From: Lepidodermella squamata
Lineage: Eukaryota > Animalia > Gastrotricha
DNA length: 64,000 nucleotides
Assembly: GCA_047495785.1 (NCBI GenBank)
Contig: JBLDXI010000004.1
Coordinates: 2,046,001 to 2,110,000, forward strand
Direction: 5' to 3'
Part shown: piece after piece, positions 1-64,000 of the stretch
Position numbering within the stretch: the first letter of the stretch is position 1
Layout of the letters: each line of letters begins with the position of its first letter
The notes under the pieces: model-generated
Seen by the model: only the letters and a program-made list of their open reading frames with translations
Told to the model about the DNA's origin: nothing
Database searches by the model: none
Position numbers and translations under genes: made by a program

Positions 1-749
1 TTCCCGCCGTGAAAGGGTTAAAAATACCGGATTGAAAAGACTGTACAGAAGAGTACCGCATTTCCGCATTTCTTTAGGAACCTTCAGACCGGGCAAACCG
101 ATTCAGCCGACCTGTAGAAAAAGGAACCACAGTGAATGCTATAACTTACCTGATTTGATCTTGTAATTTTGATTTCATTATTTGTAGACATTTTTTGTAT
201 AGTGTAGTTGTGCTTTTCTGGGCAAATGGTGCGCAAACGAAATAAATGTCGGCTGTTGTCGCTCGGGTGGCACACAAAAAAGTGGCACGCGACTTGATTT
301 TTTGCTTTTTTCCATCAAGTGAATCTCGAGCGATTAAGCTGTCTGAGTTACTGTTTAACCGGCTCCCACGCGTATTTAACTTGCCGTAAATCTGTCAACT
401 GAACCTACGTGCCGCTCGGATCTGGCTTCTATTCCGCCTCTGACGCAGCGTGCTTGGTTACGTTCAGGCAGAACGTCTGCATGGGCACCTACGGCTGAAT
501 CTGTCCGCTCAATTTTTCGCGAAACATTATCAGAGCCTTAACTCCATTTTTTGACACTTTGGCTTCGAGCAATTCATGGGAGTTCGGGGCAAGCCTTCTT
601 AGCTCCTGGTTTAGACACTCAATCAAATCTATCGATATTGTGGGGGGGGGGGGAGGGCCTTATCGGCTGGGTAGGCCATTAACAGCCCCAAAGACCTTTT
701 CGTGTCATAAATGAGGCGTATAAACTTTTTGTTGTTCGATTTTTAGTGT

Positions 750-888
750 CGCGTTCGTCATCTACTTCGCGTGTCACGTGCCACTGACCGTGCATTTCGT
801 GCTGCAGCTGTTCTACCGCGAATTCGGGCCTAAGTACGCGACTGGGGCGTTCTTGTCGACAGTCACAGTGTCGACGAGGCGAGGCTGA
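750..888 (+). pseudogene. Truncated remnant of the GPCR gene (TM6 region joined to the last codons)
   Basis: Matches 43290-43395 (FVxYFACHxPLTVHFVLQLFYRE) then jumps to ACAGTGTCGACGAGGCGAGGCTGA of 43568-43591; no 5' part is seen upstream. Confidence 0.85.
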
Positions 889-1493
889 TGAAAGCGTTGA
901 ATGCAACCGCACCACAGTGTGTGACTGAATTTGTGATCAGTGAATCACCCTACTCTTGTATCAAATGCGTGGGCAAAAATTGATCAATCAACAAACCAGC
1001 CTGATCTAATAAGTCATTAAGGCTCAAATACGTGATTTCTAACTTTTCTTTTTGCTCGTTGATGCTATTAAAACCAGGCTCTGTGCATGACGACTCTGTT
1101 TTCAATGTACGTGATTCCATATTCTTGGCTGAGCTAAGAATAATTTCAGCTAATTTCCGCGTGCTTCCATGCAAGGAAATTAACATTCAATGAAGAAAAC
1201 CGGAAATAACTCGGCGCAAGGTATTTCGATAATTTTGTTATTCCACCCGGTTTGATTTTCTACACAAGAAAACTACCAATCGATAGCGACATTGAGCTGG
1301 TGAATGGTTGTAGTCGATCGATTGCTAAAGTAAGCAAAGACAGCGGCGTCTAGTGGGCTGGCGTTAATTATTAATCGAAACTCTCCAAAGTGATTGCTTT
1401 GCAACGCATACTACACTTGGCGCCACTACGTAAGATGAAGTGATGGCAGGGGGCAGGGCAATTTTTTATACATACTGCTGATTAGAGTTAGCA

Positions 1494-3085
1494 ATGCCTT
1501 CAAAATGGTCGCTCTTGCGCCTTGTCTTCCTCAGTGCTGTCTTTCTCGAGCCATCGATGGCCCAGGATGAAGAGGCGAATATGCCGATGCTGAACAAGTA
1601 TTTGCCCCCAGGCGAGGCGTTTAAGCAGTCAATCACCGAACGCTGCAATTTGAAGACGAAAACGCGGCCATGCAGAGATTTCGATGAAGTTACAAATGTG
1701 ACAGTCGAATCTTTTCCATACCGTTTCAGTGGAATTTCCGACAAAGAGCAATCGTAAACAAAATTCTGCCTCGCAATAATACAAATTGAGCCATTTTTTC
1801 CTCACTTTAGGTATTCAATGATGATTGAGCTGGATTTCACGTGGCAACACCCGTGTGCTCAGTGGAGCGAGAGCGATACGAAGCTCAAATCGTTCGAGTT
1901 GATAGCAGTAGATTGCTGGTTCCCCAAAATTCAGCATATCAACGCAAATGACGATATTTCCAAGCTAACTACGTACATTTCAAAGTAGCTCGTATCGTCC
2001 TATACAATTTTAAAGACCCGAGAGAAGAGAGTTGTTTCAAGGGGATTTCAGCTGCTAAATTCCCTCACTTTCTTTATAAGCTGAAAAGTTGACAATTGAC
2101 AACGATGAATCCGGTGTTTTTAGCTGAGAGCGAAATTGTGAGTAATTGTGGGTATCCAAGGACCCCCAGGAATATCCCTCATTCTAGTTGCCAGTTTTCT
2201 TGTTCACCCTTTGCGAAATCCTTGAATCATTGAAATTCTAATCAAAACTTTTTCTGCAGCACAATGGAGGCAAACAGCAAAATATACGTATGGCGCGAAG
2301 GGCTGATGCTGCTGCCCGTGGTTTCAGAGATCAATTCGTTTTGTCCGCTCAAGTCAGTTGCCTATTTCTCTACGGGTATCTAATTTTTACAATTTCCCAC
2401 ATTTTCCAGGCTGGCCAATTTCCCGTTCGATACCCAGAAGTGTCGCGTTGAGGTTGAGTCGTGGTTCGCATCGACTGAAGTTCGCCTGCAACTGCCGGAG
2501 AACCAGACGAGCATTGACCACAGAATAGGCGATAATTTCATTTCGGAAAATGACATATGGGAGCTAGCAGGAACAACCGCGATCGTTATTGCCAATACAT
2601 ATCCAGGCGATACGACAGGTAACCAGTACTACCGCGTGATTTTCGAGTTCGCGTACCGGCGCAAATCGGCGTCGTACATCATGAACATTTTCCTGCCGAG
2701 CTTCGCGCTCCTCTCGCTGATGCTCTCCGTGTGGGTGATGCCGCCCGAGCACCCGGACCGCCCCGGCTTCTGCATGACCGTCGTGCTCGCCTACACCGTC
2801 CTGCTGTCCATTGTCTCGGACTCGCTGCCGAAAACCAGCGAGCTCAGCTACACGCTCATCTTCATGGGCGCGCAGATGGTCATCGGCTGCGTGTGCACAA
2901 TCTACGCTTTGTTGACATGCCAACTGGCGCATATTCCAATATTCAAGAAACGCAATGTTACACTATTTCGGAGAGTGCAACTGACCCTGATTCGAGTGAT
3001 AGACCTGGCTTTCTTTTGTATACTGCTTGTAACAAGCATAACCATGGATAGCGTTATTTTCAGTCGAATGATGTCTCAATCGTAG
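1494..3085 (+). CDS. Cys-loop (pentameric) ligand-gated ion channel subunit, nAChR-like non-alpha, ~396 aa; exons 1494-1753, 1811-1972, 2260-2352, 2410-3085
   Basis: Signal peptide, WFPKI (loop A WxP), spliced Cys-loop CPLKLANFPFDTQKC (C-x13-C), four TM helices, PKTS M2-M3 loop; GT-AG introns keep frame. Confidence 0.92.
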
Positions 3086-3279
3086 AAAACCTTTTAATAA
3101 AGACGAAACAATGAAGTGACCGTTCAACTATCATTTGCCCTTATCTGCGAAAAATATCATGTTTCTAACCCCTTTTAAAAACGTCGAAGGTTACCCTCTG
3201 CTCTCTGTTAACACTTATCCTGTCTTTGCGTGCGCGTGGGGATAACAAGCTGTATAATCATTGGATTTGGAATGTATCC

Positions 3280-3580
3280 GCTATCACAAGTCCGTCTTTA
3301 TCGGCCATAGTTAGCTGAGACAATGACGTAAAACAGCTCACGTGCCGCTTCTATCTACCTTTTTCGGAAGAAGTTCACGCAATAATGACCTCCTATTCGG
3401 CGTCACGTGATTTGGACAGCCAGTACAGCCAATATATAACCGGACTGTGTAAACTTTGAATTAGAGTGAGACAAAAAAGCGACTCATTTGATAAGACAGC
3501 TGCAGGCGATAAGACGAAAAAAGCCCGATAGCTATTCTCATCCTCGCTTTATCAGTCGCCAGCTTTTCACAAAACCAGTA
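3280..3580 (+). promoter_or_regulatory. Putative ABCC promoter/5' UTR conserved between duplicates
   Basis: Near-identical to ~45940-46250; contains TGACGTAA, two CACGTG, CCAAT followed by TATATAA, and GATAAG motifs. Confidence 0.55.
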
Positions 3581-6500
3581 ATGTCAAATGAATTTTGCAA
3601 GTCTGAATTTTGGGTAAGTTTCACGGCTCGTCATTGAAAAATGTGTAAAATCCCACTTATTACAGGACGTTGATCTAACATGGAACACAGATTTCCCGGA
3701 TTTCACGCCATGCTTCGAGAATACAGTGCTCATCATGGCGCCGTGCGTGATTTTGGCCCTGACAGCGCCCATCTACCTGCTGTACATTTTCAAGTGTCCG
3801 ATGAAGCGGTCAGACCCGCTGCCGCTGACTAGACTCGGCGCAATCAAATCAATTCTATCGATGGCACTTACCTTCTTCGCCGCAATGAACTTTTTCAGAA
3901 CTGTGAGTGAAGAAGTTTCAGGCCTTGAGCCTGAGCTGTCTTACTATTTCGGACCTCTAATTCAAGCTCTAACTTTCATTTGGACGATAATACTGATGCA
4001 TTTGGAGCGGGAGGCCGGTGTCATCAATTCAGCGCCTCTGTTCCTATTCTGGGGCGTTTTGTCGATTTTGGGTATTGCCCAACTCCTAACTTATGGCCAA
4101 TCGCCGGGCGAGAATGATTCATACAGAGTCGTAGTATTCAGCATCTACTACGCCATACTGGTCATTCAACTCGTGCTTTCGTGCCTGATCGAGGCGTTGC
4201 CAAAACGCTTGAGGGACGACATGAAAATCTCACCCGAAGCCAGGGCCAGTTTCTTGTCTTACCTCTCTTTCCACTGGGTCACGTCGCTGTGTTGGCTTGG
4301 CTTCAAAAAATCCCTCGTGCATTCAGATCTACCGAAACTGCATCCTCGGGACGTTTGCAACAACGTCGTGCCTCAACTCGAGCGGCATTGGTACGAAGAG
4401 CTGGAGAAGCGTAAGAAATTCCGCTCGGTCCTACTCGATCAGCCGGCTCGCAACGAAAAGGACAGCCTTGTTTCATCACAACAAGCTAAAAAGTCGTATC
4501 AATCCGCTGCCGCCGATCAACAAACTGTGACGATATCAATTACAGGCAAGGAATACGAGCCGTCCATTGTGAAAGCCCTTGCGAAGACCTACTGGCCGCG
4601 AATCATTCTGTCGAATTTGGGCCGGTTGATCTTCGACCTGTGCAACTTCATGGGCCCAGTGACGCTGCAGTGGATGATCAGCTACACGAAGGACACGAAT
4701 GAGCCGAACTGGCACGGCTACATCTACGCTATTGCCATTTTTCTCACCAGCATCACTGGGTCGTTCTCGTTCAACCAATTTTTCCATCTCATGATGGTTA
4801 CCGCTAGTCACATCAAGTCATCAATGCTGACTCTAATCTACAAAAAGGCGTTGACGATGAGCAACGAAGCTAGGCGGCAATCGACTGTAGGCGAGGTTGT
4901 TAACCTAATGGCAGTAGATACCGAGAGAATCTTGAACTGCCTACCCTTCACCTGGGTAATCTGGTCAGCGCCACTCCAGATCACAATTGCCATGGCTATG
5001 CTGTGGAACACGGTTGGAAGCTCGGCGTTAGCTGGGCTCATCGTCCTGGTGTGCCTAATCCTGATAAATATCGTCGTTTCAACGCTGATCAAGCGACAAC
5101 AGGCGAAGCAGATGGTGTTCAAGGACAGGCGGCTGCGTCTCATGACCGAAATTCTCATGGGCATCAAAGTGTTGAAGCTGTATGCGTGGGAGAACTCATT
5201 CGTTGACCGCATCAAGTCATTCCGCGAGGAAGAACTCATCCTGTTGCGACGATCGGCCTACCTGAACGGAGTCTCGCAATTCACGTGGGTCTGCGCTCCT
5301 TACATGGTGTTGGTCGCCACGTTCACAACGTATACGCTAACCTCACCGGACCCGTTAACTCCAGAAAAAGCTTTCGTTGCTCTGTCCCTTTTCAATCTGC
5401 TGAGGGGACCGCTTGATATTCTTGCGATGGTCATTTCGCAACTCGCTCAGGCCTCTGTCGCGATTCGTCGACTCGGAAAATTCCTTCGCAGCACTGATTT
5501 AGACCCGGAAGTTGTCGATCGTATCAAGGACATGTCCAACGACGCGACTGCGATTGAAGTCAGCCGAGGTAAGTTCGCGTGGAACTTCAACGACAACGCT
5601 GTTCTGTCGAATGTCAACTTCAAAATCGGGCGCGGCAAACTGGTTGCGGTTGTCGGACCAGTCGGCTGTGGCAAGTCGTCCCTCCTCGCAGCTATTTTGG
5701 GCGAACTCGAAAAGGCAGCTGGCAAGGTTTCTGTCCGAGGCTCGACAGCCTACGTCGCGCAGCAAGCCTGGATCCAAAATGCAACTATTCGGAATAACAT
5801 TCTATTCGGCAGTGAATTCGAGAAGAACCGCTACGACCAAGTTATCGAGGCGTGTGCGATGAACCCTGACCTTCAGATCCTGGACGATGGGGATGCGACT
5901 GAAATCGGCGAGAAGGGCATCAATCTCTCCGGTGGGCAGAAGCAGCGAGTGTCGTTGGCTAGGGCTGTCTACGCGGATCGGGACATCTACCTGCTAGACG
6001 ACCCGCTCTCGGCAGTCGATGCTCATGTTGGCAAGCACATTTTCGACAATATCGTCGGGCCGAATGGGATGTTGCGCAACAAAACGCGAGTTCTGGTCAC
6101 GCACGGCCTGCAGTGGCTGCCGCGGTGCGATGAGATCATCGTCATGCAGAATGGCACCATTTCGAACATTGGCTCCTTCCGGGACTTGATAGCAACTGAT
6201 GCGACATTTGCTGCGCTGATCAAAGAGCATTTGGCTGAGGCTGGTGGAGCGGAGGCGCTGGCGGAAGTTGAGCTGCCTCAACAAGCGCTGGAACTACTGC
6301 GACAAATTAGCAATGAAGATAGTAAGAAACAGCCAGCTGAGGAGGCTAAATCATTGACGGCCTCAGCTAATTTAACGTCTTCGATCAGATCTCGAAAGGC
6401 TAGCAAAGCTGCTGAGATTAAGAAGCCTTCGATCAAAGGCCCGCCTCCGCCGACGAAATTGATCGCCGATGAGAAGCAACTGACAGGCGGGGTTAAAATC

Positions 6501-8321
6501 GCTGTTTACTGGTCGTTTTTCAAGGCGCTGAACCTGGTGTTCTTCGCCTGCTGGGTCGGTTTCTTCCTCGGCAGTCAGGGCTTTTCAACTTTCGGCAGCA
6601 TTTGGCTGACAACTTGGACTTCGGACCCGCTCCTAAACAATGCAACGCTAGCTAATACAACCGAGTACATGGATAAATCGAACATGTACTTGGGCGTGTA
6701 TGGTGCTGCTGCAGCCGGCCAGGCGTTTTGCATCCTCATGCAGTCGCTGTTTTTCGCAACTTCGTCAACCAAAGCAGCGAGAACTATGCACCAGGCCATG
6801 TTGGTTCGCGTCATGCGATGCGCGACCGCCTTTTTCGATACAACCCCCATCGGCCGCATCCTAACGCGATTCGGTCGAGATACGGACGTGGTTGATAATT
6901 CGATTCCCCAAGTCATGCGATCTTGGATGACATCCCTCGTAAGTTGATTTCAAATTCGAAAATCATATTTAAATCATTTTTACTTTCAGTTTCAAATCCT
7001 GATGTCGATTTTCATTGTGATCTACGGCTTCCCGCTGTTCGCCATCGCAGCTGTGGTCATGGGCGCTTTCTACTACTTCGTGCAGCGGTTCTACATCCCG
7101 ACAACGCGGCAGCTGAAGCGCATCGAATCCGTGACTCGAGCCCCGATCTACAACTACCTGGCCGAGACAGTCACCGGCGCAGCGACTATTCGAGCTTTCA
7201 ACGCCCAGGGCCGATTTCAGGACGAACTGACGAAGCGCATCGACACGAATCAAATGAGCTACCTGCCGAGTTCTTCTTGCAACCGCTGGCTGGCGATTCG
7301 GTTGCAACTCATCGGAAATCTGACGGTTTTCGCCGTATCGATGCTTGCGATTTTCTACCGAAGCACGACAAACAGCTCGATAGTCGGTCTAGTTCTGTCC
7401 TCGTCACTGCAGGTCACCAATTCCCTGACGATGTTTGTTAGGCTATCCTCCGACTTGGAAGCGAATATCGTTTCGGTTGAGCGAGTTCAAGAGTACGCCG
7501 TTCTGCCCAGTGAAGCTGACTGGGAAGTGCCGGAGAGGTCGCAAGGCCGAGATTGGCCTAAATCTGGACGAATCGCCTTCGAAAAGTACGAAACCCGCTA
7601 CAGGCCCGGGTTAAAGCTGGTCCTCAACGGCATTTCGTGCGACATTAAGCCCGGCGAGAAGGTGGGCATTGTCGGCCGAACTGGGGCTGGCAAATCGTCG
7701 CTGACCCTAGCGTTATTCCGGTTGATTGAGGCAGCAGGCGGGCGTATTCTGATCGATGGCGTTGATATCGCACAGTTGGGGCTGCATCAACTGCGGTCGC
7801 GACTGACGATTCTACCCCAGGATCCTGTTGTGTTCTCGGGCACGATCCGCCACAACCTAGACCCGTTCGACCGGCACAGCGATGCGACGCTGTGGGAGGC
7901 GCTCGACCACGCCGGCCTCAAAGATTTCGTCGCCGGTTGCGAGAAGGGCCTGTCGCACGAGTGCGGCGAGAACGGTGAGTCGTTGTCTGTCGGCCAGCGG
8001 CAGTTGCTGTGCCTTGCGAGAGCGTTGCTTAACAAGACGAAGGTGCTGGTGCTCGATGAAGCGACGGCGGCGGTGGACGTGGAGACGGACGAGCACATCA
8101 TGAGCACGATCCGGCGCGAGTTCGCCGACTGCACGGTGCTGACGATCGCGCACCGCCTGCACACCGTCATGGACTCGGACCGCATCCTCGTGCTGGACCA
8201 GGGCCGTGTCGTCGAATTCGACTCGCCCGCTGCCTTGCTCGCCAATCCAGACTCTGTGTTCGCTGGCATGGCTCGATCGGCGAAAGCTCGGCCAGGTGGT
8301 GGTGATGAACTTGAAGGTTGA
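3581..8321 (+). CDS. ABCC1-like: ABCC/MRP1-like long-form ABC transporter, ~1545 aa; exons 3581-3613, 3666-6938, 6990-8321
   Basis: MRP1-type N-terminus (FC..FWD...TWNT.PDFT.CF.NTVL), TMD0, NBD1 GPVGCGKSS/LSGGQ/LLDD, NBD2 GRTGAGKSS/LSVGQ/VLDE; two ~50-bp GT-AG introns. Confidence 0.96.
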
Positions 8322-8837
8322 TTCAACACTGAGCTGTGATCAATAGTATGTATATTTGAGATTCCAATAAACGCCATTTTTCCATTGATTCTCAATGAAT
8401 AAGCGCTTGGTATTGCATTTAAAGCGAAAAATGCGAAAATGAATTTTTGATAATATGATGTACTTTCATACCAGTTTTTACTTGTCAGTTGCGTCAATTC
8501 AACTATACTCATCATTTAGATATTTTCAAGTGAAAAACTGATGATGGTCACAAAACTAAGAAAGTAGCAAGTCTTGATGAATCATTTCGCACACATAAAA
8601 CTACTCCAGTCAGATTGGTCTTTTTTATTTATCTAGGCCATTTTATAGTTTGTGTTGGTAAGCAGAGTATAAGTCCCAGTTTTGTGACGATACGAGTTAG
8701 ATTTATTTTCAAATTCACAGTTATTTATAGTGACAATTGTTTGGTAAACAATAATGATTAATGACAAGCTATCGATAATGAGCGTCGATGCGGTTTTGAG
8801 AATAATATATTAATATTTAACAATTAAATATCGATCA

Positions 8838-11800
8838 CTTTTCACTTTTTCATTTTGATTCACTTTTCACTTTTTCATTTTGATTTACACATCAATTTTA
8901 TCGTGTTTTTCACGTGTTTTATCGCGTGCCTAAAATGGTGCTCGAAAAAAAAGATCTCAGCGAAATCAACAAAACTGTTGAGGCTGCTATCGATAAAGCC
9001 TTCGGTCCAATAATGACCAGGCTGGACCAGCTGCTTTCCCGCGTCGAGTTTCTAGAATCGAAAATCGAAAAACAAGGCGAGGTTATTCGTAATCAAGAAA
9101 AAAGGCTTTATCAACTCGAGATTCGACTCAACGAAGCTGATGAACACCGCTATCGCAATACGGTCATCTTGCACAACGTCGAGCCGGTGGCTGGAGAAAC
9201 GGCTACTGTTTTGGCCCAGCAGATCGAGGCTAAGTTTCCCGACCTGGCTGGTACCGAATACGATTGTTACCGTTTTTCGAAAAAGTCGCCGAAACTGGTC
9301 AAGGTTGTTGTCAGGGGCCAACAAGCGGAGCAGGTGGTTCGGAAAGTGCTGGCTGGTGGGTCGGCCAAAAAGTTTCAGACGGCCTTCAGGCGTAAGGTTA
9401 ACAGGGCTCTCACGGCTAAAATCCAGGCTCTTGAGGCTCTTCGTCGTGACAACGGCGAATGTAAGCTGAGTTTCAGAATTCGGCAAAATGGGTACCGGCT
9501 CGACACCGATGATCACGGCTCGTTTATGTACGACGGCAAAAACGACCGATTTTCCTCGCTCGAGAGCATACAAGCTTCCGACAACATCACAACATCTCGT
9601 CGCACACAACAGCCGCCACCGGCGTAGGAACCTGCAGGACTAACCCTGAACCCGTCTGTTCTTTTTCAACTATTTTTTTTTACTGTTTACAGTCTTAACT
9701 GTCGGAGCGTTGCCAAGCATAATTTAGCAGCTTTAACAGCCTTTTTATTAACATGCAACTATGACATAATCTGTTTGTGCGAAACCTGGCTTCACCCAGG
9801 CATCCCTGATGCTATGCTCGAAATAGGTGATTATCGCGTTGCGGTCCGTCGTGATAGACCGTCTCGCGCTGGTGGGGTTTGTATTCTCGTCAACAAAAAG
9901 ATCAAATTTTATAAAATTGACCATGTTGATAACTGCTCTGAAATTGTTGCCATTAATGTTATCTCGTCATTTCAAATTGCCTGTTTGTATCGTCCTCCGT
10001 ATAATGACGTGCCATATCTAAATCGCTTAATCAAATGTATAGATAAGCTGTGTGAATCTACTACGTCTCCGATTCTGCTTGTGGGTGACTTTAATTTTTC
10101 TGAGATTGATTGGAAAAACGTTGCTTCGTATGAATTTAGTAATATTCATGAAACTCTTGAAGACTCATTTATGTCGTGTTGCTTGAGAAATTCACTGTTG
10201 ATGTTGTGTGCTTATCTGATCTCGAAAAAGCCGAGGCACTGAATGAGCAATTTTCGTCGGTGTTCACTATTGATAACCAGTCTCTACCTTCAAGTATTAA
10301 TAATATTGTCAAAGCTAACTTTCATCTCTCTTCCGTCGAAATCAATGAAGAAATCGTTTTAAATACTCTACTCAACCTCTCCGATTCGTACGCCGTCTGT
10401 CCGGATGGTCTTCCGACTATCTTTTTCAAAAAAATAGCTCGTTCTCTATGTAAACCGCTGGCACATGTCTTCAAATCGTCTCTAAGTCTCGGTACCTTGC
10501 CGGATATTTGGAAGATTGCCTCTGTCACGCCAATAGCTAAAAAACCTAATTCTAAAAAACCTATTGATTATCGCCCTATCTCTCTCACCTCCGCTGCTTG
10601 TCGTACCCTTGAAAAAATAGTTAAAAATGCAATTCTAGATTTTTTACTAGCTAACTCTATTATCACTTCTGAACAACACGGTTTTCTTCTACGTAGATCT
10701 ACTGCTTCACAAATGCTAGAATGCACCCACGACTGGTTCTTTGCCTTGGAATGCGGCGAGTTTGTCGATATTTTATACATAGACTTTGCCAAAGCTTTTG
10801 ATACCGTTTGCCATTCCAAACTTCTTAAAAAACTAGCTCAAATAGGTATACAGGGTGATCTTTTGAATTGGATATCCTCTTATCTCTCTAACCGTTCACA
10901 ATTTGTTGTAGTTAATAATTCCTCAAGCTCACACTCGCCGGTTACCAGTGGGGTTCCTCAAGGTTCCGTCCTTGGCCCCTTGCTCTTCCTCATCTACATT
11001 AATGATATCATCCCTATCTTACCAGCTGGTGTCACAATTAAACTCTTCGCCGATGATTGCAAGCTTTACATTAAATTCTGCTTTAATAATGCTGCTTCTT
11101 TTGTCTCGAGACTATCATTAGCGCTTGATAATATCTTCGCCTGGATAAACGACTGGCAGCTCAGCCTTTCTATTGACAAATGTGGAGTGCTTCACCTAGG
11201 CCGTAACAATCCTCAATTTTCTTATACTCTTGGTTCACATCAACTTTCTATCTGTCACTCGTATAAAGACCTAGGTTTGATTATTGATGAAGATCTCACG
11301 TTCCGCCCTCATTTTAATACTATTGTTACCAAAGCTTATAACTGTGTCAACGCTATTCTTAGAGCCTTTCATGGGCAGTCGCCTTCCGTTCTCACATGGG
11401 CTTATCGAGTCTATTCTAGGCCTCTACTCGAATACCTTCCTTCGATTTGGTCTCCTTACAAAAAAGGCGATATTGAACTCATTGAAAATGTTCAAAAATA
11501 TTTTACTCGCCGTGCTTTAGGCTTCTCTTCGCACGATCTCAACCGCCCTTCTTATAAACAAAGGCTTCTAATTCTCAAACTAGATTCTTTGGAAAAACGT
11601 CGCATTCTTCTAGATCTCGCCCTTTTATACAAAGTTTACTACAAAGCTATCGACTCGTCAATATCCTTTTATATCGAGCCTCTTGAGACAATATCTCGCG
11701 GTCATACTCATCGCCTTAGATATCGACGACCTGATGGTCGATACCGCAATGCTACCTCTCCTCTTTTTGCCAACTATTTTTTAAATCGTGTTTTACCCAT

Positions 11801-12140
11801 TTGGAATGAATTGCCTGCCTATGTGTTTCCGTCCACGGACAATTTCGATTCCAATCTTAAATTTTTTAAATCAAAAATATGTAAACTTGACTTTTCTAAA
11901 CACTGCACTCTCGACAACTAAATTTAAATACATTTTCTACCTAATTTCTCTATGATTTTGATATATGTTGACTCTCCTCTTGACTGTTCTATACGCTATC
12001 ATATTGATTACTATACGGTTCAGAGTTAGTGGCCTGCGGGTCCTTCTGTATCCTCGAATCTTTTTTACTGCTTAATTCCCCTGATGAATTTATTTTTCGA
12101 AATAAAATAATAAAAAAAAATAATAATAAAATAATAATAA
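8838..12140 (+). mobile_element. CR1-clade LINE inserted into the copia 3' LTR (ORF1 ~8935-9627; APE ~9680-10190; RT to 11921)
   Basis: Coiled-coil ORF1; APE motifs CETWL, GGV, YRPP, GDFN; RT motifs YRPISLT, DFAKAFD, GVPQGSVLGP, FADD, SRGH; (TAA)n tail. The APE end jumps out of frame to EKAEALNEQFSSVFT, indicating an internal deletion. The LTR resumes after the tail. Confidence 0.93.
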
Positions 12141-12281
12141 TCAAGTATTTATATCGAATAATAACCTAATCAACTTTCAACACTCCTCCTATTGGGTTAT
12201 TATAATCAGAATTATTTGGACAATAGTCAAGTCATCAATTGAGTACAAGTACTTTACAAAAAATCAGATTTAGGTGCAATC

Positions 12282-14508
12282 TTACAAATTAGCAACATCG
12301 TGGTAGCTGTGTGCTTGTTCAGTTTCGGCTTGTTGACGTGTATTAAGAACGCTGCTTAGTGGTAGTTCGATTGTCGTTCGGTTGGCCGGCACAGAGCATT
12401 TGAAAAATTTGAGTACAGTGCTCCCTCGATTAGTGCACGGGGTCGGGGCTGTGGGCCGTGCACTTATCTAGGGATGGAGCTAACGAGGGCTGTTAAAGAG
12501 CTAGCGATGAATCATAAGTGCGTAGCTACGTTTTTTTCTTAGTTGCTAAGGAGACGTTGTTTTTGGTGGTTAGCCATATCTAAAAGCTAAGCCAGAGATC
12601 ACTTTTAAAGGATGCGTATTTTTCTCTTAAAAGCATCTGTTGCCAGTAACGAATTTAAAATGATCGTTGGTCCACTAGGGTCATTTGAATTGTGTTTCAG
12701 ATCGATGGCCTTTGGCCTTTTGGAGCAATTATGGTAATCAGGTGGCTTTTCTCATGATTATCAATACCGAAATAATTTTTTAAATCGGGCTGGTAGTTGT
12801 TATCATGTCAAATTTAAAGCCGAATCAGTGCTCGAATAAATTCGAGATTTCTAGAATTTTCGCACTATAAAATTCTGTGCCACGCCAATTTGTTCAACAG
12901 GAGCAAAAATCTAAGCATTTGTGATTTGTGATATGTGATATTTCTCAAAAAAACTTATAACTTATAACTGATTTTAGCCACATTTTAACAGGATGAGCAA
13001 GCTAGTTTAAGCCAAAATTACACTTCTATCAACGAGCTTTTCTTTTGAAATTTTTGTTAAAACGAATTTAAGATTATAAGCGCTGAATAATCAATCAATT
13101 TGTCTTCACGCTGAACAGCATCGTAAAGCACGCTAACTGATAAGTCATTATATCATCCACTATCTACCGTTCCATCAATGAGATCGTAGTAGTTGTGAAT
13201 GAAAAAAATCACGAATAAGTCAGACGCGTGCACACTATCAATCGATCTCTCAATGATTTGAGATGAAAAAAGCTGATCTGTAAAGATCGAGAGATCACGT
13301 CACCTAAAGCCTAAAACTGCCGGGTTAATAATTAGACATGTGAAACGTTTATCGCCTTCTGCTTATTCCAATATTCCAACTAAACTAGGCCGGCCTTCAT
13401 CAATGGGGTAAGCTTCCTTATTAGAGAGCGAAATTTGTTCAAAAAAAAAACAAATTAGCTGTTGAAATTCCTCGCGCCGGTCCAAGCTTCACCGGCACCG
13501 CCTTTTCATTGCGAAAAAGCTGATGTGGCTCAGCCAGCGTTGCTAATGAATACATTTTCTTGAACTTTAATAAATTTAATTTTGTAAATAATTTTTTCTT
13601 TCACTAATAAAAATTATTTAATTGCCAATTTTGAGGGGGCTGGAATAGTGTGGCAGATAACGAGGGAATTGCACATAGCCGGGGTGCACTTAGCGAGGGA
13701 GCACTGTAGTAGAAACAAATGCATCGCGCAGCTCGCTACTGCCATACAGAATGCAGACCAAGTAATATTATCGATGTCGACGTTCGGGATGTATAGAGCT
13801 GTTTTGCTATCTTCTTCGGTTTTGACTCGCAAGCTGCTGGTTTTTCTGCCATAACAGCCGAGTGACGTTGATTTCCCTAGCCAGATCCGAAATCGACGAA
13901 TTAAATGCTCCGAGAAGCAATTGCTTATTATCCTTATTAGTTGTATTGAATATTGAGAAAATTAGACGATGCAGTTTCAACTCAGTCGTTGTTTCATTTA
14001 AAATATTTTCGAGTGCAATACTTACGATCTCGGCTTCCTCGCTCTCTTCCCTAGCCAATTCGTTGATTCTCGCGATTGTACAATCTCGCAATATGGCGTG
14101 ATTCCAGAAAGATTCGCAACTTGTTCTTTTAGATTTTTGACCTGAAATGTCATCAATGTCGATAGAAGTTCCCAGCGGCTCGCCGATTGAAGAAATGGAG
14201 CCAGCGCGTAAAGTTCGTCGCTTTCGTCCTGCCATTCCAAGCTGTGGTAGATGCGAACGATACGTTCCTCCTCCTCGTTGCAACCATTCAAGACGTTCAG
14301 CATGGCGTGAATATGGCATTGCGTTCGGATTTGGTGTGCTAGGCGCTTGCATCGCTAGCGCGGTTGTCGTCCTGTCATTAATGTATGCCAAATGTCCTCG
14401 TTGAGAAACCTCGCGTTGATGATTGAAGAATAAACTTGAAGAGACTTTCAAATCCGCTTTCGTTGAGTTACAAATAGAAAAACAGAGGCATAGCATAAGC
14501 GCCGTCAT
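12282..14508 (-). pseudogene. Env-like type I membrane glycoprotein (~310 aa) in frame with pol, disrupted by one frameshift and a 1.3-kb insertion
   Basis: MTALMLCLCFSICNSTKA, RKRR, sequons NET/NTT/NSS/NVT/NIT; after removing 12416-13708 it reads ITWSAFCMAVASCAMHLFLLLKFF-KCSVP...SYHDVANL*. Confidence 0.65.
12416..13706. mobile_element. Non-autonomous Tc1/mariner/pogo-type element
   Basis: TIRs CAGTGCTCCCTCGATTAGTGCAC / GTGCACTTAGCGAGGGAGCACTG, TA on both sides, no coding capacity. Confidence 0.88.
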
Positions 14509-15595
14509 AACGCTTTTGCTGAAAACATTTTGCATACCCATAGCAGCTCTGAGTTTTTCAAACCTAATTCTTGGTAGCGGCTTGGTAAGAACATCCGCAA
14601 CGTTGTCTTTAGTAGGGCAATATTCAATCTTGACAGTTTTGCTTTCGTACAGCTCGCGAATGAATGCCAGTCGAATACCAACGTGTTTCGTACGACTTTT
14701 GATGATCGGATTTTTCACCAAAGCCAATGCAGCTTGATTGTCGCAGTTGATCAAGAATTCTTCCGTTGAATCTTCGATTTCATCGAGAATTTCCTTGTTG
14801 TAGACAGCTTCTTGACATGCCGAACTCAGTGCCATTAGCTCAGCTTCGGCGGTCGAAAGAGCTACGCTTGTTTGTAACTTCGAGAACCAATTGACTGCGG
14901 TTGGTCCAAATAGAAACGTGTAACCACTCGTTGATCGACGCGTATCTCGACACAATGCGAAGTTAGCATCCGCATATCCAGTTAGAATTGAGTCATGCCT
15001 GCGAGGATAACAAAGACCAAAATCAATGGTACGCAGAATTCTCAGGGCTGCGTTGAGGTGGCTCGCGTTCGGCTGACTGCAGTATCTCGCCACATTGCTT
15101 GTTGCGTGGGCGATATCGGGTCGAGTTCCAGTAGCCGCATAGATTAGCGACCCAACTAGAGATTGATAGTGCGTGCGATCGACAGGTTCACTTACGTTGT
15201 CATCCATGACTAGATGAGTAGCGCCGAAAACAAAAATTTGCCGGAGGCAACAATCAAAAATTCCAAACCCGCCTTTACCTTTTCGAGATAACGTAGTAAA
15301 ACACCCCAGTTGAACAGCATCTAAGCAACTGTAAGGCCGACGTCCTCGAGCTTGGTGTCATTCGATAGCCCGTCATTTCAATATGCCAGCAAACCTTTTT
15401 CAGCCAGTTCGGGTGATTTTCCTATTTTTGGTGAATTCTTGAATGATTTTGTCGAAGTTGTTGCTGTTGTCGATCGATTGGAAAAAATCGATAATCGATA
15501 ACGAAATATAGGAGGATAGTGGTGTGCGCTTAAAAAATGAGGCTTGTGAAAAAAACGTTGCCCTAACGTTGCCCTCCCCCATGTGGTGGGATATA

Positions 15596-16151
15596 CAGTG
15601 TGTCCAAAAAATTTTGCAACATTACAAATCAATGCAGCTCCCTCATTTTGGCGAATTTTTCCATGATCAAGACAGATTCTGAAAGCTCAAATCACCGCGT
15701 TTTTTTCGATATCCATTTTATAAAAATCAGCCTTAAAATGAGTGCACAAACAAAGTTTGAAATGAAAAAATGCAATTTCTTTTTGACAACGACTTTTTCA
15801 CCGCTATTTTCGTTGTTTAATCGTTGCATGTGGCCTCCAACGGTCAAAGCCCGTATAGTTGAGCTTTACTTTACTCACGGCAACTCTCCGACGTCTGCCT
15901 GCAGAGCCTTCCGGCTCGAAAACAGAGGCTCAACCAGTTTTAAAGTTCCGGATCGTTCGTTGGTATTGAGATGGGTGTCAAATTTCCGGCGACGAGGATT
16001 AGTCAAGAACAATCGAGTTCCACATAAGAAATCGAAGTCAACGCCTGCAGTCATTCAACGAGTTCGACGAAACATCAAGCGTCGGGTTAAACTCGGGCGA
16101 AGCACCGCGTGCATTTTAAACGATGGTGGACATTTCGAAAAGTCGTTGTAA
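15596..16151 (+). mobile_element. Internally deleted Tc1/mariner transposon
   Basis: TA|CAGTGTGTCC left end; HTH-type N-terminus (IVELYF..RWVSNFRRRG) fused directly to C-terminal CILNDGGHFE; DDE domain missing; right TIR not found. Confidence 0.75.
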
Positions 16152-16585
16152 TTTTGAAAATTATTTTTCCCAAACCGTGTCCATAGGACACTCGTGCGAA
16201 CTAACAGGGTTCCCCACGGGCTTCAAAATAACAAAATGACAAAAATAGATCCACAATAAGATACGAGGCATTTTGGGACCATTTTCAGACCCAAAATTGA
16301 AAGAAAATTGTCATTTTCGCTCGCGAGTGGCGTTACGAAGACGTTTAATTACAGCCTCTCTGATTAAGGGACGGTAATCGGTAATGTATACAATTAATAT
16401 TTTAAACTGATCCATGACTTATGTCTCCTGCTATTTATTCAATCCACCTTTATTTTGGTTTGTGTTTTTTGAATAAACCAGCCAACGAATTGGACCAAAG
16501 ACATTCTCAGTCAAACAGTTGATCAAGCTCCACGGCTTACGATGGTCTCAAAACTAGAGCGGCATTCACAAAATGTATGTGCGTT

Positions 16586-16795
16586 GCATAGCGCAGCCAC
16601 TTTTTACCGTAGCCAAGAAAATCGCACAATAGAGCAAACGAATTGCCCGCACAAAAGGATAAACTTTTTGGGCCAATATTTTTTATTTCCTAAATGAAAA
16701 ATATTCGCCGAAAAATCTGTTCGCGTTCCCTTATTCAAATTACGGGCTCTATTGTGAGATTTTCTCGGCCTCGGTAAAAAGTGGCTGCGCTATGC
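16586..16795. mobile_element. MITE with ~50-bp imperfect TIRs
   Basis: GCATAGCGCAGCCACTTTTTACCG / CGGTAAAAAGTGGCTGCGCTATGC; flanks TGTGCGTT / TGTGCATT (7/8 match). Confidence 0.75.
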
Positions 16796-17080
16796 TGTGC
16801 ATTCCTACGAAACTCACCCAAATCTGGAAATGGTCTAAAGGCAGCAGTCAACTCGGATTCTGAATGCTCCACGGTTAACAAGTGCTATGAAGTACTTTTA
16901 GGTCAGGTTATGCCATTGATTACTCGGGTTTAGGCTGTATTCGGTGGTGAAATTATCCGACCTAAGGAGTGTTGGCTGTAGCTTGCAATGACCTCCTTAA
17001 CAAGCCTAAGGCTGAGTTGTTCGGCGATGTCAGCGAAATCTATTTGCTTTAGTGTGTAATTTGCTTTAGTTGTTTTTGTA

Positions 17081-17417
17081 ATTATTATTATTATTATTAT
17101 TATTTTATTTCGAAAAATAAATTCATCAGGGGAATTAAGCAGTAAAAAAGATTCGAGGATACAGAAGGACCCGCAGGCCACTAACTCTGAACCGTATAGT
17201 AGTCAATATGATAGCGTATAGAACAGTCAAGAGGAGAGTCAACATATATCAAAATCATAGAGAAATTAGGTAGAAAATGTATTTAAATTTAGTTGTCAAG
17301 AGTGCAGTGTTTAGAAAAGTCAAGTTTACATATTTTTGATTTAAAAAATTTAAGATTGGAATCGAAATTGTCCGTGGACGGAAACACATAGGCAGGCAAT
17401 TCATTCCAAATGGGTAA
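17081..17417 (-). mobile_element. 5'-truncated copy of the same CR1-clade LINE
   Basis: Reverse complement of ~11793-12120 including the (TAA)n tail, nearly identical. Confidence 0.92.
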
Positions 17418-20400
17418 TCAACTCGAATAACTCGTATTCGTAAAGACGAATCTATGTGTTCACTGAGGGCACTGAATGGGAGGGGGCCGAAACACCCCTC
17501 CCGTTGGGAGGGGCTTACGGGGTGGGATGGCATGCTGCGCAGTGGACACTAACCACTAAACTATAGAACCGAAAAAAGCTGCTCGCTCTTCGGTATGCTG
17601 GATCGCTTGTCGATTCCATCGGTGTTGTGGCCGTGTGAGCCTCGACAAGTTGAAATTTCGTAAGCAACTTTTCGATGTAAGTCCTTTGGTAGAGGCAAAT
17701 CGCTTCATCGGTAAGCCTCACGTTTAGGCCGAGAACGAAGCTTGTCGGTCCCAGCAGTGTCATCTCAAATCGCTTAAGTAATTGAGCCTTAACTTCTTCG
17801 ACAACTTCTTTTTCGGGGCTTATTATGACTAAATCATCAACATAACAGCATATTAGGCACACGCAAAGTTTCCCGTTTTTGCTAATTTTGCGATAAAACA
17901 CGCAGGGATCGGCCTGAGAGCTTTTGAAACAATTCGTGCTCATAAAATAAGTTATTTTTAGATTAAAGTTCCGAGGACTTTGACGAAGTCCATAAATCGA
18001 CATTAGGAGCCGACAAACTACTTTCTGATTTTCGGGGTTATGCCTGTTTTGATGCTTATCTTGCAGCAAATTCCCCCCCTCGATCGAATCGAAAACGAAA
18101 CCCTCCGGTTGAAACATGAAAATTTCTTCCTCAAGATCCCCGTAAAGAAATGCCGTTTTAACATCACAGCTTTCGACAAAACAAGAGTTCTTAGCTGCCC
18201 ATGCTAGTGCCAATCTTAAGTTTTGCATTTTAACTACCGGGGCAAAAGTTTCATTAAAATGAAGAAAGGGAATTTGGTGATTGCCAAGTGCAACCAGGCG
18301 GGCTTTCCATTTATCAATCATTAAGCCCTTACCCGAGACGTCAGGCTTGTATTTGACACGAAGAACCCAGCGACACTTGAGAACCGGCTTGTTCGGCGGG
18401 CGATCAACCAGTTTCCAGGTGTTGTTCTTGATGAGCGAGTCGTACTCCGACTGACAGGCCTTGTGCCACTCGGCGGCGTGAACGCTGTCCATTGCCTCGG
18501 CGAACGTGGCAGGCTCATCGATAGCCGTTACCGCGAAGGCCGTCGGACCAGTCGTAGGCTCGTCATTTTCCGGTGCCAGAGTAAGAGCCGCAGTCCCAAG
18601 CGTGTCGAAATCATCCCAGTCATCGAACGTGTACTTTGCTGTCTTCGTAGATGAAGGAGCTGTAGGTTTCGGACCTTGAACACCAGGTCTCGTGTAATTT
18701 ATGCCCTCTTCCTTCGGTGGCGGCACCCTAGCCGATCTGCGCGGTTCCGCAGGCGCAGGCGCAGAAGTAGGACGCGGTGCAGACGCAGACGTAGTAGCAG
18801 TCGTTGTTGTAGTAGTCTTACGCGGCGCCGTAAGCGCGCCAGACGTAGTACTAGACGAAGAAGTGCTTTTCAGCGGCGTTGCGGGCGGCGCACTTGTAAT
18901 AGGCGGCGCAGCCGGCGTTGCGCGAGCAGGCACTTCCGGATGAGCAACCGCTTTGTTTTCATCGTCCACAGTAATAAGCGGGCCAGAAAACAGATCAGGT
19001 TGACGAATAACAGGCGATTCGTCAAATTTAACGTATTTTCTAATCACAAACGTATTATTAGCTGGCGAAAACAAACGATACCCATCGTAATTTTCAGGAA
19101 TTCCAACAAAGATGAATTCTTCAGTTTTCGAGTCCAATTTGTCGCGAAATCGGTCTTCAGTGAAAGCAAACGCGCGGCATCCCCAGGGACGTAGTCGTGA
19201 GATATCCGGCTTGCTCCCAAACATCATTTCGAAAGGCGTCTTGCCATTAAACGCCCGAGTCGGAAGTCGATTTCGGCAGTAATTGACGTACTCGAAACAG
19301 CAAGGCCATAATCGTTTTGTTAGGCCAGTTTCATTAAGAGCGGTCCGTCCGCCCTCAACGATAGTGCGCATTTGTCGCTCGATCGCGTTTTGTTGCGGCA
19401 CATAAGGCACGCTAAACTCGCGAGAGATGGAATGTAGCCGGCAGTACTCGTCCCATTGAGACGATTTGAACTCGAGGCCATTGTCCGATTTCAGATAGAC
19501 CAAATTAGTGTTCAAACGAGCGGTCATTTGAGTATGAAAAATTTTAAAAGCATCAATAGCGTCGGATTTCTTGGCCAAAAACTGAATGTGAGTCCAGCGG
19601 CTGTAATCATCCATAATCAAAACGAAGTACAACTTGCGCGTGAACGATTCGACGCTGAATTTGCCGCACAGATCGATGAAACAGCGCTCCAGCACACGCT
19701 TGCTTCGAATCTTCACAGAAAAATGAGGTTCTCGTGATTGTTTGCCAGCAACACAGGGCTCGCAGAAACCAAGTTGCGTTTTCGGGTCGATTTTGAAACC
19801 CTCAACTTGCTTCGCCATAGTTCGCAATTTCTGCTCGTTGCAATGCGCCAAACGACGGTGCCACAAAGAAATCGGTTCGGCCGCGATGGCCGGATCACGT
19901 CAGCGTCAAGAATGAAGATCTTGCGTAGTAGGTAAGCTGCTCCGATCAGCTTGTCGTTGCTCTTATCAAAGATTTCACAACGATTTTCGTCGAAAATTAA
20001 TCGACACTCCTGGCTCTTAATGGCTGCACCTACAGAGAACAAACTGCACTTTAAATCAGGGACGAACAGTACTTTTTGCAGCAAAACGATTTCTTGCATC
20101 GCCAGCCGAACTGTGCCAATGCCAAGACATGCCATCGGCTTTCCATCAGCCGCACGGACCGGTTCGCTGTCCTCAGGTAGTTCCTCGTAGGACCAGAACA
20201 TCGAGATTTGGTTCGTCATGTGCTGCGAAGCGCCGGAGTCGAGCACCCATCGCTCGTCCGACTCGTACTCATCGTCGTAGTGCACCATCGGGCTGTAGAC
20301 GCGCTCGCCGTGCTCCGCGTCGTAGTCGTCCGTCACCATCTTGGCACGCGGCTTACCGTAGTAGCCACCCGACGACTTGCCTGGATTGCGCCCGTTGTTG

Positions 20401-22169
20401 TAGTTACCATTGTTACGATTGTAGCCATTGTAGCCGCCGTTTTGACGACCATTGCCGCCAGAATTCGCTTGCGGCTCCTTCGGAGATCGGCATTCGCGCT
20501 CGAAATGCCCCAGCCGACCACAGTTCCTACACGCCATGGTGGCCTTCTTATTGTTACGGAACTTACCGTGGCCTGTTTTCAAAGCCACGTCTGAACTCGT
20601 ACCGCTCGCTCCATTCGATTTGTTCGATTTCAGAGTGAGACGTCGTAGATCCTCGGTTGCCAAGGCAGCCTCGACATCAGTTAAATCGAGTTCGAAATTC
20701 GCAACGCCGTTACCACCTGGTTATAACTGGCCGGGAGACTATTCAAAATAAGTACAATATATTGAGAATCCGGCAGGTTCGAGCTTAACGCGGTCAGTTG
20801 ATCGCGAATTCGCCTCAGACGATGTAGGTGATTCGTAAGGGATTCACCCTCACGTAGCGTCGTAGTAAAAAGTTGTTGTGTTAAATACATCACGTTACCA
20901 GTCGACGGATTCTCAAACCGAGCCTTGAGTGCAGTCATGATTGTCTTAGCGTTGTCCGAGTCAGGCAGCAGCCCAAGAATTGACGCGGAAATACTGCAAA
21001 TCATGTGACCTGTTGCGCGAAGGTGCTTCTTCAACCAAAGCACATGCGCAGCCGGTTCGACCGTCGGCGAAGCAACGCGGTCCCAGTCGGGTTCGGGGTC
21101 GGTTCCAGCAACAACACCCCAGAGATCAGCCGACACGAGATTGATGCGAACTTGCTTGAACCATGCCGTCCAGTTATCAGCTCCAGTAAGAGTGATAGGA
21201 TCACTTTTAAGGTGGTGGTGGTTGTCAGTCATCGTATGAATACAACCAACAAAATTTAAGGTAGCGAATTTACGGCAAAATAGAGCGAAAAATACAGCGG
21301 TGAAATATTGCTTAGTTGCAAAATTCTGGGCCCATAACCAATGTTGGTAAGCAGAGTATAAGTCCCAGTTTTGTGACGATACGAGTTAGATTTATTTTCA
21401 AATTCACAGCTATTTATAGTGACAATTGTTTGGTAAACAATAATGATTAATGACAAGCTATCGATAATGAGCGTCGATGCGGTTTTGAGAATAATATATT
21501 AATATTTAACAATTAAATATCGATCAAGTATTTATATCGAATAATAACCTAATCAACTTTCAACAGTTTGCGAAGAAGCACAGTTGTTCCAAGCACAGAA
21601 GAAGCAGGAAAAGGGCTTTCTATACTTAATAATCCAGAGAGAAGCGCTCAAGTTATGCAGACGAGCTTCACATTTTTCTAAATGACCAAATGAATATGTT
21701 TTATTTTACGTCCTCCTTTCGGGCATTGTGATGGTAATTGAATAGAAAAAAAGGAGAAAGCCTTACCTGTGAGGGTTTAGGGGACGATTGACGGCACATT
21801 TTTCTAAATGTAATTGAAATAATAATAAATATTAATAATTATGTAGGAAGTGTGCTGGAGATTATACAGAGTTGGCTTTCAAACATGGATTCTTAATACT
21901 AGCATAGCAGTTAAAGCAGCAGCAGCAGCAGAGTCGCTGGTTGCCGACGCCAGTTTGCCCGCAGTCTTCCACGGTGCAATCGTCGCAAGTTATTCAACCT
22001 CGATCTCTGATCGTGCAGTTGTTAGCGTAGTTGTTTTCACTGAAGAAAAACGTAAAAGAATGATATAAATGGAAAATGCGAGTTTAAGCTTGAAGTATCA
22101 CTCACATTATGCAGTTCTGAAAACGGATATACACGTACTGTTGCGGCGGAAATAAGGAATGCACGTCGA

Positions 22170-23752
22170 TAATAAAGGATTATTCTATAGCTAGCCATAG
22201 AGAAATGAAATTTCAGCTATAGAATAATGCTATTCCTACATACGCACGACACCTCTAGGCCCCCTAAAAAGGGTGCAATGGGTTCATAAGGGTGATTTCA
22301 GGATAATCATTTCGAGAAAATAAAACATCCAACTCAAAATTTCACGAAAACAATTCTTCGTTTGAAAACGAGAAACACTTTTCATTCGCCGATTTTTTTC
22401 TTGTTTCCAACTTGATTTTTGGTAAACCTTCATTCGTCGTCGAAATCTTCATGATCTCCGGCTGGCCGAAGCATCAGTGGTCAAGACTCAAGTCCCAAGA
22501 TCATCAGTTGCCATGGTTTGATCGATTCTGGAAACGAGCGTTGCCTCTCAATCATGAAGCCACTCAAATCAGTCGCTTGCCAGCTGGGTTCACGCAGAAA
22601 TCAATGCATCTCTACATCGCGGCTTGCGGCGTTTGGAAGACTGGCAAAAGTAGAAGCCATCAGCGATATCCAGGGCGCGGCGGAAAATAATCATGGATTT
22701 GGGTCAATTTTGCCGATCGAAGAATCGCCGAGAAACCAGTCATCGTCGCCTTCAACGTTGCTATGGCTAGTCGCTGAATTTCCGTTGCTGCTCAAAACCG
22801 CGAATTTGGAGGGAAAACCGGATCTGGGAACGTTCATAAAAGACGTCCGAAATTGTTCCACTTTTTTCGACCCCCACCCTACCTCTTGTCCTACTTTCGA
22901 GCACCCCCCTCAAAATTTTCTTGAGAAACGTAGAAATTAGCTTTTGAACTGTGCGAGGCTTGAGAGTATGTAGTCCTTTCTATAGCTGCTAGCCGCCAAC
23001 AGTCATTGCAGGCATTTCCATGGGGCTTTTCACTGTCTCATTTTTTGGCATTAGTGCGCGTTGGGGAGAAGAGCGGGCGACTAAATGACACTAACTGATT
23101 GGTGCACTAACAGCCAATCCTAGTGCGTACATTTGGGGACCTATTGGCATTCAATTTAACTCGCTCTCTGATTGGTTGAAATACACGGGCGCGACAATGT
23201 TGGCGTGCGTAGACGCGCGGCTATTGGTTGCGTAACAGGTGCGCGCAATGATGCCGAGTGCGCTGCGCGGACTAATGCCACACTCAACAGCGCACTAATG
23301 CTGCTGCTGTAGCTACTGCTGTTTGCTCTCGTCCGACTCGTTGCGTACCCCCTAGGCCCTGTTGTCCGATTTTCGGGACCCCCCACCCCCCCCCCCCTAA
23401 AATCTCGGACGTCTTTTATGAACGACCCCTCTGCATCGCGACGGCTATCAGCAAGAGATTTTGACGACCTCGATTTTTGCCTAATTTTGTCAAATTTTTC
23501 TGTTTGCACGTGAAATCCGTGAAATTGCTTTCAAGTAAAATTTAGTTTTTCGCTGTTTTTGTGACTTTCCTACGATCCACGGGAAAATGCGTTTTGTGGG
23601 GTTTTCGAGGCAAATTCTGAGCAAAATGCTGGCCAAATTTGTGGCAGTTTCATGCCATAGAGAAATTATTGGTTGCCATAGAGAAATTCATTGTAACCAT
23701 AGAGAAATCAAATTTCCCAATGGCTAAATTTTACCATGCGTATGTAGGAATA
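22170..23752 (-). mobile_element. Helentron/DINE-like non-autonomous element in an intron
   Basis: Inverted TATTCCTACATACGCA (22231) / TGCGTATGTAGGAATA (23737-23752), outer hairpin TATTCTATAGCT..AGCTATAGAATA, CCATAGAGAAAT repeats; absent in copy B. Confidence 0.5.
22826..23429. mobile_element. PIF/Harbinger-like MITE
   Basis: TIR GGGnnCGTTCATAAAAGACGTCCGA, 3-bp TSD TCT. Confidence 0.8.
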
Positions 23753-26700
23753 TTTGTATCAGGATGAAAAGGTGTGAAAACGTGACGTTAATGATTAGGC
23801 TAACCTCTGCGGATTGCAGTTGCGATGGAGACAGTTCAAACAGTTGCTGAGAACGGTAGCTTGATTCTTGCCGAAATTCCTCGCAGTTCGTTCGCACATT
23901 GCCTCGGTGATGTTTACTATGGTTTCGCACGATATTTGGCAACTTGACGTTGGTGCAATTCTCAGGCTGGTCGGTGGCGTAGTCGATCCAGGCTTTGCAC
24001 TTGGTCTGGTTTGTATTCACTTTTGGGCTGTAAATAAAGCCGATATGAGCAACAATGAAACACTCTACGTGTATTATGATTCGACTCACTCGTACAAGGC
24101 CGTGTTGTTCACGCTCAAACACCTGCGTACGTACGCGAAAGCAAGTTAAAGTAGGTAAGGCATTCAGCAGGTAAAAAAGTGTGAATTCTCACCGATGGCA
24201 CAGCAGAAGCTGCTTGCCCCTGGATTCTTGAGCCAGCGACGACGAGTGATTCGAGAGATTCGATGAGCATCTCGTCCTGCAATCAAAAGTTGCAGGAAGT
24301 TACAAGAATGCTGTAAGATATAGTATTAGGATAGTATTAAAAGCAGCTCACCTAATGATGTTACTGACGGTTCTGGCGATGTTCGTGCAAACTGCAAACG
24401 TTCGATGGCTGATTTTGCATCGATGCGAAAGCAGCGAGACACACCACGGCAGTAGCCAATCTCGCGATCATAATTCAGTCGGTTGTTGTTGAACGTGCGA
24501 TGAGTGAAATGCAGAAATGTCTGCAGAGCGCCTGTATATATATTTTATAGCGATCGGTTGTAGCGAGCGGCGCGCGCCATACTCGCCGCCGAGGTCGCGG
24601 CAAACGAACGCCGGTAGACTTAGTTAGTTGAAGCTGAAGTTGAGCGTCACGAAACCTTTGTTGGCAGCAGAAATAAGTGCCCTGTGTAGTAGTAGTAGTT
24701 AAGTCGTAGTAGGAAAAGCAGTCAAATAGCCAGCAGCATCGTGTTGCGTTCTAGTCACTGGCGGCAGCTGTAAAGACGTAAAAAAATAGAGAAATTGAAC
24801 AATTAAGAGGCGTCAATTACCGGAGTCGCGCCAAGTCTAATCGAATGAACGTCCGACCATCTCTGCACTCATTGACTCAGCGGGTAGTGTGTTAGATGAT
24901 ACTTTACTATGCTATCATAACACGTGCAAACATGACACGTTGAACGAAAAAGAATGGCATCGTGATGATATTAGAACGAGAAATAACGGAATACTCACTG
25001 GCTATATAGCCATGCAGAAATAAAAATTCCGCCCGATCTTGAACCCCGAGTGAGTTTGGCGAACGAATCGAGAGGTTCCTCAGAGCGGTTCCATCAAAGC
25101 GTTCCATTAGCCGTGCGCGTGTAGGAAGAATAAATCCGACTGGAATATCCATGATCGGCTAGATCAGAAAACAGGAGAATGAAGGGCTCGAGCAAAGAGA
25201 ATGAGAAACGAAAAATTGCATTTGAAACGGCACTCGCGGCCTGCCGTCACTAGAGACGTGACGCAGGTTTAGCTAATATCTAAACATCCGAAGTCCGCAT
25301 GCAGCAAAACAAATAATTTCATGAGGTTCAAATGAATTTTTCAAATATCTTTCAGTCCTGCTCTTCTGGCAATCATAGCTAATCTGGAATCAGCCATGAA
25401 TGAACACTTTGTTGAGCTCATCAACATCAAGTCGGCGATGTGGCATCGTATGAGTGTTCAGTTTTCAATTGTTCAATTGCTTCGCGAGATTCGCGTCGCT
25501 GTTTCACGTAAAGAAGAAGAAAAAACAATGCTATTTTACAATTTTCACGCGCGTCGGTTGTAAAATTTACATTCATGAATGAAACCTAAAGAAGAAGCAG
25601 TTCATGTGCATTGTTTCTGGGGTTTCGTGATAGTCACCTAACTGAGGAAAAATGGCAAGAATATTACACTCAAGCTAAAACTTTGAAGCACAATTGATTG
25701 AAATAAATCAGGCAGAGTCAAAGATAATATGATTCAATAACCGTGTAACGGTGACGGGTTCTCGCGATCACGGGATCATGACCGACGACCCGACTTGTAT
25801 TTTAGGCAAAAACGATTCCCGACAAACTAAGAAACTAGGCGGTTTTATTATTGCTAAGGCTAGGCTAATTCATGATCACCGAAACGGTAGATGCTTATTT
25901 CAAGTAAAATTGGGCTTTTTATAGCCACTTCTAGGCTGTTTCTAGGCTGCCGCGGTGCATTCGATAGATCAGCGTCGTCCTCCTCCTCTTCACGCTCTTC
26001 GAACACGGCTTCGATCACCGATTCTTCGGATTGAATGCTCTGATAATAGTAGCAACAACAACAGATGTTATGAATGATTGTTGATTTTAAATTAGTGGGT
26101 GACCCTGATTAAAATATTATTACTAATAGCAGAATTTAGTAGACGCGTGAAAACAAAAATGATACGACGATTTCTTATAGTGATTAAATGGTTGAATCTA
26201 TGAGAAAAATCATTTGGGGCTGGTGAATCCTTATGTATGGAAATGCGTTGAACCGATTCTAAATAGCACTCACTAGAATTTAAATTTAGACTTTTGATTT
26301 TTTTGTTATCCTATGGTGTGAAAAACGCGATAATTGTACTTACTTTATCGGCCATTTTCTCTCGTTATCTCGTAAAATGTGCTCGCAAAATTTAGCTTGT
26401 CTAGAACATGAAAAAAATGCATGTGAAAATATTTTATTTGCGGTGTCGGCCATGTGATAGGGTGTGTTGGAGTTGAAAATATCTGGGGGTACTCTATTAT
26501 TGTGGCGCTCTATGAATGAATGTGAAAACCGCCCCTGCTTTCCAAGCGACATACGAAGCGATTAAAATCGTAGAGTTCGAGGCGTTTGAGCTTTTATACA
26601 GATCTGTGGCGCGCTTTTATTATTATATTGGACACGCATGCCGTGAGTGCGTTCCCCGCCGGGTGGTCACTTCACCCTGGCTCACTTGGCGTGCACGCCA

Positions 26701-27404
26701 GCCGGTAATGTTACCTTTTAATTTCGTGACTCTCATCATTCCAGATGGCTTGCCACGGCGCCCCGCGTCTACCGATTCCTTGTGAAATCATGCATAATTA
26801 CCTGTGGCGCTCCGATCTCATGATAATGTAATTATGCCAATTTATGTGTGTCAACAGCAACCAAATTGAATAAAAAAAAGGATGATTGAAAAAAAACCGT
26901 TTCACATTTAACAGCCGTAACAGCAGTATCAGCAAAAGTGGTAGCCGCATCATTCCATGTGCATATCTCTCGGATAAAAAAAAATACCGAAACAGGCAGA
27001 TGAATAGTTGTCATATTTTATTAGTCAAAGCCGCACACTGCACACTGTGACTGGAACAGAAAAAATCCGAAACACTCGGAAACCCCAGACTGTTATTACC
27101 GATCGAAAATACTGAAAAAACCCGATCTCGATTTTATTGGGATTTCCGAAAATACCGAAAAAACCGATATCGGTAAGAACGGACCTTACTCAGGTATGCA
27201 ACCGATCGGTTCCTAGAACAGAAAAATACCCGATTTCGGAAGAAAAGGGCCTTACTATTCATCAGAGATCGCTTAATCCTCAAAAGCGGACGTCGTGCAC
27301 GGTATAGAATGACTATGACGACCCCAAATCACGATTTTAAGGCGCCCGGCCGCACACGAAGAGAGCTTTGAACTAATCGATGAAATCAAGTATTATTTTT
27401 TTAT

Positions 27405-30400
27405 AGACGTGGCTATGTGAACCCAGGATTGTGTATCACGCAATGGCTATGCGTACACACTGTGTTTGCGTGATTGGCTACTTGAACACAGCGGGCGTTA
27501 ATACCTGGGTATGCGCTATTGGCTATGTAAACACACTCGTTTTTAACCGGAAAACACTATATTAACAGCGGAAACGAACCTTCTTTATTCCAAATTTTCC
27601 GCTGATTTTGTTTAGAAAAAGGTAAGACATATAAACAGAACAACACCAAAGTAAGAAAGCAGTAAAAAACTAGTTTTTGCGATTGAAGACTTTCTGCGGC
27701 TTGCCCTTCATCCGGCCAGAGTCCTTGCCTTGTTTGAATACAAGCGGCTCGCCGGGGATAAACGTCGTCACCCGCTCGACTTCCAGGAGTTCAGTTTTAA
27801 CCGCCGGCAACCGGCCACGACGTGGCGCTGATGGAAACGTAGTGAGCAAGCGATTTTTCAGGCATTGTAGAAGATGACCGCGCATCCGCGACGCCTCGAA
27901 CTGTGCGCGCCGGGGATCGTTGCCAGTTAACAACTCGACGCAATAGGCGATCGCGTATACACCGCAATCGTAGCCGTTGACTTGTTGGCTCACCGGTAAG
28001 ATGTGCACCGGAATTTCGCCATTGACGGCCGACGTTGAATAGCGCTCGGTAATTTGTCTTCGAAGCGACTCGGTGATGGGCCCTGCAAGGCTGTTCATTA
28101 ACTTGACGCCGTGCGGTAATTGACCGACTGTGATGGTTGAAGTTGCGACCCAATGGTCACTTCCGCAGTGGTGCAGCTGAACCGTCGGTGTTGTGGCCGG
28201 TGAAAATTCAAGCTGTGACAGGAGAGGCGACTCGGCATTAACGCCCGTGGGACGCATCATGTCAAACAGCTTGTTCGCAGCGTGCATGTGAATGTCAGTG
28301 AGGTACGCAGTAGTGAGCAACTCGTCGTAGTCGGCCGGGCGCATGCCGAGCTCGTCCGTGACCGCGCACTCGACGTCACCAGGCACCGAGGCGACCGGAA
28401 GCGGTGGCGATAGAGAGGTGGGCGCGGAGGCGGGTGAGTCGATAATCGGTGCGATAATAGCTTGTTGCTGCGGTAGCGGCTGCGGCTGTAGTTGCTGCTG
28501 TAGTTGTGGCAGTGGCTCGGGCTGTTGTTGCTGCTGTTGTTGCGGCTGTGGCTCGGGCTGTTGTTGCTGCTGTTGTTGCGGCTGTGGCTCGGATAGTTGC
28601 TGCGGTAGTGGCTGCTCTTGCCGCAAAGCCGGTTGTGTCTCCAGAGGCTGCATCGGCTGATCCTAACAAAACAGAATTCTAATAAATTCAAAATTCAATT
28701 TAAACAGAAAAACCGACCTTTTCGATTATTTCGAACGCCTTCCCAGCTCGGATGATATCAGCCAGCTTTTCAAGCTGCTTGTAGTAGCCTTCAAAAACGC
28801 GGTTAGGATGCTGAGAAGCGAGATCAGCGAGGACCAGGGTAAGTTGCGAAATTCTGCGATAACGAGCGGCGTTGTCGGCCGGCTTCCTCGACTTCACGGC
28901 GAAAGTTTCAGTAAACTTGTAGGCCGCAAACTGCTCTTCGAAATCCGCTTCAACGAAACTTCCCGGCGTCGTGTCCTCAGTGGCCCGGGCGTTGTTGAGG
29001 CGAATGAAGTCGTTGAAGTAACGGCTGTGAAAGAGCCCCTTCTCGAATAGCGGCAGTTCGAACTTCGAGCGCAAGAAAACAATGTGATGACACGGCAGCG
29101 CGAGTTGAGCGAAAAAAGAACAATTGCAGCTCGTCGGCGTCGTGTTGTAGTCGACGTCGTCTCTGTCAAATTTCTCGCGCACCCCCACGCCGTGAACCAG
29201 AGAGAGGGCGCGTGTTTTGAATCGCTTGAGCGAGCCATGGTAGTGCTCGAGGGCGAAGCTGTAATGCGAAAAAGTTAAAAATCCAACTTAAAAATCCAAC
29301 TGGGAGATTCAACTTACTCGGAAATGTGGTATGATGCCTCGTCCAGTAGCTTCTCGAACTCATCGCCGCGGCGAACGGCGCGTTTGACAACGGTCTTCTC
29401 GGCCCGGCGGCGCGCAATGGAAGAGAGAAGGAAGGGAACGAAGACAGGCATCGGCGGCTTAGTCGAAAACTGCGCGCACATCTCGCCCTTGATGGAGCCG
29501 AAAAATCGCTCAACTCGACCTGTTGTATTGGTCAGCAAAATCGGGTAGGCACGACGAGCGTACAGTGCCCACATCTCAACGCAATTAAGCCAATTACGCT
29601 CGAAATAATCGGCGAGTGATTGCTCCTGCGTGCGTGCGATTTTCACCGTCACGTGCTGCGGAACTAGTGCGCGCCAGGCCTCAACAGCCTCCTTAAAGGC
29701 CTCTTCCCGCCGCGCCTTAATCAGTGCTTTTAACGCATCAAACACCTGGGTCTTGTATTCGACTAGATCGACGGCGTCGTTGTTGCGAATTGTGGCGATG
29801 ACGTTCCGCATGTACTTGAGCACGTGAAAGATGCACAACAGGATGACGCAGCCGGGGAACAACTCGCGCAAGAGATCGATTTGGTCGAAGTCCTTGTCTA
29901 CCATGAAGAACCACGGGCCGGCGCCGTAAATCGCCTTGAACTCTTGCAACATTGCCTTGACGTTGTGCTGGCGTTCGTCGGCGAGGAGAGAGACGGCCGC
30001 AACCCGGGTGCTTCCGGTCAGCGGGCAGAGGTAGACAAAAGTGCACAACTTGTACTTCTCGACGTTGGTCTTAAAGGTGGTGTCGAGCAAAATACATGAC
30101 GGCTTGAACTTATTGACGTCGTTAACCATCTGATTTGTTGCGATAAACAACATATCGACGTTGCCCTTGTCGTCGCGGGCGGTGCGCACAACGCCATCGC
30201 CCTCGTTAACGGCGGCCAGGGTCTCATCGAGGACACGCGCGTTCTCCTCGGGGCTGAGCCGGTGTTTCTGCGAAAAAACGAACCGCGGTAAGATAATCGG
30301 TAAAATGGGTAATAACAAAGTCTAATTACCTGGGCTAAATTGTGAAGTTGCTTTGCAGTAATCACCTTGTTAGTCGCATTGCTCAGATGGTGCGCAACGG

Positions 30401-31118
30401 TCGACACCTTGGCGTTGTTGTGCAAATGGGACAGGACTTCAGCTTCCTGCTGCGGGTCGAGGCGGCGATTGAAGGAATACATGGCCCATCGCTCGTCGGT
30501 CAAGTCGTGGTTATGGAACCGCACGACTTGCGTGATCTTGACGACGCCCGACTTGTTGACGGTGCCGAGGATTTTCGCTGGGCAGCCGGTGAAGCCCAAG
30601 TGTTGATTCGGCCGATCGCCTGACGTGATGTTTTCCTTGTGACGGTAGCCATGAGTGCAGAGGATTCTCACCGAGTTGGTGTCGGAACTCGGAACTGCGG
30701 CAGACATAGGGCTCGCGTACTTCGTCTCGAAATGTAAGCAAATGCTTATAAACGAGGTCGTGGCGCGACTGAAAACGGTCGCCCACCTTAATATCCTTGA
30801 TAATATCGGACTGACTGGTAATAACTGACTCGGACATGGTAAGTTTTATGGTTAACATGACCCTGTTTTACCAGCATTTATAGCCTATGGTCCACAATGA
30901 GTCTTCCGCTTTCAATAATCACCTCATTATTACCGATTAAGTGAAAAACCTGTAGTTACCGGGGTCGGTACGCTTAGCCGTTTCCGCACACACAGTGGGT
31001 GTGTTCAAGTAGCCAATCACGCAAACACACTGTGTTCAAGTAGCCATTACGCCACACACATTGGGTACGCATAGCCATTGCGTGACACACACTTTACTGG
31101 GTTCACATAGCCACGTCC
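27405..31118 (-). mobile_element. Mutator/MULE DNA transposon
   Basis: TIRs GACGTGGCTATGTGAACCCAG / CTGGGTTCACATAGCCACGTC, 9-bp TSD TTTTTTTAT. Confidence 0.93.
27670..30837 (-). CDS. MULE transposase (FAR1-like DBD, DDE, SWIM) fused to a Q/P linker and Ulp1-like C48 protease; three short introns; one frameshift
   Basis: TGCPA..HNH; LLDTTFKTN, MVDKD, LCIFH, VERFF; CNC..LPCHH; HWV..QVNGYDCG; introns near 30300, 29290 and 28690; TCGGAAC duplicated at 30682-30695 breaks the frame. Confidence 0.85.
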
Positions 31119-31356
31119 TTTTTTTATCTGTGTCTGTGTCTTCAATTTTCACTGATTTTTATGAAATTTCCCTAATTTTCCTACAATTTTCAATTTGTTT
31201 CCAAAGTATAAAAGAAAGAAGAAAGCCATGTATATTCACAGATTTGTTCATTTCTAGCGCGCACCTTTGATACCACTATTCTATCCGATTGCTTCAAGAT
31301 AGCGACGATAATTATTAAATGACGGCGCGCGCTCGCGCTCTTCATTTGACAACAGT

Positions 31357-31953
31357 GGGGGTTATTTTCGAAGCCGTCTTTATCGATAAAGTCGGTTTTA
31401 TCCCATAAAGTCGGCTTTATCTGCGGACGATAAAGCCGACATTATTGTTAAAGTCAACTCTAAGGGGTAGCATTTTCGAAGCCGTCTTTTGCTAAAGTCG
31501 GCTTTATTGCGTCAAGTCAGCTTTGCCATGATATATCGTATAAATTAATGAATGACGGTATCTTAAATCGCTCATCATTAGCCATGACCTACTTTTTGCC
31601 AGCATTTTTGTGTTGATAAATCATAAAAAAACGACAACGCACAAGAGCTCTTAGGGTAAAATCACACGTCTGGGGACAAAAATATGCCGATAAAGCCGAT
31701 TTTAAGGCGATAAAGACGAGGATGGTCGTCTTTATCGGCTCTAGTACATTTCTATATGCAGGGTAAAGGCGACTTTTCACGAAAAAAGTCAGCTTTATGT
31801 TCGAAAATCACGTTGCCGATAAAGCTAGCTCTATGTCTATCAAATAAACTAGCTGAGATCAGCTAACTTTAGCTAAAGTCGACTTTAGGAGATAAAGCCG
31901 ACTTTAGCGATAGAGTCGATTTTATCATAAAGACAGCTTCGAAAATAACCCCC
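31357..31953. mobile_element. PIF/Harbinger-like MITE with internal palindromic ATAAAGTCGGCTTTAT repeats
   Basis: TIR GGGGGTTATTTTCGAAGC / GCTTCGAAAATAACCCCC, TSD AGT. Confidence 0.85.
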
Positions 31954-32786
31954 AGTGTCGTTATAAAGTTGTCTTTGTTCCTCCCGGCTATGAAAAAACC
32001 CTCACCTTTCGACAGTGTCGTTGTATCTGAAATACAACGACATGTCGTTATAGCAAAAAAATACATCGACATGTCGTATTAAGCGCGGTAATACGGTAAC
32101 TCTGAAACCAAGAGTTTGACAGTGTTGTTTTGAAAAATTAATCTTGGGCCTGCAAGAATTATTGCAATTATTCGATGTGTTCCAAATGTTAGTTATGAGC
32201 TGTTGATCGATAACCTCATGAATAATACTCAGGAATAATGTTGTTCAAGTTGATAATATCGTAAGAAGTATTTAGAAATACACTTTGTAATTAGCATTTG
32301 TGCATTTTTATCATACAGTGGCGCGCCTTATTTCTGTAGCCGTCAGGTCATTCCAGATAATAAGTTGCTACTCGATGACCTTATGCTTGAATAAAGTGAA
32401 TGCAGGAAGATGTATCGGGAATAATGAAAGCCGTTTATTTCTTTCGAAACAACATCCAGTATAGTCTAGTAAGAGCAATTTTGCAAAAGATATATTTTTT
32501 CGCTATATCTGTTAATTTGCATTTAAGCTCCATCGAATTCGGCTCACAAGAAAGGAAAATGCAAGTTTTGCAGCCTTGTTTATAACCCTGGGCAATCTGA
32601 TGTTGGCTGGAATACTATACGATAGCTTACGAACACGAACTCGGCTACGTCTATTACCGAAAAACATAGGGTGTTACAACAACATAGAGGCCGGCCGATT
32701 CACCGAAAAGTGAACAAAAAGTTACATTTCCAACTTGGTAAACATTCCGGAACAGAAATGTGATTAGTCTGCGTGATTCATTGGTT

Positions 32787-33659
32787 TCAACACGTTGACT
32801 TCGCTCGACTTGCTCCTCTCGACCTTAGCAAATCGGCCACATCGGTCTTGTTGTAGCAAATCGCTAAATCAAGAGCTGTTTCGCCATTAGCATTAGTGAC
32901 ATCCTTATTTGCACCTCTATCCAGCAACAGTTGTACTACTTCGATGTGCCCACTATCAGCCGCCCACATCAACGCCGTCCAGCCATTGCTATTCTTGGCC
33001 TCGATTGCAGCCCCGCGATCCAGCAACAGTCGAGCTACTTCGACTCGCCCAAAAGTAGCCGCCCACATCAACGCCGTCAAGCCAGTGTTATCCTTTGCCT
33101 CGACGTCAGCGTTGCGATCCAGTAACAGTCGAGCTACTTCGACTTGCCCATTAGCAGCCGCCCACATCAACGCCGTCCAGCCAGTGTAGGACTTGGCCTC
33201 GATGGCAGCGTTGCGATCCAGTAACAGTCGAGCTACTTCGACTTGCCCATTAATAGCCGCCAACATCAACGCCGTCTGGACATATTTATCCTTGGCCTCG
33301 ATGGCAGCGTTGCGATCCAGTAACAGTCGAGCTACTTCGACTTGCCCATTAGCAGCCGCATACATCAACGCTGTCATGTTATAGTCATTTTCCTTTAAAT
33401 TCACATCGGCTCCACGATCGACAAACAGCTGAGCGATCTGCAATAGCTGGTCGAATAGTGTCTGATTGCACGTAACACTGTGCAGTAGGGTGCCATTTGA
33501 CGTAGTCCAACCACCACAGTCAATCTGCATTGCGTTGCGCCAGTTCGGGTCGAATTTGCCGCCTGTGGATTCGTCGATCTCCGCAACGAGTTGCCGCACC
33601 TGTGCCACGTCGGCAGTGTTACTTGTCACAATCCACAACTGTTCATACACCTCGCGGAC
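32787..33659 (-). CDS. Ankyrin-repeat protein (last exon; start exon unresolved)
   Basis: About six 33-aa repeats TALMxAAxNGxVEVARLLLDRxAxIEAK; splice acceptor near 33660. Confidence 0.88.
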   Translation of the reverse strand, partial: VREVYEQLWIVTSNTADVAQVRQLVAEIDESTGGKFDPNWRNAMQIDCGGWTTSNGTLLHSVTCNQTLFDQLLQIAQLFVDRGADVNLKENDYNMTALMYAAANGQVEVARLLLDRNAAIEAKDKYVQTALMLAAINGQVEVARLLLDRNAAIEAKSYTGWTALMWAAANGQVEVARLLLDRNADVEAKDNTGLTALMWAATFGRVEVARLLLDRGAAIEAKNSNGWTALMWAADSGHIEVVQLLLDRGANKDVTNANGETALDLAICYNKTDVADLLRSRGASRAKSTC

Positions 33660-35172
33660 CTAAACGTAACAAAGAACAAAAAGAAATTGAAATCTCTATA
33701 GATCCTGACTAGTTGAGAAAACCTGACGCTGAAAACGCACCAAGTATTTCTTTGCAATCAAGCAAAAAGTAACTACCTACAACTAACGACAATATATTTA
33801 CAGCTTGGAAGAGAAGGAAGGTTCTGGCACATAACAACAATAAAATATGACAGGGTAGTTGTTGGAGATGATGAGTGCGATGATGAGTGCGCCGCTGATG
33901 ACATCGGACGAGCGAACGCTGAATTTACAGCTGAAAGAGGAACGATCGGAGAAGAAATGAGACGCACGCCAAGAAAAGGGCCGATATTCAATTGTTTGCT
34001 CTTTTAGAAACAGGCAACAGTTGACGCTTGATTATTATTCCGCAACCCCATGTTCTATTTGACTGACTGAAATAACTTATTGGCGTGCGTCTCAAATAAT
34101 GACTCTTAAATTGTCGCCATGAACCATAAATTCAATTTGTTCAAATGCCGGGTGAAACTCGGTTCTGCACAGTCAGAAATGTCCGTGTGTCTGTACGTCC
34201 ACGGTGAAGCCGCGCACTTGATCTGCACTTGACCAGCACACCTTCAATGATATGCCGTGAACGCACGAGCAAAATATAAAGCGATGAGTAGGCACATTTA
34301 TTTATCCGATTGCTCGAGAACAAGCATGAATTTTCGATGCAATTTTTCGGCTATTGACGGGTCTAATCCGCGGTTAAAATTCTCTATAAGATTCTCTAGA
34401 TAGGTACATAGAGATAAAAGATTGAGATAAAAGTTCAGTTTTTAGGAATGTTTCTAGGCCTTCATTCAGTTGTTAAGCTTTGCAACTGAGAACCTCTCAG
34501 TCGGAAAACGTAATTTTCGTAGATTTCACCATAAATTAATGAGAACCCCTCTTTTGCGATTATTTCGAGTTCACCTTAAAAGTTAAATGGTAAAAGCAAG
34601 GTGAATTGGTAAAGGGCGTTCAGAACTATTCTTTGAAAATTTCTCGCGTCGCTCGGGGTATGGTGACAACATTCCGAAATTTGGAATTTTTTGTAAAATG
34701 CTATGCTTTTCCTAAGGTTAACTCCAGCTATGGTTTTTAAGAAAATTTTAAAACAAAATTCAATTAAAAAAGAATTTTTGCCTCAAGCACCCTCTATTCA
34801 AAATAATTATCTGGAAATTGACTTTGATCATGGCCTCGCCGTGTATAGTTGGGCAATCTTGGTATAGGATAGATGGTAACGAACCGCGAAACGCGAAACG
34901 CGCGGAAAGAAGGCATGAGAGCTATCAAAAATCAATCAGAGACAATTTTATCACTTATATCAAAAGTTTCTCAAGCACTGAGGGAAATGGTAAAAAATTA
35001 TTTTTTTCTTCTCTGACAATTTTTCTACCTTTTAAAAAATTTGCGCGCGTTCGCAGTCACGTGAGCTGAACAATGCGAGTGCCCTGCTGCGCCACTCAGC
35101 CTCTGTGCAACGATAGTGCGCGCTGATTGAGGGCAGTGCTCACTCCGTTGCTATTCCTCTATGCTGATTTCA

Positions 35173-38019
35173 CTATTGAAGCTGTGATTTCGCGTCAAAT
35201 TGCCTAATGACTGGTTTATTTTTTTTGGAAAACTCACAGGTCTTCGCTGCCTGCAAGAACCAGGCTGCGACCAGGTTGCGTTCGACAGGCACGATACGGC
35301 AGCATTTCCTAGAATCTCGAAATTCGAGTTGCATGATATGGTTCGATTGGCTCCGACGTTCGATAGACCAGGGGATACGGTGCCGTTTGGTACCGTGGGC
35401 AGCTGTCCACAAACTTTTCAGGATGGTGTTTTCAAAAGAATGGAGAACGACTTGAAAATGTGTCACCTGCTGCTTCACAGCTCGCAGCCGCAGACCAGGT
35501 GCCGTTTGCTTGGCATTGACTTGTTCCCGGACCGACGACTCTGAAGCCCGGATTGCACACGAATGTCACCGTGGACAAGTAAGAGGTCGATCTGTTGGAT
35601 GAGCTGGCCAAATAGCTGTTACTCGGTACAGGAGCGGGGCCGCAGTCTTCATCATACGTATGAACATCACACAAAACACCCCTGCTTTCACTTACTTATC
35701 GGGTTACACCTTCCGTTTATCACCGGTCGAAATGGAGGAACGCACGTGGCGATCGAGACAGAGGACAAATAGGTGTAACCAGGGTTGCATTCCAAGCTCA
35801 CGGATCCACCTTTCTCTACAGCGGTTCCAGGCCTCAGAACCACGCCGGTATCTTCCGAAGTTTCCGGGTCCAATTGGGTCACAAATCCCGCGGATACGAT
35901 TGGTACAGGGCAAGACTGCTCCTGAGTACTCACAGTAGTCTGGCTGCGAACATCCGTGTTCTCGGAAACCCAGTCGAGAACCTTGCAGACTCTGCTGTAG
36001 ATGCCAGGCGTGTATCCGTTGCAGGACTCGTCGCCGTTAGAAATAATGCCGAGAAGGTAAGTCTTCCTGGATTTCAAACACATGAGAGGGCCCCCAGAAT
36101 CCCCGAAGCAAACATCGCTGTCATCGGCGGCGAAACACATCTTCGAGTCGGTGACGGTGACCGCGTCAGAGCGGTCTCGCGAATATTCCAGCGAGCAATT
36201 TTGGTACGACCGAACTTGAAGATCCAGCTTCCTCGGGATTTCAGAAAGTCTGGCTAAAATACAAGAGCAAATAGGAAAGACAGCGGGATGCGGCTGGAAC
36301 GGTGTTCAACTACGGAACATACTGTATGCAAAGTGACCCCAGCCAGCCGCAACCGCTGAATCGCATCCATCAATCGAAGTGGCGGTGATAGGGTTGGCTC
36401 GACACATGGTTCTCGCGTCGGGCAAACAAATCGGTTTGATCTGCTGCGAAAATCTCGGAACTGGGGTCGCCAGTCTCAGCAGAGCGAAATCAAAGTCGTA
36501 CAAGTTCTGACTGCCGTTGTATTGCCGATGCACCAATGGAGGTAGCGACACAAGAGATTCGTAAGAGCCCGTCTCAGACCTAAAACTGATATTGTGGCGA
36601 CCCAGCATCGCTTTGATCCTAGACACAAATAAGAGATTAGAGCACTGCTTCTAATTTTACAATGCAAAACGCACAATTATTAATTTTGAGTTTTTTGTTT
36701 TTTCACTTACAACGCGTGCGTTGTTCTAATTAGCGAATTGGAACACGTGCGTTTTTTATTGCGCGTAATTACTCATTCATAAAACAGCAACGCATTTTTA
36801 CGCACAGCAATTATTTTTCATTTTATTGCACACACAAAACGCTGTAAATAACCGAGGCGATAGCCGAGGTTATCCAAGGCGAGCGAAGCGTGCCTTCAAA
36901 ATAAAACGAAGCGAAGCCGAGTCTAGCTGTGGTAGGCGAGTGAAGCGAGCCTAAAAAAGACGTTGAAACAAGTCGAAGCAAGAGTGAAACGAGGTGCAGC
37001 CGAGTGTAACGAGTGCGGAAACGAGTTTCAACGTTTCCTACTTTTTCAGGCCACTTTTTTCTGCCCGCTGTTTATTGAAAGAAGTATTGCCAAGCAAGTG
37101 ACCCATTATTCGCGCGGCGAGTGTAAAATTATAAAATGATTGCCCTCAATAAAACACTCACACAACCACTAAGCACACACACACACACACACACACACAC
37201 AAGTGTGAGCAATAATGCGAGCGTTGCAGAACTAGCACGAATTTCGCATTGCTAATTGCATTGATTTCAGTCAATTGAATACGCTTTCTAAGATGATCGT
37301 AATTTCGATGAGTTGGGCATGTTCGGCGAGGTACTAGTGGATGCTCAATTACAGCAGAATTTTGATTAAAATGAGGTGAAAAACTTGCTTAACTCAGTCC
37401 TTGAAAATTAGAAGCCGTGCTCTAATAATGTTAGATCACTCGTTTTGATCCTAATCTCAAAAACGCGCCCTCTCGTAAACGTCGACTCGTGAAAAACTCG
37501 CGATCGCTGCGCCTCGTTCCGCTTGCTCGTTTTCACTCGTCTTCGTTTACTCGAGAAAATTCGCATTAACGACGGATTTTTTTCTAATCACCCGATTTCT
37601 CGATTGGAATCAAAACTCGGTGTTCTAACATATATATTAGACCACCGACCTGGGCAAAAGAACGGAAAAAATCTTACAAAATCGGAGTTTCTCCGGCATC
37701 CCAAACGCAATGAGCAGCTGTAATCAGCCATTGCCTCGAGATGAGTGAAGCTCCGCAGTAAGACGCTGATGTTTCGCCGCTTTTGTAAATTTCCAGAAAG
37801 ACCTATAGCATACATCCTGTTTGTATTGCATGGCATTAACAATGAATTGAAACAAACCAGCCATGGGTAGTCGTTTGGTCCTGCTGGCTGACTGCCTGGG
37901 CCTCGCGATTTCGCCATAGCCGTGGGGTTCACTGAACCACATTCGTAGCTATCTTGAGCAACGACTACTCCGGATAACAGCCAAAGGCAGGCGATTTTAA
38001 AAGGCATTAGGTGGCGCAT
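35173..38019 (-). CDS. Secreted S1 serine protease followed by three Sushi/CCP domains (multi-exon)
   Basis: Signal peptide at 38019, YPWL, CGASLI..TAAHC (~37710), DFALL (~36485), GWG, DVCFGDSGGP (~36095); CCP modules at ~35700-35920, 35475-35645 and 35250-35415. The 3' end is tentative. Confidence 0.88.
36637..37455. mobile_element. Intronic non-autonomous element with inverted ends and (CA)n, possibly Helentron/DINE-like
   Basis: TTAGAGCACTGCTTCTAATTTT / AAAATTAGAAGCCGTGCTCTAA, (CA)n at ~37175-37200, weak downstream hairpin. Confidence 0.5.
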
Positions 38020-38895
38020 TTAGACAACGTTACAAGAAAATATGAGAAACAGCTACGAACAAAGGCTTTATAATACTATAGCTTCATGTGTGCGTAAACG
38101 TGCAGCTTTCTTTTAAATATATTATCGTATAAGAATGTAATAGTAATAAGATACATTCTCCGCTTGGCAATACCAAACTGAGAAAAATCTGAGGCCTAAG
38201 GTCTGAAGCATGTTGAAATACTTACATCAGCATATCGACCCAGCTCCCTCGATATTTTTCATTTATTAATTCAAAGGGATTGACTTTAGCTACCTATCGA
38301 AACCACAAACCTCACCTATGCAGTACGATGCCACCCTGAATCATAGGCGGCCTTCACGTCTAGGACAGCAGCAATCATCTTGCTTGGTGCATAACGGCTC
38401 GATGGATCAGTAACAGCTGCTGCTACGATCGGCGCCTACGAAAGGCGAAAGGCGAACTGGTTGTCTGGTTGTAGATACCGGCCTTATGGCTTAGCATCGG
38501 TCGCTGTTAACAGTAAGGGCACAATATCGCATGGCTTGCTAGAATTAGGCACAGCGGATGCTTCCTCGCCTCTCAGGCCGGCATTGTGAATCAGCTGCGG
38601 AGACGTGGTGAACGAAGCCAAGAGCCAAGTGCAGAAGAACGTCTCGCTCGCTAGCTGTTTCGCACTGTTCAGATTTGAGTCAAAAAGTTGCGCCATTTCG
38701 ACCACCTACGTCTCCGTGCTCCTCTTCCTGCTGAACTTTCTGAAGAATAGTGACAGCATGCAATCGTTGAAAAGTGAGCTGCATCGAATCCGTTGCCCGC
38801 CCCTGCCATACCTCCTGATGAGCGCACGCAAATCTCTGTCTGCTTGACATGCTAATTTTTCCTCGCTTCTGCCACTGCGATTGAAGTGGCTACAT

Positions 38896-39615
38896 CAGCG
38901 TTTCCCAAACCGCGTCCTATAGGACACTCGTGTACCATGCCAACTTTCAAGTGTCTTGAAACCAGTGTCCTATGGGCCTCAAAATGACTAAATATTACAA
39001 ATAGATCCACATTAAGAAATAAGGCATTTTTGGATAATTTCAAAATGAAAATCGGCATAAAACCGTCAGCTAAAGCTCGCTTCGCTCGCGAATTGTCTAT
39101 ATTGAATTTGATAATGAATGCCTCTGACGATGAATCATGAGACAATAAAGGGTATAATTAATATTTGAAACTACTCAACGTCCCTTTTGCTATTTTAGCT
39201 CATTACAGATTTTACCTGATAGCATGATCAAGTGAAATCTAGTGATTTAGAACGTAAACTCCGAAATGAATTTCTGGGAAAACTCCGAACATTTTCAGTT
39301 TTTGAAGAAGTTATACGGGGTTTTTCAGTGTCAAATTCGAAAAATTTCCTCGTTTGGCTCGTATTTTTGGTGAAAATTTCACCAATGCAGCACACAATGT
39401 TCACCTTCGAGAGGTTACTACCAAAAAATTTTTTAGTAACAAACCGATCGTTTGCTTGAATAAAACTCTGGTTAAAAGCGATCAATTTTTAGCTCAAACA
39501 ATTTGTACCCATTCCCAACCAAATTTCATTGATTTGAGATTTTAGCAAGGTGTACTGCGAGCCATTCTCATAGGACACTACTTGTCATACGAGCCAAAAA
39601 GTTTGGGAACCGCTG
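38896..39615. mobile_element. hAT-like non-autonomous element
   Basis: CAGCGTTTCCCAAAC / GTTTGGGAACCGCTG; flanks both begin GGCTA (degraded TSD); a related left end lies at ~16166-16196. Confidence 0.7.
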
Positions 39616-39801
39616 GGCTAATCCTTTAGTCTTGACTTCAAATTTTTGAGGCTACTTTCGCTGAGTAATTATTTTAACCTGTCCATAACTCGCTTTCACT
39701 TGAAAATGAATAAATACAACTTGAATATAACTGGATCTGCTTTTCCACCTGTGTTTGAGCTGTGAGCACACTAACGATCCGACTGATAATATCCTCCATG
39801 A

Positions 39802-40939
39802 GCACATTTGGAATTCCCCGAGTAAAACGGCCGCGAACAGAAACGACGAGAAATTCAAATTTCGCGACGTTTCCTTCTGTTTTTCGCAGTAAATTAATTT
39901 TGTATTTAAAAACAAATTAAAATATTAAAATAATAAAGAAATTAGAATTTTGAAAAATATTTTGTTTACATTAGCAACGGGTTTTTGTTCGTTCGTTGGG
40001 CAACGAGCGCGCGCGACACCGCGACGTCGTCCTAGCGTTCCCTATGTTGCAGATGAAAAACTATGAAGGCTAGAACGATTCTGTAAATTGCGCTGAACTC
40101 AGCATGGTCGAATTACCTAAAAACCGTTGAAAAATCGACAGGTTCGAAAAATCGACTTTTTGACCCTCCGGCGCCTTAGTACCCCCTTAGGGAAGATCTC
40201 AGGTCATCTTGGTGAACTCTCTCAATCTCTAACAGTACCACCTGGAAGCTTCTAATATTGATTTTCGAATTCCCCGTACTCGATTTAGTAAAGAAATGAT
40301 CTTTAACAGAGATCATCTCCATACTGGGAGTCTCAAGAGATCTTCATCAGTCAACTTGAGTTCGGGTGGGTTAGGGTGTCATCTTGACCAGCAACACCAT
40401 CTCGTCAAATGACTTTGGGCGGTCAAGATCTCTTTGGAAGCTCACCATTTACTAAATCGAGTACGGGGAATTTGAAAATCAATATTAGAAGCTTCCACGA
40501 GTTATGGTTAGAGATCCAGATAGATCACTATGATGGCTCAAGATCCCCTTATAAGGGGGTACTAAGGCGCCGGAGGGTCAAAAAGTCGATTTTTCTGACT
40601 TCTTGATTTCTCAACGGTTTCTAGTTAATTCGACCATGCTGAGTTCAGCGCAATTTACAGAATCGTTCTAGCCTTCATAGTTTTTCATCTGCAACATAGG
40701 GAACGCTAGGACGACGTCGCGGCGTCGCGCGCGCTCGTTGCCCAACGAACGAACAAAACCCCGTTGCTAATGTAAACAAAATATTTTTCGAAATTCTAAT
40801 TTCTTTATTATTCAAATATTTTAATTTGTTTTTTAATACAAAATTAATTTACTGTGAAAAACAGAAGGAAACGTCGCGAAATTTGAATTTCTCGTCGTTT
40901 CTGTTCGCGGCCGTTTTACTCGGGGAATTCCAAATGTGC
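39802..40939. mobile_element. Foldback (MULE-like) element with ~490-bp inverted arms
   Basis: 39802-~40290 is the reverse complement of ~40445-40939; 9-bp TSD CCTCCATGA. Confidence 0.92.
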
Positions 40940-41901
40940 CCTCCATGAAATGCAATGCGATGATGCGATTAATGCAATTAATACTGTAATTATATCTTGT
41001 AAATCTGTAAATGGCGTAACAATAAACAAAATACTTAATTTAGCTAACACATACCGCACAACGTTAAAAATGCACACCTACCCTACCAACAATTAATTAA
41101 CTAGTATAAAATCAGAATCATTATGATTATACTATCCTATATCATCTACGCAGAAAACACACGTAAAAGTTATATATGTCTGATGCGCCATAAGCCCACC
41201 CGTGGCCGGTGCTTAACTTTAATTTTTGGAAATAAAACATTGCTGGCTGAATATAACTGGAACAGTTATGATTTCCATAGTTTAGTAGCCTGATGAGGTC
41301 TCCGCATAATTGCCTTCTGCTTTTAAAAATTCCCGGAAATCGACAATTGACCCAATGATCAAGAGTCGAAAATACCCTGTGCACAGATATCCTCGATTGG
41401 AAATGATAACGTGCTATGGCACTGAAAGCAGTTTCCGTAGTGCTTAATTTGTTTTGATGGCAATGTTTGAGTAGTTCATCTTCAACAGCGAATAGATTTT
41501 ATTTATAGCACTCAGACGTCGCAATCAGTTTACTCGATCAGTTAGGATCGAATGGCGGAAAGCGGAATGCTCGAATGGCCTCGAATTCATTCATTCTCGC
41601 CGTTGTCGCCGCTCTTCCCTCGTAATAAAACTGAGTGATCAGACTTCCGCTAGCTGGTGCACATTTCTATTATGGTAATAAACATTCTCAGTTATTATAT
41701 TAATATATATATATATATAATATTAAGACGACGTGAGGTGGCAGATGACACGCAGAAAGGCGCGGCGGATCGTCGGCACTCTCGGCATGTGTAGGCGAAG
41801 CCTGAAATGTGTTGCCAGCAGCAGTGACGCTGATGTTGAAAGCTTCCTGTCTCAGAATTGTGTTCTGATCCTTTCTGCGATCGACAATCCTCTCATCAGT
41901 C

Positions 41902-43591
41902 ATGGCTTCTGCTGTTGCTAGAGTGCTACCCGGCGGCGCGTGGGTTCTCGCCGACCTGCCTGAGCGAGGTTTCGACGGGCCGAGGCCGTACTTTGTCGGG
42001 TGGTACCACGACCTGACCACACACTCAGTCCACGACCGACTGTCGTACAGCATCGTCACGCTGCTGGTGGCCATCGCTGGCTGCATCGCTAGCTTAGCCA
42101 GCATCGCCGTCTACTACCGCCGCAATGTCAAACGCGACTTTTTGATGTTGTGCTGCCTATCAGCCGGCCGCAACATTTACTGGGCCGTCAACTGGACCTA
42201 CTCGCTGTTTGTGCCACTCGGCTCCGGCTTCTGGGTCGCATCTGACGCGGCGTGCTTGGTGACGTTCTGGCAGAACGTCTGCACGGGCTGCTACGGCATG
42301 TTCATGAGCCTGCTCATCAGCTACGAACGGCGCATGTGCGTCGCCGCTACAAGCATCTATCGGTCGAATACGACCAAAGTAAGGATCACTGTATACTACA
42401 ATGAAGCTAAAACTGAACTGCAACTTGGCATCCAAAGATCAAATTACTTTCAGAATCTAGATGTCTGCTGAAATTTTTTCAAATCGTATCTGAGCATACG
42501 ATTTGAATCCTTCAGGCTGTTAATAATGCTCTTATCTGCTGATAAGCTATGTATTTCAAGCGGCGGAATCTTCTCAGAGCAAAATCATGCCTACATATTT
42601 TCCATTTCATGCCTGTAGATTTGAATTGATAAATCACTCACTAAAGGTGAAGGTAAAAGGCTCAGCAAATCCATACAATGGATCGAAACTTCCTAATTTG
42701 AGAGCTGCTGCAATACCCAAGCCGCATGTTCATATTAGAATACGAATTGCAGATCAAATGTCGACTCGTGATTTTTGCTCGTGTGAACGCGAATAAACAA
42801 CGTTTCATAGATCAGGGAAATTCGAGAAGCCATTTTACGATTTGCACGATAATAACCTGAATTAATTTTCGTTTCTTTTTCAGTTGGTATCACTCGCCGT
42901 GGGCGCATTCGCATTGTGTGCTGCTGGCCCGGTGTTTTTCACATTCGCCCCTTATCAATTGATAAGTCTGCAATGGCTGCGGCTCGTCAACAACACCAAC
43001 AGCAGCAGCTTTCGCAACATCAGCTCAGCATCGAACGAGTTAGCAGTTCCGTTGTGCGGCTGTTTCGTCGACCGGCTCTTCGGCCCCGTCGACACGTTCG
43101 TGCTCGGCGTGATTTGGTACACGATCGCATCGCAGACGGCCTGCGTCGGGCTGGCGTACAACTACTGGAAGATTTTCCACACCATCCGAGCGGTACGCGT
43201 GCGATTCGGAACGTCGAGAGTCAACCAATCGAATCCGATCGAGGACGAGTGGTACAAGAAGGAGATGTTCATCGCCAAGCAGTCCCTCGCCGCTTTCGTC
43301 GTCTACTTCGCGTGCCACATGCCACTCACCGTGCATTTCGTGCTGCAGCTGTTCTACCGCGAGCTTGGGCCCAGTTACGCGACTGGGCCGTTCGTGAAAT
43401 ACGGCGAGGTGTTGCTTCTGCTCGAAATGAGCGCATCGGCTGTTTTGAAGACGCTCAAGCCCGGCTTCTCGGCCGAATGGCGGTGGTTCGGCTCTAATAA
43501 GACGAGCGTTGCGCCAAGACGCACCACAGCGGCGACTTTGCAAATGACGCAGAGGTCTCCCACGGCGACAGTGTCGACGAGGCGAGGCTGA
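41902..43591 (+). CDS. Divergent class A-like 7TM GPCR, ~394 aa; exons 41902-42378, 42884-43591
   Basis: Multiple hydrophobic segments, Cys atop TM3, ISYERR at the DRY position, TM6 FVVYFACHMP; phase-0 GT-AG intron. Confidence 0.8.
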
Positions 43592-44241
43592 AGAGACCAC
43601 TGAATGCAGACAGCAGGACAACATACGAGTGTGAATTTGTAGGCCAATTGTATGCGCTCTGACTGAAACGCCCTACCCTCTCAAATGTGTGAGTACAAAT
43701 TGATCAACCAACAACGCACTTTTTTCAAATAATAAAACTTTAAGGCTGCAATGAGCTATTTCAAATTCTTTCTCATTTATCACTGGTTGGACTTTTTTAA
43801 TTTAGCTCATTAGGTGCCGACAAGCAGCTTATTTCTCATGAAATCTGCTTTCAATGTACGTGATTCCAGATTCTCGGCTCAGCCAAGAACAGCCACGAAC
43901 TAATTTCCGTATTTTCATTCAAGGAAATTAACATTTAATGAAGAAAACCGGAAATAACTCGACGTTAGGTATTCCGATAATTTTGTTATTCCACGTGGTT
44001 TGATTTTCCACACAAGAATAAGGCCAATCGATGCCGACATTGAGCTATGGTGAATGGTGGCCGATCGATGGCTAAGGCAAGCAAAGACAGCTGCGTCTAG
44101 TGGGCTGCCGTTAATTATTAATCGCAACTCTCCAAAGTGATTGCTTTGCAACGCATACACTTGGCGTGCCACAACGTAAGATGAAGAGATGGAAGGGCAA
44201 TTTTTATACTGCTGATTGGAAAATTACTATTAGATTTAGCG

Positions 44242-45747
44242 ATGCCTTCAAAATGGTCGCTCTTGCGCCTTGTCTTTCTCAGTGCTGTTCTCAAGCCATC
44301 ATTAGCTCAGGACGAAGAGGTGAAGCCGGACAGGTATTTGCCCCCAGGTGAGGCTTTCAAGCAGTCAATCACCGAGCGCTGCAATTTGAAGACGAAAACG
44401 CGGCCGTGCAGCGATTTCGACCAAGTCACAAATGTGACAGTTGAAACTTTCCCATACCGCTTCAGTGGCATTTCCGACAAGGAGCAATCGTAAACGAAAT
44501 CCTCCCTCGCAATGACAAGCCATGTTTTCCTTATCTTACTTCACAGGTATTCAATGATGATTGAGCTGGATTTCACGTGGCAACACCCGTGCGCTCAGTG
44601 GAGCGACAGCGATACACGGCTCAAATCGTTCGAATTGGTTGCAGTAGATTGCTGGTTTCCCAAAATACAACACATCAACGCAAATGACGATATCTCTAAG
44701 CTAACTACGTAAATTCTCAATTAGTTCATTCTTCTTCAAAAAAGTAGCAGAGGTCCGAAGATTTCAGGAGCAAAACCCACTCACCACTTTCTTTCATGCT
44801 TCCTGTTTTGCTATTTTCTCGGTTTCGAAGGCGGCAGGCACATCCTGCTGTCTTTCGCCTAATTTTTTGTTCTTTGCCATTTTCGATGAACAAATGACAT
44901 TTCCTTCTGTAGCACCATGGAGGCGAACAGCAAAATATACGTATGGCGCGAAGGAGTCATGCTGCTGCCCGTCGTTTCAGAGATCAATTCATTTTGCCCC
45001 CTCAAGTCAGTTACATACATACATACTTCACTCGTATCTGGTGTTAACATAATATCTTCCCAAATGTTCAGGCTGGCCAATTTCCCATTCGATAGCCAAA
45101 AGTGTAGCGTTGAGGTTGAGTCGTGGTTCGCATCAACCGAAGTTCGCCTGCAGCTGCCCGAGAACCAGACGAGCATCGACCACAGAATAGGCGATAATTT
45201 CATATCCGAAAACGACATTTGGGAGCTGGAAGGAACTACCGCGATTGTTGACGCCCACTCGTATCCAGGGGATGCGACAGGTAATCGGTACTACCGCGTG
45301 ATTTACGAGTTCACGTACCGGCGCAAATCGGCGTCTTACATCATGAACATATTCCTGCCCAGCTTCGCACTCCTCTCGCTGATGCTCTCCGTGTGGGTGA
45401 TGCCGCCGGAGCACCCGGACCGCCCCGGCTTCTGCATGACCGTCGTGCTCGCCTACACCGTCCTGCTGTCGATCGTCTCGGACTCGCTGCCGAAAACCTC
45501 CGAGCTCAGCTACACGCTCATCTTCATGGGCGCGCAGATGGTCATCGGCTGCGTTTGCACCATCTACGCTCTACTCACGTGCCAACTCGCACATATTCCA
45601 ATATTCAAGAAGCGAAATGTTACATTATTCCGGAAAGTGCAACTGACCCTCATTCGAGTGATAGACCTGGCTTTCTTTTGTATACTGCTTGTAACAAGCA
45701 TAACCATGGATAGCGTTGTTTTCAGTCGAATGATGTCTCAATCGTAG
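44242..45747 (+). CDS. Cys-loop ligand-gated ion channel subunit, copy B; exons 44242-44489, 44547-44708, 44913-45005, 45072-45747
   Basis: Paralog of 1494-3085 with the same intron positions; Cys-loop CPLKLANFPFDSQKC. Confidence 0.92.
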
Positions 45748-46253
45748 AAAACCTTTTAAATAAAGACGATTTGAAGAAGCTCGTATCTGCAAAGAACCTC
45801 ATGTTTCTAACCCCAAAAAAACATCCAAGGTTACCCTCTGTTCTCTGTCCAATGTTATCCTGTCTTCTTGTAAGCTGTCCTGTCTTCGTGTAAGCATGGG
45901 GATAACAAACGGTATAATCATGAACAATGGAATGCATCCACTATCACAAGTCCGTCTTTATCGGCAATGCTTGGCTGAGACAATGACGTAAAACAGCTCA
46001 CGTGCCGCCTCTATCTACCTTTTTCGGAAGGAGTTCACGCAATAATGACCTCCTATTTGCTGTCACGTGATTTGGACAGCCTGTACAGCCAATATATAAC
46101 CGGACTGTGTAAACTTTGAATTAGAGTGAGACAAAAAAGCGACTCATTTGATAAGACAGCTCTGCAGGTGATAAGACTAAAAAAGCCCGATAGCTATTCT
46201 CATCCTCGCTTTATCAGCCCTATCAGTCGCCAGCATTTCACCAGTAACCTGTA

Positions 46254-49200
46254 ATGTCACGTGAATTTTGCAAGTCTCAATTTTGGGTAAGTTCCATCCT
46301 CGCTCGCTGATCGAAAAAAACGTGTAAAATCACCCTTATTGCAGGACGTTGATCTAACATGGAACACGGATTTCCCGGATTTCACGCCATGCTTCGAGAA
46401 TACAGTGCTCATCATGGCACCGTGCGTGATTTTGGCCCTGACAGCGCCCATCTACCTGCTGTACATCTTCAAGTGCCCGATGAAGCGGTCAGAACCGCTG
46501 CCACTGACTAGACTCGGCGCAATCAAGTCGATTCTATCGATGGCTCTCACCTTCTTCGCCGCAATGAACTTCTTCCGAACTGTGAGTGAAGAAGTATCGG
46601 GCCTTGAACCTGAGCTGTCCTACTACTTTGGGCCTCTAATTCAAGCTCTAACTTTCATTTGGACGATAATCCTTATGCATTTGGAGCGGAAGGCTGGCGT
46701 CATCAACTCAGCGCCTCTCTTCCTATTTTGGGGCGTTCTGTCGATTTTAGGCATCGCACAGCTTCTCACTTATGGCCAATCGCCTGGCGAGAATGATTCT
46801 TACCGAGTCGTAGTTTTCAGCTTCTACTACGCCATTCTGCTCATTCAACTTGTGCTTTCGTGCCTGATCGAGGCACTGCCGAAACGCCTGAGGGACGACA
46901 TGAAAATCTCACCCGAAGCCAGGGCCAGCTTCCTGTCTTACCTCTCCTTCCACTGGGTCACATCGCTGTGTTGGCTTGGCTTCAAGAAATCCCTCGTGCA
47001 TGCAGATCTACCGAAACTACATCCTCGGGACGTTTGCGGCAATGTCGTGCCTCAACTCGAGCGGCACTGGTACGAAGAGCTGGAGAAGCGTAAGAAATTC
47101 CGCTCTGTCCTACTCGATCAGCCGGCTCGCAACGAGAAAGACAGCCTTGTTTCTTCACAACAAGCTAAAAAGTCGTATCAATCCGCCGCCGCCGATCAAC
47201 AAACTGTGACGATATCAATTACAGGCAAAGAATACGAGCCGTCCATCGTGAAAGCCCTGGCGAAGACCTACTGGCCACGAATCATCCTCTCGAATTTGGG
47301 CCGGTTGATTTTCGACCTGTGCAACTTCATGGGCCCAGTGACGCTGCAGTGGATGATCAGCTACACGAAGGACACGAAAGAGCCGTACTGGCACGGCTAC
47401 ATCTACGCTATTGCCATCTTCCTCACCAGCATCACCGGGTCTTTCTCGTTCAACCAATTTTTCCATCTCATGATGGTTACGGCCAGTCACATCAAGTCGT
47501 CGATGCTGACTCTGATCTACAAAAAGGCTTTGACGATGAGCAATGAAGCTAGGCGGCAATCGACTGTAGGCGAGGTTGTTAACCTTATGGCGGTCGATAC
47601 CGAGAGAATCTTGAGCTGTCTACCCTTCACGTGGGTAATTTGGTCCGCCCCTCTTCAGATTACAATCGCCATGGCAATGCTGTGGAACACGGTCGGGAGT
47701 TCTGCGTTAGCTGGGCTCATAGTCCTTGTATGCCTTATCCCAATCAACATCGTCGTTTCAACGCTGATCAAACGGCAACAGGCGAAGCAGATGGTGTTCA
47801 AGGACAGGCGGCTGCGTCTCATGACCGAAATTCTCATGGGCATCAAAGTTTTGAAGCTGTACGCGTGGGAGAACTCATTCGTTGACCGCATCAAATCATT
47901 CCGCGAGGAAGAACTCATCCTGTTGCGGCGATCGGCATACCTGAACGGTGTCTCGCAATTCACGTGGGTTTGCGCTCCTTACATGGTGCTAGTCGCCACT
48001 TTCACAACTTACACGCTAACCTCACCGGAGCCGTTAACTGCAGACAAGGCATTCGTAGCTTTGTCTCTTTTCAATCTGCTGAGGGGCCCTCTCGATATTC
48101 TGGCGATGGTCATCTCGCAACTCGCTCAGGCCTCTGTCGCGATTCGCCGACTCGGAAAATTCCTTCGCAGCACTGATTTGGACCCAGAAGTTGTCGATCG
48201 TATCAAGGACATGTCTAACGACGCCAATGCGATTGAAGTTAGCCGAGGTAAGTTCGCGTGGAACTTCAACGACAACGCTGTTCTGTCTAATGTCAACTTC
48301 AAAATCGGGCGGGGCAAACTGGTGGCTGTTGTCGGCCCGGTCGGCTGTGGCAAATCGTCCCTGCTCGCAGCTATTTTGGGCGAACTCGAAAAGGCGGCTG
48401 GCAAGGTTTCTGTCCGAGGCTCGACAGCTTACGTCGCGCAGCAAGCCTGGATCCAAAATGCGACCATTCGGAATAACATTCTCTTCGGCAGTGAATTCGA
48501 GAAGAATCGCTACGACCAAGTTATCGAGGCGTGTGCCATGAACCCTGACCTTCAGATCCTGGACGACGGCGATGCGACTGAAATCGGCGAGAAAGGTATC
48601 AATTTGTCGGGTGGGCAGAAGCAGCGAGTTTCGTTGGCTAGGGCTGTCTACGCTGATCGAGACATCTACCTACTGGACGACCCGCTCTCGGCGGTCGATG
48701 CACATGTTGGCAAGCACATTTTCGACAATATCGTCGGGCCGAATGGGATGCTGCGCAACAAGACTCGCGTTCTAGTCACACATGGCCTGCAGTGGCTGCC
48801 GCGGTGCGATGAGATCATCGTCATGCAGAATGGCACCATCTCGAACATTGGCTCCTTCCGAGACTTGATAGCCACCGATGCGACATTTGCCGCCCTGATT
48901 AAAGAACATTTGGCTGAGGCTGGTGGGGCGGAGGCGCTGGCGGAGGCTGAGCTGCCTCAACAGGCGCTAGAACTACTGCGACAAATCAGCAACGAAGACG
49001 CTAAGAAACAGCCAGTTGAGGAGGCTAAATCTTTAACAGCCTCAGCTAATCTCACGTCTTCGATCAGATCTCGGAAGGCTAGTAAAGCTGCCGAGATTAA
49101 GAAGCCGTCAATCAAAGGCCCTCCACCAACTAAATTGATCGCCGATGAGAAGCAACTGACAGGCGGGGTTAAAATCGCTGTCTATTGGTCGTTTTTCAAG

Positions 49201-51000
49201 GCGTTGAATCTGGTTTTCTTCGCCTGCTGGGTCGGCTTCTTCCTCGGCAGCCAGGGCTTTTCGACGTTTGGCAGCATTTGGCTGACAACTTGGACTTCGG
49301 ACCCGCTCCTAAACAATGCAACGCTAGCTAATACAACGGAGTACATGGATAAGTCGAACATGTACCTGGGCGTGTATGGTGCGGCTGCGGCCGGCCAGGC
49401 TTTCTGCATCCTAATGCAGTCGCTGTTTTTCGCAACTTCGTCGACCCAGGCAGCGAGAACTATGCACCAGGCCATGTTGGTGCGCGTCATGCGATGCGCG
49501 ACCGCCTTTTTCGATACAACCCCCATCGGCCGCATCCTTACTCGATTCGGTCGAGATACTGACGTGGTCGATAATTCGATTCCGCAAGTCATGCGATCTT
49601 GGATGACATCCCTCGTAAGTTGATTGCAAATTCGAAAATCAGATTTAAATCAATGTTTCCGTTTTCAGTTTCAAATCCTGATGTCGATTTTCATTGTGAT
49701 CTACGGCTTCCCGCTGTTCGCAATCGCAGCTGTGGTCATGGGCGCTTTCTACTACTTTGTACAGCGGTTCTACATCCCGACAACGCGCCAGCTGAAGCGT
49801 ATCGAATCCGTGACTCGAGCCCCGATCTACAACTACCTGGCCGAGACAGTCACCGGTGCGGCGACTATTCGAGCGTTCAACGCCCAGGGCCGATTTCAGG
49901 ACGAACTGACGAAGCGCATCGACACGAATCAAATGAGCTACCTGCCGAGCTCGTCTTGCAACCGATGGCTAGCCATTCGATTGCAACTCATCGGAAATCT
50001 GACGGTTTTCGCAGTATCCATGCTTGCGATTTTCTACCGAAGCACGACAAACAGCTCGATAGTCGGCCTAGTTCTGTCCTCGTCATTGCAAGTCACCAAT
50101 TCACTGACGATGTTTGTTAGGCTATCCTCAGACTTGGAAGCGAATATCGTTTCGGTTGAGCGGGTTCAAGAGTACGCTGTCCTGCCGAGTGAAGCTGACT
50201 GGGAAGTGCCGGAGAGGTCGCAAGGCCGAGATTGGCCTAAATCAGGACGAATCGCCTTCGAAAAGTACGAAACCCGCTATAGGCCCGGGTTGAAGCTGGT
50301 ACTCAACGGAATTTCGTGCGAGATTAGGCCCGGCGAGAAGGTGGGCATCGTGGGCCGAACTGGGGCTGGTAAATCGTCGCTGACCCTAGCGTTATTCCGG
50401 TTGATTGAGGCAGCAGGCGGGCGTATTCTGATCGATGGCGTTAATATCGCGGAGTTAGGGCTGCATCAACTGCGGTCGAGATTGACAATCCTCCCACAAG
50501 ATCCTGTTGTGTTCTCTGGCACGATCCGCCACAACCTGGACCCGTTCGACCGTCACAGTGATGCGACGCTGTGGGAGGCGCTCGACCACGCCGGCCTGAA
50601 AGACTTCGTCGCCGGTTGCGAGAAGGGCCTGTCGCACGAGTGCGGCGAGAACGGCGAGTCGCTGTCTGTCGGCCAGCGGCAGTTGCTGTGCCTGGCGAGG
50701 GCGTTGCTGAACAAGACCAAAGTGCTGGTGCTGGACGAGGCGACGGCGGCGGTGGACGTGGAGACGGACGAGCACATCATGAGCACGATCCGGCGCGAGT
50801 TCGCCGACTGCACGGTGCTGACGATCGCGCACCGCCTGCACACCGTCATGGACTCGGACCGCATCCTCGTGCTGGACCAGGGCCGTGTCGTCGAATTCGA
50901 CTCGCCCGCTGCCCTGCTTGCCAATGCGGACTCCGTGTTCGCCGGCATGGCTCGATCGGCGAAGGCTCGGCCCGGTGGTGATGATGAACTTGAAGATTAA
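46254..51000 (+). CDS. ABCC1-like: ABCC/MRP1-like transporter, copy B, ~1544 aa; exons 46254-46286, 46345-49614, 49669-51000
   Basis: About 29 aa differences from copy A by manual count; all ABC motifs intact. Confidence 0.96.
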
Positions 51001-51276
51001 TTCAACACTGAACTGTGATCATTGTACGTATTTGAGATTCCAATAAAAGCCATTTTTCCATTGATTCTCAATGAAGCGCTTTGAATTGCATTTTAGTTAG
51101 CTAGGTGTGCCTAAAAATGCGAAAATGAATTTCCTTCACACCGGTTTTTACTTGTCAGTTGCGTCGATTCAGCTGTACTCATCATTGAGCGCTTGTCAAG
51201 TGAAAAACTGATGATGGTCACGAGATCAAGGAATTAACAAGTCTTGATGAATCATTTCGCACACATAAAACTACTC

Positions 51277-51408
51277 GGGACTACTCCAAAACAAATGACA
51301 CCAAAATAAAAGCTACCATAACAGCCAAACTTTTCGATTGTTGCGCAACGAGAACAATCGGATTTTTTGGTCTCTTTCGTTTTTTCTTGGCTGTTTTGGA
51401 GTAGTCCC
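51277..51408. mobile_element. 132-bp MULE-type MITE
   Basis: TIR GGGACTACTCCAAAACA / TGTTTTGGAGTAGTCCC, 9-bp TSD AAACTACTC; empty site in copy A at ~8598-8606. Confidence 0.9.
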
Positions 51409-51541
51409 AAACTACTCAAGTCAGATTAATCTTTTTTATTCATCTATGGAAGAAGCGCAGTTCACTCAATGCAATGGTTAAATGAAAAGGGCTTTCTATA
51501 CTAAATAATTTAGAGAGAAGGGCTCAAGTTAGGCAGACGAG

Positions 51542-51650
51542 CTATACGGTTCATAGTTAGTGGCCTGCGTACCCTTCTGTTTCCTCGAATATTATACCAA
51601 CATATTTTTTTTCATGAATATATTTTGCTATATATAATATATATTTAATA
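51542..51650 (+). mobile_element. Diverged 3'-end fragment related to the CR1-clade LINE
   Basis: CTATACGGTTCATAGTTAGTGGCCTGCG..CTTCTG.TCCTCGAAT matches 12011-12059. Confidence 0.7.
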
Positions 51651-51811
51651 AATCATAATAATTATGTAGGAAATGTGCTGGGGATTATACAGAGTTAGCT
51701 TTGAAACATGGATTCTTAATTCTTAATAGCATAGCAGTTAAGGCAGCAGCAGAGTCGCTGATGACCGACGCCAGTTTGCCGGCAGTCTTTCACGGTTCAA
51801 TCATGTAAGGT

Positions 51812-52671
51812 TCAACCTCGATCTCTGATCGTGCTGCAGTTGTTAGAGTAGTTGTTTTCACTGAAGAAAAACGTAAAAGAATAATAAGTTGAAAATGAGA
51901 GTTTAAGCTTGACTGTTCACTCACATTATGCAGTTCTGAAAACGGATGCACGTACTGTTGTGGCGGGAAGGAAAACGTCATTATTTGTATCAGGTTGAGA
52001 TGGAGTGGAATTGTGATGTTAATGATTAGGCTAACCTCTGCGGGTTGCAGTTACGGTGCAGACAGTTCAAACAGTTGCTGAGAACGGTAGCTTGATTGTT
52101 TCCGACGTTCCTCGCAGATCTTTTGCACATTGCCTCGGTGATGTTTACGATGGTTTCGCACGATGGAGGCGGAACGAAATTTGGCAACTTGACGTTGGTG
52201 CAATTCTCGGGCTGGTTGGTGGCGTAGTCGATCCAAGCTTTGCACTTAGTCTGGTTTGTATTCACTTTAGGGCTGTAAATAAACCATAAGCAACAATGAA
52301 ACAATCGATGGTTCGACTCACTCGTACAAGGCCGTGTTGTTCACTGTCAAACACCTGAGTACGTACGAAAGCGAGTTTAAGAAGGTAAAAGAGATTCGGG
52401 TAAACATGTCAATTCTCACCGATGGCACAACAGAAGTTGCATGCCCCTGCCAGTCAGCGAGTGATTCGAGAGATTCGATGAGCATCTCGACCTGCAATCA
52501 AAGACATGAAAAGCACGAATACTATAGGATATAGTATTAGGGTGGTAAAAAAGCTCACCGAATGATGGTACTGACGCGCCTGGCGATGTTCGTGCAAACG
52601 TTCGATGGCTGATTTTGCATCGACGCGAAAGCAGCGAGACACACCACGGCAGTAGCTAATCTCGCGATCAT
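51812..52671 (-). CDS. Secreted 14-Cys glycoprotein of unknown family, ~180 aa, 6 exons
   Basis: MIARLATAVVCLAAFAS signal peptide; spliced frame ..CTN..RC..CHR|CL..CKAW..ENC..SC..MC..CLNC..NC..|TC..NC|..NNCSTIRDRG*; TATA at 52732-52744. Confidence 0.8.
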
Positions 52672-54675
52672 AATTCAGTCAGTTGTTGTTGACAGTGCGA
52701 TGAGTGAAATGCAGAAATGTCTGCAGGGCGTCTGTATTTATAGCATATATCAGCACGATTGGTTTGAGCGGCGCGCGTCATTATCGCGTGCTCGCCGAGG
52801 TCGCGGCAAACGAACGCCAGTAGACGTTATAGCAGGTGAAGTTGAAGCTGAGCGTCAGGAAACCTTTGTTGCCAGCAGAAAGTGCCCTGTGTAGTAGCTA
52901 ACTCGTAGTAGGAAAAACAGTATAGCCAGCATCGTGTTGCGTTCAAGTCACTGGCGGCAGCTGTAAAGACGTAAAGAAATAGAGAAATTAAACAATTAAA
53001 GATATAAGAGGCGTCAATTACCGGAGTCGCGCCAAGCCTAATCGAATGACTGACCGACTATCTCTGCACTCATTGACTCAGTCAGTGGGTAGTGTGTTAT
53101 TCTAGATGATGGGGGTTGCCGTCAATCTCGTATAATTTTTCCCTACTACTATCATAACACGTGCAAACTTCAAGAAAACATGGCACGTTGAACGAAAAAG
53201 AATTGCATCGTGGTGTTATTAGAACGAGAAATAACGGAATATTCTATGCCTATGGCCATGGAGAAATAAAATTCCCCTCAATTTCGAACCCCGAGTGAGT
53301 TGGGCGCACGAATCGAGGGGTTCCAGAGAAGTTCCATTAAAGGCGTTCCATTTACCATGCGCGTGTAGGAATAACAAATCCCACCGGAATATCCATCAGC
53401 TAGATCAGAAAACAGGAAAATGTACGGCTCGAGCAAAGAGAATGAGAAACGTCAAGTTTCATTTGAAACGGGACTCGAGACGTGACGCGAGTTCAGCTAA
53501 TATTCGAAGTTTTCAATGCAGCAAAGCGAATTTTTTCATGAGGGTCACATGCATTTTGCAAATATCTTTTAGTCCTGCTCTGCTGGCAATCATAATCGGA
53601 ATTAGCCATGAATGAGCAGTTTGTTGAGCTCATCGACATCAGGTGGGCGATGTTGCATCGTATGAGCGTTCAGTTTTCAATTGTTCAATTGCTTCGCGAG
53701 ATTCACGTTGCTTTTCCAAGTAGAGAAGTTAAAAACAATGCCTATTTTACAACTTTCAAGCGTGTCGCTCGTAAAATTTACATTTATGAATGAAACCTAT
53801 AGAAGCAGCAGTTCATGTGCATTTGTTACAGGGTTTCGTGATAAGTAAATAATGTTCACCTGATAGAGGAAAAATGGTAAGAATACTACACTAAAGCTAA
53901 AACTTTAAAGCAAAAATGATTCGCGTAGAATTTATTGAGGAAATATTAATCTGCCTACCCGACTCAGATTTAACACTGGTGGACGGTTGACACATTCCAC
54001 TTCAGAAATAAATCCGAGTCAACGATAATATGATTCAATAACTGTAAGAAGAAATTTTGAAGGATGGCAAAATATGCAGCAAACAAATTGATATTAAAAA
54101 TGCTTCAAATCGAATTAATTATTAGTAAGTATAAGTCTGCTTCGAATCGTTGGTTTGAGTGACAACTCTGGACATTTGTTCTCTATGGTTCAGCTGCATC
54201 AAAATCAGTTAGCTTTGATAATTCTGCGATTCTGCTTCCGCAAGTATGATCGAAAATATGAAGTTCCCCGTGCAATGTGGAGAAGAAATTCAGCCATGAT
54301 GCTTGCTATTTGCAATTGATGGCCAATATTCAGTCGCAAGTAGCGTATTATGTTAGCTGCTATCGCGATAGAAAACAAGAGCCTATACGTAGGTTGTGAT
54401 AGTGAATTAAGCAATTTTGGACTCCATCTGTATGCAAGAATGATGCGTGAATCGAGGTTCTGATGAGAGCGAGGATCGGTTCTAGAACTAACTGCTACCA
54501 AGCTGGTTTCCTGGAATAAAATAGACGATGAGAGAATAAGGAATAAGCAATGCGTATTATAGAAATCTTTATTCGAAGAGATTTTACTATCACGAGTCAT
54601 TTCATCAGGTCAGCTTATTTCCTGCTATCATTATGATGTATTGACGAAGCAACTTGTTGCGAGCTTATTGTATCA

Positions 54676-55601
54676 TCAGCCTCTGCCAGCAGCAGCCGCG
54701 CAGTTTTTCTCGTTGTTGTTCTTGCTGTTAAGGAAAAAAATCAATCTATTAAGATATCTTGATTGCTATTTAGTATCAGTCACTCACGTCATGCATGCTT
54801 GCTGGTTTTCGCATGTGCTGTTGCGGAATCAATCAATCCATCAATCAGTAAATCATTATGTAAGGGTGCGATGGAAGCTTACTCGTAAAAGTTGCACTTT
54901 TCGCCGAGGCACGCGAAGCACCTGGCGCTGCGCATAAAGTCGAATGCACCTCCTCCGTTGGACGATGACGCGCCCATGCAGATGGTTTTGGCGTTCGCCT
55001 CGACGGTTAGGCACCTCTCCGGCAGCTTGCAAACCTGCATAATGTGAAGATTCAAAATTCAAAACTCGGCCTCACGTAAGAAAACGGTCTCATGAAGACG
55101 TCAAGAAAGTGAAAAATGAAAGAAATGAATAGCACACCGTCGGTTGCTGTGTGACGTAAGCGATCATCAGCTGGCACGCAGTTTCGTTGGTTTTGTACGT
55201 TGTCCTATAATTTCGTAAACAAATCACTTGTGAAAAATTGATTGATTCTGCGACCTTTCGACTCACTTGATAGCTTCGGGCGTATCCTTCCACAAGCAAC
55301 TGCGGATTTCAAAACAAAACGTTGTTGATACTTGTTCTCGTTTTTTCTAGCAATTTCTCACCGGTGGCAGTTATTGAACGTTTCATTCTTCGCGCGCTCA
55401 GCCCACGATCCAGCGGGGGTCGGGCATTTCGTCCTGAAATCGATAGTAGATTCGAATATGATGAAAAGTAGCGATGAGAACTCACTCGATGACGGGCTTG
55501 AGGCGGGCTGTGCAAATGTCATTTGTAGAGCGGTTAGGCCAGTCAGCCGATGCGACGGCAACGAGCAGGCACATCAAGGCAGCAGAAACTCCGGTGATCA
55601 T
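54676..55601 (-). CDS. Divergent paralog of the secreted 14-Cys protein, 7 exons
   Basis: MITGVSAALMCLLVAVASA signal peptide; ..ICTA..|TKC..NCHR|CLW..|..ACQL..|VC..RC..IC..CFAC..KC..|TC..AC|..KNCAAAAGRG*; same phase-2 introns; TATA at 55665-55677. Confidence 0.82.
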
Positions 55602-57101
55602 TTTTTTAAACAATATCAAACTTGATGGAGGATTTCGATGATGTGAACAAGCTCCAGTACGCGGCTGTATTTATAGCCTGCGTGTGTCGACATGTCTCAG
55701 CAACTGGGTCGCTGTTTTTTCCCTGCTGCTGCTTGCATCCCTGCCCTGGTTGCTGCTCGAACGCAGCGATGGCGGCGGTGTGTGAAGCCACACCACGCAT
55801 GCCGAAATTTCTCGGCAAACACAAAAGAAGAACAAACTTATTGCATGAACAGGTCGCCGTCGTCGTCTTTGTTTTTTTCTAAAACACATCATCGCGATGC
55901 TCACAAGGCCTGCGTCAAATCCATCAGCTGTATCAAATATTAAAATAATAGCAGTAGCAGCATCATCAGCAGCAAAAAACAAATAGTCGTGCTCGAGTGA
56001 CAACTGGGAGAAACTGGTTCCTGGTAACAATGAAGACGCGAGCGAGTGCACCTACATGGGGTGACGTGGGATTTCAGCATGATCATCAATTCTCTGATCG
56101 GCCTTCACGTGTTTCGTCAACAACTGATAAAGCAAATGCACAAATATAGTACGAATTCTCAGCACGAATGTACTTCCAGCCGTGCGAAAATCGATATGTT
56201 CTGTGTTCCAAGGTTGGAGGTTGGGATAAGATTGGGTTGATCCGAAAAATCTGACTCAAACACAATGGCTAATTTCTCATCCTCGAAGCCAAAAAACAAT
56301 GAAAGCTTAACTTTTCACTCAAATCGCTTGCGAAACTATTTTCTAACGACGTACTATCGGAAAATTTCTATGCCGGCATGTTTTTCATATTTTTCGATTC
56401 TAGCCAACGAACTCGCTGGCTTTCCGAAGCTGCCTGCTGACTGAAAGATAACTTGACCGAAATTGATTAAAAATGAGTAAATAAGTATCCGTGATGCAAG
56501 GTGTCCTAGAAAACAAGATTATTGCCACTGTATGCTAATTTATCATCGAATTTTTGCCCTACATTCTTGCAAGGCTGCTTTTAGCTAAACTTGAGGACGG
56601 CGGCAATATTCAAAATAAAGTGAATCATTTTTGCTCATTAGAATATTCTCGTATAAAAACTTACTACACACATGCGAAGTGCTGGCACGGGTGCGTAGTA
56701 TTGGCTATGTGTAGTAAAAGCACACACATACATACACATATGTGCCAATACTACTACACTATATGGAATGTGCGCAGATAAGGCTAATACACACACACAC
56801 ACATATATTACGCATGCATGCATACACATGTGTAGTGCGATATACGATATCGCAACGAGTCTGCTTTTACGAGGCCATCATGCTTGCCGCCGTATCGAGA
56901 GCAGTCGCAGTCGCAGCTGCTTATCAATAGGCGAGTCTTCTTAAAACAGAGCAAACTCTATTCAGTTGAAGCGATTTCAATAAAACAGTAACAAGGTTAC
57001 GCCATCACAATCATCAGCCTGCTTTAGCCGGACATCACATCGCATAAATAGCGGGTGAAATACTTCTCGCAAGATCATATTCAATCACTACTACTAGAAA
57101 A

Positions 57102-58657
57102 ATGCCACTCTTCAACGATACAGACAGCATACCCATATATTTGGGCATCACAGCCGGTGTGACAGTCGTCATGCAACTGTCATTCTTCGCCGTTGCCTAC
57201 TGCTTCAAATTCGACAAGGTGAATACTTTAAACTTTGATGATGATTAACCTTGACTTCTCTATCGATTTAGGTAACTGACCTTGCTGGCTCGCTCAACTT
57301 CCTCGTGCTCGCCATTCTCGTTCTGCTGATGCAGCGCACGTTCCACGTGCGGCAGATCGTCATGACGTGCCTCGTCGCCGTGTGGGCCCTCCGCCTCGGC
57401 GGCTTCCTGCTCAACCGCGTGCTGCGCCGCCAGAAGGACGCGCGCTTCGACGAGATCCGCGAACACTTCGGCAAGTTCCTCGCCTTCTGGATCGGCCAGA
57501 TGGTGTGGGTGTGGATTGTCTCGCTGCCTATGAGCATGACCAACGCCGCGACCATCGATGCCGAACTGTCGCCCTTCGACTACGTCGGCTGGTCATTATG
57601 GACCATCGGATTTCTCATCGAAACCATCGCAGATCAGCAAAAGTATGAACAGGTGAGCATTCACGTCGATTTACGTTTTTCCGACGAGTTCTCGTAAAAA
57701 TGTCCTCTTAATGGGACTAACAAGAAGGACATTTCTGAGTTTGAAATTTCTTCGGGAAAATGTAGCTTGAAAACCTTTACTTTAGTAGCTAATTTTGAAG
57801 AAAATGGGACAGCTGGATGGGTTTTAAATTTCATGGGAAGTCTCAACATATTTTTGAAAATTTCCCTCTAGAAAAAAGATTGATGTTACCGGAAACGGAG
57901 TTTTCCGTGGGAATTCATAGGAAACTAGGTTAAGATTAAAGATTCTCGAATCTGAGAAGAATCAAACCAAGTTCGAGTGTGTCTCTTCGACCCCTTTGAG
58001 CCCCCTTTGACTTGTGGAAAGCCTCTATAGTTAAGTACATTGCAAAGCCACTCAATTACTCTGAATTTCTGTAGCTAATACCTAATTTTATTTCTCGATA
58101 TCCAGGTGAAAAAGCGCGAGGAAGCTGTAGCAGCGGCTGAAGCGGTGCAACCGAGCGGGCAGGCGAGACCTGCTGGGCAGCAGCGTCGTGGATTCGAGGC
58201 GCCTGGTGGTGTGTGGCTTGCCTCTCGCCATCCGAACTACTTTGGCGAGATCCTGGTGTGGATCGGCATATTCCTGGGCTCGTGCCCGGTGTACCCGACG
58301 AACAACTTCCCAGCCGGCTACATCTCGGTGCTCTCGCCCGTGTTCACGTTCGTGCTGCTCATGTTCTTGTCGGGCATGCCGGCGGCGGAGGCGGGCTCGA
58401 ACAAGCGGTACGCGGACGACGAGGCGTACCTGGCGTATCGCGCGCGGACGAGCCCGCTCGTGCCGCTGCCGACGTGCTGCTACGGCGCCATGCCGCGCCT
58501 CATCAAGGCCGTTTTCTGCTTCGAGTACCCGATCTACCGCAAGAACCTCGGCAGCCGGTCGCAGCTGCTCGAGGACGGCAACCGCTCGCCCTCGCTCGAC
58601 AGCGCCGACCTGGCAAAGAAGCAGCAACAACAGCAACCTCCAGCGATCAAGCAGTAG
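57102..58657 (+). CDS. DUF1295 / steroid 5-alpha-reductase-like membrane protein; exons 57102-57218, 57272-57652, 58106-58657
   Basis: FDKVTDLAGSLNF, WALRLG, DARFDE, ETIADQQK, SRHPNYFGE, YRARTS motifs. Confidence 0.9.
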
Positions 58658-59998
58658 CCAGCCGTCAATGTTGATACTCGATACGATACTATTCAGCTGT
58701 ATTCTACGAACTCTGTCCATGCCTATTTATAACAGTCATTTTTTCTTTTTATATCACAACTGCTTTTGACGCGCGATCAAAATAAAAGCAAATTTTTGAA
58801 TGAGTCGCCCTACTAAATCGAGCGTTTCAAGTCGTCAACTTCACTGAACTAGAGAGACGTGCTGCAACTGGAGTTGAGATTTACAGACTTTAATCGAGTA
58901 ATTTCAATCCTCAGGTTTGAAGGAACAGAATGGTCCTGAAAAAAGTGGTACCTAGAGTTCTAGTTTGTATTGAATCGTATCAGTGGTAAAGTTGAAATAT
59001 GCGGCTGTTGTTATACGATAACGTATCATGGTTGATAGCCATTTGTAGCGCAAATGGAGGTCGAAATAGATGCCCGTAGGTGAAAGTCGCATCGAAAATC
59101 GGATTAAGCAATACTAATCTGCAATGACGCTATGCGGCAGATAAATGCTGTCGAACTAGGTAAACTACCCCATTTCACTTGATAAGGGGTCCTGCTATCA
59201 CTGTAGGGAGACACACGAAACTACCAAAATGTATTCAAGTGAAAAAGGGGCACAAAGCGATGTACAATGAATCGCCACACTGTGCAAAGCGTTGCACTAG
59301 ACCTGAGGGGCTTAGGCTTCCCAATGACCATTAGCCAACACCCCAAAAATGCTTCGACTTCGATTGACCAAGCTACCTCGACAAAACTCGCAAAATTCAC
59401 CGATAGTTTAGATTGCTGGCTGGCGTTCCACTTGGCGCGGTGTGGCCACAGTGAATAACCGCGGAACAAAGTCTTGCTGATTTCGATGCACGGCTGTGAA
59501 AGCGGGAAGTGGGAAAAGAGAAGCGGTGTGTATGAGCTGAGAATGCGGCGTGCGCGTGACGAAACATGTCACGGAGTTCTCATGAAGAACTCATGAAGTT
59601 GACGACGACGCGCGGTTTGGCTCTCTGTGTGAATCTGATGTAATAAGAATAGCTGCTTACTGCTACTCTACACTAATCGAATAACAAAGTTAGTTGAGCT
59701 GCCGCGTGTGTTTAGTTAGTTGTTAACTTTCTGCGGCATGCTCGCGCGTGGGCCGGCCGGTTCCACGGCAGCTATTCATGCTCGCCTCGGCTTCTACTAC
59801 TATAACTATGCGCGCATTGTTCTCGCTTGTTCGCTCTCACGCCCTTCCACACTAAGTGACGATGCAAATACTCTGATGAAATACAGATGATTAACGTGTG
59901 ATGCCAATTTAAGACATCGTTTCACATAAAATAAACAATAAGAATATCCTATTTTTAACACGAATCAGATTGCTTTAAAAACTATGACGAATAGATCG

Positions 59999-62900
59999 AT
60001 GGCTCTGCGGTTTGTGAGCTCAACTCTAGCAGTCCTCGCCGTAGCGGTGATGCCTATCACTCGGGTCAATGCCTGTGGCTCAACATTGACACTTGTAAGT
60101 TCCTTGAAAATTACTCCGCTGGCCCCCTTTTCAATTATTGTTCGATGGCTTTTTGCGTCATAGACAACACCGTCGTGGGCGACTACGACTGAAATTCCGA
60201 AATACGTGCGCTGCGTTACCACCGGCTCAGCGACATGCCGCCTCGGTTCCTGCAGCTCCGGCGAGACACAGGTTAGTCCTGTTTATAAAACGTCCAGCCT
60301 GATCACGCCAAAAATCCAGGCTTTTCGCACTGATTTTCAAATGTTCAAAATCACGATGCGACAATGGCGATTTTATGAAGCTCAGCAGCTTTACAACAAT
60401 TATTTTCGTGTAGCTTATATTACGGCAATATATGCGACGAATTTACGCAAAACAGTTAGCGTTCTCGCAACAGAGATGATTCACCCCATTCGATTTTATT
60501 CAAAGTTGGTCCTTTTCCTTTCTCTTAGTACCCGGCAGTGGGCTACGCGACGCAGGCGCTTTGCCAAGCCGTCGTCGCGTACAAGATCTGCTACGACTAC
60601 TCGACGGACACGACGGGCCGCGGGTCGTGCGTCGCCGACACGACGGCGTGCTCCGGGACCACCAAGTACGAGTACTCGGCCCGCTTCACCGATGCGGCGT
60701 GCACCGGCTACGTAGGTAAGTATTAGACTTTCCATTCGACACTCCTATGACTTACCTAACAATAATATTGACAGTTGCTGCTTGGATGCGATGCGTGACG
60801 ACCTCGGGCACAGCTGCGCGCACGTGCCGCCCGTACGCGTACGGCTGCGCGTCGACGGAGCGGCAGTCACCGAACGCGACGCAGGCTCGCGCCAACCTCG
60901 CCACCTTCGTCGTCTCGTCCACCGACTCCACCGACTGCCTCGCCATGACGGTAACAACAGATTCACCTGTTTTCCTTTGACTGAAGCAATAGTTCCATTC
61001 AATTCCATTCGTGATACATTGTTACGCCAATATTTTCTTAATATGACTTCACCTCACATACATCCCTCTCGGACTTTCTGACGGGATACGCAGTATATAT
61101 GAGCAGTACTACAAATGCTTTTGAATTACTGAAAACAGCCGACGGTGAAGTGTTACGATACTTCGGTGACGCCTGCCGACCAAACGACCGGCATGTCATG
61201 CGCGAACGACTACACCGGCTGCGGAACAGGCCGCCAAGTCGCTTCGCAGTACCTGTTCCCATCAACAGCAGCATGCACTGCTTACTTGATCGTAAGCTGG
61301 TTATTTTTACATATCAATCCGATTGTTCATTTGCTTCTTGGTGTTCAGCCGCAATGGATGCGCTGCGTGAACGGCGGAACGACGAAATGCGTGCCGTACG
61401 ACGCCATCAACCTGGCGACGTGCCCGTCCGGTACTCAGACGCCGGCCTCCACCTACTTCATGAGCTACGACACGTGTACCGCCTACGTCACGGTAAGAAC
61501 ACCTATCTATTGTACCTTGTTGTTTCAATTTGGAGCTGGCCTAAGCAGAAAGGTAGAGATCATTCGCCTAGTAAAATGAGATAATAGTAGAGTCATTCAA
61601 GCTCTAGAAAATGGTAAATGGATTCATTTTGAGACATCCCATTCGTTATTGAATGGATGGGCGGAAGCCATGGGTCTCGAATGAGCGCTCTTAGGGTCGC
61701 TTGTTGGGGTGTCTTCAGTCGGACAGCTAGGTAGCGATTAGCGCAGTCTCCTAATCTACCATTTTTCACTTTTGTAACACGATTGACGACTACGTAAATG
61801 CTAGACTAGGCCTGCTCTGAACTTGAGATACTGTCTCTAACTACCCTATGATTGTTGTTGTGATGATTGCAGCCTTACATCAAGTGCTGGAACCCGTCGA
61901 CCAACGCCGACGTAACGACGTGCCCGGACATGGTGACCGGGTGCACGGCGCCGGCGATCCGCATCGGCTCGACGTTCACGTTCCCGACACAGGCGACGTG
62001 CCAGAGCAACTACGTCCACGTAAGACACCACAGCCTCATGGCTATTTTGTTTTATTCTGCTCGGTTAATATTTACTAACAGAACGATTGGCTGCGCTGCC
62101 GACCGGCATCTGGCACTGACAACTGTCGCCCGTACGACCTGTCGACGTATCCAACTTGTGCCACAGGAGAGACACAGGTTCTTTGATTTTTACAAAGCTT
62201 GAGCATTTTACGTCACTAATTGGGTTTTGGGATCTATTAGGTGCCGGATACGTCTACACGTTACCAGTCGCAGGCCGCATGTACGAATGCTGTCATTGTA
62301 AGTCAGCTAATGATTTTCATAGCTAAACTTAAGCGTTTCTCAACCTCCAGACCGAGTACGTGCTGTGCATGTCAACTAGCACTTACGTCGTTTCGTGCTT
62401 ATCGACGTCGAGCAGTTCTTGCGCCGATGGAACCGTGCGTTTGTACTAACAACCGTGGAATCACATTGCCAGTGTTATGTTTTATAACAGAAACTGACAC
62501 CGGCTGACGGCTCCAAGTTCTATTCTCTTTCGGCGTGCAATTCATGGAGCGGACTCGTAAGTGCCTCGTCTGTCTAATTCTGATGGCTACATCTGATTTT
62601 TTCGCGAAATCTACAGCAATACGTGCGGTGTCTGCTGGCGAGCAACCCACGGCGCTGCATCCCATCGATATACACGTCAGGCGGCAACACCGGCTGCACG
62701 GCACTCGGCGCGTCTTACACCCAGGTTCGTATTACATAGACGCCTTCCTCTGAGCAATATCTTGAACTCGAGTTGTTGTTATTTCAGTCTCCTGCAAGCA
62801 CAACTTTCTCGACGTTAGCAGCGTGCCTGCTCGACGAACGACAGGTTTGCATTAAAAACACCGTGCAACCCATGTTGAATTATTGCGCCCTGTTATCATA

Positions 62901-64000
62901 AAAGGTTACATGCTACTCGTTCGACTACAACTCGTTCCAGTGCCAGACGGACGTTATCGGCTGCTCGCAACTGCCTGCCGGGCCGTCCGGTGCTACGAAC
63001 GGTGCGTGGACCCGATTACCAGCCGCCGCTACGTACGCCTCACTTGCCTCCTGCACGTCCTACGCCCCATCAGCGTACAAACGATGCACCCGCCGTGCTA
63101 CAGGTCAGCAATTTTTTTATCATACAGGCGTGCACTTGAGGTATTCTGAGCAGCAGGAATATGCTTTTTCAATCCAGATTTCGATTTGGATGAGCTTCGT
63201 TTTAACTCGGGTTTTTAGCAAGGGGAGAATAGCAGGTGAAGGTTCAATACAGAGCACGAAGTACCGCTAAGGCTGGTAGGGATCACTGAATCAATGACCA
63301 GACGGTGGGATAGAGATCACTGATTTTCTTATTCATCGCCGGTTCACTGTCTGGTTCAGAACGATAGCATCATACGTCTGAAAATCATTCAAAATCATCG
63401 CCATCAGGCTGGGTCGAAAATATTCTAGCCGCAATTTTCAGCAATTTATTTTATGACAAAAATTGAAAATCGGCTTTTCTTATTCTAATAAATACCTACA
63501 GTTCGACATTTGAACGTTAGATATCAAGGAGAATTACAAAGCCTTGAAAACACATCTCACGTTTCTATCTACGTGTATTGACACTAGGTACGATCACGTG
63601 CCGTCCGGACGTGGCCGACTGCTGGTCGCCGACTGACCAGACGCTGCGCGAGTACTCGGTGACCGGGGCGACGTACGCATCGACGACGCTGTGCACGGCT
63701 GTCGTCGAGTACTACTACTGCTACGACACGGCGAATCCGACGACGGTGACGTGCCGCGACGCGAGCGTCGGCTGCGGCACACTCAAGCCACTGCGAGACT
63801 TCTCGTCCAACGTCGCCAACATCCGCGTGTTCTCCGACCAATCGTCGTGCCTCGCCTACAACCCCGGCACGTGGTACAAGTGCACGGTCAACGGCGTCAC
63901 CGTGTGCCGCCCGCTCAACGCCGAGATGGACTACACGGCGCCCACAACCTCCGTCAAGTGCCTCGCCACTGAAACCGTGAGTGACATCTCAACTTCTTAA
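59999..64000 (+). CDS. Secreted Cys/Thr-rich multi-repeat protein, many small exons, continues beyond the window
   Basis: Signal peptide MALRFVSSTLAVLAVAVMPITRVNA (exon 59999-60094), then exons encoding ~45-aa 4-Cys units; splice donor at ~63978. Confidence 0.78.

Follow-up and report, generated by a model that had tools for sequence, protein, structure and literature searches.

Plant Sireviruses are described as the only genus of Ty1/copia elements that often carries an env-like gene, whose function is unproven, and in SIRE1 an additional ORF with transmembrane (TM) and coiled-coil segments follows pol. In the passages concerned this ORF is presented as plant-specific and as expressed by stop-codon suppression or from an internal promoter (PMC3414828). 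Env-like ORFs in copia-like elements are also mentioned in a passage of PMC13524379 that names no hosts. The F-type Env of errantiviruses is encoded by a separate ORF on Ty3/gypsy elements; in the sections cited its ectodomain is described as having four structured domains and conserved cysteines (PMC13524379, PMC5408684), and in TelKA the protein is about 600 aa long (PMC5408684). The bdelloid part of the same source reports that in gypsy elements the env position can be taken by short ORFs with TM segments and no homology, and ORF3 of Vesta4 and Vesta6c likewise codes there for TM proteins of 210-230 aa with little or no homology and a function that is inferred only, that of Vesta4 having RxxR and a coiled coil; it is also pointed out that an Env is not proved by TM segments, coiled coils, sequons or cleavage sites, all of them generic features (PMC5408684). 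Capsids of Drosophila Copia are reported to travel between cells in vesicles (PMC11835246, in the part concerned). A literature search that had most subscription journals and supplements outside its scope found no animal copia element with an Env fused to Pol.

Here we describe a Ty1/copia element of the gastrotrich Lepidodermella squamata, found in a stretch of 64,000 nucleotides (the window), in which pol continues beyond RNase H into an extension that is env-like by position and layout, not by homology. Like the additional ORF of SIRE1 the extension follows pol, but no stop codon separates it from pol and, unlike the SIRE1 ORF, it has a predicted signal stretch and furin site. Like ORF3 of Vesta4 and Vesta6c it would supply a TM protein in the env position, whereas those elements are not copia, their ORF3 is separate and that of Vesta4 has two TM segments before RxxR (PMC5408684). 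With errantivirus Env and baculovirus F it shares a predicted signal peptide, RxxR, a C-terminal TM segment and part of the G-x5-G spacing, but it is fused to a copia Pol.

Results

Structure and state of the copia element

Analysis of the window revealed a complete Ty1/copia element on the minus strand, from 21565 to 8653, with the extension at its 3' end (Table 1). All hallmarks were present, namely TG..CA LTRs, a 5-bp target duplication, a primer-binding site that is presumably of the copia type, and a polypurine tract (PPT). The PR-IN-RT-RH order and the copia-type RT were confirmed with Pfam and by tblastn against copia relatives, and the element is a member of Ty1/copia (Pseudoviridae). 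The insertion is recent, the 5' and 3' LTRs differing at 1 of 228 positions. The window copy is nevertheless dead. Its frame is broken near 20700 and again near 19880, nested insertions totalling about 2.3 kb interrupt RT, and the extension has suffered two lesions. The PPT lies where the original prediction had placed it, and to this we add that the adjoining 3' LTR is interrupted by a LINE.

The neighbours of the element are a Cys-loop receptor gene (Pfam) and a protease-like ORF (identified by eye), both of which speak for an animal host. The segment around the element is duplicated about 43 kb away, and the copia element is absent from that second copy.

Table 1. Features of the copia element and its extension, in the order of the element's sense strand (positions in the window)
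Feature	Position	Strand	Remarks
Target-site duplication GTTTG	21566-21570 and 8648-8652		bounds both element ends
5' LTR, 224 bp, TG...CA	21342..21565	-	
Primer-binding site TGGTTATGGGCCCAG	21326..21340	-	
gag (Retrotran_gag_2)	20681..21232	-	Pfam; frame break near 20700 toward zinc knuckle/protease piece
Zinc knuckle and protease	19713..20720	-	Pfam; frame break near 19880 toward integrase
Integrase, SH3-like domain, reverse transcriptase (RVT_2, E 5e-53)	17518..19899	-	Pfam
Nested insertions within RT, about 2.3 kb	15214..17517	.	
Truncated LINE 3' end, part of the RT-nested insertions	17082-17417		
RT end and RNase H	14539..15213	-	~50% identity to Env-less copia P0006, P0007
TTTTCAG, candidate splice acceptor	14519..14525	-	10 nt before Met 14508; sole such site on element's sense strand
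Extension piece 1, 235 codons	13834..14538	-	stop-free, in frame with RNase H
Predicted signal peptide	14455..14508	-	11-residue hydropathy 2.65; -3/-1 site after ..STKA
RKRR, predicted furin site, then TLRAGSISSIGEPLGTSIDIDD	14215..14226	-	
Conserved weakly hydrophobic segment after furin site	14137..14214	-	
Predicted helical region	13834..14100	-	four helices (low confidence), C-x11-C at start, four sequons
Extension piece 2: linker, NIT sequon, most of predicted TM helix	13707..13829	-	19-residue hydropathy 1.9
Non-autonomous DNA element in TM-coding part	12416..13706	.	high copy in run X1
Extension piece 3: TM helix end and 40-residue tail ..YHDVANL	12282..12413	-	stop 12284-12282
Polypurine tract TAGGAGGAG	12183..12191	-	
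3' LTR, first part	12140..12182	-	43/43 identical to 5' LTR
LINE (ORF1, endonuclease, RT) interrupting 3' LTR	8838..12139	+	
3' LTR, second part	8653..8837	-	184/185 identical to 5' LTR

Reading frame and layout of the extension

As had been predicted, pol does not stop after RNase H: the minus-strand frame 15357-13807 passes the end of this domain (..FEKLRAAMGM) stop-free into MTALMLCLCFSICNSTKA, with a Met codon at 14508. From this Met the three pieces of the extension sum to about 310 residues and read, in order, signal-like stretch, RKRR, helical glycosylated region, membrane helix and tail, each element of the predicted layout being recovered at its place and the TM helix and the tail ending YHDVANL* being read in pieces 2 and 3. 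The stop codon lies 90 nt ahead of the PPT. The signal peptide and topology calls are based on hydropathy, and signal-peptidase sites follow the -3/-1 rule. The four sequons of the helical region and the NIT before the TM helix were counted as announced, together with two further ones, in the signal stretch and in the tail.

None of 20,000 shuffles produced 235 consecutive codons free of stops. When the protein was shuffled 5,000 times, a signal-like peak was obtained in 0.8%, a TM-like peak in 1.6% and a furin site in 7.5% of the shuffles, and the three jointly in none; five sequons are unremarkable (9%). The predicted frameshift at about 13830-13860 corresponds to a break of the frame, at which the third-position bias changes frame as well, and the TA-flanked insertion is a DNA element with 25-nt inverted ends that each include the TA.

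Sister copies and selection

Sister copies were available as diverged contigs of run X1, which are unphased and derive from a single run; run X2 gave no relevant contig match. Run X1 contains 65% of the words sampled from the window and may itself be the source sample. One sister contig of 283 nt joins 12412 to 13719 without the insertion and with an equal letter count across the site, and this contig and two loose ends are unlike the window in length within 13830-13860. Since one sister contig bridges the insertion site and sister sequences differ in length at the break, both lesions look private to the window copy; alternatively, the frame break may be an assembly error. Around the end of RNase H two sister records (4 and 5) terminate at 14539 and another (7) begins at 14521, all in gap-free alignments, from which we infer that the sister copies are stop-free at the junction too.

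The differences listed comprised 41 single-site changes (40 of 81, plus 1 from the 283-nt contig), 28 of them at third positions. None created a stop and 25 were synonymous, against an expected fraction of 0.23-0.28 (p 2e-7 to 7e-6), which corresponds to a dN/dS of about 0.2 by a crude site count on unphased contigs. Third positions accounted for 22 of 31 differences before the frame break and for 5 of 9 after it, each in its own frame. Judged from these counts the extension is under purifying selection, and the frame conservation for which the original prediction had proposed a dN/dS check was found. Variation was unevenly distributed. Of five codons that changed ahead of the furin site one did so synonymously, and in the same part 140 nt were swapped for 149 nt with the frame kept. 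Both RKRR codons that differ in a sister contig changed synonymously, so that RKRR was retained, and in the 26 residues after the site six codons were hit, five synonymously and one conservatively. This pattern fits a putative cleaved precursor with a variable part before the furin site and a conserved site and following segment.

These data bear on whether the extension could be an artefact of assembly, or DNA that is non-coding or was captured neutrally and is read through by chance. The window copy does have several frame breaks and nested insertions despite its near-identical LTRs, but such an origin is hardly credible given the synonymous excess, the length change that keeps the frame, the bias toward third positions, in the correct frame before as well as after the break, and the sister contig that bridges the insertion site.

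Comparison with errantivirus Env and baculovirus F

The original prediction had read a G-x-D-x-D fusion-peptide motif after RKRR; the published errantivirus/baculovirus consensus, as given in the parts cited, is RxxR followed by GxxxxxGxxxKxxxGxxDxxD (PMC6563192, PMC6085415). The window matches three of its six positions, the G-x5-G and one Asp in register, while three positions (K, the third G and the final D) are unmatched, and the chance of such a match ranged from 1% (draws from the lumenal part) to 10% (shuffles of the same segment). Hydropathy of the 20 residues after RKRR was 0.43, in agreement with the earlier caveat that a product of about 310 aa has a weakly hydrophobic candidate fusion peptide, and that after a second basic site, KSKR, was 0.10. 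The ectodomain is about 230 aa long with two lumenal cysteines, against the four structured domains described for F-type Env (PMC13524379, PMC5408684, sections cited), and it gave neither a Pfam nor any other profile match. Given the three of six positions, the weak hydropathy, the two cysteines and the lack of a homologue among 1.84 billion proteins, the proposed kinship with errantivirus Env and baculovirus F is unsupported. That the extension is a true F homologue is therefore very improbable, even with RxxR, the partial spacing and the predicted C-terminal TM helix in its favour.

Copia polyproteins with Env-type tails

A search of public proteins for over-long copia polyproteins yielded 119 matches, 114 of which had a locatable RNase H end and 41 a tail of more than 120 residues. 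Twenty-four of the 41 long tails formed one family, in which a signal stretch at the junction is followed by a basic site and in most cases a hydrophobic peptide, and which has sequons and a TM segment as well; P0134, P0143 and the short form P0184 are among them. All except one measured 550-655 aa with 7-14 cysteines, and the tail of P0184 (323 aa, furin site at about 105), which is related to the family (34 bits, HHalign 92%), resembles the extension in length and furin-site spacing. The 24 tails share with the extension the in-frame position after RNase H, the junction signal stretch, the sequons and the C-terminal TM segment; their basic cleavage site lies at about 105-165, and the extension has a basic site also. 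Most of them carry a hydrophobic peptide directly after the cleavage site, which the extension lacks: hydropathy there reached at least 0.86 in 21 of 23 tails, their best candidate site being taken, a choice in their favour, and the TM peak was 2.1-3.2 in 23 of the 24 against 1.9 in the extension. These tails are themselves putative F proteins: 8 of the Env-bearing polyproteins gave no Pfam fusion-protein match, and a profile of whole Env-bearing polyproteins retrieved only Gag and integrase in the best 60 of 195 PDB matches.

The extension scored -0.3 bits against the HMM of the Env-type tails, a value equalled or exceeded in 54 of 500 shuffles, and HHalign gave 0.84% (signal stretch only) and 0.2-0.5%, compared with 92% for the control P0184. 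Pairwise comparison gave a shuffle p of <=0.05 with 6 of the 24 tails, in inconsistent registers, and the best score had a p of 0.085 with piece 1 alone. The pairwise match to P0141 failed the profile and shuffle tests, and so did a C-x3-W-x3-I..EL likeness of residues 138-164 to the pre-cleavage helix of copia Env. At the sensitivity of these comparisons the extension is not detectably related to the 24 tails.

Of 226 rows in which both domains were present, 195 entered a large tree of RT plus RNase H (38 ids, mostly near-duplicate plant and oomycete rows, had been placed on a drop list), and a second tree and an AU test used a chosen subset of 36. The long-Env copia elements formed one clade in both (support 0.999 and 100/99, respectively), and the window element fell outside it in both, but grouping them together was not rejected (AU p 0.079). 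A group of nine members around the window element in the large tree had no supported recovery in the 36-row tree. RNase H of the element was about 50% identical to Env-less copia, and identity to Env-bearing elements had a median of 35% and a maximum of 39%. Among the 120 polyproteins nearest by RNase H, 111 stop within 30 residues of its end and the other nine lack the signal-furin-TM layout.

The extension might descend from the F-like Env of other copia elements through strong shortening and divergence, as P0184 would. Slot, length and furin position agree with P0184, hmmsearch and HHalign both align residues 138-164 with the helix that precedes the cleavage site in one subfamily, the six low pairwise p values speak for it, and the AU test does not reject a grouping with the long-Env clade. 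We nonetheless consider this descent improbable, because the profile scores are at background where P0184 scores highly, the pairwise registers disagree and the best match weakens on piece 1 alone, and the element stands outside the Env-bearing clade with an RNase H closer to Env-less copia.

Homology and fold searches

The large searches were made with piece 1 as query, and pieces 2 and 3 were compared with Pfam. Homologues of piece 1 were found neither among 197 candidates nor among 1.84 billion protein representatives; piece 1 matched no PDB sequence and nothing in IMG/VR or JGI contigs, and none of the three pieces had a Pfam match. Leads from the ESM Atlas all stayed under 0.9, and the closest, features of neuropeptide precursors, reached 0.81, which is too low to count. 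AlphaFold2 prediction from the single sequence gave two models of low confidence (pLDDT 45 and 55), the latter of which consisted of four short helices with no single long coiled coil. Searches with a low-confidence model gave no E under 0.001 in BFVD and no match in PDB, both uninformative on the fold, while VIA returned generic helical bundles (best Z 7.5) with no fusogen among the best 50 matches; the comparison with viral fusogens that had been proposed thus brought no informative fold match from these monomer models.

Several of these results would suit a non-fusogenic accessory protein, either a membrane tether in particle assembly or a precursor with a shed or exposed host-acting peptide, possibly a captured host gene: the segment after RKRR has no hydrophobic fusion peptide, the better model shows short helices in place of a long coiled coil, in language-model features it comes closest to neuropeptide precursors, and a viral homologue was not found. 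Such a role seems rather unlikely to us, as the extension shares its slot and its signal-furin-TM order with the 24 Env-type tails. The neuropeptide idea is weaker because the glycine preceding RKRR, needed for amidation, is altered in a sister contig, and capture of a host gene has against it that the 1.84 billion representatives held no host homologue, the host lineage being perhaps poorly sampled.

Candidate spliced RNA

The candidate splice acceptor upstream of Met 14508 (Table 1) is identical to the last seven letters of a host intron in the window (49615-49668). Since this TTTTCAG is unique on the sense strand of the element and equals a host-intron end, splicing may yield the message from which most of the protein is made. 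The Env-like product would then come mainly from a (trans-)spliced subgenomic RNA beginning at Met 14508, with the Pol fusion as a by-product, which is compatible with an envelope role; Drosophila Copia is reported to produce a spliced Gag RNA (PMC11835246, passage on Copia RNA). This route is somewhat doubtful, as the site was spotted post hoc and has a chance of about 1% by composition (an estimate), the reading phase of the best two gag donors (20566 and 20356) does not match that of the extension, and a stop-free full-length RNA gives the Pol fusion regardless.

Discussion

We favour the reading that the extension encodes a selected, predicted type I membrane glycoprotein of about 310 residues, which signal peptidase would release and furin would cleave, and that it serves as a surface protein in the envelope slot and aids exit or entry of particles; as a whole this is quite possible, if short of probable. 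The full-length RNA would be translated into a Gag-Pol-Env polyprotein, in which the internal signal stretch would route the C-terminal part into the ER and leave Pol in the cytosol. Signal peptidase would cut after about residue 28, near ..STKA, and free the glycoprotein from Pol, and furin would take off the variable N terminus (about 80 residues), exposing the conserved segment. This would leave a helical subunit of about 210 residues, glycosylated and anchored in the membrane, which might ride on budding particles or vesicles and mediate attachment or entry, the weakest step of the scheme. ER entry, release and furin shedding are proposed from the established biology of signal peptidase and furin, and the envelope role from the position of the extension and from the 24 comparators. 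Release from a polyprotein by signal peptidase is plausible because in those 24 copia polyproteins the corresponding slot is occupied by a tail that is more clearly of the Env type.

The original prediction of an enveloped copia lineage that frees its Env from one polyprotein is thereby retained in part: the extension is in frame, is selected and has a type I layout by hydropathy, and its release is plausible, while the F kinship fell away. What is new here is a short, selected orphan protein, predicted to be a glycoprotein, in the envelope slot and apparently unrelated to the 24 Env-type tails. Membrane fusion by this protein is possible rather than likely.

A stronger claim would be that an animal copia lineage captured, independently of the F-bearing copia clade, a minimal and undescribed envelope fusogen that is released from a Gag-Pol-Env polyprotein. 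We hold this to be unlikely, and regard with the same reserve the associated picture of a minimal fusogen with a shed subunit of about 80 residues, a hydrophilic conserved N-terminus and a helical stalk of about 100 residues. If independent capture were true, copia elements would have become enveloped at least two times in animals. If the extension protein mediates entry, it would be a previously undescribed small fusogen and enveloped copia would have arisen a second time, and such a second origin would bear on the access of these elements to the germ line and on their transfer across species.

Copia polyproteins with Env-type tails

Analyses of public copia polyproteins revealed that 23 of them (P0126-P0165) carry an Env-type tail of 550-655 aa joined after RNase H and form a supported clade, which splits into two subfamilies. 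P0184 carries a short form of this tail (323 aa), in which the cleavage site, the hydrophobic peptide and the following helix are retained and lead directly into the TM; this protein was placed among Env-less relatives.

State and surroundings of the copia copy

The LTRs of the copia copy (window 8653-21565) differed at 1 of 228 positions. Despite these near-identical LTRs, its reading frame is broken at three points and at least four insertions are nested within it, a combination that points to very rapid decay or to errors in the assembly. The 5'-truncated LINE copy inside its RT belongs to the same LINE as the near full-length copy, to which it is 98.5% identical.

A host segment coding for a Cys-loop receptor and an ABCC-type transporter, the latter with one intron found (~50 nt), is duplicated in the window (~1100-8600 with 43900-51300, and 21600-25600 with 51480-53850) at 84-97% identity, and the second copy is without the copia element.

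Repeats and elements in the window
Feature	Position	Remarks
LINE, near full-length	8838-12139	splits copia 3' LTR
LINE copy, 5'-truncated	17082-17417	inside copia RT, opposite strand to LINE 8838-12139
Third LINE fragment, older	~51542-51664	
Element with inverted ends	27430-31091	ends ~62 nt; ORFs resembling a transposase (Mutator-like by eye) and a Ulp1 protease; Q/P-rich repeat
Long foldback	39802-40939	arms 388 nt, 96% complementary; further inner arms of 98 nt

A possible more distant subfamily

A 1249-nt contig from sequencing run X1, which holds diverged sister copies of the element, was ~80% alike to window 14316-14461 across 146 nt. Since its loose end runs on as an in-register, diverged homologue of the extension (the predicted membrane glycoprotein following RNase H), the contig sequence suggests a more distant subfamily.
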